From an uncultured Dehalococcoidaceae bacterium (lineage in GTDB: Bacteria; Chloroflexota; Dehalococcoidia; Dehalococcoidales; RBG-16-60-22): a stretch of DNA of 34,142 nt. Location of the stretch: NCBI GenBank assembly GCA_964514525.1, contig CAZEUJ010000002.1:1-34142 (forward strand), in the 5' to 3' direction. Below are positions 1 through 34,142 of this stretch, one piece after another. Made by a program: the position numbers and the translations under genes. The notes below the pieces were generated by a model that worked only from the letters and a program-made list of their open reading frames with translations, did no database searches and had not been told where the DNA came from. Within the stretch, counting starts at the first letter, position 1. Every line of letters begins with the position of its first letter.

Positions 1-694
1 GGATGATGTCCCCGGCGTCGAGCAGCTTGGCGCCGATGTACTTGGCCTTCTTTTCTTCGCCGGCGCAGAGCAGGTTGTAAAACGGCTCGGTTATCATGTT
101 GTTTATTTTGGAAAGGTTGGACTGGATGGAAGAATCTTTCCTCACGTACCTCTGGTTATCGACGAGGAAGACGGCGTCGGCGATCGAGTAGCTGGACTTG
201 AGACAGGTGGCGACGTTAAACATGGTCCTTTCTTCGGTGGTTTCTTCATGCTCGAAGGGAAGGACGATCAGGTTCCAGATCGGCTTATCGATATAGCGCT
301 CTTTCAGGTGCTGCGTGACGATAGAAATAGCGCCCGACCCGGTGCCGCCCGCCGACCCGGCGATGAGCAGGAAGGCGTCCGTTTCGAAGAACCTCTTGGT
401 GGTACGGATGGCGTCTATGATTTTATCGGCGTCTTCCTTGGCAATCTCGGCGCCGAGCTCGTTGATTTTGCCCACGCCGTGGCCGCCCGTCTTGCGGCTC
501 CCGATGAGGATTCTGTGGCGGTGGTCGTTACTGATGCTCGTTAACCCGCTCAGGTCGGCGGCATCCGTATTGACCGCAAAGCAGCCGGTAACAATAGTCA
601 TGCCCCGCCGCCCCTTGGCTCGACTGTTCAACCGGGAGAACTCGTCGGCGATTCTGCCGCCGCATTGACCCAGACCGACAACTACTAATTTCAT
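1..694 (-). CDS. Tubulin/FtsZ-superfamily GTPase, CetZ/tubulin-like paralog A (N-terminal 231 codons; the 3' end runs off the window)
   Basis: Missing from the ORF track because no stop codon lies in the window. Minus-strand ATG at 694-692, preceded by GAGGTG. My translation reads MKLVVVGLGQCGGRIADEFSRLN...TGGHGVGKINELGAEIA...LIAGSAGGTGSGAI...LVDNQRYV...LLCAGEEKK. It aligns without gaps to the N-terminus of the 3878-5050 protein (about 70-75% identity by eye). The tubulin signature [SAG]GGTG[SA]G is present. Confidence 0.85.
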   Translation of the reverse strand, partial: MKLVVVGLGQCGGRIADEFSRLNSRAKGRRGMTIVTGCFAVNTDAADLSGLTSISNDHRHRILIGSRKTGGHGVGKINELGAEIAKEDADKIIDAIRTTKRFFETDAFLLIAGSAGGTGSGAISIVTQHLKERYIDKPIWNLIVLPFEHEETTEERTMFNVATCLKSSYSIADAVFLVDNQRYVRKDSSIQSNLSKINNMITEPFYNLLCAGEEKKAKYIGAKLLDAGDII

Positions 695-731
695 CTTACA
701 CCTCGATTTTCTGAATTATGGCCTATTGCTA

Positions 732-760
732 TTTTTAACATAATAAATCTGTCATGTCAA
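732..760 (-). promoter_or_regulatory. Sigma70-like promoter for paralog A
   Basis: Minus strand reads TTGACA (760-755), 17-nt spacer, TAAAAA (737-732) with a TGn extension. It lies about 40 nt upstream of the ATG at 694. Confidence 0.55.
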
Positions 761-869
761 TCTTTAGTTCTGTGACTTTTGTAATGCTTTTTGGTACTAT
801 TCACTTCTTTACCTTCAATCATGTAATACAAAGCCAAATAATATTTTGTGTAAAAAGCAGGTTTGTTTA

Positions 870-898
870 TTGAAAAACTCAGGATTGGATAATATAAT
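870..898 (+). promoter_or_regulatory. Sigma70-like promoter for the 741-aa repeat protein gene
   Basis: TTGAAA (870-875), 17-nt spacer, TATAAT (893-898). AGGAAGG RBS at 931-937, ATG at 946. Confidence 0.6.
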
Positions 899-945
899 AT
901 GTAGGCTATACATGATAAAATACCCCTTCTAGGAAGGTTGGGCTG

Positions 946-3171
946 ATGTCTCCTGATATAAAACAAGACGTAGAAGGCAATATCGACGACTTTCAGAAGG
1001 CGGTGGCCAGGGCTGAGGCGCTGAGTCGGGCAGCCCGGCAGGCGGCCGGTATCTCGACGAAGACCGCCATGGAAATGGCCGCCCGGGCGGAGCAGATAGG
1101 CAAGGAAGCCAGAGAAGCCGCCGAGGCCGCCGCCAAAGCCGCCCAGGAAGCCGTCAGCCGCGCTGAGAAAATCAGCCGCGAGACCAGGGAATCTGCCGAA
1201 GCCGCTATTAAAGCCGCTCAGGAAGCTATCGGCCGGGCGGAAGAGATTGCCAGTAGGCCTAAAGAGACCACAAAAGCGATGACCAGGGCATTCGAGGAAG
1301 CCATCGCTCGGGCGGAAAAGACCAGCGTCGAGGCAATGCACGCCGCGGAGTCGGCGCTGATGTTATCTCAGGAAGGCCTTACCCGTATCGACGGCTTAAG
1401 CCGTGAGGCTAAAAAAACGGCGGAATCTGCCAGAGACGCCTCGGAAGAAGCAGTCACCATGGCCGAGACGACGGTCAAGACGGCCAGGGAAGCCGCGGAA
1501 GAGGCAATCAGAATTGCCAGGGATGCCGCCATAAAGGCTGACCGTTTGGCGCGGGAAGCCAAGGATGCCGCCGATGCCGCTACCAGGACCACCAGGGACA
1601 CGGTGCTCCGGGCGGAGAAAGCGAGTAAATCGACTAGGGAAGCGGCGGACATCTCTGCCAAAGCGGCGGAAGAAGCGGCTGCCCGCGCGGAAACAATCAG
1701 CAAGGTCGCCCGGGAGGTCGCCGAAGCCGCCCAGAGGTCCTCGCAGGAAACCCTGAACAAAATTGACGTAAGCAACCGGGAAGCCAGGCAGGTAACTGAC
1801 GCCCTGCAAAAAGCCTCCCAGGAAACGATGCGTCGGGCTGAAGAGATCGTCCAAGAGACCAAGGCGATAACCGAAGCCGCCATAAAACTGTCTAAGGAAG
1901 CTTCGGCGGCGTCCGTCAAAGCCTCCCACGAAGCCACCGCCAGGGCGGAGACTATCGGTAAGGAAGCCAAAGCCAGCGCGACGTTAGCCGCCGCAGAATT
2001 TAAGGAGGCGGTCGCCAGGGTCGAGCAGATAACCCGGGAAACCCGGGAAATCGCCGAGACTACTCTCAAGGACATTCAGTCAGCGATAGACCAGGCGATG
2101 GAAGAAGGAAAGAAGGTTATGGCTGTAGCCGAAGCATCCGCCCAGGCAGCCCGGAAGTCAGCCGAGACGTCTGCCAGGCAAGCCCAGGAAGCTGCCAGGC
2201 AATCAGTCGAGCAATCGAAGGAAGCCATTACCCGGGCCGAGGTTATCGGTAAAGAGACCACAGGGATGGTCGAGGCATCATCCACCGAGTTCCGCGAAAC
2301 CGTCGCCAGGATGGAAGAGGTAGCTCACGCGGCTAAAGAAGCTACTGAAGCGTCGGCCAAAGCGGCGCAGGATGCGGTTGAGGCATCCATAAAGCAATCC
2401 GAGGAGGCGGTAGCTAAAGCCGAGGAATTGAACCGTTCCGCCAGGGAGACGGCTGAGGAGTCTTTAAAAACCATCAAAGAAGCCATAGGGACCGCCACGA
2501 ACAGCGCCAGAGAGGCTGCCGAGGTTTCGCAGAAGGAAATCCAAGCAGCTATCACCCGCGCGGAGCAGGTCAGCCGCGAGACCAAGGAAGCCGCTCAGGC
2601 CGCGGTGAAGACCGCCCGCGAGGTAACGGGGACTCTCATTAAAGCCGCCCGGGAATCGGCGGAGAGGACGGTCAGAGCGGTCAAGGAAGCGACGGAAGCC
2701 TCGGCCAGAGTTGCCCGGGAGGCGGCCGGAGTTTCCATTACCGCTTTCAGAGAAGCCATCAGCCGCGCCGAGGCCACCGGCCAGGTCGCCCGGGAGACTG
2801 CCGAAGCATCTTTAAAGGCTTACCAGGCCACTCTCCACGAGGGGCGGATCGCCGGGGAAGATGAAGAGCCCGAAGAAGTGACCGAAGTTGAAAAACCGGG
2901 AATCGCTGAAGAACCGCGGAGTAAGGCGGTCGTCGGCTCCGAGGAAGAAGAGGACGATTCTTACCAGCCTACGGAAGCCGCCATCGAGACGATGAAACAG
3001 GCTATGGAAAAGGCAGGCAGTGCCGGCCAGGACGCCAGGGGAATCAATAAGGACACTAAAGGTAAAATGGAATCCCGCCTGGAGTCTTTAGCCAGGATGT
3101 ATGAGACGAAACGGAACGAGCAGGCGAAAAAGGGTCCCGGCGATGAGAACGCCGGTAAGGATAAGGATTGA
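946..3171 (+). CDS. Ala/Glu-rich alpha-helical tandem-repeat protein (741 aa) with an acidic and then Lys-rich C-terminal tail; function unknown
   Basis: Long ORF with an RBS and its own promoter. There is a strong 25-residue periodicity (consensus roughly EA[IV]xRAExI[SG]xExxExAExAxKAAQ). No TM segment or signal peptide is visible. The C-terminus reads GEDEEPEEVTEVEKPG...SEEEEDDSY...KKGPGDENAGKDKD. Confidence 0.85.
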   Translation: MSPDIKQDVEGNIDDFQKAVARAEALSRAARQAAGISTKTAMEMAARAEQIGKEAREAAEAAAKAAQEAVSRAEKISRETRESAEAAIKAAQEAIGRAEEIASRPKETTKAMTRAFEEAIARAEKTSVEAMHAAESALMLSQEGLTRIDGLSREAKKTAESARDASEEAVTMAETTVKTAREAAEEAIRIARDAAIKADRLAREAKDAADAATRTTRDTVLRAEKASKSTREAADISAKAAEEAAARAETISKVAREVAEAAQRSSQETLNKIDVSNREARQVTDALQKASQETMRRAEEIVQETKAITEAAIKLSKEASAASVKASHEATARAETIGKEAKASATLAAAEFKEAVARVEQITRETREIAETTLKDIQSAIDQAMEEGKKVMAVAEASAQAARKSAETSARQAQEAARQSVEQSKEAITRAEVIGKETTGMVEASSTEFRETVARMEEVAHAAKEATEASAKAAQDAVEASIKQSEEAVAKAEELNRSARETAEESLKTIKEAIGTATNSAREAAEVSQKEIQAAITRAEQVSRETKEAAQAAVKTAREVTGTLIKAARESAERTVRAVKEATEASARVAREAAGVSITAFREAISRAEATGQVARETAEASLKAYQATLHEGRIAGEDEEPEEVTEVEKPGIAEEPRSKAVVGSEEEEDDSYQPTEAAIETMKQAMEKAGSAGQDARGINKDTKGKMESRLESLARMYETKRNEQAKKGPGDENAGKDKD
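994..2845 (+). repeat. In-frame tandem repeat region with a 75-nt (25-codon) unit, about 24 units including 11- and 22-codon variants
   Basis: Manual parsing of the translation gives runs of exact 25-residue units anchored on RAE, for example EAVSRAEKISRETRESAEAAIKAAQ / EAIGRAEEIASRPKETTKAMTRAFE / EAIARAEKTSVEAMHAAESALMLSQ. Confidence 0.8.
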
Positions 3172-3204
3172 CCCGGATTAGCCTTGAAAATGGGTGAAAA
3201 TTGT

Positions 3205-3233
3205 TTGACTTTTTATCGGGTGCGCCATATACT
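3205..3233 (+). promoter_or_regulatory. Sigma70-like promoter for the 162-aa repeat protein gene
   Basis: TTGACT (3205-3210), 17-nt spacer, TATACT (3228-3233). AGGAGG RBS at about 3292-3297, GTG start at 3304. Confidence 0.6.
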
Positions 3234-3303
3234 TGGCATTAAGTGTGTTACGTTCAGAAAATAAATAATTAAAGCTAATAAGATTTATTAAAGGAGGTGC
3301 CTG

Positions 3304-3792
3304 GTGCCTAGCCAGAAAGAACGACCCAAAAAGCCAGAAATTAAAGAAGAAGCTCCCCCTGCGGGGGCTGAGACTGCCGGGGAGCGACCCAAGAGCGCGC
3401 TTGACGAAGTCATGAGCCAGGCCGAGAGGGCTTATGCCGCCTATATGGACGCCGAGCGTCAGGTCGCCAAGGCTTACCATGAGAATGAGATGCAGGTAGC
3501 CAAAGCCTATAAGCGGGCAGAAGCGCAGTCGCACCGGGCTTACGAGGCCACCGTGGCGCAGGCGATGAAAGACCGCGAGCAGGCGTTGGCTAAAGCCGCC
3601 AAGACCCGCGAGGATTTGATGCGGCGCGCCGAGGAGGCCTACCAGGCCGCCGTTCAAGCGGCTTCTAACGCCTGTGATGTGGCTATTGCTGAGGCTACCA
3701 GGGTCCGCGACGAACATGTCGAGAAAGCCTGGAAAGTTCGCGACGAGACCATCGAGCAGGCCTGGCAAATCTATTCCAAGATAGCCAGATAA
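3304..3792 (+). CDS. Small helical protein with a basic/Pro-rich N-terminus followed by eleven 11-residue (hendecad) repeats; function unknown
   Basis: GTG start with a strong AGGAGG RBS. Residues 41-161 parse exactly into 11 x 11 residues: ERAYAAYMDAE RQVAKAYHENE MQVAKAYKRAE AQSHRAYEATV ... EKAWKVRDETI EQAWQIYSKIA. Confidence 0.8.
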   Translation: MPSQKERPKKPEIKEEAPPAGAETAGERPKSALDEVMSQAERAYAAYMDAERQVAKAYHENEMQVAKAYKRAEAQSHRAYEATVAQAMKDREQALAKAAKTREDLMRRAEEAYQAAVQAASNACDVAIAEATRVRDEHVEKAWKVRDETIEQAWQIYSKIAR

Positions 3793-3877
3793 AGCTTTAA
3801 CTCATAGACGGGCTGACTGGTGGAATTATCAACCACTGGCTTCTAACGAATATGGGTTTTTAAACTGAATAACCGGA

Positions 3878-5050
3878 CTAAAGCAGCGAGGGAATGTCCT
3901 TTATCGTGATATCAATCCCTCGCTGCGTGCTTACCAGGCCTTCCTGGCGCTTCTTCAGTTCGGCGATGAGATTGATCGCTTTGGTGAAATAGCCCCTTAC
4001 CTTTTCCACGTCGCTCATTTCGGAGAGTATGACGGTGACATCCAGATTGCCTTTCTCCCTGGGGTAATCGCCGCTCCTGATGATCGCTTCCGGGGCTATA
4101 TTTTTTATGTAGGTACCCAGCTCTTTAATCAGGTCGACGTTGATTTCATCGGCCGGAGCGGACACGAGGTACAGGGCCCTCTTGGAGTCCAGCGGATTGC
4201 ATTTGATGGATAGCCCGCTGATGGCCTCATCGAGCGCGCGGGTGCCCTTTTGCGTTTCCGTGGCTTTGTCCCGGAAGTTGCGCGTCCGCATGAAGGTCTT
4301 AAAAATCGAGGTCTGTGACCGTCCGTAGCCCAGGGTCGTCCAGCCCACCAGTGTCTGGATGATGTCGCCGGCATCGAGTATCTTGGCGCCGATGAACCGC
4401 GACTTTTTTTCTTCGCCGGCGCAGAGCAGGTTGAAAAACGGTTGTACGATGGTGGTATTTATCTTGGCCAGATTGTGCGTGAGTGACGAGTCTTTCATCA
4501 CGTATCTCTGGTTATCGACGAGGAATATGGCGTCCGCCACCAGGTAGCTGGATTTGAGGCAGGTAGCCACGTTGTAAACGGTCCTGTCCTCGGTCAATAC
4601 CTCGTGCTCGAAAGGCAGGACTATCAGGTTATAGACCGGCCGGTCGACGTAGCGTTCCTTGATTTGCTGCGTCATTACCGGTATTGCCCCGGAGCCTGTG
4701 CCGCCGCCGGCGCTGGCGATAAGTAGAAAGGCGTCCGTTTCTGCGAAGTTTTCGGTGTTTCTTATCGTGTCGATGACCATGTCGGCGTCTTCGTGGGCTA
4801 TCTCGGCGCCGAGCTCGTTGATTTTCCCCACGCCGTGGCCGCCGGTCTTTTTCTTGCCGATGACGATACGCTGGCTGAAATCGGGCTTGATGGTGTGCAG
4901 GCCGCTCAGGTCGGCGAGGTCGGTATTGACCGCATAGGCGCCGGGGACGATATTGAGTCCGCGCAGGCCGCGGGCCCTTTTATTCAGGCGGGCGAACTCA
5001 TCGGCGATTCTGCCGCCGCATTGCCCGAAGCCGACAACTACTAGCTTCAT
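3878..5050 (-). CDS. Tubulin/FtsZ-superfamily GTPase, CetZ/tubulin-like paralog B (full length, 390 aa)
   Basis: N-terminal MKLVVVGFGQCGGRIADEF (T1 loop GQCGG, as in tubulin GQCGN). Also GGHGVGKINELGAEIA, ASAGGGTGSGAI (tubulin-type GGGTGSG rather than FtsZ GGGTGTG), LVDNQRYV, LLCAGEE and a C-terminal GDYP motif. From memory these resemble archaeal CetZ. GAGGGTG RBS. Confidence 0.88.
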   Translation of the reverse strand: MKLVVVGFGQCGGRIADEFARLNKRARGLRGLNIVPGAYAVNTDLADLSGLHTIKPDFSQRIVIGKKKTGGHGVGKINELGAEIAHEDADMVIDTIRNTENFAETDAFLLIASAGGGTGSGAIPVMTQQIKERYVDRPVYNLIVLPFEHEVLTEDRTVYNVATCLKSSYLVADAIFLVDNQRYVMKDSSLTHNLAKINTTIVQPFFNLLCAGEEKKSRFIGAKILDAGDIIQTLVGWTTLGYGRSQTSIFKTFMRTRNFRDKATETQKGTRALDEAISGLSIKCNPLDSKRALYLVSAPADEINVDLIKELGTYIKNIAPEAIIRSGDYPREKGNLDVTVILSEMSDVEKVRGYFTKAINLIAELKKRQEGLVSTQRGIDITIKDIPSLL

Positions 5051-5076
5051 TCTTCACCCTCTCAGGTAGTCTCCCC

Positions 5077-5105
5077 ATTTTACGCAATTCCGCAACATGT
5101 GTCAA
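5077..5105 (-). promoter_or_regulatory. Sigma70-like promoter for paralog B
   Basis: Minus strand reads TTGACA (5105-5100), 17-nt spacer, TAAAAT (5082-5077), about 27 nt upstream of the ATG at 5050. Confidence 0.65.
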
Positions 5106-5185
5106 TCGGTGCTTATAAAAAGGTCGTATTAGAATTTCGTCTTTGCCGCATGGGACTTTCGTCATGTCCCTCCGTGACTTTTTCT

Positions 5186-6217
<1,032 letters not shown>

Positions 6218-6242
6218 TTAATTTAATTAATTGTCATTCCGG

Positions 6243-7274
6243 CTAAAGCCGGAATCCAGGAGCGGGGATGGGTGTTTTTCCTGTCCTTCTCCTCCTCTCT
6301 ATCATATCCAGAAAAGCCTCGATGCGCGTCTTGATATGCGTGTTTAGAAAAAAGTCGGCGTTACCCTCGAGCGTCAGCATTGGCAAATCTATAGCGTCCC
6401 TGAAAACGATGTCCCCGATGCCGCGGTGGCAGAACGCCTGCACGTAATGAATCACCCCGTCGATATGCCTTCGCTGGATTTCGGCTTTGATGTCTTTAAT
6501 GCGCTCTTGGATTGAATATGGATAGGTATAGTTGCTGTACTGCTCGGCTAGAGTTTCTCCCGGTTCCGGCATGGCGAACTGCCGCTGGACCTCGTTAAAG
6601 ACCACGCGCGCCCCCTGTTTTTCGATGAAAGGGTACAACTCTTTAGCGTATACCGCCGGCACGCCGATATACCCCAGTCTGGTTTCACCATCGGGGTAGG
6701 GCTGTCGTTGAGAGCAGATATCCAGCAATCCCTGTACGTCCTGCCGGTATTTTTGATAATCTCCGTTAAAATCGGAAGCTGAAACAAGCCAGAGGTGGTT
6801 CTCCCCGCCGCTGACTTTATTTTCTTTCCAGGTAAGCTCGTCCAGTCTCAGAACGAGGTCGCGGACAGGTTGCAATTCCATCCTGGTCTTTTCGGCGACC
6901 TTAAGCGTGGTGCCGAGCCTGGCTGCCAGCTTTTCTAGGGCGTAGTCCATCTGTTCTTTATCTGGCCTGTCCGGGTAGGCGAAAGCCATCGCGTTAAGCC
7001 CCTTGAGCTTTAGGGTTTCCCGGAGCATGATGGTGTTGGAGCAGTCGCCGCTGGTAACGCAAAGGACGTCTTCGATGCCCTGGTCGAGGCAGACGCCGTA
7101 GATGCCCTTGATCCAGCTGCAGCAGTTGAGGGGAAAGCCGGCCCTCTCGGCGATGGTGATGAGCCGTCCCGGGTCGGGGTCGTTGACGAGGACATTGTTG
7201 AGGTCGACCGGCCGGTATCCGGCGGCTATCAGGATTTCCACCGGGACGGTGGTGGTAATGCCGATTCTCTTCAT
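6243..7274 (-). CDS. 2-hydroxyacyl-CoA dehydratase family (HGD-D-like) protein
   Basis: Overall resemblance to HgdB/BcrD-type subunits: N-terminal IGITTTVPVEI, conserved Cys residues (GDCSN, FCHRG) and a C-terminal LEGNADF-type segment. Called from memory of the family. Confidence 0.65.
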   Translation of the reverse strand: MKRIGITTTVPVEILIAAGYRPVDLNNVLVNDPDPGRLITIAERAGFPLNCCSWIKGIYGVCLDQGIEDVLCVTSGDCSNTIMLRETLKLKGLNAMAFAYPDRPDKEQMDYALEKLAARLGTTLKVAEKTRMELQPVRDLVLRLDELTWKENKVSGGENHLWLVSASDFNGDYQKYRQDVQGLLDICSQRQPYPDGETRLGYIGVPAVYAKELYPFIEKQGARVVFNEVQRQFAMPEPGETLAEQYSNYTYPYSIQERIKDIKAEIQRRHIDGVIHYVQAFCHRGIGDIVFRDAIDLPMLTLEGNADFFLNTHIKTRIEAFLDMIERRRRTGKTPIPAPGFRL

Positions 7275-7286
7275 TGATTAATTATA

Positions 7287-8279
7287 TCACTTCTGTCCGT
7301 AGTAGATGATGCCCTTGCGCGGCAGCTTGTCGATGCGGTTTTCGGCGGCCATCATTTCCAGGTGGGCGAGCGTCTCGAAGATGGCCATCCTCTGGTGGAA
7401 AGCTGGCAGGTCCGCCCAGCCGTTATGGTCGCCCCAGGTTATTTTTTGCGCTATTTCGTAGGGCGTTCTGGTCCTGAACCCTATCGCCTCCAGTATTTCC
7501 ATGTTGCGTTGGCTGTGGTGCCGTATTATCTCGTCGATGCGCGGCACAAGCCCGGTGAAGGGCTTGTCGTGGCCGGGCAGCGTCAACTTGATATCCAGTT
7601 GTCTTATCTCCTGGAGTGACTTTATATACCGGCCGAGGGGATTTTCTATGGACTGCGGATTAACGCTGATATTCGGCGTGATTTTCGGCAGGATATGGTC
7701 GCCCGAGAGCAGTATTTTCTGTTCGGGCTCGTAGAGACAGATATGCCCCGAAGAATGTCCCGGCGTCCAGATTACCCGGAACGTGAATTTGCCGGTGGTG
7801 ATGGTATCGCCGTCGCGGAGTGTGATGTCCGGCAGGGTGGGGACGATGTATTGCTCCAGCCCCACGGTGGCGTCTCTGAGTTTATCGGCGAAATCGCGCG
7901 GCACCCCGCTGCTGATAAGCAGGCGGTCGGTCTGGTGCAGGAGTTCCTCCATGGAGATATATCTCGGCTCGATGAAGCCTTTTTCGATGTGGTGCATGGC
8001 GATGCTCGCCCCGGAGAGCTTTTTTATCCGCCCCGCCATGCCGTAATGATCGGGATGTACATGCGTGACCACAATCTGTGAAATTTCCTCGAAGCTTACC
8101 CCGATTTTCACCAGGTAATTATGCAGGGTGGTAAACGATTTGTCCGTGTTCCAGCCGGAATCGACCAGTAAAAAGCCCTTATCTCCCTCTATGAGGTAGA
8201 CGTTGATATGGGATAGCGTCGTTTGCTCGAGGGATATTGGCGACTTAATCCAGTGTATGCCGGGTAATATTTCAGGCAT
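7287..8279 (-). CDS. MBL-fold metallo-hydrolase
   Basis: HVHPDHYG (HxHxDH) zinc motif, followed by TPGHSSGH and LPGHD motifs. Confidence 0.88.
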   Translation of the reverse strand: MPEILPGIHWIKSPISLEQTTLSHINVYLIEGDKGFLLVDSGWNTDKSFTTLHNYLVKIGVSFEEISQIVVTHVHPDHYGMAGRIKKLSGASIAMHHIEKGFIEPRYISMEELLHQTDRLLISSGVPRDFADKLRDATVGLEQYIVPTLPDITLRDGDTITTGKFTFRVIWTPGHSSGHICLYEPEQKILLSGDHILPKITPNISVNPQSIENPLGRYIKSLQEIRQLDIKLTLPGHDKPFTGLVPRIDEIIRHHSQRNMEILEAIGFRTRTPYEIAQKITWGDHNGWADLPAFHQRMAIFETLAHLEMMAAENRIDKLPRKGIIYYGQK

Positions 8280-8286
8280 TTTTTTC

Positions 8287-9189
8287 TTAAGATGGGAGAT
8301 ATTTTATCCAGCAGCTACAGGTAAACAGCCTCTTAAAACCCATCGACTGGTAGAATGGCCGGTCGGTAGCAACGTAGGCTACTTTTGCCCCCAGTTCTCC
8401 GCACCGCCAGATTCCTTCCAGCACCGCGGCTTTACCCAATCCTCTAAGTCGATAATCCGGGTCGGTGCACACCGGCTCGACATAGGCAAACTTGTTCTTT
8501 TTTTCAAACCATGTTCCCGCATAGGCAACATAATTTCCGTCGGGCGCTACGACGATAATGTTCAGGTCTTTCCGGAAATTTGGCGCCGATTGCATCTTTT
8601 TACGCCCGGCGTAATCAATTGTCGGGGGCTCGTCCCCGTGATTGAATCCCCGCCAGATAACGCGGTCCAGCTTGGCCAGGTCGTTATCTTCCGCCAGGCT
8701 CTTTAATTGAAAACCGTCTGATAAGGAGATGGGCTGGAAAGGGTGCGTTATCTTAAGTTGCGTCATCGGGCGGGCGAATTTATCGTCTTTTTCGTAGCCG
8801 CGTGACTTCGCCAGGGCTTCAAAGCCTTTATCGAAGTCGTTGATGAAAGCTTTAATATACTGCCGTCCGTCCGGCGCTTTCCCGTAAAGGTTTTTTTCGG
8901 CATATTCCAGCATCTCCGGTTTCAAATGAGTGTAGCGGGGGTGGATTTCGAAGAAGGCTTCACCTAATAGCATTTCATAGTGAACTACCCCCACAATTTT
9001 CCCGGAATCTTCCCAGATACCCATTTTTTCGAACGATTTTTCATCGGTCATGGGGTGACTGTGCATGTATTCCCAGGCAGGCTGAAGGAAGTTGCCGTCC
9101 CTATTGCCGGTGCGGTAGTTTTCAATAAGGAAGTCCCCGACCGATTTGAAGTCGGTAGATATATTGTATTTCCGGAATTTTATACTCAT
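8287..9189 (-). CDS. GNAT-family N-acetyltransferase (300 aa)
   Basis: The C-terminal acetyl-CoA motif A-like stretch VCTDPDYRLRGLGKAAV fits GNAT. The N-terminal half has no recognisable motif. Confidence 0.7.
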   Translation of the reverse strand: MSIKFRKYNISTDFKSVGDFLIENYRTGNRDGNFLQPAWEYMHSHPMTDEKSFEKMGIWEDSGKIVGVVHYEMLLGEAFFEIHPRYTHLKPEMLEYAEKNLYGKAPDGRQYIKAFINDFDKGFEALAKSRGYEKDDKFARPMTQLKITHPFQPISLSDGFQLKSLAEDNDLAKLDRVIWRGFNHGDEPPTIDYAGRKKMQSAPNFRKDLNIIVVAPDGNYVAYAGTWFEKKNKFAYVEPVCTDPDYRLRGLGKAAVLEGIWRCGELGAKVAYVATDRPFYQSMGFKRLFTCSCWIKYLPS

Positions 9190-9207
9190 ATCGTGATGTC
9201 ATTTCTA

Positions 9208-10515
<1,308 letters not shown>

Positions 10516-11004
10516 TTATTGCCGGTCTTTAAGCAGCGCCATGGCCATGTCTACGGCTTCTTTCGGATTTTTAGCGATGATGATGCTGTTGTCCGCCTTT
10601 CCGTCCATCGATATTTCCCATGTCCCCAACCCGATAACCGGTATCCCGCTCTGTAGGGTATGGCCGATTTCCGTGAGTGTGCCGTAGCTCCCGTCGATTG
10701 CGATAACTGCCTGAGAGGTCTTCACCACCGCTACGTTTCTGGCATAGCCGATGCCGGTTACTATAGGTATTTTAACATAGGGATTGGCCGTCCGGCGGTC
10801 GTCCCCGGGCAATATACCGATGGTCGTGCCGCCCTCGTCGCTGGCGCCTTTGCAGGCGGCTTCCATAACGCCCCCCAGCCCCCCGCACACCAGTACCGCC
10901 CCCCGCCGGGCAATCTCCCGTCCCACCTCTTCCGCCAGTTGGGCTACCTGCGGGGAGATTTCGCTCCCGCCGATGACCCCGATGAAAATATAATTACTTT
11001 TCAT
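10516..11004 (-). CDS. TIGR00725/LOG-like Rossmann-fold protein
   Basis: IGVIGGS...LAEEVGREIARRGAVLVCGGLGGVMEAACKGA...GGTTIGILPG...TGIGYARN...GSYGTLTEI pattern. I prefer the ATG at 11004 (MKSNYIF) over the track start at 11097, whose extra 31 residues look non-coding. Confidence 0.8.
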   Translation of the reverse strand: MKSNYIFIGVIGGSEISPQVAQLAEEVGREIARRGAVLVCGGLGGVMEAACKGASDEGGTTIGILPGDDRRTANPYVKIPIVTGIGYARNVAVVKTSQAVIAIDGSYGTLTEIGHTLQSGIPVIGLGTWEISMDGKADNSIIIAKNPKEAVDMAMALLKDRQ

Positions 11005-11090
11005 TCGAGAATTCCTTATATCTGATGTTAAGATTATATCACCCGAATATAAAATACGGCAAAGTACTATTTGCGTATATTCAAATGGTA

Positions 11091-11275
11091 ACCTCACCCC
11101 TTACCCCTCTCCAGCCAGAGGCCTTGGTATCAAACCGCAGATAATGATAGCTGGAGAGGGGTGTTAAGCCGAGAGGGGGCGGAGCCCCCTCTCAAATTAT
11201 TTCCCCCTCTTGAACATCATAAAAACCGGTCACTTTGAATAAACCTGTTCGAGAGGGGGATAAAAGGGGGTGAGT
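11091..11275 (+). repeat. Interspersed nested-palindrome element, copy 1 (about 185 bp)
   Basis: Termini CCTCACCCC (11092-11100) and GGGGTGAG (11267-11274). Inner hairpins: CCCCTCTCCAGC 11104-11115 with GCTGGAGAGGGG 11150-11161; GAGAGGGGGC 11171-11180 with GCCCCCTCTC 11184-11193; CCCCCTCTTGAAC 11203-11215 with GTTCGAGAGGGGG 11247-11259. Confidence 0.75.
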
Positions 11276-11407
11276 ATGGATCAACCAAATACAAAAAGAA
11301 TAAAAAATGGTCTATAAATTATACGTGTGATATGATTGTGACGATTGTAAGGTATTTTTGATGTATATGTGATTTGGGCTATTCTAAACTAGCATAGGGG
11401 GTATCAG

Positions 11408-11935
11408 GTGAAAAAGGTGTTTATATTTGCGCTCATCGTTGTCTCACTGCTGCCGGGACTCAGTGCCTGCGACGATGACGATGGGTCGCCGTCGACTCAG
11501 CCGACTGCTTCGCCCACAGTCCAGCCTTCTGCTTCACCGGACCTGTCGCCTCTGCCGTCACCCTTGCCGACAACGACTCCGACGCTATCGGAGCAGCCGG
11601 ATATAGCGACTCTACAGAAATACTTTAAAGAGTTGGGTCTGGGCAAAGTGCTGCCTGAGGTGAAAGATTTTCCTACCGACCTCGAGAAAAATGCCACTGT
11701 TTTTACGGCGGGCGACCAGATTTGCCTTTATGGTGAAATCATCCTGGAGTGTCAGCTTCGTAGTGCGGTCTACGATGTGGACACCGGGAAGATCGTTAGT
11801 GAGGGGGGATTACCCAGACCTATGATTGGTGGTTTCGCTGGTTGGGAGCCCCTGACTATACCCGTCGGTAAATACGAATATAAAGTTTATGTTGACGATA
11901 TCCTGGTGGGAGTTTTTCCTTTTGAGGTCCGTTAG
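11408..11935 (+). CDS. Putative lipoprotein with a Pro/Ser/Thr-rich linker, function unknown
   Basis: GTG start after AGGGGG. Signal peptide MKKVFIFALIVVSLLPGLSAC with lipobox L-S-A-C. Linker SPSTQPTASPTVQPSASPDLSPLPSPLPTTTP, then a globular domain of about 100 aa. Confidence 0.75.
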   Translation: MKKVFIFALIVVSLLPGLSACDDDDGSPSTQPTASPTVQPSASPDLSPLPSPLPTTTPTLSEQPDIATLQKYFKELGLGKVLPEVKDFPTDLEKNATVFTAGDQICLYGEIILECQLRSAVYDVDTGKIVSEGGLPRPMIGGFAGWEPLTIPVGKYEYKVYVDDILVGVFPFEVR

Positions 11936-11950
11936 CTTGTTGCCCTTCGT

Positions 11951-12529
11951 TTAGTTGTACTTATTCATCGCGGCGTCCAGCCCTTCAGACAGTAGGTAGA
12001 CGATAGCCTCGCTGACTTTAGGGATGACCGTATCGATGATTTTTTTCTCTTCGCGGGTGAAATCCCTCAATACGTAGTCGATGACGGCGTTTTCTTTATC
12101 GGCGGCATCTCCGGTGGTCTCCGGTCTGCCTATGCCCACCCGGACGCGATAAAATTCCTGTGTCCCTGTACGCGCCATGATTGATTCGATGCCTTTGTGC
12201 CCTCCCGAGCTTCCTCCCAGGCGCAGGCGGATTTTGCCCGGCGGCAGGTCGAGGTCGTCATGGATAACAATGAGGTCGGCCGGGGAGACGTTCAGCTTTT
12301 TCATGAGGGCACTCACCGATTCCCCGCTGGCGTTCATGTAGGTCTGCGGCCGCGCCAGCACGACCCGGTGGCCTGCTATATTGCCGATGCCTGTCCGCGC
12401 GTGCCCCTGCTTTCTGTCGTAGGCGATTTTTTGCGTTTTTGCCAGGTGGCTGACGCACATAAAGCCGATATTGTGGCGGTTGCGGGCATATAAAAACCCC
12501 GGATTGCCCAGTCCGACGATAAGTTTCAT
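11951..12529 (-). CDS. pth: Peptidyl-tRNA hydrolase
   Basis: MKLIVGLGNPG...RHNIGF N-terminus and the HDDLDLPPGKIRL motif. Confidence 0.96.
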   Translation of the reverse strand: MKLIVGLGNPGFLYARNRHNIGFMCVSHLAKTQKIAYDRKQGHARTGIGNIAGHRVVLARPQTYMNASGESVSALMKKLNVSPADLIVIHDDLDLPPGKIRLRLGGSSGGHKGIESIMARTGTQEFYRVRVGIGRPETTGDAADKENAVIDYVLRDFTREEKKIIDTVIPKVSEAIVYLLSEGLDAAMNKYN

Positions 12530-12533
12530 CGTA

Positions 12534-14816
<2,283 letters not shown>

Positions 14817-14819
14817 TCG

Positions 14820-15074
14820 TCAGTCTGCCCGTCTCAGCTCGAATACCACCGGATTGTCCGGGTCGGAGCAGGCCACGCGGGCTTTATCCGGGCCGCTTTC
14901 CCAGGGGAAAGACCCGCCGAACTCCAGCGCTTCGGCGTAGGGAAATACGGCGGCGAATGCCCAGGAGCACATGCCGGGAGGGGTCGTCTGGCCGATGACG
15001 AACTCGTCGCCGACCCGGTGGCCGGCCTGGCAGGTGCCTTTTTGTGATATCACTTTGGCGATTATCTTCGTCAT
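14820..15074 (-). CDS. Small Cys-containing protein, TIGR04076-like
   Basis: 84 aa with GTCQAGHRVGDEF...PGMCSW...FPW...VACSDPDNPVVFEL. This pattern matches my memory of the TIGR04076 family. Its start lies 3 nt after the stop of the upstream gene. Confidence 0.6.
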   Translation of the reverse strand: MTKIIAKVISQKGTCQAGHRVGDEFVIGQTTPPGMCSWAFAAVFPYAEALEFGGSFPWESGPDKARVACSDPDNPVVFELRRAD

Positions 15075-15076
15075 AT

Positions 15077-15790
15077 CTACCGTCCCGCAGGTGTTTTAGC
15101 TTTTAGTTCAGTTTCCAGGATTTCTAGGAAATGGTGTTCGCCCCTGGTGACCTTTTCGCTTTTGGTAATCTCCAGCCGCTTTTTAAACAAAGGTCCGTCA
15201 ATCACCAGGGTATGGTATTCCCCGGCTTCGCCGCAGATGGTGATGCCTTTGTCCCGCCCCGCCAGGAACGTCAGGAATTCCCTATCGATGATTCTCCCCA
15301 GTATTTCTTTCCCGAAGAGCTCAGCCTTGACGACGACGACCACCGCGATGAAACCGGCGTCGATGAATTCTTCTATGAGAGTCTTCTGGTCTTCGTTCCA
15401 CAAAGGGAGGTACGGCGTAAGGCCTGCCTTCTGGCATACCTTTTCATTCCATTCCCGGTGCGGCGCAAAATCGATATCCCCGAAGACCCCGCCACCGATG
15501 CCCTTCCGCTTGAATTCTCGAAGCATATCGACAAATACCGATTCGTAAGTCTCCGTAGTGGTGGGTCGCTGTACGATGGGAATGCCCAGGGCTTCCGCCT
15601 GCTTTTTGATGACCTCGGCCCGGATGCCATGACTGCACGAGCGCCGGCCGTCCTCGCTGACCATGTTGGCAAGGTAGCGGACATCCATCCCATTACGAAT
15701 TGCCCGGTAAAGTGCGAGGCAGCTATCCTTGCCCCCGCTCCATGAGGCGAAGACCCGTTTTTTGTCTTTTTTATCGTTCGATGTAACCAT
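15077..15790 (-). CDS. PP-loop ATP pyrophosphatase, Dph6/MJ0570-related (diphthine--ammonia ligase-like)
   Basis: N-terminal SWSGGKDS PP-loop, then the EYHT motif (GEAGEYHTLVIDGP) typical of the MJ0570 domain. Confidence 0.8.
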   Translation of the reverse strand: MVTSNDKKDKKRVFASWSGGKDSCLALYRAIRNGMDVRYLANMVSEDGRRSCSHGIRAEVIKKQAEALGIPIVQRPTTTETYESVFVDMLREFKRKGIGGGVFGDIDFAPHREWNEKVCQKAGLTPYLPLWNEDQKTLIEEFIDAGFIAVVVVVKAELFGKEILGRIIDREFLTFLAGRDKGITICGEAGEYHTLVIDGPLFKKRLEITKSEKVTRGEHHFLEILETELKAKTPAGR

Positions 15791-15834
15791 TTTTTTAAAG
15801 AATTTAAATGGATGTAAGTCTCCTTTTAACTTTC

Positions 15835-15926
15835 GGGGCGTCTAAGAGGGGTCACGACCCCTCTTTCTTTTCTTCCCCCTCTCCTTCATCCTGCCTCGTA
15901 AGGAGAGGGGGATACAGGGGCTGAGG
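15835..15926 (-). repeat. Interspersed nested-palindrome element, copy 3 (inverted orientation, truncated)
   Basis: The reverse complement reads CCTCAGCCCCTGTATCCCCCTCTCC...GGAGAGGGGGAAGAAAAGAAAGAGGGGTCGTGACCCCTCTTAGACGCCC. This is collinear with copy 2: CCTCACCCCTTAATCCCCTCTCC...GGAGAGGGGGAATAAAAAAAGAGGGGTTTCACCCCTCTCAAACGCCC. Confidence 0.7.
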
Positions 15927-15987
15927 TTCATAAAACCGTCTTATTCTATCATCACTTAACATAACTCCAATAACGTATTTAAGCTAA

Positions 15988-16593
15988 TCAGCTATTGAGA
16001 TGGGAGACATCGTTCAGCAAGTTGAGAACAGCCATCCCTGGATACGTCTCCACGATGCTCAGTGAAACGTGGTCTACCCGAACTTGTAGCCAGTGCTCCA
16101 GTCCCAGTCCCAGCAGGTTGCAGATTAACAGTCGCACCGGCCCGCCGTGGGCGACTATCAGCACGGTCTCTCCCGGCTTGTGCCTTTCCAGTCGTCTGAT
16201 AAAGGTCAGGACACGGTCGTTAAGCTGTTCGAGGGTTTCGCCACCGGGGAACGACCCCGTTTTCCGTTCACTCAATTCCTCGGCCAGTGCCGGATAACGC
16301 TCTTTAATCTCTTTAAAATTCATCCCTTCGATATCGCCGAAGTTGCATTCACACAATTCCTCGCAGGGGGTGACATCCACCTTGTGCCCGGAGGCGATAA
16401 TCTCGGCGGTAACACGGGCGCGACTCAGCGTGCTGGTATAGACGGCGTCTATCTTTTCTTCAGCCAGCCGATCCCGCAGCTGCTCCGCCTGCTTTATACC
16501 TGTTTTGCTCAAGGGCATATCGGTCCCGCCCCAGAACCGGTCGCCCGTATGCAAATCGGTAATGCCGTGCCTTACCAGCATTATTTTCGCCAA
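15988..16593 (-). CDS. Histidine phosphatase family protein (phosphoglycerate mutase-like)
   Basis: LVRHG catalytic RHG motif at the N-terminus and a second His in VAHGGPVR. Confidence 0.88.
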   Translation of the reverse strand: MAKIMLVRHGITDLHTGDRFWGGTDMPLSKTGIKQAEQLRDRLAEEKIDAVYTSTLSRARVTAEIIASGHKVDVTPCEELCECNFGDIEGMNFKEIKERYPALAEELSERKTGSFPGGETLEQLNDRVLTFIRRLERHKPGETVLIVAHGGPVRLLICNLLGLGLEHWLQVRVDHVSLSIVETYPGMAVLNLLNDVSHLNS

Positions 16594-16627
16594 AATTGGT
16601 TCCTCGGTGTGTAATAAATGAACGGTC

Positions 16628-17782
16628 TTATTCCTCTTCTCCGGCGTGTTTCCGGAGCCAGAGTTGAGGGTAACTGGCCGTAATACGCCTGAGCGTTTCT
16701 AGTTTATCGCGTAAACCCCGGGGGACGGTTTCATCGGTGAGAAGCTGCTTTAAAAGTGCTGGATCGAACCCCAGCACCCTTACCCACAGCCCCTCCGGTT
16801 CCAGCAGGGCTTTAACTTCCTCCTCGCTGAATCCCGTCCTTTCCGTGATTTTGTAGGTGATTTCGCACGTGTTGCCGAAGACCCGGTTCAAGCCTTCCTT
16901 CTGGCAGTACTCGATAATCGTCTGCTTGGCTTCCTCAAGCTGCGTCTGTAGTTCTTTAATCTGTGCCTGAAGGGCGGCGTAGCGTTCGACGGCATCGATG
17001 GCTGCAATACCCGGCAGGACTTCCTGTCGTGCCGCCTCGGGAGCGATGGTCAGATACTGGTGTCGATAGTAGGGGCAGTGCTCGGGGAAATCGCAAGGGC
17101 AGAACTGGCCCTCCACCGCCGGGAAATTGCCCCGGTTGATATTATCGGCTACTTCTTTAACGAGCTGCCGCGCCTCCTCGATTTTTGCTCGTTCCCGCGG
17201 CGGGCAGTGGCAGGGCGTGTTCGACCTCAGGTGATAGAGGGTCAGCCTTTCGACGGGGAGTTTCCAGGTCTGCTCGGCCGCCATCTGATATATCGTCAGT
17301 TGGAGGTCGTCTGCCAGATAATCGGCGGTAAAAAGCTCCTTGTTCGTTTTGTAGTCGATGATGGATAGGCCGCCGCTGTCCAGCTTATCTACCCTGTCGA
17401 TAAAACCCCGGAGTTTAATCCCTTCGACGTCGATAGTAAAGTTGCGTTCCAGCGCTATCGGCAGGCGGAAATCGGTCTGGTGAATTTCCCAGAACCGGGT
17501 CAGAATATCCCTTCCATACTTCTTATACCTGGCTTCTTCTTCGGCCGATTCGTAGCCCTGGGAAAGCCAGTTCTGTCCGTAATAATTGAGCAGTTCTGCC
17601 AGTGATGGCGGCGGCGGTGTGTTTACTCTGAAAAAGTACTCGACGCAGTCGTGCATCGTGGTACCGAAGCTGAAATACGACCTGTCTTTCGGTTTGAGGC
17701 CGTCAATATACTGTAGTTTATAACATAAGGGGCATGACCGATAAAGAGAAATCTGGGTGAAACTCAGGGGTTTAATTGTCAT
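16628..17782 (-). CDS. PD-(D/E)XK nuclease superfamily protein, Cas4/AddB-nuclease-like with an Fe-S cysteine set
   Basis: FIDRVDKL...SIIDYKT (D...D/ExK core). An N-terminal Cys region (SCPLCYK) plus C-terminal CPCDFPEHCPYY suggest a 4-Cys cluster as in Cas4/AddB. There is a C-terminal extension of about 140 aa. AGGGAGG RBS. Confidence 0.75.
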   Translation of the reverse strand: MTIKPLSFTQISLYRSCPLCYKLQYIDGLKPKDRSYFSFGTTMHDCVEYFFRVNTPPPPSLAELLNYYGQNWLSQGYESAEEEARYKKYGRDILTRFWEIHQTDFRLPIALERNFTIDVEGIKLRGFIDRVDKLDSGGLSIIDYKTNKELFTADYLADDLQLTIYQMAAEQTWKLPVERLTLYHLRSNTPCHCPPRERAKIEEARQLVKEVADNINRGNFPAVEGQFCPCDFPEHCPYYRHQYLTIAPEAARQEVLPGIAAIDAVERYAALQAQIKELQTQLEEAKQTIIEYCQKEGLNRVFGNTCEITYKITERTGFSEEEVKALLEPEGLWVRVLGFDPALLKQLLTDETVPRGLRDKLETLRRITASYPQLWLRKHAGEEE

Positions 17783-17853
17783 CCTCCCTTGATTTATATG
17801 TGCAGACAGCTATGCAGCAGTATGGGGCACCAGGGTTTTCAAGAGTTTCAGTT

Positions 17854-18141
17854 TCACTTTTTCAGCGTATTGATAAAATTATCTAGTGTCAAGGCAGCGA
17901 GAGTATTGGTCTGCAGGGTGCCGCGGGAACCAAGTTCCATGGCTACCTTGGCTATCGTCTCGTTGTTCGGAGCTTCTAGAATATTGACGAAGTCGTACTG
18001 TCCCAGAGTGACGTACTGGGCTAGTATTTTCACGCCCATAGCCTCGACTTCTTTATTGACTTCTTTAATCCTTTGCGGGTTTGTTTTTACTGTTTTTCTG
18101 CCTTCATCGGTGAGGTTGGTCATCATAATATAAAGCGCCAT
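17854..18141 (-). CDS. GYD domain-containing protein
   Basis: 95 aa, MALYIMM...GxYDFVNILEAPNNE...LGSRG pattern typical of the GYD family. Confidence 0.85.
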   Translation of the reverse strand: MALYIMMTNLTDEGRKTVKTNPQRIKEVNKEVEAMGVKILAQYVTLGQYDFVNILEAPNNETIAKVAMELGSRGTLQTNTLAALTLDNFINTLKK

Positions 18142-18344
18142 ACTTCCCTCCTACCTCAAATATTTTAGCCTTAACCTCTGGTGCCCCTGGGATATATATC
18201 TGGATTATATGACTTAAGGGCAATTTTGTCTATAGGTAGTGATACTTAAGGGCTTGGCGATTGTGGGTTGCCAGAGTTAATTTCTTTAAGAAAGATGATA
18301 TAATAAAGTCAGTAAGGATATGAATTTAACCGAGCGGGGGGATA

Positions 18345-18659
18345 GTGATGGATGATATTCTGAACGAAGCCTATGGGATAGTCCAGTGCAAGGAGTGTCC
18401 CTGGTATAAAACCTGTGTTATACCCATGAAGTTCACCGCCGAAGATATCCGCCGCCAGATGGAGCAGGCGGCGCCGGGTACCAATGTTCCCCCGCAGATT
18501 GATAGCGGCATGCAGAACCTGCTATCGAGTATGGCGACGGCGGCGCAGAACTCGCTGCTGGAGGGGTGTCCTGTTTTTATCCAGCGCCTGCGGACCAGTC
18601 CCAGGCTCGCCCAGCGCCTGAAGGAGTTTATGCAGAACTGGGGCTCCGAAGAGAGTTGA
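18345..18659 (+). CDS. Hypothetical small Cys-motif protein
   Basis: GTG (18345) or ATG (18348) start after a G-rich RBS. Contains CKECPWYKTC and a later EGCPVF. No family recognised. Confidence 0.55.
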   Translation: MMDDILNEAYGIVQCKECPWYKTCVIPMKFTAEDIRRQMEQAAPGTNVPPQIDSGMQNLLSSMATAAQNSLLEGCPVFIQRLRTSPRLAQRLKEFMQNWGSEES

Positions 18660-18671
18660 ATGGCGCTCGGG

Positions 18672-19328
18672 TCAGGGAGTATTGGCTTCAGCGAGCTTTT
18701 TCAGGCGGCGGTAGCTTTCAGCGGGGTCCGGCTGTAAAAAGATCGCGCTGCCGATGTATATCACGTTGACGCCCGTCCGGGCGATTTGCACTATGTTGTT
18801 TTCCTTAATGCCGCCGTCAATGCCTATTTCCATTTTCGGATAGGCTTTGCGGAAGGCGACAATTTTATCCAGGATTTCAGGGATGAACTTGGCGCCATAA
18901 AAGCCGGGATTGACCGATAGGAAAAGCACGTTGTCCACTTTGTCGATGAGGTTTGTGATTGCGCTAATGGGTGTTTCCGGATTGACGGCCAGGCCGGCCT
19001 TCATGCCGAGCTTTTTAATCTTACGGATTATTTTCTCCGGGGCAGCGGTGGCTTCGTAGTGAAAGACTATTCCCCGCGCCCCCGCCTGCCGGAATTCCTC
19101 CAGGCATTCCTCCGGGTTCATCACCATGAGATGTGCTTCCCATTTAATTTTTATCTTTACTCCGGCTATTTGCCCGCAGGACACGCTCCGCGATGGTACA
19201 AACTTGCCATCCATGATGTCGAGCTGAGCGTAGTCGGTAAATCTTTCGGTCTGTCTTACCATTTTCTCCAGTACCTTGGGGTCGTCGGTAAGAATGGCCG
19301 GTACCGTGCGGATTCGCTGGTTCATCAT
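18672..19328 (-). CDS. rpe: Ribulose-phosphate 3-epimerase
   Basis: LDIMDGKFVP, HLMV and SVNPGFYGAKF motifs with TIM-barrel length. AGGAGG RBS; given the spacing, the second ATG (19325) may be the true start. Confidence 0.88.
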   Translation of the reverse strand: MMNQRIRTVPAILTDDPKVLEKMVRQTERFTDYAQLDIMDGKFVPSRSVSCGQIAGVKIKIKWEAHLMVMNPEECLEEFRQAGARGIVFHYEATAAPEKIIRKIKKLGMKAGLAVNPETPISAITNLIDKVDNVLFLSVNPGFYGAKFIPEILDKIVAFRKAYPKMEIGIDGGIKENNIVQIARTGVNVIYIGSAIFLQPDPAESYRRLKKLAEANTP

Positions 19329-19384
19329 GCCTCCTGTAAGAATGCATGGTTGGGGATATTTAAATTAAGGCTGCCGTTGCCGAT

Positions 19385-19414
19385 ATTCTAGGTTTGCGCC
19401 CGGCAGGCTGTCAA
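19385..19414 (-). promoter_or_regulatory. Sigma70-like promoter for rpe
   Basis: Minus strand reads TTGACA (19414-19409), 18-nt spacer, TAGAAT (19390-19385). It lies immediately downstream of the terminator at 19420-19457. Confidence 0.55.
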
Positions 19415-19419
19415 GCTTT

Positions 19420-19457
19420 ATAAAAAAGTGGAGGTTGCTTTTTTATGCAACCTCCAC
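19420..19457 (-). terminator. Strong intrinsic terminator (minus strand)
   Basis: Perfect 11-bp stem GTGGAGGTTGC/GCAACCTCCAC (19428-19438 with 19447-19457) and an 8-nt loop, followed on the minus strand by TTTTTTAT. Confidence 0.8.
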
Positions 19458-19632
19458 TCACGAGACTGACGGGTCGCGTACCCAACTCACTTTCGGTGAT
19501 CACCACCATTCTGGGCGTCCTTCAAAGAAGGACCGTCTTCCAGATTTTTATACGAGCCGGGTCCGCTTTCTATTCGCCCCACCCAAGGCAGGGCCTCATA
19601 AATCCACCTGCCATACTCCGTATAACTCGTGA
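19420..19632 (-). ncRNA. Candidate stand-alone small RNA (about 210 nt) or micro-ORF transcript; family not recognised
   Basis: Extended -10 TGTATAAT (minus strand, 19646-19639) and the terminator at 19420-19457. The predicted 5' end UCACGAG (19632-19626) pairs with CUCGUGA (19464-19458), which abuts the terminator. Internal hairpins include GTCCTTC-TTT-GAAGGAC. No minus-strand ORF of 60 aa or more. Confidence 0.3.
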
Positions 19633-19765
19633 AGCTTCATTATACACCTCCCGAAGCTTTCTCAGGTGTGTCAAGAGCTTCATTGAATTTTATCCACAAT
19701 CCCGGAAAATTGTCAAGCGACTCGTTAATACCCCTTCCCCAGGATAAAGTACTATGATCTGACTG

Positions 19766-20563
19766 TTACATTACCGAACCGCCGGATACGTGAAATACCT
19801 GCCCCGTAACATAGCTGGTAACGTCTGACGCCAGGAAGACCGTTGCATTGGCGATATCGGCGGCGGTGCCGATCCTGCCCAGGGGCATTGTCCTGGCCAT
19901 GTTCTCCTGCATTTGCTTCGCCTGCTCTGGAGTGGGCGGCGGTAGTCCTTCCCGGAGTACCGCCCCGAAATTAGTCCGCGCCGGCCCTGGGGCGACGCAG
20001 TTCACCCGTATGCCGGCCTTGGCTTCCGCCGTCGCCAGTTGCTTGGTAAACAGGTCGATAGCGCTCTTGGATATGGCATACATGCCCACGCCCATGCCGT
20101 ACTGGTGCGTGCTGCCCGAACCTATGTTTACGATTACCCCGTACTTCTGCTTTCTCATGTGGGGAAGGACCGCCCGCGTGACGTACATCGTGCCGAAAAG
20201 GTTCAGGCTTATCTGTTTTGCCCAGACTTCCCCGTCCTGCTCATCCAGAGGGGTATAGTCCTTGTGCAGGATCGCCCCGGCAACATTACAGAGGATATCG
20301 ATTTTTCCGTACTCATCCACCGCCTTCTCGACCATGGCGTCTACTTCAGCTTTTTTGGTGATATCTGCCTGAAGAGCGATAGATTTTTTCCCGAGTTTCT
20401 TCACCGCTTCGGCCGTTTTCTGGACATCTGCCAGGTTGATATCGGTTACCGCGATAGCTTCGCAGCCTTCTTTGGCGAGGAGGAGCGCTATCTCTTTTCC
20501 AAAACCTATCTGGCTGCCGGCGCCCGTTACCAGGGCTACTTTACCTTTAAACCCGAGGTCCAT
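19766..20563 (-). CDS. SDR-family NAD(P)-dependent oxidoreductase (paralog 1)
   Basis: GKVALVTGAGSQIGFG dinucleotide motif, YAISKSA (YxxxK) catalytic motif, and the common SDR ending HVSGG. Confidence 0.9.
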   Translation of the reverse strand: MDLGFKGKVALVTGAGSQIGFGKEIALLLAKEGCEAIAVTDINLADVQKTAEAVKKLGKKSIALQADITKKAEVDAMVEKAVDEYGKIDILCNVAGAILHKDYTPLDEQDGEVWAKQISLNLFGTMYVTRAVLPHMRKQKYGVIVNIGSGSTHQYGMGVGMYAISKSAIDLFTKQLATAEAKAGIRVNCVAPGPARTNFGAVLREGLPPPTPEQAKQMQENMARTMPLGRIGTAADIANATVFLASDVTSYVTGQVFHVSGGSVM

Positions 20564-20601
20564 TTTAACCCCCTCATTTTATCAGGTTAAAAAACGTTCT
20601 T

Positions 20602-21369
20602 TTAGTCCAGTACGGACCCGCCGGAAACATGCAGGATCGCGCCGGTTATATAACTGGACATTTCGGACGCGAAGAAGACCGTGGCATTAGCGATATCTGT
20701 CTGGGTAGCGCCCCTGCCCATTGGAATTGTCTTGGCGAGCATATTTACCATTGCCTGTTTGTCCGGACCGGGAATGAAATTGGTTGGGGCGGGGCCGGGG
20801 GCGACGCAGTTACAGCGTATACCGTTCTTGGCTTCGTTAAAGGCTAGCTGTTTGGTAAAAGTATCCACGCCGGCCTTGGAAATGGCATAAGCGTTACCCG
20901 TGCCATGGCTGTACATGCGCGTGCTCCCCGAACCTATATTGACGATGACGCCGGTCTTCTTTTCCCTCATATAGGGGAGTACGGCCTGGCATGTGAGCAT
21001 GACACCATGGAGGTTGAGGTGGATATCTTTATCCCAGTCTTCCGGCTTGGCTTTATCGTAAGGTACGCGACTTGCCACGCCGCCGGCAACGTTACAAAGG
21101 ATGTCTATCTTCTTATATTCATCGATAACTTTTTTTATCAGCGCGGCAACATCGGTGGGGTTGGTCACGTCCGCTTTCACGGCTATTGACTTTTTCCCCA
21201 GTTTCTTTACTTCTTCTGCCGTCAGTTTGGCATCGTCGAGATTGATATCCGTGACCGCGACGACGTCGCAACCCTCCCTTGCCAGGAGAAGCGCTATCTG
21301 CTTGCCGAATCCTATCTGGCTGCCGGCCCCGGTGACCAGTGCTACCTTGCCTTTGAAACCTAAGTCCAT
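20602..21369 (-). CDS. SDR-family NAD(P)-dependent oxidoreductase (paralog 2)
   Basis: The first 25 or so residues are nearly identical to paralog 1 (MDLGFKGKVALVTGAGSQIGFGK). YAISKAG catalytic motif. AGGAGG RBS. Confidence 0.9.
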   Translation of the reverse strand: MDLGFKGKVALVTGAGSQIGFGKQIALLLAREGCDVVAVTDINLDDAKLTAEEVKKLGKKSIAVKADVTNPTDVAALIKKVIDEYKKIDILCNVAGGVASRVPYDKAKPEDWDKDIHLNLHGVMLTCQAVLPYMREKKTGVIVNIGSGSTRMYSHGTGNAYAISKAGVDTFTKQLAFNEAKNGIRCNCVAPGPAPTNFIPGPDKQAMVNMLAKTIPMGRGATQTDIANATVFFASEMSSYITGAILHVSGGSVLD

Positions 21370-21488
21370 TATTACCTCCTGTACTTTCTATGATATTTTT
21401 GCAGGTACCATTATATAACATATTAACCCTGCTGGTGAAATCTGCCGATTTTCCTTTTTTCCTTATTCTCTTCGTCATGAAAAGAAGG

Positions 21489-21519
21489 TAAAAAAAGAGG
21501 GGGGTGCAACCCCCCTCTT
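21489..21519 (-). terminator. Intrinsic terminator of the ABC transporter operon
   Basis: Minus strand reads AAGAGGGGGG-TTGCA-CCCCCCTCTT followed by TTTTTAC, 28 nt downstream of the stop at 21547. The stem sequence belongs to the same AGAGGGG/CCCCTCT family as the interspersed repeats. Confidence 0.8.
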
Positions 21520-21546
21520 AACTCCCGTTATAATTTATCGTGTTAA

Positions 21547-22251
21547 CTAAAGCCCCATGTAGGCTTTCCTGACATGCTCGTCCTGCAGGCACATGGCGCA
21601 GGTGCCTTCGAGTACCACCCGCCCGTTTTCCAGCACGTAGGCGCGGTCGGCGATCTCCAGCGTCTGTCGGACATTCTGCTCGACAAGCACGATGGTAATT
21701 CCCCGTTCGCGGAGCGACTTGATTTTCTCGAAGACCTCTTGTACCAGTAGCGGTGCCAGGCCATTAGATGGTTCGTCGATAATACACAGTTTCGGCTTTG
21801 CCATCAAGCCGCGTCCCATCGCCACCATCTGCTGCTCGCCGCCGCTCAGTGTCCTGGCCAACTGTCCCGCCCTCTCTTTTAACCTGGGGAAAAGTTGAAA
21901 GATCTCTTCGATAGTCTCGTGTCTGGCTTGCCAGGCCTGTTTGCCATAGGCGCCCATCTCCAGGTTTTCCCGCACGGACATGTCCGTGAAAAGCTTTCTG
22001 CCTTCGGGTATGTGGGAAATACCGAGTTCAACAATAGCGTGGGGTGCCATATTATCAATTCTTTTCCCGAGGAAGGTAATGGTGCCTGAAGTAGGGTGCA
22101 GCACCCCGGATATCGTGTTCAACAGGGTGGTTTTTCCCGCGCCGTTGGCGCCAACCAGGGCGACGATTTCCTTTTCGTCGATTTTAAAGCTGAAATCCCA
22201 CAACACCTGGATTTGTCCGTAAAAAACATTGAGGTTACTTACTTCAAGCAT
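21547..22251 (-). CDS. ABC transporter ATP-binding protein, LivF-like
   Basis: Walker A GANGAGKTT, signature LSGGEQQ, Walker B LCIIDEPS. I prefer the ATG at 22251 (MLEVSNLNVFYG), which overlaps the upstream stop as ATGCTTGA. The track start is 22278. Confidence 0.92.
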   Translation of the reverse strand: MLEVSNLNVFYGQIQVLWDFSFKIDEKEIVALVGANGAGKTTLLNTISGVLHPTSGTITFLGKRIDNMAPHAIVELGISHIPEGRKLFTDMSVRENLEMGAYGKQAWQARHETIEEIFQLFPRLKERAGQLARTLSGGEQQMVAMGRGLMAKPKLCIIDEPSNGLAPLLVQEVFEKIKSLRERGITIVLVEQNVRQTLEIADRAYVLENGRVVLEGTCAMCLQDEHVRKAYMGL

Positions 22252-22975
22252 TGGTCTCTTCTCCCAGATAGACTTCAACTACGACCTTGCTGTTAGCGAT
22301 TTCAAGGGGCGTTCCTTCAGCGATTTTTTTGCCGTAATTAAGTACGATGATTCGGTCGCATACGTTCATAATAGCTTTCATCACGTGCTCTATCATAACG
22401 ATGGTAATGCCCTTTTCCCGTATCTTTTTTACCAGTTCCATAGCCTCGGTAATTTCCGTCTGGTTGAGGCCTGCCATTAATTCGTCAAGCAGGAGAAGCA
22501 CCGGTTTGGTAGCCAGCGCCCTGGCAACCTCGAGCCTTTTTTGGTTTGCCAGCGTCAGGTCTCGTGCCGGTACGCCGCTGACTTTGGTCAGCCCCACGAA
22601 TTCCAGGAACTCCCCGGCGTTTCGGGTCGCCTCGGCCGATGAGATGTTCTTCCCGTAACCGAAAAGAGCGCCGATGCGCACATTCTCCATCACAGGCAAG
22701 TTGGCGAATATCTTGACGTTCTGGAAAGTCCTCCCGATGCCCATCCGGCAGATTTTATAAGGGCTCATGCCGGTGATGTTCTTTCCTTTGAATTTTATGA
22801 TGCCCGGCTTGGGTACCAGCGATGCGGATATCAGATTGAACAATGTCGTTTTCCCCGCGCCGTTAGGACCGATCAATCCGAAGATTTCTCCCTCGTCGAC
22901 GTAGAAATCGACATCCGATACCGCGGCTAACCCTCCGAAATACTTGGTTACCCCTTCACCTTCAAGTATTCGCAT
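22244..22975 (-). CDS. ABC transporter ATP-binding protein, LivG-like
   Basis: Walker A GPNGAGKTT, Walker B LLLLDE. The variant signature region (QKRLEVARAL) and the EVYLG ending are typical of LivG-type proteins. Confidence 0.92.
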   Translation of the reverse strand: MRILEGEGVTKYFGGLAAVSDVDFYVDEGEIFGLIGPNGAGKTTLFNLISASLVPKPGIIKFKGKNITGMSPYKICRMGIGRTFQNVKIFANLPVMENVRIGALFGYGKNISSAEATRNAGEFLEFVGLTKVSGVPARDLTLANQKRLEVARALATKPVLLLLDELMAGLNQTEITEAMELVKKIREKGITIVMIEHVMKAIMNVCDRIIVLNYGKKIAEGTPLEIANSKVVVEVYLGEETNA

Positions 22976-23912
22976 GTCGCCCTCTCGGCCTTCGTCGCCA
23001 TAAATTTTGTATCAGTTGTACTAACCCGCCGGGCAGGTATAATATGGTACCCACCAATACTATACCGAAAAGGAGCATATATAATTCAGGTATTTTGGTT
23101 GTTAATTTTTCTTGCAGATAAGCGAAGAGAGCCGCACCTATTATCGGACCGAAAAGTTGTCCTGTACCGCCGAAGATAGCCATTAATACCGGTAAAAAGG
23201 AGTAATTCGCATTAAACGCGATAGATGGGTCGATATATGTCCATCGTGTCGCCATGATGGTTCCCGCGGCTCCCATGAAAAAAGCGCTGATACCAAAGGT
23301 GACAATCTTAACCATGGTTACATTAACGCCCATATGAGCCGCCGCATCCTCGTTCTCTCCGATGCTTTGCAGGGCCAGGCCGTATTTGGAACGTCGGATG
23401 AAGTACGCGGTAAACATTAGCGCGATCAGGATAATTAATATCACGTAATAAACAGTGGTGTTACTTTCCAATAAAACGATTCTGCCACGTGTCTTCGTCA
23501 CATTAAACTCATAGAACAGCAGGAGATTCTGTACGAGCAGGAGGAGTCCGAAAGTGAAGACGGTAAAATATATACCTTTGAGCCTTAGAGTCAGTGCGCC
23601 GACGAGAAAGGCGACTATGAAACTGATCAGACCGCCTGTAATGACAACGGCAGGCAGAGGCCATTTGTTCCCTAGCAAGGCCATAGAATATATGCCGACC
23701 CCGAAAAAAGCTGCCGTCGCCAGTGAAATATAGCCGGTAGGCCCGGAAAAAAGTACCCAGCTTACCGTGAGGATGATGTACATGAAGATGGAGGTTATCA
23801 ATACAGGAGTGTAACCTTTGACATAGAGGGGTATAGTAAACAATATAGCTAAGATTACTAAAACTAAACCCAATAAAAATGGTTTTCTTGAGATAACTTT
23901 TTCTATGTTCAT
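22962..23912 (-). CDS. Branched-chain amino acid-type ABC permease, LivM-like
   Basis: Polytopic hydrophobic protein of 316 aa with many predicted TM helices. Position and length fit LivM. Overlaps the livG-like gene by 14 nt. Confidence 0.88.
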   Translation of the reverse strand: MNIEKVISRKPFLLGLVLVILAILFTIPLYVKGYTPVLITSIFMYIILTVSWVLFSGPTGYISLATAAFFGVGIYSMALLGNKWPLPAVVITGGLISFIVAFLVGALTLRLKGIYFTVFTFGLLLLVQNLLLFYEFNVTKTRGRIVLLESNTTVYYVILIILIALMFTAYFIRRSKYGLALQSIGENEDAAAHMGVNVTMVKIVTFGISAFFMGAAGTIMATRWTYIDPSIAFNANYSFLPVLMAIFGGTGQLFGPIIGAALFAYLQEKLTTKIPELYMLLFGIVLVGTILYLPGGLVQLIQNLWRRRPRGRHANT

Positions 23913-23916
23913 CTCT

Positions 23917-24795
23917 CTATTTCCCTAAAATACCCGATGGCCTGACCAGGAGCAGGACTATGAAGATGAGATAATAAGCTGGCATTGTCAAGCCCGGCTC
24001 AAAATAGGTGACAATATTACCAATGATACCCAGTAAAAACCCCCCGATATAACTACCGGGGATACTGCCCATCCCGCCTAAGACAACAACGATGATGGCA
24101 ACGACGGTATAACCTAGGCCCATAGTTGCATGAATAGAAAAACACATGCTGATTAGCAAGCCGGCAAAAGCCGCCATTAAAGCCCCGAGGCCAAAACATA
24201 TGGCGAGCACCTGGTTGATGTTTACCCCCATTAGTCCAGCCGTCGCCGGGTCTTGGGCCGCGGCCCGGATGGCTTTTCCCAGACGGGTGCGGGCTAAAAA
24301 GAGGTAGAAGACTAAACCTATCACTACAGCAACACAAAGAGCTACTAGACTATTGGCGGCAAATATCGCTCCCCCGAGACTTACCGGGGTAGCTAAATAG
24401 GAGTACCCCTTGATGTTACCCCCCCATATTAACAAAGCCACATTTTGAAAGATGAACATGAGGCCGAAAGTGGCTAACAAGGAACTGGCTTCGTAGGCGC
24501 CTGGTGATGGTGACGAGGTTCTAAGGCGCTTAAATAAAGTCTGGTGAAGTAGATAACCAATTATGAATACAACTGGACCGACGATGGCAAGAGAAACCAG
24601 CGGGTTTATGCCAGCCATGGTGTACAGCGTCCAGGTGAGGAAAGCGCTGATCATGATGAATTCGCCATGCGCAATGTTCAGCACCCGGGCAACGCCATAC
24701 TGCAGGCTGAATCCCATGGCAATCAGGGCATAAAGTCCGCCCAGCAGTAAGCCACCAATTACAACATCCAGTATAGTCACAATGCTTTGAGGCAT
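23917..24795 (-). CDS. Branched-chain amino acid-type ABC permease, LivH-like
   Basis: 292-aa polytopic membrane protein. The N-terminal region GLLLGGLYALIAMGFSLQYGVARVLNIAHGEF is characteristic of LivH. Confidence 0.9.
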   Translation of the reverse strand: MPQSIVTILDVVIGGLLLGGLYALIAMGFSLQYGVARVLNIAHGEFIMISAFLTWTLYTMAGINPLVSLAIVGPVVFIIGYLLHQTLFKRLRTSSPSPGAYEASSLLATFGLMFIFQNVALLIWGGNIKGYSYLATPVSLGGAIFAANSLVALCVAVVIGLVFYLFLARTRLGKAIRAAAQDPATAGLMGVNINQVLAICFGLGALMAAFAGLLISMCFSIHATMGLGYTVVAIIVVVLGGMGSIPGSYIGGFLLGIIGNIVTYFEPGLTMPAYYLIFIVLLLVRPSGILGK

Positions 24796-24827
24796 AACGA
24801 TAGCTACCTGCCTTGATAATCATAGTT

Positions 24828-24913
24828 GCAGGCTGTCTATAAGGTGCAGGAAGAGTCTCGGGAGAAAAAATCACCTTTAAAGATTTTATTTTCACACCCT
24901 ATAGACAGCCTGC
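24828..24913 (-). promoter_or_regulatory. Long intercistronic stem-loop between the binding-protein and permease genes
   Basis: Perfect 14-bp inverted repeat GCAGGCTGTCTATA (24828-24841) with TATAGACAGCCTGC (24900-24913), extended by 4 bp after one mismatch. Loop of about 48 nt. No U-tract on the coding (minus) strand. Confidence 0.6.
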
Positions 24914-24954
24914 TTTTTATTTTTGTATCGGTACTATATTTTTGTATATGTATT

Positions 24955-26349
24955 TTATGGTGTCGTTGGCCACGGTGGCTTGGGGTAAATAGGATCTGCG
25001 GTAGCTTTCTCCGTGGGACCAATGACTTCCCATATAGCTATTCCAGCCGTCGCATCCCATTGCCACTGACCAATCTCGCCGGGATGACACTCGACTGCCA
25101 GCAGATAACCGCCACCACCGATTTGGTCATACCAGGTCGGTCCCAGATCTGTCTGGAACGTACTGGTACCCATTACATCCCTTATGACTTCCTGGTCAAG
25201 GGTTCCAGCCTCCTCGATAGCCTGCTGGAAGTGCTGCAGCGCGCCCCAATAGAACAGGGTGCCCCAGTAGTCGATAACTTCATCGCTCCCCCATTTAGCG
25301 ATGAATTTATCGTAGAATGCTTGTGCGGCGGGAGAGCTCTTCGGACTCCAGGCGCCTTCGCCGATAACACCATCAAGCGCAAAACCACCGTTGCCAACAA
25401 ACTGGTCTCTTAAAGTCGGTGAATAGCCGCCAGGGCCGAGTACCATGGCTTTGGGGTTGTAGTCGAGCGCGATTGCCCGTGTGACCATAAAGAAGGTCGT
25501 CGGGGGATAGACAAAACAGCAAACGACGTCGGCTCCGGTATCTCTGGCCTCCTTCAATAGCAGGTCAACATCCGTAGTGTAAGGAATGGAACTCTTATTC
25601 ATCAATATATCAATTCCTACCCTATCGAAGTCTATACCCGCCTGGCCGGAGTATTCTACGCCGTGAAGGTCAGCAATGTAAATTATTGCCGCCGTCTCCA
25701 CACCCCATGACGCAAGCATGTCAGCCAGAACCGGTATCTGGTTGCGGTTGGAATAATTCAAGACGCCAAAAAAGTAGGGCATACCAGGAAGCGCCGCCTG
25801 CTCGAGGGTCGTACAACCACCCTCGGCTCCAAGTAGTATATAATTATATTTATTGGTTACAGCGCCGGCAGCAAAAAGAAACGCAGTGCTGGCAGGCGGG
25901 AAGACGAAGTCAACCTGGTCCTCTACTATCAACTTTTCCAGTAGTGTCGTCATCAAGTTCATATCGCTGGTATCATCATAGACAAGCATCTCTACTGGTA
26001 GTTTCTTGCCGTACTCCGCCACGTATATACCGCCATCGGCGTTGACCTCATCAACCCACATTTTATAGACCGGCCCGAATGCGGTTGCCTCAAAGAAAGA
26101 TAAGGGGCCGGAAAGAGGTCTGGCCGCGCCGATGACGATTTTATCCTTGGGTGGCTTTGTGGGTGTTGCGGAAGGGGTAGGCGTGGCGGTCTTGGTCGTC
26201 GTGGCTGTGGCCGTCGCCGTCGTCGTCGCCGTCGCCGTCGCCGTTACCGTCGTCGTGGGCGCTTCCTCTTTACACCCGGGAATAACGGTGATTAAAAATA
26301 CGAGACAAATAATCAGTGGCAAAGCGTATTTAATCGATTTTCTCCACAT
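24955..26349 (-). CDS. ABC transporter substrate-binding lipoprotein (type I periplasmic-binding fold, Liv-type) with a Thr/Ala-rich tether
   Basis: Signal peptide MWRKSIKYALPLIICLVFLITVIPGC with lipobox, then the linker TTTVTATATATTTATATATTTKTATPTPSATPTKPP, then a domain of about 390 aa typical of Leu/Ile/Val-binding-type receptors. The ORF-track start is 26391. I prefer the ATG at 26349 (AGGAGG 12 nt upstream). Confidence 0.8.
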   Translation of the reverse strand: MWRKSIKYALPLIICLVFLITVIPGCKEEAPTTTVTATATATTTATATATTTKTATPTPSATPTKPPKDKIVIGAARPLSGPLSFFEATAFGPVYKMWVDEVNADGGIYVAEYGKKLPVEMLVYDDTSDMNLMTTLLEKLIVEDQVDFVFPPASTAFLFAAGAVTNKYNYILLGAEGGCTTLEQAALPGMPYFFGVLNYSNRNQIPVLADMLASWGVETAAIIYIADLHGVEYSGQAGIDFDRVGIDILMNKSSIPYTTDVDLLLKEARDTGADVVCCFVYPPTTFFMVTRAIALDYNPKAMVLGPGGYSPTLRDQFVGNGGFALDGVIGEGAWSPKSSPAAQAFYDKFIAKWGSDEVIDYWGTLFYWGALQHFQQAIEEAGTLDQEVIRDVMGTSTFQTDLGPTWYDQIGGGGYLLAVECHPGEIGQWQWDATAGIAIWEVIGPTEKATADPIYPKPPWPTTP

Positions 26350-26485
26350 ATTTTGTGTATACCTCCTGTTTTTCCGGAATACATCTTGCATCCATGTTGC
26401 TCATGTCTTTTTCTTACATATCACCTCCCTCTATATAAATATCAATTAAATTATTAACTTGCACGTTATTAATGACGGAACATCT

Positions 26486-26526
26486 CATATAAATTCTCTA
26501 TGACTTTATAGAGAATTTTTTATATG
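26486..26526. promoter_or_regulatory. Inverted repeat in the leader of the ABC operon (candidate operator or RNA hairpin)
   Basis: AAATTCTCTA (26491-26500), 8-nt spacer, TAGAGAATTT (26509-18). Flanking CATAT/ATATG extend the repeat with a 3-nt bulge. Confidence 0.45.
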
Positions 26527-26613
26527 AATTTACCGCCTGCTATTTAATTAGAATTTATTATCACTTTGATAAACTGGATTTTATTTTTTATCTTTTGCAC
26601 GGATTTAGACAAC

Positions 26614-26641
26614 TTTATAATACTATTGCGAGGGTTGTCAA
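26614..26641 (-). promoter_or_regulatory. Sigma70-like promoter for the ABC transporter operon
   Basis: Minus strand reads TTGACA (26641-26636), 16-nt spacer, TATAAA (26619-26614). This implies an AT-rich 5' leader of about 215-260 nt. Confidence 0.5.
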
Positions 26642-26827
26642 GTATTTTACCCATTAATAGCTGAATTTTTCAATTCTTGGCGACAATGTAAGTACTACTA
26701 GTAAGAAATTACTATCAGAAAAATAAGGGTCTTGATTTACCCAAAGACAATCGCCGGCGGTATATTGTGCTTAAAAAGGATGGATAAGGGTGAGGCGTTT
26801 TTGGTTGAAAGAACCGGCTATAAGGAC

Positions 26828-27139
26828 TTAAACTGCGACGAGTTTCTTAGAACGGCTTTTACGTCTTTTCCAGCCGAGGGTCTCCAGGAGATCGCCGATG
26901 GCCTTGTCCTGTTGCGTTTCACTGCGCAGCGGCATGTCGGGGTCGAAACTGTATCTGATGCGTCGACCCTCCCTCTTTTTCGTCACATAACCATCTGCTT
27001 CGAGGTCGTTAATGATGTTGCGCGTGGCCTTCTCCGTGATACCTATCGTCGCGGAAATTTCTCGGGCGGTGACGCGCGGCTTCTGGGCGATAAGGCAGAG
27101 TACCATGGCATGGTTGGTCAGGAATTTCCATCCCGGCAT
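26828..27139 (-). CDS. Winged helix-turn-helix transcriptional regulator (ArsR/MarR-like)
   Basis: VTAREISATIGITEKATRNIINDLEADGYVTKKREGRRIRY has an HTH-plus-wing pattern. The GGAGGT RBS directly abuts the track start (27145), so the ATG at 27139 (MPGWKF) fits better. Confidence 0.75.
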   Translation of the reverse strand: MPGWKFLTNHAMVLCLIAQKPRVTAREISATIGITEKATRNIINDLEADGYVTKKREGRRIRYSFDPDMPLRSETQQDKAIGDLLETLGWKRRKSRSKKLVAV

Positions 27140-27209
27140 ACTCATACCTCCTTACCAGAATTTCTTTTAAAAATTTTTTTAAAACTTTTCTTACAATCAC
27201 TAAAAACTA

Positions 27210-27237
27210 TTGACAATTTTCACTGGAGTTGTATAAT
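27210..27237 (+). promoter_or_regulatory. Near-consensus sigma70 promoter of the aminomutase operon
   Basis: TTGACA (27210-27215), 16-nt spacer, TGTATAAT (27230-27237, extended -10). Confidence 0.7.
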
Positions 27238-27243
27238 TAAAGT

Positions 27244-27261
27244 TAGGAATTAAAATTCCTA
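27244..27261. promoter_or_regulatory. Palindromic candidate operator between two opposing -10 boxes
   Basis: TAGGAATT-AA-AATTCCTA is a perfect 8+8 palindrome. A third AGGAAT half-site lies at 27273-27278. On the minus strand, an extended -10 TGTTATAAT sits at 27273-27265. Confidence 0.5.
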
Positions 27262-27361
27262 TATATTATAACAGGAATGTCAAGTTAACACAAGTAATTA
27301 GCGAAAAAAACGTTACAAATAAAACAAATTTATAGAAGAAGGAGCGTTAAAAAAAAGAAGA

Positions 27362-28711
27362 GTGAAAACGTCATCGGTGGCCAGTAAAAACCACACCACC
27401 CCCGGTACTACCAGAATGACAATGGAAACCTTATCCAGAAACGAAGCTGAAGAACCTCCCAGTAAAACTCCAGTCCCTAAAAGTATCGATGACGAACCTC
27501 CCGGTAAAAGCGCTGCCGGAAGATTTGGACTGTTCGGGAACGTACCGGATAGTTCCTGGAATGATTGGAAGTGGCACTTCCGTAACCGCATCACTACCGT
27601 TGACCAGCTCAGCCAGCTGGTGCCGCTATCGATTGAGGAAAAAGCGCAAATCGAAATGGTTTGCCAGCGTTATCCTCTCGCCATCACCCCTTACTACCTG
27701 TCGCTCATTAACCCCGACGACCCCAATGACCCCGTAAGGAAACAGGCGATACCTTCTATTCTTGAGATTTCCATGAGCGATATCGGTATGGAAGACCCCC
27801 TGGCCGAAAAAGAGGACTCGGTTGTCCCCGGCCTCGTGCACCGCTATCCTGATAGGGTGTTGATGGTCCTCACGGATATCTGTCCCATGCTCTGCCGTCA
27901 CTGTACCCGCAAGCGCGAATGGCGGCACGGCGGCTGGGTGCGGCCTTTTAGCGAGATTGAAGCCATGCTGGACTATTTACGCCGGAACACTAAAGTAAGG
28001 GATGTCATTATCTCCGGCGGCGACCCCCTGACGCTTTCGACCGCTCACCTGGAGATCATTATATCTAAGATACGGGAAATCAAGCACATCGAAATCATAC
28101 GTATCGGCAGCCGGTTCCCCGTGGTGTTGCCGCAACGTATTGATGCCGAACTCTGTGACATGCTCTCGAAGCACGGCCCGATATGGTTTAACACCCACTT
28201 CAACCACCCCCGTGAGATCACCCCGGAGGCGGCCGCCGCCTGCGACCGCTTGCTACGCGCCGGCGTGCCGGTGAATAACCAGTCGGTATTGCTGCGGGGC
28301 ATCAACGATAGTGTTCAGACGCAGCTTAAACTCTGCCAGGGTTTACTCAAGGCTAAAGTGCGTCCGTATTACCTCTTCCAGTGTGATGAGGTTCAGGGTA
28401 CGGAACATCTCCGCACCCCGATAGAAGTGGGTATAAAAATTATTGAAGGTATGCGCGGGCATACCTCCGGCCTGGCCGTCCCCAACTTCGTCGTGGACCT
28501 GGTTAACGGCGGTGGCAAGGTGCCTTTACAGCCGAACTACGTGCTATCGATGACCAAAGACGAACTGCTGTTGAAGAACTACGAGGGTAAGGTCTTCCGT
28601 TATCGTAATCCGAATTCGTCAAGCCGCCGGGAAAACGTTGTCAAGAATCCCTCGGTTAGCGGCGTCGTGGATAAACTTCTGGCGGATGCCAATTTGCCGG
28701 TAAAGGTTTAA
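27362..28711 (+). CDS. KamA-family radical SAM aminomutase (lysine 2,3-aminomutase-like) with a low-complexity N-terminal extension of about 60 aa
   Basis: CPMLCRHCTRK (CxxxCxxC). W-rich KamA N-terminal box (WNDWKWHFRNRI). NNQSVLLRGIND, PYYLFQCD and GHTSGLAVPNFVVD motifs as I remember them from KamA/AblA. The start is uncertain: GTG at 27362 or ATG at 27416. Confidence 0.9.
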   Translation: MKTSSVASKNHTTPGTTRMTMETLSRNEAEEPPSKTPVPKSIDDEPPGKSAAGRFGLFGNVPDSSWNDWKWHFRNRITTVDQLSQLVPLSIEEKAQIEMVCQRYPLAITPYYLSLINPDDPNDPVRKQAIPSILEISMSDIGMEDPLAEKEDSVVPGLVHRYPDRVLMVLTDICPMLCRHCTRKREWRHGGWVRPFSEIEAMLDYLRRNTKVRDVIISGGDPLTLSTAHLEIIISKIREIKHIEIIRIGSRFPVVLPQRIDAELCDMLSKHGPIWFNTHFNHPREITPEAAAACDRLLRAGVPVNNQSVLLRGINDSVQTQLKLCQGLLKAKVRPYYLFQCDEVQGTEHLRTPIEVGIKIIEGMRGHTSGLAVPNFVVDLVNGGGKVPLQPNYVLSMTKDELLLKNYEGKVFRYRNPNSSSRRENVVKNPSVSGVVDKLLADANLPVKV

Positions 28712-28721
28712 GGAGAGGTAG

Positions 28722-29723
28722 ATGCGGATCGGGTTATCGTTTGACCTTAAAGCGGCGGTAGAGGGTCGCCTCACCGCCGAAGACGCGCTGGAAGAATACG
28801 ATTCCCCGGAAACGGTGGAGATGATATCGGCGGCCCTCAAGTCGAAAGGGCATACCGTCGTCAGGCTGGGGGGCGGCCCGCATTTTCTTGATAATATCCG
28901 TCGCGAGAGCGTTGATATCGTCTTTAACATCGCCGAAGGCCGCGGTACCTACCGCAGTCGGGAGGCTCAGGTGCCGGCCGTCCTGGAGATGCTGGATATT
29001 CCCTATACCGGCTCTGACCCTCTGACGCTGGCGGTGTGTCTTGATAAACCGCTGACCAAGAAGCTGGTAGCGGCGGAGGGTATCAGCACCCCCGGGTGGC
29101 TGGTAATTGCCGGCGGGGAAGATTTACGCCGGGCGCCCTGGGAAAAGCTGACCTTCCCGGTCATTATCAAGCCGGCCTCAGAAGGTTCGAGCAAGGGCAT
29201 CCGCCTGACTTCTCTCGCGACCAATATCCCACAGGCGGAAGCGGAAATCCGCCGGATTCTGGATGGTTACCGCCAGCCGGTCATGGTGGAAGAGTTCATC
29301 GACGGCGAAGAGGTAACCGTGGGCATCGTCGGGAACTCGCCGCCCAAAATTGTGGGTATGATGCGCGTCGTGCCGAAAAAACCGGTCGAGCATTTCGTCT
29401 ATTCGCTGGAGGTCAAGCGCGACTACGTTAATCTGGTCGACTATGAAACTCCCGCCCGGCTGTCTATAAATACCCTCGAAAAGATGGAGCATTTCAGTCT
29501 TAAAGCCTTTAAGACGCTCGGCTGCCGCGACTTTTCCCGCGTTGACTTCCGTGTCAGCCGCGATGGTACGCCCTACTTTATTGAAATCAATCCCCTCCCC
29601 GGACTCGGGAGCTACAGCGACCTCGTCATCATGGCGCTGATGCTGGGCTGGACTTACGAAGCGTTAATCGGTACCGTGCTTGATGCCGCTATAGAGAGGT
29701 ACCCGCAATGTGTGCGCGTATAG
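28722..29723 (+). CDS. ATP-grasp ligase, D-alanine--D-alanine ligase-like (1)
   Basis: AAGGAGAGG RBS 10 nt after the upstream stop. Ddl-like layout: GxxGEDG-type loop replaced by IAEGRGTYRSREAQVPAVLEMLDIPYTGS, DKPLTKKL, VIIKPASEGSSKGI, MVEEFIDGEEVTV, FIEINPLPG. Confidence 0.85.
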   Translation: MRIGLSFDLKAAVEGRLTAEDALEEYDSPETVEMISAALKSKGHTVVRLGGGPHFLDNIRRESVDIVFNIAEGRGTYRSREAQVPAVLEMLDIPYTGSDPLTLAVCLDKPLTKKLVAAEGISTPGWLVIAGGEDLRRAPWEKLTFPVIIKPASEGSSKGIRLTSLATNIPQAEAEIRRILDGYRQPVMVEEFIDGEEVTVGIVGNSPPKIVGMMRVVPKKPVEHFVYSLEVKRDYVNLVDYETPARLSINTLEKMEHFSLKAFKTLGCRDFSRVDFRVSRDGTPYFIEINPLPGLGSYSDLVIMALMLGWTYEALIGTVLDAAIERYPQCVRV

Positions 29724-30787
29724 CCGTCGTCTATAACGAGCCGAACCCGTCGCGCTATGACCGTACCCATGAACAGAAAGCGGTTGTCGGCGTTCTAGAA
29801 GCCGTAGAAGCGGTCCGCACATCTATACTTGAGCTGGACTATGAAGTGGTCCTTTTACCGCTGGTACCGCCTTTTGAGACGGCCAGGCGGAAGCTGGCAT
29901 CTCTGGAAGTCGCCCTGGTCTTCAATCTTTTCGAAGGTTTTTGCGGCGAGCCGGAAACGGAAGCCCTGGTGCCGGAAGCCTTGACAGAACTGGGGATACC
30001 ATTTACTGGTTGCCAGGCTGCGGTGCTCAGGCTTGGCCTGGATAAAGCCAAGGTCAAGGTGTTGCTCCAGGCCGCTGGCATTCCCACGGCGGACTTTCAA
30101 TTGCTTAACCCTGAGACGTTACATATGTTTCGCCTCGATTATCCCTGCATTGTCAAACCACGTGCCGATGATGCCAGTAACGGTATCACCGCGGATAGCG
30201 TGGTCCAGGATTTCCCTTCGCTGGCAAGGCAAGTGAACGTCATCGCAGAGTCTTACGGCGGTAACGCTCTGGTGGAACGGTTTATTGGCGGATGTGAGTT
30301 CAACGCCACGGTTATGGGCAACTCCGAATTTATCGTATTACCTGTGTCTGAAATCGTTTATTCATTATCACCGGGGTTGCCTCGCATCCTAAATTTTGAA
30401 GCCAAATGGGAGGAGGACAGCGTCTATTTTCAGGGCACCAAGGTTGTTTGTCCGGCGGAGATTGAACCTAGGGAGCGTGAATGCATTGCCGAGACAGCCT
30501 TGGCAGCTTACAGATTACTTGGTTGTAGCGGATACGCCCGGGTGGATATGCGCATGGACGAGGCAGGGGAACTTAATGTAATGGAGGTCAATCCCAATCC
30601 GGATATCTCGCCGGGTACCGGCGCGGCCCGGCAGGCTCTGGCGGCCGGTATGAATTATACACAGTTCATTGATAAGATTGTTAAACTGGCTCTGGAGAAG
30701 AAAAATTATGACCGTCGGCATCCGCCCCATGGTCGCCGGGGACAAACCGGCGCTGATGCAAATACTGCGGAATACGCCCGAATTTAA
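29708..30787 (+). CDS. ATP-grasp ligase, D-alanine--D-alanine ligase-like (2)
   Basis: ATG overlaps the upstream stop by 16 nt. ELGIPFTGC, DKAKVKVLL, CIVKPRADDASNGI, LVERFIGGCEFNATV and VMEVNPNPD match the ATP-grasp core. The last 26 or so residues overlap the next gene and look low-complexity. Confidence 0.85.
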   Translation: MCARIAVVYNEPNPSRYDRTHEQKAVVGVLEAVEAVRTSILELDYEVVLLPLVPPFETARRKLASLEVALVFNLFEGFCGEPETEALVPEALTELGIPFTGCQAAVLRLGLDKAKVKVLLQAAGIPTADFQLLNPETLHMFRLDYPCIVKPRADDASNGITADSVVQDFPSLARQVNVIAESYGGNALVERFIGGCEFNATVMGNSEFIVLPVSEIVYSLSPGLPRILNFEAKWEEDSVYFQGTKVVCPAEIEPRERECIAETALAAYRLLGCSGYARVDMRMDEAGELNVMEVNPNPDISPGTGAARQALAAGMNYTQFIDKIVKLALEKKNYDRRHPPHGRRGQTGADANTAEYARI

Positions 30788-31184
30788 GCCTTTTGAGGTG
30801 GCGGTGGCGGAGGAGGTCATCGACGCCTATCTTAACGACCCCGAAGGCACCGGTTACTTTACCCTTGTCGCTGAGGACGGTGGTGAAATTGCGGGTTATA
30901 TCTGCTATGGCGAAACGCCGTGTACCGTGGGAACCTGGGATATATATTGGATAGCGGTAGACCGCTCAAAGCGCAGGCGGGGTATCGGTAAAATCCTTTC
31001 GGATACGGCGGAAGCGGCGATAAAGAAAGCCGGGGGCAGGTTGGCTATTATCGAAACGTCATCGACGCCGCTTTACGAAAATACCAGGAACTTTTATCTC
31101 CGCCGCGGCTATGAGACCGTCGCCCGCATCCCTGATTTTTATACCCCCGGCGACGATAAACTTATCCTGCGGAAACGGCTATAA
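30708..31184 (+). CDS. GNAT-family N-acetyltransferase (158 aa)
   Basis: GGAGAAG RBS 7 nt before the ATG at 30708 (MTVGIRPMVAGD). Motif A: VDRSKRRRGIGKIL. The track start at 30669 has no RBS. Confidence 0.85.
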   Translation: MTVGIRPMVAGDKPALMQILRNTPEFKPFEVAVAEEVIDAYLNDPEGTGYFTLVAEDGGEIAGYICYGETPCTVGTWDIYWIAVDRSKRRRGIGKILSDTAEAAIKKAGGRLAIIETSSTPLYENTRNFYLRRGYETVARIPDFYTPGDDKLILRKRL

Positions 31185-31226
31185 TATTATTAGCCGGAAT
31201 TCCATTCTGGGAGGCGATGCTTTAAC

Positions 31227-31823
31227 GTGTCCTGGCAAAATTTCGTCTTGACCTTTGTGCCGCTGTTCATCGTTATCGATGCCTTCGGCAACCTGCCTTT
31301 TGTCATCTCTATGGGCGAGGGCAGGGAGAAACCGGAACGCCGCCGGATGGTCCACCTGGCTATCATTACCGCCACTATCGTCGGGCTGGTCTTCCTCTTC
31401 TTCGGGCAGTTTATCCTGGATGTGATGGATATTGACGTGGGTTCTTTCGCCATCGCTGGCGGGATTATTCTGCTGGTGCTTTCTATCAAATATATGACCA
31501 CCGGCCATATGGTCGATATGGTTAGTAAAGAAATGCTCGCGGTGGTCCCCATCGGCACGCCGCTGACGGTCGGCCCCGCTACCATAACCACCCTGATTCT
31601 CCTGGCGCTGCAATACAATATCTATATGGTGCTCATTTCCTTCGCTCTGAATATGTTGATTACCTGGGTTATTTTCCTCCTGAGCCACTGGATTGCCGGT
31701 TTCATGGGGGAGGGGGGCATCCGGGCGACTTCCCGCGTCTTCAGCCTGCTGCTCGCCGCCATCGCCGTGAGTATGATTATTAATGGATTAAATCGTATCG
31801 GCATTATTAATACGATAGGCTGA
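31227..31823 (+). CDS. MarC-family (UPF0056) integral membrane protein
   Basis: N-terminal FVPLFIVIDAFGNLPFV and PIGTPLTVGPATITT motifs, about 6 hydrophobic segments, 198 aa. Confidence 0.82.
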   Translation: MSWQNFVLTFVPLFIVIDAFGNLPFVISMGEGREKPERRRMVHLAIITATIVGLVFLFFGQFILDVMDIDVGSFAIAGGIILLVLSIKYMTTGHMVDMVSKEMLAVVPIGTPLTVGPATITTLILLALQYNIYMVLISFALNMLITWVIFLLSHWIAGFMGEGGIRATSRVFSLLLAAIAVSMIINGLNRIGIINTIG

Positions 31824-31889
31824 ATGACCTGAATGGTCTCGTTTCTAGTATTGAGCTGACAGGATTTTTAACAAAATTTTTAGCCTTAT

Positions 31890-33128
31890 ATGATTTCCAT
31901 CATTACCCTGGCTGCTGTTTTTCTGCTTATCGCCGTCCGCCGGGTCGGCAATATCAAACTCCAGATTTGGCAGATAATGCTGCTGGGGGCCCTGGTCGTC
32001 CTGGTTTCCAGGGAAATATCTCCGCTGGATGCCCTTAAGGCGATTAACGCCGACGTTATGCTTTTCTTATTCTGCGTTTTCACCATCGGCCAGGCGATGG
32101 AAGACAGCGGCTATCTCGGCCACCTTGCCTATCGTTTTTTCGGGAAAGCGCATACGCTGAACGCCCTGGTTCTCCTGATACTTTTCGGCATGGGTCTGCT
32201 CTCGGCGCTGCTTTTAAACGATACGCTGGCCATCATCGGCACGCCCGTTGTCCTGGCCCTGGCGAGCAAGGCTGATACTCAGCCCAAAATCCTCCTGCTT
32301 TCCCTGGCTTTTGCCGTGACCATCGGCAGCGTGATGAGCCCCATCGGCAATCCTCAAAACCTGTTGATAGCCATCCACGGCAACGTGACAAATCCCTTCG
32401 TTACTTTCTTTAAATATCTCATGTTGCCGACCCTGGTGAACCTCGGTATAGCTTATGGTCTATTAAGGCTGTTCTACCGCGAGCATTTTCACGGTCGCCC
32501 CCTGGTGCATCCCATCGAGCCGATAAAGGACGCCAGGCTGGCGTTATTAGCTAGGATTTCTCTGATAATAATGGTGGTTTTAATACTGGTAAAGATATTG
32601 CTGGTGTTCATTGTACCGGATATTGATTTCAAGCTGACCTATATCGCCCTGGCTGCGGCGTTGCCGATTTTTCTTTTTATTCCCCGTCGGCCGGGTATAC
32701 TAAAGCGAATCGACTGGTTTACCCTGGTCTTCTTTGCGGCCATGTTCGTCCTGATGCAGAGCGTCTGGGACTCCGGCTATTTCCAGAAAGCTATTGCCTC
32801 GACGGATATCGATTTGAATTCGACGGGCATGATTCTGGGTGTGAGTATTCTCCTGAGTCAGGTTCTTTCCAATGTCCCTTTGGTGGCCCTTTACCTGCCG
32901 GTGCTGATCCATGCCGGTGCTTCAACTGCGGGCATGATGGCGCTGGCGGCGGGGAGCACTATCGCCGGTAACCTGACCATCCTTGGCGCCGCCAGCAATA
33001 TTATCATCATCCAAAACGCGGAAAAGAGAGGCGGCGCCACCCTGACCTTTCTGGAATTTGTTAAAATTGGCGTGCCGCTGACGATTTTGAATGTGGCTGT
33101 CTACTGGCTGTTCCTGATGATATTCTGA
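31890..33128 (+). CDS. ArsB/NhaD-superfamily (SLC13/citrate-transporter-like) anion permease
   Basis: 412-aa polytopic protein. SPIGNPQNLLI and TILGAASNIII hairpin-like motifs are typical of this permease superfamily. Confidence 0.72.
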   Translation: MISIITLAAVFLLIAVRRVGNIKLQIWQIMLLGALVVLVSREISPLDALKAINADVMLFLFCVFTIGQAMEDSGYLGHLAYRFFGKAHTLNALVLLILFGMGLLSALLLNDTLAIIGTPVVLALASKADTQPKILLLSLAFAVTIGSVMSPIGNPQNLLIAIHGNVTNPFVTFFKYLMLPTLVNLGIAYGLLRLFYREHFHGRPLVHPIEPIKDARLALLARISLIIMVVLILVKILLVFIVPDIDFKLTYIALAAALPIFLFIPRRPGILKRIDWFTLVFFAAMFVLMQSVWDSGYFQKAIASTDIDLNSTGMILGVSILLSQVLSNVPLVALYLPVLIHAGASTAGMMALAAGSTIAGNLTILGAASNIIIIQNAEKRGGATLTFLEFVKIGVPLTILNVAVYWLFLMIF

Positions 33129-33137
33129 GGCAGCTTT

Positions 33138-33449
33138 TCAGACGATATCCGCCCGGGTCTTCAACCAGATAATCCTGCCGGTGACGCTTCGGGCTGCCTG
33201 TCCCCGGGTAGTGCAGTTAAGCAGGTCTTTCGCTATCTTCTCGTCACCGATGACGTCCCTGACCCAGTTGCTGAAGTCGGTTTTGGTCTCATTTGAATGA
33301 TATCGGAAAGTTTCTTCGGCCATCTGCTCCAGGGCTGTTTTCAGTTCCTCCAGGTTCTTCAGAAATCTGCCGTCATGGCACCAGAATCGCTTTTCTTTGG
33401 GTATGTCTCCCAATCTTGCTTTCGCCGCTGACTTCGATACACTCACCAT
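33138..33449 (-). CDS. Hypothetical protein, possibly DUF5752-like
   Basis: 103 aa. The pattern FWCHDGRFLKNLEELKTALEQMAEETFRYH...DFSNWVRDVIGD resembles a small helical domain I recall as DUF5752. GGAGGTGGTG RBS. Confidence 0.5.
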   Translation of the reverse strand: MVSVSKSAAKARLGDIPKEKRFWCHDGRFLKNLEELKTALEQMAEETFRYHSNETKTDFSNWVRDVIGDEKIAKDLLNCTTRGQAARSVTGRIIWLKTRADIV

Positions 33450-33709
33450 ATCACCACCTCCTGAGTCAGTTTGCGGGGTTAGTATTCGTTTTGCACTATT
33501 GTGCCATTTTTTACGGTGTTAAACAAGTACTTTTTACCCCTTTTTTGACGTAAAATTGTCAGGCTGGCAAGATTTTAAGGAAATTAAACAGGGCGGCTTT
33601 ATACTCCCCGAACTTATCACGGCGGATGAATATTTGTGAAGAATTTCAGAAAAATGCTAGTATATAGCCGGGAGTAAATAGCCCTCTGGCCTGTCAGGAG
33701 AGATCAAGT

Positions 33710-34142
33710 ATGGCTAATACGAAATTCGAAAAACTTCTGGAGCCGGGCCGTATCGGGTCGGTCAAGACCCGCAACCGTATCATTAAGACCGGCGCCGGTA
33801 CGTTTATGTGGCACGAGGACGAAACCCGTATGAACGGCGCTGTCCTGGCTTTTTACGAATCGCTGGCTAGGGGCGGCGTCGGGCTGTTGATTGTCGAATC
33901 GCCCACGATTGACTATCCTTTGGGTGCGCGCTGGCAGCAGCGTTATCGGATTGACGATGACAAGTATATCAAGGGTCTCAGCGAACTTCCTCAGATAATC
34001 CACAAGTACGGTTGTCCCACCTTCATGCAAATGAACCATGACGGCCCCTGGCAGAAGGCGTTACTGGGAATAACGCCCTTCTTTGACGGTCAGCCCATCG
34101 CCGCTTCTCCCGTGGTGATGAAAGCGGAAAACGATTTTCATA
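33710..34142 (+). CDS. NADH:flavin oxidoreductase, Old Yellow Enzyme family (N-terminal 144 codons; continues beyond the window)
   Basis: Missing from the ORF track because no stop lies in the window. AGGAGAG RBS 7 nt before the ATG at 33710. My translation reads MANTKFEKLLEPGRIGSVKTRNRIIKTGAGT...YESLARGGVGLLIVESP...MQMNHDGPW, the typical OYE/2,4-dienoyl-CoA-reductase N-terminal TIM-barrel pattern. Confidence 0.8.
   Translation, partial: MANTKFEKLLEPGRIGSVKTRNRIIKTGAGTFMWHEDETRMNGAVLAFYESLARGGVGLLIVESPTIDYPLGARWQQRYRIDDDKYIKGLSELPQIIHKYGCPTFMQMNHDGPWQKALLGITPFFDGQPIAASPVVMKAENDFH

Follow-up and report, generated by a model that had tools for sequence, protein, structure and literature searches.

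A probable chromosomal cytoskeleton gene cluster with paired CetZ-type GTPases and coiled-coil proteins in an uncultured Dehalococcoidales bacterium

Introduction

What would a bacterium do with two tubulin-like GTPases whose genes stand on either side of two genes for helical proteins? The question is raised by one end of the window, meaning the whole 34,142-nucleotide stretch of DNA analysed here. Two minus-strand genes, cetZA (3878–5050; complete, 390 aa, ATG start) and the truncated cetZB (1–694; the N-terminal 231 codons, the gene extending beyond the window start), bracket two plus-strand genes for Ala/Glu-rich proteins of 741 aa (CC741, 946–3171) and 162 aa (CC162, 3304–3792, GTG start). 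A first-pass annotation had read this layout as a candidate undescribed cytoskeletal module of a bacterium, and the gene arrangement was upheld by the open reading frame list and translation.

The bacterial host that had been claimed was confirmed by housekeeping genes in the window, which include type I GAPDH, enolase, Pth, LigA and a Liv-type ABC system, and by the origin of 78 related loci, all from Dehalococcoidales or Dehalococcoidia MAGs except for three records labelled with another organism or with none. The DNA thus belongs to an uncultured member of the Dehalococcoidales (Chloroflexota). Dehalococcoidales are devoid of dcw and peptidoglycan genes, with mraZ-mraW-ftsA-ftsZ kept (PMC10608941). 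This agrees with related locus L073, where the order mraZ-rsmH-ftsA-ftsZ is followed directly by cetZ and where the genuine FtsZ carries both GGGTGTG and NxDFAD. As canonical FtsA and FtsZ are encoded elsewhere in genomes of the order, the CetZ pair exists over and above the divisome. The region is probably a chromosomal cytoskeleton gene cluster in an order without peptidoglycan.

Results

The two GTPases are paralogs from the CetZ branch of the tubulin/FtsZ superfamily. They are no chance reading frames: 5965 homologues of theirs stand in the protein database, and both matched Pfam Tubulin (cetZA 2e-32, cetZB fragment 4.4e-32). In addition, cetZA scored 65.7 bits against Pfam CetZ_C (cutoff 21.6). 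It failed the FtsZ equivalog model (NCBIfam ftsZ), scoring 58 bits where 295 are required, and Pfam Tubulin_2 returned only 10 bits. A phmmer search of the PDB with cetZA ranked CetZ1 (4b46, 3.6e-42), CetZ2 (4b45, 1e-31) and Methanosaeta thermophila CetZ (5e-15) above FtsZ (4.6e-12 at best) and the tubulins (1e-8 or worse). Similarity to BtubA/B was far weaker than to CetZ, with E about 1e-5 to 1e-6. The AF2 model of cetZA (pLDDT 91.7) gave CetZ crystal structures as the top three Foldseek matches, Haloferax CetZ1 and CetZ2 leading, the best at a TM of 0.93 and an rmsd of 1.9 Å. Full-length cetZB orthologues are 390–395 aa long and share 78–94% identity in 52 loci, and the one in L083 has both Tubulin and CetZ_C domains. 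The earlier claim that the proteins are CetZ-like rather than FtsZ thus held in profile searches, PDB ranking and fold matches alike, and the paralogs fell neither inside canonical FtsZ nor inside another well-described bacterial family.

The likeness to archaeal CetZ (Haloferax volcanii CetZ1 4B46 and CetZ2 4B45; M. thermophila 3ZID) extends from the shared Tubulin plus CetZ_C architecture to about 40% identity with CetZ1 over a full-length HMMER alignment in which GHGVG, the GDYP strand and the T7 acidic residues are shared, and to a long C-terminal helix with a short hydrophobic C-terminal peptide. The archaeal hosts are likewise wall-less and S-layer-bounded and also have FtsZ for division. 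The present host, however, is bacterial, the C-terminal tail is FtsZ-like (D-I-P-S-L-L), and the genes stand as a constant tandem pair of paralogs, the coiled-coil genes lying between the copies. In a neighbour-joining tree cetZA and cetZB formed a clade separate from canonical euryarchaeal CetZ1/CetZ2, and in a published tree the Dehalococcoidia clade stands with 100% support beside Altiarchaeota CetZ-like sequences (PMC9871819). The passages of Brown & Duggin 2023 that were consulted name no such context among the CetZ-linked genes.

Both copies carry GQCGG, GGTGSG, GHGVGKINELGAE, LVDNQRY and LLCAGEE, and GDYP is found in the full copy, cetZA, at aa 327–330. The FtsZ hallmarks GGGTGTG and NxDFAD were found in neither. 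All motif claims of the first-pass annotation, on presence as on absence, were in this way matched by mapped coordinates. In cetZA the T1 loop GQCGG (5012–5026, minus strand; aa 9–13) is part of the nucleotide-binding site, and G9 and G12 are invariant in 48 diverse family members. In the T4 tubulin signature GGTGSG (4688–4705, minus strand; aa 116–121), G116 and G119 are invariant in the same 48 members and G117, T118, S120 and G121 at least 90% conserved. Residue alignment to 4b46 placed the T7/helix H8 region at LDAGDII (4358–4378, minus strand), with D226 corresponding to Haloferax CetZ1 D215 and D229 to E218, which we take to be the residue changed in the dominant-negative CetZ1.E218A. 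LDAGDII also occurs in cetZB (nt 2–22) and is kept in both the A and B clades. All GTPase motifs, T7 acidic residues included, are retained in both copies.

The cetZA protein ends in KDIPSLL (3881–3901, minus strand), which follows a long terminal helix and linker (aa 349–384). This peptide is invariant or nearly so as the terminus of about 120 A and B orthologues, and kindred tails, either [DE][IL]P[ST]LL or archaeal-type ..SLF/..PLF, occur family-wide. It resembles the C-terminal peptide of the L073 FtsZ, DELDVPSFLRKP, and the lineage pattern D[VM]PSFL. KDIPSLL is presumably where a partner or membrane tether docks.

A promoter scan of positions 1–5300 returned 10 sites as compared to 2.3 ± 1.5 in shuffled sequence. 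An AT-rich divergent region (695–945) common to cetZB and CC741 holds promoter-like sites for cetZB (760–731, minus strand; TTGACA-18-AAAAAT) and CC741 (870–898, plus strand; TTGAAA-17-TATAAT), and when this spacer was aligned from 15 loci the two promoter blocks were its sole conserved stretches. Further sites lie upstream of CC162 (3205–3233, plus strand; TTGACT-17-TATACT, a consensus match only) and cetZA (5077–5105, minus strand; TTGACA-17-TAAAAT, 11/12 matches). Each gene thus has its own predicted sigma-70-like promoter, giving four putative separate transcription units on opposite strands.

This bears on the analogy to alpha/beta-tubulin or BtubA/BtubB that had been drawn from the paralog pair, by which CetZ-A and CetZ-B would form an obligate heterodimer and a microtubule-like polymer, stabilised by the coiled-coil protein in the manner of BtubC. 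The analogy gained no specific support. Like the Prosthecobacter BtubA/BtubB/BtubC set, the present one comprises a bacterial tubulin-superfamily paralog pair with a non-enzymatic helical partner gene, and both sets were probably acquired from outside Bacteria. The interposed gene recalls btubA-btubB-bklc, and the two paralog clades are stably kept at about 67% identity to each other, with bootstrap values of 98 (clade A) and 96 (clade B). btubAB, however, are co-transcribed and encode an obligate heterodimer, whereas the cetZA and cetZB promoters are separate and about 4 kb apart. Both copies have T7 acidic residues, catalytic residues and identical tails, which argues against a catalytic division of labour, and single-copy relatives, cultured Dehalogenimonas included (AKG53714, 60–67% identity to the cetZA/cetZB proteins), work with one protein of the subfamily. 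Homology to BtubA/B is no closer than superfamily level, and BtubC belongs to the TPR proteins, CC741 to the coiled coils. We therefore regard an obligate heterodimer as quite improbable. Where the A and B copies differ, it is chiefly around the M-loop and in the C-terminal linker, which suggests different lateral contacts or partners and not an obligate alpha/beta-like dimer.

CC741 and CC162 are real genes, as seen from their dN/dS and from independent gene calls in L083. Their composition (Ala 23%, Glu 14–16%) and the domain profile searches, which returned no enzymatic domain, agree with their earlier description as Ala/Glu-rich proteins without enzymatic motifs. The BtubC-like, solenoid type of helical repeat did not stand up: both are coiled-coil rods, built on 25-residue repeats in CC741 and 11-residue repeats in CC162. 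Residues 15–625 of CC741 hold about 25 copies of the repeat (consensus ISREAREAAEAAtKAAQEAaaRAEk), with autocorrelation maxima at lags 25, 50 and 75, a hydrophobic period of 3.61 and a hydrophobic moment in phase across 611 residues at 100.5 degrees per residue, that is, 25/7. A probably disordered acidic linker (residues 630–675) leads to a C-terminal helix with the invariant motif RLxxLxxMYE. Both termini are invariant in the conservation profile, orthologues in 54 loci span 517–852 aa, and the AF2 model is all-helical at low confidence (pLDDT 63). CC162, the conservation of which was examined in 61 loci, has a variable Pro/Lys/Glu-rich N-terminus, a conserved core (aa 32–75) of 11-residue repeats with Tyr (ExQVAKAYxxx) and a conserved Trp-rich C-terminus (EKAWKVRDETIEQAWQIYSKIAR). 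No significant similarity between CC162 and CC741 was detected. By sequence reading both are without signal peptide or transmembrane segment and hence predicted to be cytoplasmic.

The coiled-coil-rich cytoskeletal proteins of bacteria (crescentin, FilP/Scy and Helicobacter Ccrp) form long coiled-coil rods in the cytoplasm, with low sequence complexity and a non-heptad periodicity, Scy being built on long hendecad-based repeats. CC741 and CC162 are of the same rod type, for which roles in shape or polarity have been proposed. Comparison with these proteins detected no sequence homology, and the 25-residue (7+7+11) repeat of CC741 is distinctive.

Of 78 species-level genomes, 45 have the complete layout, gap-cetZA-<CC162-<CC741-cetZB-dnaX. 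Another four (L033, L037, L041 and L046) form a subclade in which CC162 is missing and CC741 is kept in a shorter form, and 19 were interrupted by contig ends. An independent pipeline called the same genes in L083. Purifying selection acts on all four genes, with dN/dS, computed against seven relatives, of 0.04–0.12 for cetZA, 0.04–0.12 for cetZB, 0.12–0.18 for CC741 and 0.11–0.19 for CC162. The proposed conservation of the four-gene arrangement, as well as selection on the repeat-protein genes, was accordingly borne out. Three relatives (L072, L074 and L078) have the single-copy layout gap-cetZ-dnaX-ybaB-recR, and a tandem duplication of one ancestral cetZ, lying between gap and dnaX, gave rise to the pair. 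As L072 is nested within clade B (bootstrap 96), it lost cetZA and both coiled-coil genes together, which could have been a simple deletion.

A serious, if doubtful, alternative is that only the CetZ proteins are cytoskeletal and that the coiled-coil genes are unrelated neighbours (stress, LEA-like, envelope or matrix-associated), the module being inherited synteny. Synteny is weak evidence for a CetZ–coiled-coil link, since the entire eno...gap...dnaX region, unrelated metabolic genes included, is syntenic within the clade. The association is in fact one of adjacency within one family-level clade and reflects little more than one gain and one joint loss. A promoter for each gene, the opposite-strand position of the coiled-coil genes and the missing CC162 of one subclade also fit unrelated neighbours, as do more distant Dehalococcoidia CetZ-like genes, which are solitary, in unrelated contexts and without coiled-coil neighbours. 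Domain profile searches found nothing tying CC741 or CC162 to tubulin-binding families. Against this, the coiled-coil genes occur in this sample only where cetZ is duplicated, always exactly between the copies; they were lost jointly with cetZA in L072; the divergent cetZB/CC741 promoters are conserved as a unit; the CC741 termini are invariant, as expected of interaction motifs; and the proteins are predicted to be cytoplasmic. On these points we tentatively infer that the coiled-coil proteins work with the GTPases.

Some of the distant CetZ-like genes lie in other surroundings, that of L084 among resolvases and IS elements and those of L079 and L080 adjoining a protein with a terminase-like match. 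Together with the relationship between TubZ and CetZ in the trees of Santana-Molina et al. (PMC9871819), these contexts would suit a mobile element or integrated prophage with a TubZ-like system for DNA segregation. The present cluster sits among eno, gap, dnaX, ligA and pth in synteny that is stable across at least 70 species, neither a TubR-like DNA-binding gene nor an integrase or mobile-element gene was found near it, a PHROGs search gave no meaningful match, and the Tubulin_2 score is negligible. The housekeeping chromosomal context effectively refutes segregation, which is hardly credible here.

Discussion

The first-pass annotation called the module a candidate undescribed one, which is true only in part. 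The phylogenomic survey of Santana-Molina et al. 2023 (PMC9871819) already reports CetZ-like proteins in Chloroflexota-Dehalococcoidia, in a one-sentence mention of 'sparse paraphyletic groups'. Among the hits of its supplementary CetZ_C search are both the A and the B protein from each of RBG-13-51-18, RBG-16-60-22 and RBG-16-56-11 (our L011, L028 and L020), three accession numbers apart, as well as Dehalococcoides mccartyi and Dehalogenimonas proteins. Its CetZ-like group is the protein group of cetZA and cetZB. The available text does not discuss the A/B duplication, coiled-coil genes, conserved tail, gap-dnaX locus or a link to wall-lessness.

Organising cell shape is the job of Haloferax CetZ1. 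We modestly favour a like role here, the CetZ pair and the coiled-coil genes serving cell shape or envelope organisation in wall-less, S-layer-bounded cells, beside the FtsZ ring. Each CetZ would bind GTP and polymerise head to tail into protofilaments, the T7 acidic residues completing the active site of the neighbouring subunit; the T1–T7 elements are intact in both copies. KDIPSLL, borne on the long helix and linker, would anchor the filaments through a membrane tether or adaptor. The likeness of KDIPSLL to the lineage's FtsZ peptide, a resemblance over six residues, makes FtsA the obvious candidate for such docking. Against this, archaeal CetZ proteins carry a related tail, and their hosts are not known to have FtsA. 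CC741, a rod of ~90 nm if fully extended, could act with CC162 as a filament-associated scaffold, spacer or cross-linker.

The resemblance between the tails admits a different reading, in which the CetZ-like proteins would assist in division, acting at the septum alongside FtsZ and FtsA, much as wall-less archaea use two FtsZ paralogs. The CetZ-like proteins share with bacterial FtsZ, which acts with FtsA, the superfamily, a GTP-dependent polymerisation that is here predicted, and a flexible linker that bears a conserved C-terminal peptide (D[VM]PSFLR in Dehalococcoidia FtsZ, DIPSLL in the CetZ-like proteins), and both could compete for FtsA. In L073 cetZ indeed adjoins the dcw remnant; in most genomes, however, the genes lie between gap and dnaX, far from ftsA-ftsZ, and canonical FtsZ is still present in full, C-terminal peptide included. 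Duggin and colleagues reportedly found in 2015 that Haloferax CetZ1, the closest characterised relative, is needed for rod formation and not for division. We consider a division role unlikely, and shape or envelope organisation remains the reading that we prefer.

Indirect physiological evidence comes from cultured D. mccartyi BTF08, in which cell shape and a possibly related protein vary together (PMC8163811). In disc-shaped pure-culture cells btf_0551, the second 'FtsZ/Tubulin GTPase', and the nearby hypothetical btf_0548 are abundant, and in barrel-shaped co-culture cells both are reduced or undetectable. FtsZ drops together with the second tubulin-like GTPase in those cells that show a ring-shaped septum in arrest, which favours the division reading (PMC8163811). 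btf_0551 is a putative member only of the CetZ subfamily described here.

Sequence and fold of the paired GTPases

Translation and motif mapping placed all open reading frames and quoted motifs of the first-pass annotation where it had reported them. The complete GTPase gene, cetZA, occupies 3878-5050 on the minus strand and encodes 390 aa, while 1-694, also on the minus strand, holds the first 231 codons of its paralog cetZB, a gene that continues past the start of the window. The plus strand between the two carries ORFs of 741 codons (CC741, 946-3171) and 162 codons (CC162, 3304-3792). The glycine-rich loops T1, GQCGG, and T4, GGTGSG, were found in both cetZA and cetZB, as were GHGVGKINELGAE, LVDNQRY and LLCAGEE, and GDYP in the full copy, cetZA. 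Both paralogs also carry LDAGDII, the two Asp residues of which align with D215 and E218 of Haloferax CetZ1; E218 is the residue changed in the dominant-negative mutant E218A. From these conserved loops and acidic residues, both proteins are predicted to be fully equipped to bind nucleotide and to activate its hydrolysis in the neighbouring subunit.

Profile searches matched Pfam Tubulin (PF00091) to cetZA at 2e-32 and to cetZB at 4.4e-32. CetZ_C (PF21011) scored 65.7 bits in cetZA against a gathering score of 21.6 and was found in the full-length cetZB orthologue of a related locus (L083); on the truncated cetZB it gave 12 bits over 44 residues, a stretch too short to reach the cutoff. The NCBI FtsZ equivalog TIGR00065 reached only 58-60 bits, its cutoff being 295, and the FtsZ motifs GGGTGTG and NxDFAD, present in a true FtsZ of the same lineage, were absent from both paralogs. 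The best phmmer match among all PDB sequences was Haloferax CetZ1 (4b46, 3.6e-42, with an alignment spanning residues 1 to 360), followed by CetZ2 (4b45, 1e-31) and Methanosaeta CetZ (3zid, 5e-15). FtsZ followed at 4.6e-12 or worse and Asgard, bacterial and eukaryotic tubulins at 1e-8 or worse; BtubA/B and tubulins span 1e-5 to 1e-8, a far weaker similarity than the 1e-42 obtained with CetZ. An AlphaFold2 model of the GTPase built from 48 diverse relatives (pLDDT 91.7, pTM 0.89) retrieved the three CetZ crystal structures as Foldseek ranks 1-3 (TM 0.93, 0.92 and 0.82), with FtsZ structures next, and had an rmsd of 1.9 A to CetZ1. Domain content, sequence and predicted fold thus give high confidence that cetZA and cetZB belong to the CetZ family, and the CetZ_C match, the TIGR00065 shortfall and the PDB and Foldseek rankings bear out the preference for CetZ over FtsZ expressed in the first-pass annotation. 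The genes do not have the FtsZ-type dcw location next to ftsA and lie between gap and dnaX in at least 70 genomes. Membership of the FtsZl1/FtsZl2 groups (Makarova & Koonin 2010) is unlikely given the strong full-length match to CetZ.

A mobile segregation system of the TubZ type would be exceedingly improbable, as Tubulin_2 (PF13809) stayed below its cutoff (10 bits against 27), the PHROG search gave no meaningful match and the genomic context is one of housekeeping genes. An origin of the cluster from a phage or plasmid was likewise rejected on housekeeping synteny and the PHROG search.

In a neighbour-joining tree the Dehalococcoidia sequences formed a clade apart from that containing HvCetZ1 and HvCetZ2, placing them outside the canonical euryarchaeal clade of CetZ1, CetZ2 and their relatives. 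Both trees built here used the neighbour-joining method and a simple correction of distances, and published maximum-likelihood trees are preferable for deep branching. In one such tree (Santana-Molina et al. 2023) a Dehalococcoidia clade with 100% support lies beside CetZ-like sequences of Altiarchaeota. Archaeal CetZ has the same Tubulin and CetZ_C domains and is nearest in sequence and fold, but the proteins described here form a separate clade in a bacterial host. They are therefore most accurately labelled CetZ-like, or a putative bacterial CetZ subfamily.

Host and coexisting division genes

The other genes of the window are bacterial housekeeping genes, including those for type I GAPDH, enolase, Pth, NAD-dependent LigA, ribulose-phosphate epimerase and a Liv-type ABC transporter. 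The closest proteins carry the names of Dehalococcoidales MAGs and of MAGs called 'Chloroflexi bacterium RBG'. A genome scan limited to one genome per species yielded 78 related loci, all but three of which bear the label Dehalococcoidales, Dehalococcoidia, Chloroflexota or Chloroflexia. The genes thus have a Dehalococcoidales bacterium as host, and not one of the archaea to which reviews restrict CetZ. Members of this order are reported to have lost peptidoglycan and dcw genes, to have an S-layer-like wall and to retain only mraZ-mraW-ftsA-ftsZ (PMC10608941).

In agreement with this report, one related locus (L073) contains mraZ, rsmH, an ftsA whose product has an amphipathic helix at its C-terminus, and a canonical ftsZ with GGGTGTG, NLDFADV and the C-terminal peptide DELDVPSFLRKP. 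Directly after ftsZ comes a single cetZ-like gene, the sole case of cetZ following ftsA-ftsZ; in this MAG, 'Dehalococcoidales bacterium ARS1330', it lies within L073:3811-9176 with mraZ-rsmH-ftsA-ftsZ upstream and nrdR downstream. As this locus has a canonical ftsA-ftsZ in addition to the cetZ-like gene, the CetZ-like proteins are extra to a normal FtsA/FtsZ divisome. They could nevertheless be accessory division proteins, as the L073 gene order and a tail motif common to CetZ-like proteins and FtsZ would suggest; we consider this unlikely.

Conservation of the locus and origin of the pair

Gene order was determined by tblastn of the window proteins against the 78 loci, giving the consensus eno-(GNAT)-(MBL)-(HGD-D)-gap-cetZA-><-CC162<-CC741 cetZB->dnaX. 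Both cetZ copies and both coiled-coil genes were present in 45 of the 78 loci, and four more had both cetZ copies with one shorter CC741-type gene and no CC162. The arrangement was partial with a contig end reached in 19 loci, a single cetZ was found in six, and four were too short for judgement. Pairwise Nei-Gojobori dN/dS against seven relatives was 0.04-0.12 for cetZA, 0.04-0.12 for cetZB, 0.11-0.19 for CC162 and 0.12-0.18 for CC741. The coiled-coil ORFs are accordingly real genes under purifying selection, evolving much faster than the GTPases (35-76% identity among relatives against 73-95% for CetZ). The four-gene neighbourhood that had been proposed as a cytoskeletal module thus proved to be conserved in relatives, with its coiled-coil genes under selection.

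Several long ORFs on the minus strand of window 757-3768 run antisense over both coiled-coil genes and could mislead gene callers. They include those at 1368-2075, 1396-1929 and 3178-3768 and look like mirror-image artefacts of GCN/GAR-rich coding sequence; the sense frames have low dN/dS and conserved length.

Three one-copy genomes (L072, L074 and L078) have the order gap-cetZ-dnaX-ybaB-recR, from which it follows that the pair arose by tandem duplication between gap and dnaX, with the coiled-coil gene or genes lying between cetZA and cetZB. In a bootstrapped neighbour-joining tree with the L073 FtsZ as outgroup, the A and B clades had 98% and 96% support, and the single-copy L072 protein was nested within B (96%). 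The L072 lineage has therefore jointly lost cetZA, CC162 and CC741.

A near-consensus sigma-70-type site was found upstream of each of the four genes; the 5.3 kb contain 10 such sites, compared with 2.3 +/- 1.5 in shuffled sequences. In the 251-bp spacer between cetZB and CC741, conservation across 15 genomes was confined to the two divergent promoter blocks. More distant Dehalococcoidia CetZ-like genes (51%, 46% and 40% identity) are solitary and lie in unrelated contexts. It is possible, if rather unlikely, that the coiled-coil genes are unrelated neighbours of the cetZ pair: this would fit with the general synteny of the whole region, the separate promoter of each gene and the distant CetZ homologues that have no coiled-coil neighbours. 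As the accessory-division and unrelated-neighbour explanations overlap partly with the one we favour, a shape or envelope cytoskeleton, the likelihoods given to them are not meant to sum to one.

In one genome (L003:12439-13610, on the 1.56-Mb long-read contig CAVSFE010000002.1) the cetZB orthologue is split into two frames with a break near codon 330, which is probably an assembly indel and not a pseudogene. An 8091-base locus binned as 'Syntrophaceae bacterium' (L022) has gap and an A-type cetZ of 81% identity, beyond which lie unrelated genes and a run of N; it looks like mis-binning or a chimeric scaffold and no genuine exception. At L079:842-3623 and L080:2264-4996, from two unrelated samples, the 51%-identity CetZ-like gene is convergent with a conserved 457-aa gene matching Pfam Terminase_6C, and a 114-aa gene of no assigned function comes next. 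A distant CetZ-like protein (P0303, L084:8001-9257, 418 aa, Tubulin and CetZ_C, from a cluster of 65 members) is surrounded by dense resolvase, IS605 OrfB/TnpB and IS66 transposase genes, so that some CetZ-like genes may be mobile.

Divergence of the two copies and their C-terminal peptide

The A and B clades share 194 invariant columns. Their differences lie mostly in the M-loop region, at about aa 240-262, and in the linker past the last core helix (aa 355-383). The pair offers a natural experiment in specialisation after duplication within the tubulin family. An obligate heterodimer of CetZ-A and CetZ-B, resembling alpha/beta-tubulin, appears quite improbable since the catalytic residues are intact in both copies and there are relatives with a single copy.

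Both A and B end in an invariant KDIPSLL. Many relatives have tails of the form [DE][IL]P[ST]LL and members of the archaeal clade ..(S/P)L(F/L), so that a short hydrophobic C-terminal peptide is a trait of the family. KDIPSLL is close to the C-terminal peptide of FtsZ from the same lineage, D-V/M-P-S-F-L, and in other bacteria the FtsZ peptide binds FtsA. On the basis of this likeness, FtsA or another binder of the FtsZ tail may tether the CetZ tail. A phmmer search of the PDB with the 45-residue C-terminal tail gave no meaningful match.

The coiled-coil proteins

CC741 consists of 23% Ala and 16% Glu, has a net charge of -24 and contains, in residues 15-625, about 25 copies of a 25-residue repeat with the consensus ISREAREAAEAAtKAAQEAaaRAEk. 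Autocorrelation peaked at lags of 25, 50 and 75, and the hydrophobic period was 3.61. At 100.5 degrees per residue, equal to 25/7, the hydrophobic moment kept its phase for 611 residues. Such periodicity is the signature of a predicted 7+7+11 coiled coil. Together with the amphipathic phase it supports a long rod, which would measure roughly 90 nm if fully extended (0.15 nm per residue). A single-sequence AlphaFold2 prediction was all-helical with segments of 164-185 residues, at low confidence (pLDDT 63). Conservation is highest in the N-terminal third, in residues 520-625, at an invariant Pro105 and in a C-terminal helix that carries an invariant RLxxLxxMYE and is preceded by an acidic, variable linker.

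CC162 has a variable N-terminus, a core of Tyr-bearing 11-residue repeats and a conserved Trp-rich C-terminus. Homology between CC162 and CC741 was rejected (blastp E 0.087 or worse, hhalign probability 1.8%). Sequence reading and profile searches found no signal peptide, transmembrane segment or enzymatic domain in either protein. Queries of a 5.8-billion-protein database with CC741 and CC162 returned only spurious histidine-kinase coiled coils and small fragments; the queries are of low complexity and known orthologues were missed too.

Proposed function and relation to known systems

Dehalococcoidia are abundant subsurface and marine bacteria that include the main organohalide-respiring organisms of bioremediation, and they resemble haloarchaea in having no peptidoglycan, an S-layer-like envelope and a disc shape. 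In the loci described here a conserved pair of CetZ-family GTPases, with polymerisation machinery that is intact as judged from sequence, flanks two conserved genes for coiled-coil proteins predicted to be cytoplasmic, and the wall-less hosts of the pair also have FtsZ and FtsA. We give somewhat better than even chances to the overall explanation that the CetZ pair and the coiled-coil proteins form a shape or envelope cytoskeleton. The CetZs would form GTP-dependent filaments that dock via the KDIPSLL peptide, the coiled-coil proteins would scaffold or cross-link these filaments, and the system would organise shape or envelope in the manner of Haloferax CetZ1. Taken separately, a role in shape or envelope is evenly poised, and a direct partnership between CetZ and the coiled-coil proteins falls slightly short of an even chance. 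To our knowledge no direct binding partner is known for any CetZ filament; CC741 and CC162 are candidate partner proteins. The conserved pair and the two coiled-coil genes amount to a concrete, laboratory-testable hypothesis for Dehalococcoidia cell shape.

Observations on D. mccartyi BTF08 lend indirect support: btf_0551, listed as a second 'FtsZ/Tubulin GTPase', and btf_0548, a hypothetical protein encoded nearby, were abundant in disc-shaped cells of the pure culture and reduced or undetectable in barrel-shaped cells of the co-culture (PMC8163811). These proteomic data correlate with morphology and, like the conserved T7 acidic residues, bear indirectly on GTP-dependent polymerisation and a role in cell shape; btf_0551 and btf_0548 are candidate orthologues. 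The CetZ_C hit list of Santana-Molina et al. 2023 includes proteins of D. mccartyi and Dehalogenimonas. The Dehalogenimonas protein AKG53714 shares 60% identity with cetZA, 65% with a cetZB orthologue and 67.5% with the single-copy type. With single-copy relatives at 60-67% identity in cultured Dehalogenimonas and Dehalococcoides, biochemistry and localisation are feasible.

The review by Brown & Duggin 2023 describes CetZ as archaea-specific, as reviews still do, and the proteins found here constitute a bacterial subfamily. The first-pass annotation had called the module a candidate undescribed one. CetZ-like sequences of Chloroflexota-Dehalococcoidia with C-termini matching the CetZ_C model were already noted by Santana-Molina et al. 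2023, and the supplementary list contains the A and B proteins, three accession numbers apart, of three genomes that were also recovered here. That part of the claim does not stand; the pair with its coiled-coil genes is absent from the searchable texts and here the claim holds. Those searchable texts contained no description of the stable A/B duplication, of the two coiled-coil genes between the copies, of the gap-dnaX locus, of the invariant FtsZ-like tail or of a link to wall-lessness.

A broader and more speculative reading, which we think unlikely to hold as a whole, is that wall-less Dehalococcoidales acquired an archaeal-type CetZ and that one family-level lineage developed it into a two-filament system of CetZ-A and CetZ-B, tethered to FtsA by the FtsZ-like tail, cross-braced by the ~90 nm CC741 rod and CC162, and setting the disc shape in place of a wall. 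If true, this would give Bacteria their first functional CetZ cytoskeleton and would provide the first CetZ-binding partners in any organism.

Other genes in the window

At 27362-30787 two D-Ala-D-Ala-ligase-like ATP-grasp genes come after a lysine-2,3-aminomutase-like radical-SAM gene, in a lineage that is reported not to make peptidoglycan; they may belong to a beta-lysine or small-peptide pathway and not to wall synthesis. A lone 384-aa PD-(D/E)XK nuclease (Cas4/AddB-like) is encoded at 16628-17782, and neither cas genes nor a repeat array were noticed in its vicinity. The 237-aa protein of 15077-15790 is nearest to models of archaeal Dph6 diphthine-ammonia ligase and PAB0415-type ATP pyrophosphatases (142 bits against a 197-bit cutoff) and is another archaeal-flavoured gene of this bacterial contig.

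Follow-up and report, generated by a model that had tools for sequence, protein, structure and literature searches.

What does a 741-aa protein built on short helical repeats do between two genes for CetZ-like tubulins in a bacterium? The locus that raises this question comes from an uncultured Dehalococcoidales bacterium and lies in the stretch of 34,142 nucleotides that was analyzed (hereafter, the window). The repeat protein, here called REP, and its surroundings include the following features.

2-694, minus strand: CetZ-like tubulin paralog A, divergent from REP (Pfam Tubulin, 4e-32)
870-898, plus strand: promoter-like site TTGAAA-17-TATAAT, a consensus match only
within 870-938, plus strand: Shine-Dalgarno-like AGGAAGG, 9 nt before the REP ATG, a consensus match only
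946-3171, plus strand: REP open reading frame, from the ATG start to the stop codon inclusive
997-2829, plus strand: helical repeat array, about residues 18-628 (20 units of 25 residues and 10 inserts of 11)
997-1896, plus strand: N-terminal block with strict spacing of 25, residues 18-317
1222-1410, plus strand: best-conserved stretch of the rod, residues 93-155
2836-2967, plus strand: acidic, disordered linker with Pro, residues 631-674 (AlphaFold2 pLDDT 30-33)
3052-3129, plus strand: C-terminal helix, residues 703-728, with a basic patch before it and an acidic end after it
3304-3792, plus strand: hendecad-repeat protein of 162 aa (HEN162), immediately 3' of REP
3878-5050, minus strand: CetZ-like tubulin paralog B, 390 aa, convergent, with the C-terminal end KDIPSLL (Pfam Tubulin, 1.9e-32; CetZ_C, 4.5e-18)

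Only the N-terminal 231 aa of paralog A are inside the window, and the gene continues past its edge. REP has neither a signal peptide nor a transmembrane segment, its N-terminus is not hydrophobic, and charged residues (D+E+K+R) account for about 35% of its composition and alanine for 23%.

To assess periodicity, residues 1-640 of REP were autocorrelated with BLOSUM scores, and 500 shuffled sequences served as the null. The strongest signal was observed at lag 25 (z = 16.4), with its multiples at lags 50 (z = 12.7) and 75 (z = 10.2); lags 36 (z = 10.5), 11 (z = 9.3), and 14 (z = 6.1) followed, and the heptad signal was low (lag 7, z = 4.8). Unit boundaries were placed using an HMM built from ten units. 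The units start at residues 18, 43, and so on to 293, with 11 spacings in a row of exactly 25, and further spacings are 36, 25, 47, 25, 25, 36, 22, 25, 11, 22, 11, and 25. Departures from 25 come only in multiples of 11 (47 being 25+22), and the parse, summed by hand, gives 20x25 + 10x11 = 610 residues. The initial annotation, made from the sequence alone, had placed a 25-residue array at 994-2845, that is, at residues 17-634, and had described at least 17 exact units, departures of 11, 22, and 36, and an acidic tract followed by a Lys-rich tail. All these features were recovered, the exact units as 16 spacings of exactly 25. Its rule that each unit opens with E[AGT]xxRAE was too strict: this motif occurs in only 8 copies, and the degenerate form [ED]xxx[RKM][AIVM][ED] occurs 19 times, versus 1.7 +/- 1.3 in shuffled sequences. 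The consensus unit is EAIsRAEeIS[RK]EA[KR]EAAEAAx[KR]A[AS]Q.

When the apolar residues at positions 18-627 were subjected to Fourier analysis, one period dominated, at 3.585 residues per turn (power, 485; null maximum, 86); a second figure from the apolar Fourier analysis is a peak of 10.2 against a null maximum of 2.6. The period is 3.570 (= 25/7) in the 25-spaced N-terminal half (residues 18-292) and 3.600 in the C-terminal half that is rich in 11-mers, and the apolar phase drifts smoothly along the array with zero jumps. The apolar seam thus has one coherent period over 610 residues and a nearly untwisted, non-heptad geometry, as the initial annotation had suggested. On a helical wheel of the consensus unit, the apolar face is about 160 degrees wide, centered on Ala with Ile at both edges; it carries small residues (Ala, Thr, and Ser), and the overall composition is highly charged. 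A core in which Ala predominates is atypical of two-stranded coiled coils in parallel orientation and counts against a parallel-dimer model of REP.

Orthologs of REP were found in 36 of the 41 related genomes, and dN/dS values of 0.10-0.28 in ortholog comparisons indicate purifying selection. Comparison of repeat numbers among 60 complete orthologs (517-852 aa) showed that all of them keep the period (lag-25 z of 11.7-23.5) and differ by indels. Among unit spacings, 25 is the commonest (718 cases), followed by 11, 36, 47, 22, and 50. The indels measure 11, 14, 22, 33, or 66 residues, and none occurs through residue 287 in the 50 aligned orthologs; both the size of these quanta and their absence from the first 287 residues are expected of a register-sensitive coiled coil. 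The initial annotation had regarded the array as old and maintained, and this view holds. The units share 35% amino acid and 50% DNA identity with each other, whereas a unit and its counterpart at the same position in an ortholog share 56% of amino acids. These positionally orthologous units, together with the low dN/dS, date the array as old. No 75-bp DNA repeat was detected in the gene by TRF, and a recent tandem expansion was rejected. REP is a real, conserved, almost entirely helical protein on a strict 25-residue repeat.

Two segments of REP are especially conserved. In residues 93-155, the invariant positions are E99, P105, F116, A119, A123, E124, A130, M131, E135, S141, and A155, and the F-[EQ]-x-A-x-x-R-A-[ED] part of this stretch is retained in order-level orthologs. 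The C-terminal helix contains invariant R711-L712-x-x-L715-x-x-M718-Y719 (nt 3076-3102); residues 711-720 are the most confident part of the AlphaFold2 model (pLDDT 85), and the RLExLxxMY tail is also present in order-level orthologs from genomes G033 and G027. The acidic linker that joins this helix to the rod is the least conserved region of the protein.

In the AlphaFold2 monomer, residues 13-630 are helical and split into three helices of 213, 205, and 189 residues, with breaks near residues 226-229 and 435-441. The overall confidence is low (pLDDT 61, pTM 0.21), so the picture of a continuous rod comes from the sequence periodicity and not from a confident model. Database searches placed REP in no described family. 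The Pfam search brought up BORCS6 and Alanine_zipper and no other family, each below its cut-off; NCBIfam and a Foldseek search of the model against PDB gave no match. A PDB profile search retrieved de novo designed helical bundles and, weakly, helices of chemoreceptors and hemolysin E, matches that we take to be compositional. An exact-sequence cluster look-up with REP and its order-level orthologs returned nothing, nor did a word-indexed homolog search with the tail (residues 625-741); with full-length REP as the query, the latter search yielded PAS histidine kinases and nothing else (E ~1e-6). A profile search of 1.84 billion representatives produced 302 matches at E<=1e-3, one of them at E<=1e-30; most are short, probably fragments, and they are uninformative on wider relatives of REP.

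The complete four-gene cassette, CetZ-like(-) REP(+) HEN162(+) CetZ-like(-), was found at 53 loci, and the loci lacking it are mostly interrupted by contig ends. Of 201 genomes sampled from the class, 15 have REP and 34 have CetZ-like genes, and all 15 REP genomes have a CetZ-like gene. In 12 of the 14 REP genomes other than the source genome, the REP gene is convergent with a CetZ-like gene located about 2 kb away or less, and this convergent pair is kept at the order and class level while other neighbors change. Closed genomes of 1.4-1.9 Mb, among them G033, G117, G171, G136, and G205, carry the pair as well. The genes are arranged convergently or divergently and do not form a single operon. 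At E<=1e-8, many CetZ-like-bearing Dehalococcoidia lack REP, including all five such genomes of family f32, and no A/E-rich neighbor was seen at three REP-less CetZ-like loci. CetZ-like proteins thus do not need REP. The near-constant adjacency of REP to tubulin genes of the archaeal, CetZ-like type suggests that REP is probably a structural partner, undescribed so far, of a bacterial tubulin-like skeleton. CetZ-like proteins were previously reported in Chloroflexota-Dehalococcoidia (Santana-Molina et al. 2023, PMC9871819), and archaeal tubulin-like genes were found there among unknown genes, most coding for coiled-coil regions; the REP family, its 25-residue repeat, and its conserved pairing are not described in that work.

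The host lineage appears to be wall-less and devoid of peptidoglycan, as judged from mraY, for which five REP-bearing genomes, including four with a completeness of 95% or more, gave no match. No mraY was detected in the source organism, which has two canonical FtsZ genes. Their presence argues that the cassette is an extra system rather than the division ring, and its role as an FtsZ replacement was rejected on the same ground.

On balance, we slightly favor a model in which REP forms a non-heptad coiled-coil rod of about 90 nm that partners CetZ-like filaments. According to this model, (i) REP would be cytoplasmic, with about 610 residues in one very long amphipathic alpha-helix; (ii) its apolar seam repeats every 25 residues (read as 7+7+11, seven turns), and with the 11-residue inserts, each of three turns, a turn comprises about 3.59 residues on average; (iii) REP would self-associate, most likely as a parallel dimer, into a nearly straight rod, about 90 nm long if fully extended; and (iv) the rod would act as a scaffold, bundler, or tether on filaments of the adjacent CetZ-like paralogs. 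The invariant RLExLxxMY helix, carried on the flexible acidic linker, is a likely docking peptide. The initial annotation had raised possible binding of the tail to the adjacent tubulin-like proteins, a suggestion in keeping with the conserved synteny. The cellular role would be in a shape or membrane skeleton of these presumably peptidoglycan-less bacteria. The analysis establishes the repeat architecture and its conservation, purifying selection, and the gene linkage, and from there we infer the oligomeric state, the filament binding, and this role. At a helix rise of 1.5 Å per residue, a 25-residue unit measures about 37.5 Å, in mismatch with the 40-44 Å subunit spacing of tubulin-family protofilaments. 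A match of one unit per tubulin subunit was rejected as unlikely, since the mismatch amounts to one subunit after about 7 units of the N-terminal block. In a more elaborate version, which we regard as speculative and rather improbable, REP might be a bacterial analogue of microtubule-associated proteins, a straight ruler or lateral binder of about 90 nm. Its RLExLxxMY tail, and possibly segment 93-155, would dock on hetero-polymers of the two CetZ-like paralogs. In this way REP would control the length, the spacing, or the attachment to the membrane of a tubulin-based cortical skeleton shaping wall-less Dehalococcoidales, and the lineage would have put the 25-mer module to further use, in linkers of kinases and in a tail-anchored protein close to FtsZ.

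The same data allow REP to be read as a former of its own filaments or meshwork, similar to intermediate-filament-like proteins such as Scy/FilP or crescentin, that is co-regulated with CetZ-like genes and does not bind their products. In its long non-heptad rod and non-helical ends, REP resembles such bacterial proteins; it has its own promoter-like site, and genome G092 encodes a homolog of 1613 aa without the C-terminal motif, on an 11.4-kb contig that carries no CetZ gene. We nevertheless consider this reading unlikely, given the survival of the REP/CetZ-like pairing across order and class and given an invariant C-terminal peptide on a flexible linker, which resembles a docking element rather than an assembly motif of a rod end. 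The three AlphaFold2 helices of similar length raise another possibility, namely that REP folds back into an antiparallel two- or three-helix bundle of the Alacoil type, about 30 nm long, like spectrin or the arm of EzrA. The model of the 517-aa ortholog has two helices (207 and 187 residues) with a break at the same alignment position, and the wide, Ala-centered, Ile-edged face suits close antiparallel packing. These two models, however, share one alignment and are not independent (pTM 0.21-0.22), the breaks have pLDDT below 50, and the apolar phase runs smoothly through both of them. Bundles with equal arms would also hardly tolerate length variation of up to 66 residues that is confined to the middle and C-terminal parts, so we view folding back as quite unlikely.

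The 11-residue sub-period, subordinate to lag 25, would also be compatible with a surface-seeking amphipathic helix of the kind found in LEA group 3 proteins, apolipoproteins, alpha-synuclein, and perilipins, which would lie on the cytoplasmic membrane or serve as a stress hydrophilin with no specific link to tubulins. The 25-mer can be read as 11+11+3, and the small-residue apolar face and the highly charged composition would fit. We find this explanation very improbable: no LEA_4, Apolipoprotein, Perilipin, or Synuclein match was obtained in Pfam at E<=0.1, a negative outcome for the profile comparison proposed in the initial annotation, NCBIfam was equally negative, and the strict length register, the invariant P105, F116, and M131, and the pairing with CetZ-like genes would be unexpected in a generic hydrophilin.

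CetZ-type tubulins have been studied as cell-shape proteins of archaea, and to our knowledge no partner protein of them is known. Here, in an apparently peptidoglycan-less bacterial lineage, tight linkage is maintained between two CetZ-like genes and a gene for a very unusual, exactly periodic rod protein. Should REP bind or organize CetZ-like filaments, a CetZ-type cytoskeleton would have its first accessory factor, and the question of how bacteria maintain their shape without a wall would become more accessible. With its 25/7 and 11/3 periodicities, REP would also be a clear case from nature of a coiled coil that hardly twists and that changes in length by three turns at a time, which makes it relevant to structural studies and to the design of coiled coils.

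The period of REP differs from the 3.5 (7/2) of canonical heptads, and a strong apolar seam and its D+E+K+R content of about 35% distinguish it from single alpha-helices of the ER/K type. Tropomyosin, a heptad-based coiled coil that supercoils along the actin helix and whose pseudo-repeat of about 39 residues matches the actin subunits, is a possible functional analogue, since it is long and periodic, has stretches of core rich in Ala, and lies along a cytoskeletal polymer; unlike that match, the REP unit does not fit the subunit of its presumed polymer. Helical or coiled-coil accessories of tubulin/FtsZ-family polymers include BtubC/Bklc of the Prosthecobacter btubAB operon, EzrA and ZapB for FtsZ, and TubY for TubZ. 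REP has no Pfam match to the BtubC, EzrA, ZapB, or TubY families; it lacks the TPR repeats of BtubC, is about 10 times longer than ZapB, and has neither the N-terminal transmembrane helix nor the spectrin-like repeats of EzrA, to which Foldseek gave no match either.

Scy and FilP of Streptomyces form a non-canonical "CC51" coiled coil with a 51-residue repeat of 14 turns (Walshaw, Gillespie & Kelemen 2010, J Struct Biol 170:202; per PMC3718342). Like the predicted REP rod, they are very long and bacterial, with a weak supercoil and with heptad- and hendecad-like spacings combined in one regular, non-heptad repeat. However, the REP repeat has 25 residues per 7 turns plus 11-mers (mean 3.585, versus 3.64 for 51/14) and shows no signal at lag 51 (z = -0.7); Scy and FilP belong to another phylum, have no detectable sequence relationship to REP, and are partnered with DivIVA or ParA instead of being linked to CetZ-like tubulins. 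The repeat of SF-assemblin and beta-giardin has 29 residues, four heptads and a skip (PMC2119799). REP gives z = 3.4 at lag 29 versus 16.4 at lag 25 and has no Pfam match to SF-assemblin, a eukaryotic protein with no homology to it.

REP also resembles in sequence the linkers between PAS and HisKA domains in histidine kinases of the same lineage (P0002-P0006; homologs in G010 and G001). At first these matches seemed purely compositional, an impression overturned by the genuine 25-residue periodicity of the linkers (lag-25 z of 15-16). They share with REP a 25-residue A/E-rich unit opening with QEA[IV]A[KR]AE (phmmer E ~1e-6), but are internal, between sensor and kinase domains, and depart from the period by 18, whereas REP departs by 11 and has no enzymatic domain. 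In the established architecture of histidine kinases, the PAS-to-HisKA position is a parallel dimeric coiled coil. By analogy, the occurrence of REP-related arrays at this position speaks in favor of the parallel rod model.

The 741-aa repeat protein REP is encoded between two archaeal-type tubulin paralogs, CetZ-like A and CetZ-like B, and is directly followed by the gene for HEN162, a 162-aa hendecad-repeat protein. The following features were identified in this part of the window:

2-694, minus strand: CetZ-like A, Pfam Tubulin, incomplete in the window
870-898, plus strand: promoter-like site TTGAAA-17-TATAAT upstream of the REP ORF
9 nt upstream of the REP ATG, plus strand: AGGAAGG site (sequence match)
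946-3171, plus strand: REP ORF, 741 aa
3304-3792, plus strand: HEN162
3878-5050, minus strand: CetZ-like B, Pfam Tubulin and CetZ_C (E=4.5e-18), complete

The repeat region was initially placed at 994-2845, which corresponds to REP residues 17-634. REP is rich in Ala (23%) and Glu (16%), followed by Arg, Lys, and Thr (8% each); its 741 residues include no Cys or Trp, and it has neither a hydrophobic N-terminus nor a transmembrane segment. Six of its seven prolines lie in the C-terminal tail, the remaining one being the invariant P105.

BLOSUM autocorrelation of residues 1-640 against 500 shuffled sequences confirmed the 25-residue periodicity proposed in the initial annotation: the strongest signals were at lags 25 (z=16.4), 50 (12.7), 36 (10.5), 75 (10.2), and 11 (9.3), followed by lags 14 (6.1) and 7 (4.8). 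A unit HMM trained on ten clean units placed unit starts at residues 18, 43, and so on to 293, all 11 successive spacings being exactly 25, and then at spacings of 36, 25, 47, 25, 25, 36, 22, 25, 11, 22, 11, and 25. The array at residues 18-627 thus comprises 20x25 + 10x11 = 610 residues, and all departures from 25 are multiples of 11, in agreement with the insertions reported before. The strict motif E[AGT]xxRAE, said to open each unit, is present just 8 times; its degenerate form [ED]xxx[RKM][AIVM][ED] occurs 19 times, versus 1.7 +/- 1.3 in shuffles.

The consensus of 370 full units from 60 REP orthologs is E-A-I-s-R-A-E-e-I-S-[RK]-E-A-[KR]-E-A-A-E-A-A-x-[KR]-A-[AS]-Q. Positions 3, 6, 9/10, 13, 16/17, 20, and 23/24 are apolar or small, and their 3-4-3-4-3-4-4 spacing equals two heptads and one hendecad, or seven turns. 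On a 100.8-degree wheel calculated from this consensus, the small/apolar face is about 160 degrees wide, with Ala at its centre and bulky Ile/Val mostly at positions 3 and 9. Outside this face, the helix presents E/R/K residues with many i/i+4 opposite-charge pairs. Positions 1-11 resemble positions 12-22 (E-A-x-x-x-A-E-x-x-x-[KR]), so the unit also reads as 11+11+3, which explains the signals at lags 11 and 14.

In a Fourier analysis of apolar residues over the array, one peak dominates, with a period of 3.585 residues per turn, in agreement with the unit count (610 residues / 170 turns = 3.588), and its Kyte-Doolittle power of 485 compares with 62 +/- 9 (maximum 86) in shuffles. The period is 3.570, or 25/7, in the strictly 25-spaced residues 18-292 and 3.600 in the 11-mer-rich residues 293-627. 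Tracked in sliding windows of 36 residues, the apolar seam shifts in phase smoothly, staying within about +/-120 degrees and without any jump; hence, the seam does not circle the helix once over 610 residues. As judged from sequence periodicity, such a smooth, non-winding seam is what characterizes a coiled coil of the nearly untwisted, non-heptad type, the geometry that had been suggested for REP. With an α-helical rise of 1.5 A per residue, full extension would give the array a length of about 91 nm.

REP orthologs were found in 36 of 41 related genomes, including 23 of 24 within the same family. All 60 distinct complete orthologs (517-852 aa) retain the 25-residue period (z 11.7-23.5), with unit spacings of 25 (718 cases), then 11, 36, 47, 22, and 50. 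In a 50-sequence alignment, nearly all rod indels are of 11, 14, 22, 33, or 66 residues, with one of 29, and none precedes residue 287. Purifying values of dN/dS (0.10-0.28 in 20 pairs at 80-96% identity, rather than about 1) bear out the reading of the ORF as conserved coding sequence. Units of REP share 35% identity with one another, versus 56% between same-position units of orthologs (49% for the 24 most distant), and no 75-bp DNA repeat was detected in the array by TRF, which rules out recent expansion. The retained period, dN/dS, positional unit orthology, and lack of a DNA repeat show that REP is a real, constrained gene with an ancient, maintained array, as first supposed.

A word-indexed search with REP matched solely REC-PAS-...-HisKA-HATPase histidine kinases (P0002-P0006). 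Their PAS-to-HisKA segment, 340-390 residues long, is a 25-periodic A/E-rich array (lag-25 z 15.5-16.5) of units opening with QEA[IV]A[KR]AE; its departures from 25 are of 18 residues, whereas those in REP are of 11. Homologous kinases with periodic linkers occur in family-level relatives (G010, L098, C8, z=15.3; G001, L099, C10, z=8.6). With these relatives included, the kinase linkers are about 280-390 residues long, and stretched out they would span roughly 40-60 nm. The helix that leads into the DHp domain of histidine kinases is known to form a parallel coiled-coil dimer; thus, the linker position indirectly supports the possibility that a 25-mer array can adopt a parallel, two-stranded coiled-coil arrangement.

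Two other 25-periodic proteins were also observed. A 609-aa protein of the source genome (L093:8143-9972, plus strand = G000:C10:20142-21971; 52% Ala+Glu, lag-25 z=11.1) has a C-terminal transmembrane helix and is encoded some 5 kb away from a canonical ftsZ (L093:2588-3826, minus strand); its N-terminal motif KPLP[QE]ILDE recurs in a 138-aa ORF downstream. Genomes G005 and G006 contain weak REP-like matches at similar distances from ftsZ. The 609-aa protein could partner FtsZ as a tail-anchored coiled-coil protein. A giant 1613-aa REP-like protein (L097:3873-8714, minus strand = G092:C114; lag-25 z=21.4) has no RLExLxxMY tail, and no CetZ-like gene is present on its 11.4-kb contig.

Related loci come from MAGs labelled as Dehalococcoidales, Dehalococcoidia, or Chloroflexota. 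The full cassette CetZ-like(-) / REP(+) HEN162(+) / CetZ-like(-) is present at 53 of 90 loci compared, and most of the others are cut off at contig edges. No HEN162 homolog was detected between REP and the CetZ-like gene at L045, L049, L053, and L058, which form a subclade whose REP orthologs are short (517-653 aa). Across 201 evenly sampled Dehalococcoidia genomes, REP (E<=1e-8) was found in 15 and CetZ-like genes (E<=1e-30) in 34, including all 15 with REP. In 12 of the 14 REP genomes other than the source, REP faces a convergent CetZ-like gene no more than about 2 kb away, although other neighbours vary. At this REP cut-off, all five genomes of family f32 have CetZ-like genes without REP; three inspected CetZ-like loci without REP have no A/E-rich neighbour.

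The source genome also contains two canonical ftsZ paralogs (C10:14710-15669 and C16:20930-21910). Two FtsZ paralogs likewise occur in G005, G006, and G033. Together with its two CetZ-like genes, the source bacterium has an archaeon-like set of tubulin-family genes, four in all. We did not find mraY (TIGR00445) in five REP-bearing genomes (G000, G005, G027, G033, and G236; four at least 95% complete); it is present in three of five CetZ-negative Dehalococcoidia genomes. This gene content argues that the REP cassette is an additional tubulin-family system in peptidoglycan-free cells, not a division ring. Both CetZ-like paralogs end in KDIPSLL (window 3881-3901, minus strand; L002:107-1279, minus strand), and a canonical FtsZ of the same genome has ELDMPSYLRQ close to its C-terminus; the tails of the CetZ-like proteins thus resemble the FtsZ C-terminal partner-binding peptide.

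An AF2 model of REP, built with the 50-sequence alignment (mean pLDDT 61, pTM 0.21), contains long helices at 13-225, 230-434, and 442-630. These are followed by an acidic linker that is disordered (631-674, pLDDT about 30) and by short helices at 675-691 and 703-728, the core of the latter having the model's highest confidence (pLDDT 85). Foldseek against PDB returned no match to the model, and a PDB sequence-profile search matched only de novo designed helical bundles. Invariant columns form two clusters, residues 93-155 (E99, P105, F116, A119, A123, E124, A130, M131, E135, S141, and A155) and the C-terminal helix (R711, L712, L715, M718, and Y719). P105 (window 1258-1260) lies in mid-course of a predicted long helix, inside the most conserved segment, and may be a kink or recognition site. 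The tail consists, in order, of a basic patch, [IM]-E-x-R-L-[ED]-x-L-[AS]-[KR]-M-Y-E, and an acidic end, and is shared by the order-level orthologs in G033 (441 aa) and G027 (628 aa). Docking peptides classically take this shape, a short invariant amphipathic helix carried by a disordered linker, and we infer such a role for the C-terminal helix by analogy.

We somewhat favour a model in which REP would self-associate into a non-heptad coiled-coil rod, nearly straight, and would work together with CetZ-like filaments, the C-terminal helix docking the rod onto them. That REP forms intermediate filament-like polymers autonomously is possible but unlikely. A folded-back Alacoil-type bundle would be a structural alternative compatible with either function; the helix break near residue 225 recurs in the L058 ortholog (517 aa; helices 13-219 and 228-414, then the same tail). 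However, pLDDT at the break is below 50, the two models rest on one common alignment, and the apolar phase of REP is uninterrupted there, so we consider the bundle an improbable rival. An amphipathic helix of the membrane-surface or LEA-like type seems very improbable. For the rod favoured here, a lattice of one REP unit per tubulin subunit is unlikely, since 25 residues span ~37.5 A versus 40-44 A per subunit.

Chloroflexota-Dehalococcoidia CetZ-like proteins were listed by Santana-Molina et al. 2023 (PMC9871819), who remarked that archaeal tubulin-like genes have unknown genes in their genome contexts, mostly with coiled-coil regions; the REP family is not described there, and our search found no other literature joining CetZ with Dehalococcoidia except an unrelated monograph. 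The array also differs from known periodic rods. The 51-residue repeat of Scy makes 14 turns (PMC3718342), whereas REP has no signal at lag 51 (z=-0.7). The microtubule-associated SF-assemblin has a 29-residue repeat (PMC2119799), whereas in REP lag 29 (z=3.4) is far weaker than lag 25.

Follow-up and report, generated by a model that had tools for sequence, protein, structure and literature searches.

A conserved gene set of uncultured Dehalococcoidales encoding a KamA-family aminomutase, two Ddl-like ligases and a GNAT, with a probable beta-lysine-containing product

Hundreds of uncultured Dehalococcoidales, and members of a few other phyla, carry a gene set that probably directs the synthesis of an undescribed beta-lysine-containing small molecule. 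The window analysed here, a 34,142-nucleotide chromosomal piece of a Dehalococcoidales MAG, carries this set, and its conserved unit consists of four genes, encoding a KamA-family aminomutase (KamA), two ATP-grasp ligases (AG1 and AG2) and a GNAT acetyltransferase, plus a regulator. The preliminary description of this DNA had taken a six-gene arrangement as the unit and counted two membrane proteins in its core; only the four-gene core and the regulator proved to be conserved, and the membrane proteins are accessory, a MarC-family protein following GNAT in 17/54 loci and a CitMHS-type permease occurring in 8/54. With moderate confidence, we read the operon from its sequence as an uncharacterised pathway whose product would be a beta-lysine amide or oligopeptide that carries an N-acetyl group or is acetylated transiently. 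Literature searches turned up no paper or characterised pathway for the cluster, in line with the earlier remark that the arrangement was not recognised as a characterised pathway.

Operon layout, control and conservation

All seven ORFs described previously, with their gaps and overlaps, were recovered at the same positions, and their domain assignments were confirmed by Pfam and NCBIfam matches. On the plus strand, KamA (27362-28711, 449 aa, LAM_C and Radical_SAM) is followed after a 10-nt gap by AG1 (28722-29723, 333 aa, Dala_Dala_lig_C), which overlaps AG2 (29708-30787, 359 aa, Dala_Dala_lig_C) by 16 nt. The GNAT gene (30708-31184, 158 aa, Acetyltransf_1) overlaps AG2 by 80 nt as measured from the ATG at 30708, which is preceded by GGAG 12 nt upstream, and these 5' 80 nt lie in the +1 frame relative to the AG2 3' end. 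The MarC/NAAT-family protein (31227-31823, 198 aa; Pfam 1.4e-40; TIGR00427 NAAT family, 123 bits against a cutoff of 99) comes after a 42-nt gap, and the CitMHS/ion-transporter-superfamily permease (31890-33128, 412 aa; Pfam CitMHS 5.8e-49, with a weak DASS match) after a further 66 nt.

A winged helix-turn-helix (wHTH) regulator (26828-27145, minus strand, 105 aa; Pfam HTH_24 2.7e-08, MarR_2 2.8e-07) is likely the local repressor of the operon, and such a divergent gene lies upstream of KamA in 46 of the 56 loci that are long enough. The operon promoter is a sigma-70 consensus sequence, TTGACA-16 nt-TATAAT (27210-27237, plus strand), the sole 12/12 match within 26400-34142; the pattern TTGAC[AT]-N16-18-TA[TAC]AAT recurs in 35/36 wHTH-KamA intergenic regions from related loci. 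Directly 3' of the -10 box is a candidate operator (27245-27278, unstranded), comprising the palindrome AGGAATTAAAATTCCT (27245-27260) and a third AGGAAT half-site (27273-27278). The AGGAAT-N4-ATTCCT palindrome occupies the same position in 14/36 related intergenic regions, those of the closer relatives. We infer that the wHTH protein probably binds this palindrome and represses the consensus promoter.

We surveyed the best 80 of at least 548 matching species-level loci, taking counts among those long enough, and the four-gene core was complete in all of them (KamA 62/62, AG1 73/73, GNAT 74/74). Within one order, at least 548 species-level genomes carry the cluster, and divergence runs parallel across the module genes. 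The locus is chromosomal, in synteny with the related locus L001, and a conserved setting of housekeeping genes surrounds it. Elsewhere, the four parts are found together in an unclassified MAG and in Nitrospinota and Myxococcota, with permuted gene order in L091-L094, and in a Syntrophales MAG AG1-AG2-GNAT adjoin a KamA of a different lineage. Natural fusions join the AG2 C-terminus to GNAT (AG2::GNAT in L089) and AG1 to AG2 (AG1::AG2 in L090, Myxococcota). The sharing of the module by many genomes and phyla, together with the fusions, removes the earlier reservation that the genes might not be co-conserved.

The frequent add-on genes are N-deacylases by family; like the fusions and the repeated motif of the KamA tail, they do not figure in the preliminary description. 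In 22/54 loci the gene directly downstream encodes a GNAT fused to APAH (acetylpolyamine amidohydrolase, 1.9e-72), and an ArgE/DapE-family (M20) deacylase is a rarer addition (5/54). L087 combines a double ligase of related sequence with a Peptidase_S58 gene, which we take to belong to the DmpA/BapA beta-aminopeptidase family. A pyruvoyl arginine decarboxylase gene directly adjoins AG2 in Nitrospinota, with zero gap. These associations speak for a small-molecule pathway.

The aminomutase and its N-terminal tail

KamA is 55.6% identical to the Clostridium subterminale lysine aminomutase (LAM; PDB 2A5H, 3.4e-141) and retains all lysine-, PLP- and cluster-binding residues. Its CxxxCxxC cysteines (C174/C178/C181) and R183, D342, D379 and K386, the counterparts of LAM R134, D293, D330 and K337, are invariant among 63 homologs, in keeping with a lysine-type enzyme, and are equally kept by the cluster KamAs of other phyla. 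Because the active-site residues are kept and the identity to the Clostridium enzyme reaches 56%, the product of KamA is likely beta-lysine. KamA scored under four equivalog cutoffs (AblA 489 vs 525; Glu-2,3 450 vs 650; Arg-2,3 410 vs 600; EpmB 239 vs 369 bits), AblA being the top model; it has Ser in place of the Zn ligand C268 of LAM and lacks a Cys-rich C-terminus. The public gene call (P0001, 444 aa) starts five codons downstream of 27362, and we favour the GTG at 27362 because the resulting N-terminus, MKTxSVA, is conserved among homologs.

The preliminary description correctly noted an unusual N-terminal extension, but this tail (27362-27520, plus strand) is 53 aa rather than about 60 and is more than low-complexity sequence. 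It is disordered (AF2 pLDDT ~26 over residues 1-51) and holds a conserved motif, EEPP[G/S]K, in two copies, EAEEPPSK (aa 28-35, nt 27443-27466) and DDEPPGK (aa 43-49, nt 27488-27508). In related KamAs, the repeated EEEPP[G/S] motif is near-invariant, with 121 copies across 63/66 cluster KamAs against one loose match in 233,310 aa from the other ORFs of the same loci, and the spacing is 14 aa in 41/58 pairs. One Nitrospinota cluster KamA has a single copy, FEEPPGSK. The motif is absent from the KamAs of two clusters, L090 (Myxococcota) and L033 (Syntrophales), where AG1, AG2 and GNAT are kept. The tail is without a role in the small-molecule scheme presented below, a point against that scheme.

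The paired ligases and the acetyltransferase

AG1 and AG2 are paralogs with 29% identity. Both match Dala_Dala_lig_C (1e-36 and 2.8e-31, respectively), and their nearest solved structures are Ddl for AG1 (7e-33) and VanA/Ddl for AG2 (4e-27). They share with the Ddl/Van ligases the ATP-grasp fold, the C-terminal Ddl domain and the residues for ATP, Mg2+ and the transition state, all of which are retained in 70 AG1 and 70 AG2 sequences (in AG1, DdlB K97, K144, E180, E187, K215, R255, D257, E270 and N272); the earlier term Ddl-like is therefore apt for both. In contrast to Ddl/Van, however, neither gave a Pfam match to Dala_Dala_lig_N, and both fell far below the Ddl/Van cutoffs (AG1 183.6 and AG2 146.7 vs 243). 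The D-Ala1 ligand Glu15 and the triad Tyr216, which bind D-Ala, are replaced in both, and His63 is changed to Glu in all members. The full pocket signatures, H63E, E68R, Y216R and L282D in AG1 and H63E, S150A/G, Y216W, G276D and L282G in AG2, are conserved across phyla, being common to Chloroflexota, Nitrospinota and Myxococcota; of these, L282D and E68R are peculiar to AG1 and G276D to AG2. Since several of the pocket substitutions are acidic, the substrates of AG1 and AG2 are probably cationic. Related ligases numbered more than 2000 representatives in a search of 1.84 billion proteins. Of the six whose contigs we examined, one had no KamA, so beta-lysine may not be the sole acyl or amine partner in this ligase family.

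The GNAT matched Acetyltransf_1 (Pfam, 4e-13) and the uncharacterised 'putative D-alanine N-acetyltransferase' PDB 2R7H (7.7e-30). In NCBIfam it gave no AblB-model match and only a weak one to RimI; by these profiles, it is not AblB-type. The earlier label AblAB-like is thus appropriate for the aminomutase and not for the GNAT. AblA/AblB, which yields N-epsilon-acetyl-beta-lysine in methanogens and some bacteria, does combine a KamA-family aminomutase bearing the lysine-binding Asp pair with an operonic GNAT, whereas here two Ddl-like ligases always lie between the two, the sub-cutoff KamA lacks the Zn site and has the motif-bearing tail, and the GNAT is a 158-aa protein without an AblB match.

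Other known systems share parts of this logic. Ngg of the NAGGN pathway (N-acetylglutaminylglutamine) unites GNAT and ATP-grasp in one protein, as do the AG2::GNAT fusions, to make an N-acetylated small peptide solute, a likeness of logic; the two domains come in the opposite order here, the module adds another ligase and a radical-SAM aminomutase that forms a beta-amino acid, and there is no AsnO-type amidotransferase. PylB/PylC likewise follow a radical-SAM rearrangement of lysine with a Ddl-related ATP-grasp ligation to another amine, but PylB does not belong to the KamA-type PLP aminomutases, the present cluster has two ligases and a GNAT without PylD, and no PylC-named structure was among the AG1/AG2 PDB matches at E <= 1e-5. 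Carnosine synthase is an ATP-grasp enzyme that joins a beta-amino acid to an amine, and M20 carnosinases reverse the reaction, recalling the M20 add-on; that system, however, is eukaryotic and uses one ligase and beta-alanine, without aminomutase or GNAT. In EpmB/EpmA, a KamA homolog also provides for the attachment of beta-lysine through an amide bond, to EF-P, but activation here would proceed via an acyl-phosphate (ATP-grasp) and not an acyl-adenylate, and KamA falls short of the EpmB model. As noted before, the window has no EpmA/LysRS paralog.

Proposed pathway and alternatives

We propose that the operon, under the control of a repressor, encodes a small-molecule pathway of the cytoplasm. 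KamA would convert L-lysine to beta-lysine, a step that active-site conservation brings close to shown. By the chemistry of their family, AG1 and AG2 would each form one amide bond after activating a carboxylate as an acyl-phosphate; between them they would yield an amide that resembles a di- or tripeptide and contains beta-lysine, or possibly a short oligomer. Acetylation of one amino group, on beta-lysine or on an intermediate, would fall to the GNAT, and the acetyl group may cap the finished product or serve as transient protection. In some lineages, the APAH-type or ArgE-type deacylase could remove the acyl group or recycle the compound, and the MarC and CitMHS-type proteins could transport product or precursor. 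Among candidate roles for the product, the most plausible are that it acts as a compatible solute, resembles a polyamine or is a cationic metabolite rich in nitrogen. The joint presence of acetyltransferase and deacetylase (22/54) is awkward for this pathway if the acetylation is permanent. The environments sampled (peat, fen, aquifer and Black Sea water column) are mostly non-saline, which speaks against an osmolyte.

The genes might instead modify a protein or peptide, by an EF-P-like beta-lysylation without EpmA or with the KamA tail as a covalent scaffold whose Glu side chains would bear the beta-lysine compound during its assembly, in the manner of LysW with LysX. EpmB, which supplies EF-P with beta-lysine, is itself homologous to KamA; the acidic motif of the disordered tail is nearly exclusive to cluster KamAs (121 vs 1) and extends to Nitrospinota; the rarer add-on is of the ArgE/LysK family, which releases lysine from LysW; and the microviridin cluster has the same layout, MdnB/C/D/E being two ATP-grasp ligases, a GNAT and a transporter. 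We nevertheless consider this unlikely: the motif-less KamAs of L090 and L033 still accompany AG1, AG2 and GNAT, the Ddl-type ligases retain a small-molecule pocket framework, the EpmB/EpmA models are unmatched, and neither the window nor the 80 loci contained efp, epmA or a conserved precursor-peptide gene. An inducible operon under a repressor, with transporters and an acetylpolyamine-type deacetylase, also suits a metabolite better. Another conceivable product is a polycationic oligopeptide of beta-lysine that is bioactive or toxic, with N-acetylation for self-protection and deacetylation to activate it on or after export. Streptothricin offers a precedent, its beta-lysine chain being N-acetylated and inactivated by a GNAT; this reading would accommodate the co-occurring acetyltransferase, deacetylase and exporter-like genes and the acidic ligase pockets. 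It is quite improbable, however, given the housekeeping neighbourhood, a spread and parallel divergence more in keeping with core physiology than with a secondary metabolite, the minority of loci with transporters, and an APAH-type fusion on which no export signal was apparent in an informal look.

Still less probable is a protease-resistant, cyanophycin-like reserve polymer, made by ligases alternating on beta-lysine with or without a second amino acid and degraded by dedicated peptidases. The always-paired, sometimes fused ligase domains recall cyanophycin synthetase with its two active sites, and the Peptidase_S58 gene and M20 hydrolase are suggestive, but neither cyanophycin synthetase nor a Mur ligase was named among the AG1/AG2 PDB matches at E <= 1e-5, most loci have no dedicated peptidase, and an ever-present cap-type GNAT better suits a defined small product. 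That the two Ddl-like genes are unrelated passengers, such as cell-wall D-Ala-D-Ala ligases, would agree with the AblA match, the presence of a GNAT and the routine annotation of such gene pairs as ablAB in papers. We give it hardly any credence, since AG1 and AG2 sit between KamA and GNAT with reading frames overlapping or nearly abutting, both failed the Ddl/Van criteria in score, N-terminal domain and D-Ala-binding residues, and the GNAT has no AblB match; the fusions, to each other or to GNAT, and the co-conservation (AG1 in 73/73 loci) contradict it.

Operon layout and genomic setting

An ORF listing bore out all seven genes, coordinates and spacings of the preliminary description, and Pfam and NCBIfam searches agreed with its domain labels. 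The aminomutase KamA (27362-28711) carries LAM_C and Radical_SAM domains and is separated by a 10-nt gap from AG1 (28722-29723), the first of two Ddl-like ATP-grasp ligases. AG1 overlaps the second ligase, AG2 (29708-30787), by 16 nt, and both contain Dala_Dala_lig_C. The acetyltransferase gene (30708-31184) encodes one small GNAT domain and overlaps AG2 by 80 nt when it starts at ATG 30708, which has GGAG 12 nt upstream. After a 42-nt gap comes MarC (31227-31823), which scores above the NAAT-family cutoff in NCBIfam, and after a further 66 nt a CitMHS-type permease (31890-33128). The regulator, on the opposite strand (26828-27145), is a winged-helix (wHTH) protein matching HTH_24/MarR_2. Between the regulator and KamA, a perfect TTGACA-16-TATAAT promoter (27210-27237) is the sole 12/12 match in the region, and a like element occurs in 35 of 36 related intergenic regions. 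Directly after its -10 box lies the palindrome AGGAATTAAAATTCCT (27245-27260), which 14 of the 36 regions share, and a third half-site sits at 27273. This arrangement suggests a strong promoter under the control of the divergently encoded wHTH protein, a putative repressor. No Rfam family matched anywhere in the window, which therefore holds no riboswitch of a known family.

Elsewhere the window encodes housekeeping proteins (enolase, GAPDH, NAD-dependent DNA ligase, peptidyl-tRNA hydrolase and ribulose-phosphate epimerase), and it shares synteny with a related contig of 266 kb through DNA ligase, Diphthami_syn_2, His_Phos_1, PDDEXK, Rpe, two SDR genes, the wHTH gene and the operon. Because of these surroundings and this synteny, we conclude that the cluster is chromosomal and that its position is conserved in the Dehalococcoidales lineage of the window. 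The nearest homologs of the aminomutase and AG2 are 66-91% identical, and those with names come from Dehalococcoidales MAGs. The Liv-type ABC transporter upstream (20602-26391) was rejected as a module member, being found at that position in 5 of 83 loci, the window included. Its substrate-binding protein gene (24955-26391, reverse strand) contains about 10 tandem copies of the hexanucleotide GTCGCC (26195-26256), which encode a Thr/Ala-rich linker (TTTVTATATATTTATATATTTK…) after the signal/anchor region. The window also encodes, on the reverse strand at 3878-5050, a tubulin/FtsZ-superfamily protein whose C-terminal domain is of the CetZ type (Pfam CetZ_C, 4.6e-18) and which scores far under the FtsZ equivalog cutoff; it is notable in a Dehalococcoidales contig because CetZ is regarded as archaeal. 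At 946-3171, on the forward strand, a 741-aa protein without any family match is built nearly throughout of helical repeats rich in Ala, Glu, Lys, Arg and Thr (…AREAAEAAxKAAQEAVxRAE…), in a region of high G+C (0.60-0.62) and strong A-over-T skew.

Conservation and rearrangement of the four-enzyme unit

An AG2 profile scan of one genome per GTDB species yielded at least 548 confirmed relatives, of which the best 80 loci were analysed. With few exceptions they belong to Dehalococcoidales/Dehalococcoidia MAGs, whose sources were peat, fen, aquifer sediment and the Black Sea. Gene presence was counted by tblastn, for each gene only among loci of sufficient length to contain it. KamA was present in 62/62 eligible loci, AG1 in 73/73, GNAT in 74/74 and the divergent wHTH gene in 46/56, with MarC found in 17/54 and the permease in 8/54. 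The preliminary description had proposed a six-gene pathway and a survey of its neighbourhood: its four enzymes proved co-conserved in the eligible loci among the best 80 of the at least 548 relatives, and its two membrane proteins did not hold as constant members. From these counts and the varying add-on genes, the conserved unit is the four enzymes plus the regulator, and the window's six-gene layout is one variant of it. In the Dehalococcoidales, which are abundant in the subsurface and in peat and for the most part uncultured, the module occurs very commonly.

Add-on genes missing from the window were found by clustering the ORFs of the related loci. In 22/54 loci, a protein of some 580 aa, which fuses an N-terminal GNAT-like domain to a C-terminal histone-deacetylase domain, is encoded directly downstream of GNAT or MarC (for example L039:3644-5386, in one related locus); the solved structures nearest to its deacetylase domain are acetylpolyamine amidohydrolases (1.9e-72). 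This protein, absent from the window, thus joins acetyltransferase and deacetylase in one chain and shares its operon with another GNAT. Five of the 54 loci have a second GNAT and an M20 hydrolase of the ArgE/DapE deacylase family. A 103-aa ORF convergent to the window's permease (33138-33449, reverse strand), with weak DUF5752/DUF5789 matches only, lies within 6 kb of the module in 6/54 related loci.

When 1.84 billion representatives were searched exhaustively with the AG2 profile HMM, 2097 proteins matched at E <= 1e-30. Among the best 150, many chains measured 500-520 aa or 650-790 aa, and Pfam identified these long chains as AG2::GNAT fusions and double Ddl-like proteins. The order KamA - AG1 - AG2::GNAT was found in locus L089, KamA - AG1::AG2 - GNAT in a Myxococcota locus (L090), and AG2 - GNAT - KamA - AG1 in two unclassified loci (L091/L092) and two from Nitrospinota (L093/L094). 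In the Nitrospinota loci, a gene for a pyruvoyl-dependent arginine decarboxylase precedes AG2 and abuts it with no gap (L093:5459-7032). In locus L087 (L087:7001-10432), the gene after a more distant double Ddl-like ligase encodes a Peptidase_S58 protein, of the family to which the beta-aminopeptidases DmpA and BapA belong, and neither KamA nor any other aminomutase is present. In a Syntrophales MAG (L033), AG1, AG2 and GNAT are 61-68% identical to the window proteins, and the KamA that follows them belongs to a different lineage (39-40% identity). The clade of this 381-384-aa KamA (L033:8563-9714; L083-L086) is 82-88% identical across phyla, an unusual degree of conservation. It is usually a stand-alone gene in other genomes, and its members are labelled as Syntrophales, Planctomycetota, Aminicenantes, Eisenbacteria and Pseudomonadota MAGs. 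The Syntrophales enzyme is a different KamA lineage recruited beside the ligases. Taken together, the permuted gene order, the fusions and the non-orthologous recruitment provide strong evidence that the KamA, AG1, AG2 and GNAT activities act on one pathway.

Active-site signatures of the enzymes

KamA aligned with Clostridium subterminale lysine 2,3-aminomutase (LAM; PDB 2A5H) over 365 residues, at 55.6% identity (3.4e-141). The CxxxCxxC cysteines (C174/C178/C181), K386 (LAM K337, PLP), R183 (R134, substrate carboxylate) and the ligands of the lysine epsilon-ammonium, D342 (D293) and D379 (D330), are invariant in 63 homologs. The preliminary description had called for an inspection of the substrate-binding residues of the Clostridium enzyme, and R134, D293 and D330 are all kept. 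The cluster cysteines and the equivalents of R134, D293, D330 and K337 are also retained in the KamAs encoded beside the ligases and GNAT in other phyla. In glutamate 2,3-aminomutase, Asp293 and Asp330 are replaced. The window enzyme keeps this Asp pair and falls below the cutoffs for glutamate (450 vs 650 bits) and arginine (410 vs 600 bits) 2,3-aminomutases. It also falls below the cutoffs of the AblA equivalog TIGR03820 (489.3 vs 525.4 bits) and the EpmB equivalog (239 vs 369.3 bits), and exceeds that of the KamA-family subfamily model TIGR00238 (334.9 vs 199.2 bits). Neither EpmA, the LysRS paralog, nor an efp partner was found in the window or the 80 loci surveyed, as the preliminary description had claimed for the paralog in the window. 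We place the window KamA in a separate lysine-type clade, and its predicted formation of beta-lysine is well supported by the conserved active-site residues and the similarity to LAM.

The ligases were compared with E. coli DdlB, whose sequence was verified against 2DLN/1IOV. Both AG1 and AG2 keep K97, K144, E180, E187, K215, R255, D257, E270 and N272, and this ATP-grasp catalytic set is kept in 68-70 of 70 AG1 and AG2 sequences, also across phyla (K215 was aligned in a smaller alignment). The D-Ala-binding residues are altered: Glu15 has no equivalent, and H63 is Glu in every AG1 and AG2 sequence. The remaining pocket differs between the two paralogs, which are 29% identical. AG1 has E68R, Y216R and L282D with S150 kept, AG2 has S150A/G, Y216W, G276D and L282G, and both signatures hold across Chloroflexota, Nitrospinota and Myxococcota. 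The best scores of AG1 (183.6 bits) and AG2 (146.7 bits) lie under a cutoff of 243, all Ddl/Van cutoffs were missed, and the Dala_Dala_lig_N domain of Pfam matched neither protein. We read AG1 and AG2 as putatively active acyl-phosphate-forming amide ligases for two different substrate pairs, whose substrates are probably cationic. As Ddl-type amide ligases whose pocket signatures are defined and conserved, the two enzymes would also serve well as biocatalysts for making beta-peptide bonds.

GNAT is close to 2R7H, an uncharacterised structural-genomics entry (7.7e-30), and NCBIfam gave weak RimI-type matches only, with none of the AblB type. The suggested likeness to AblAB therefore failed on the GNAT side, where two ligase genes also separate GNAT from KamA. 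The GNAT start (30708-30787) overlaps the 3' end of AG2 in the +1 frame, an arrangement kept in most related loci, and this DNA also encodes the C-terminal tail of AG2 (…RRHPPHGRRGQTGADANTAEYARI), which is basic and conserved. AG2 and GNAT are fused in L089 and in the proteins P0371 and P0415; in other genomes, AG2 stops early and there is no overlap. Since the conserved tail (…QTGADANTAxYARI) coincides exactly with the coding of the GNAT N-terminus and is absent where the two genes do not overlap, its conservation may be a by-product of GNAT coding in another frame. Joining of AG2 to GNAT by programmed frameshifting was considered and rejected, as it needs a +1 shift and no canonical slippery site was seen.

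Pathway reading and the termini of KamA

The module is best read as a small-molecule pathway, which we rate as beta-lysine metabolism combined with ATP-grasp peptide ligases. In such a pathway, lysine would be converted to beta-lysine, two successive ATP-dependent amide bonds would be formed, one amine would be acetylated and, in some lineages, the compound would be deacylated or transported. Three features make us lean, if weakly, towards a product that is cationic, polyamine-like or nitrogen-rich and away from a neutral osmolyte of the classical kind: the add-on deacetylase of acetylpolyamine type, the gene for arginine decarboxylase next to the Nitrospinota module, and the acidic substitutions in the pockets of both ligases. 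By functional analogy, the module comes closest to AblAB, to Ngg of the NAGGN pathway (a GNAT with an ATP-grasp domain), to PylB/PylC (lysine rearranged by a radical-SAM enzyme, then ligated in Ddl-like fashion) and to carnosine synthase with carnosinase, but it is a member of none of these systems. A graspetide (microviridin-type) RiPP was also considered. In graspetide clusters, the precursor peptide, made of leader and core, has a gene of its own. No precursor ORF was conserved across the 80 loci, where small ORFs upstream of KamA occurred in 2-7 loci each, and the ligases are of the Ddl type, so this candidate was rejected. A full-text literature search turned up no account of the module, with ablAB annotations the only relevant matches; one older work, Iyer et al. 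2009 (Mol Biosyst 5:1636), reportedly a survey of ATP-grasp amidoligases, may already hold a prediction of this neighbourhood. To our knowledge, beta-lysine serves primary metabolism in only a few ways: as N-acetyl-beta-lysine, an osmolyte; in the modification of EF-P; and in the fermentation of lysine. The four-enzyme module, conserved across phyla, suggests one more beta-lysine metabolite, as yet undescribed.

The low-complexity N-terminal extension of KamA noted in the preliminary description is present, at 53 aa (27362-27520; predicted disordered, pLDDT about 26), and is not featureless, carrying a repeated EEEPP[G/S] motif. In the window, the copies are EAEEPPSK and DDEPPGK, with the Pro-Pro pairs (P32, P46) 14 residues apart, a spacing shared by 41 of 58 pairs of motif copies. 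Among the KamAs encoded beside AG1-AG2-GNAT, 63 of 66 contain the motif (121 copies, mostly two per protein and some three). It is near-invariant, at one to three copies, in the tails of the window, L089, L093 and L003-L082, with two copies in L089 and one, FEEPPGSK, in the Nitrospinota protein. A loose version of the pattern matched once in the 233,310 residues of every other ORF of the same loci. Because the motif is almost confined to these KamAs yet lacking from the Myxococcota and Syntrophales versions, it is a feature of the module but not an indispensable one.

The motif might dock the ligases or GNAT, act as a carrier arm through its Glu residues, or stall ribosomes in an EF-P-dependent manner, PPG being among the strongest motifs for such stalling. 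We give only an outside chance to the motif being a working part of the pathway, whether as a built-in carrier/docking arm or as a translational gate. As a carrier, it would let the ligases and GNAT assemble the beta-lysine compound on or beside the tail, in a manner like the amino-group carrier chemistry of LysW but tethered to the enzyme. As a gate, the tail would place two PPG/PPS stall sites in the first 50 codons, and synthesis of KamA, which like EpmB would form beta-lysine, would then depend on EF-P. Either, if true, would be a mechanism undescribed for KamA enzymes or Ddl-type ligases, and the tail may reveal how a radical-SAM enzyme is linked to the ligases that act after it or to the control of translation.

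At the other end of the protein, the clostridial Zn site is absent: C268 is Ser, Thr or Asn in the homologs, and the C-terminal tail of KamA has no Cys. A short C-terminal VSGVVxxLLAD (aa 418-449, 28612-28711), conserved among Dehalococcoidales homologs, replaces the Zn cysteines, and the window KamA stops earlier than most homologs, which run on to …ADRVIVRS.
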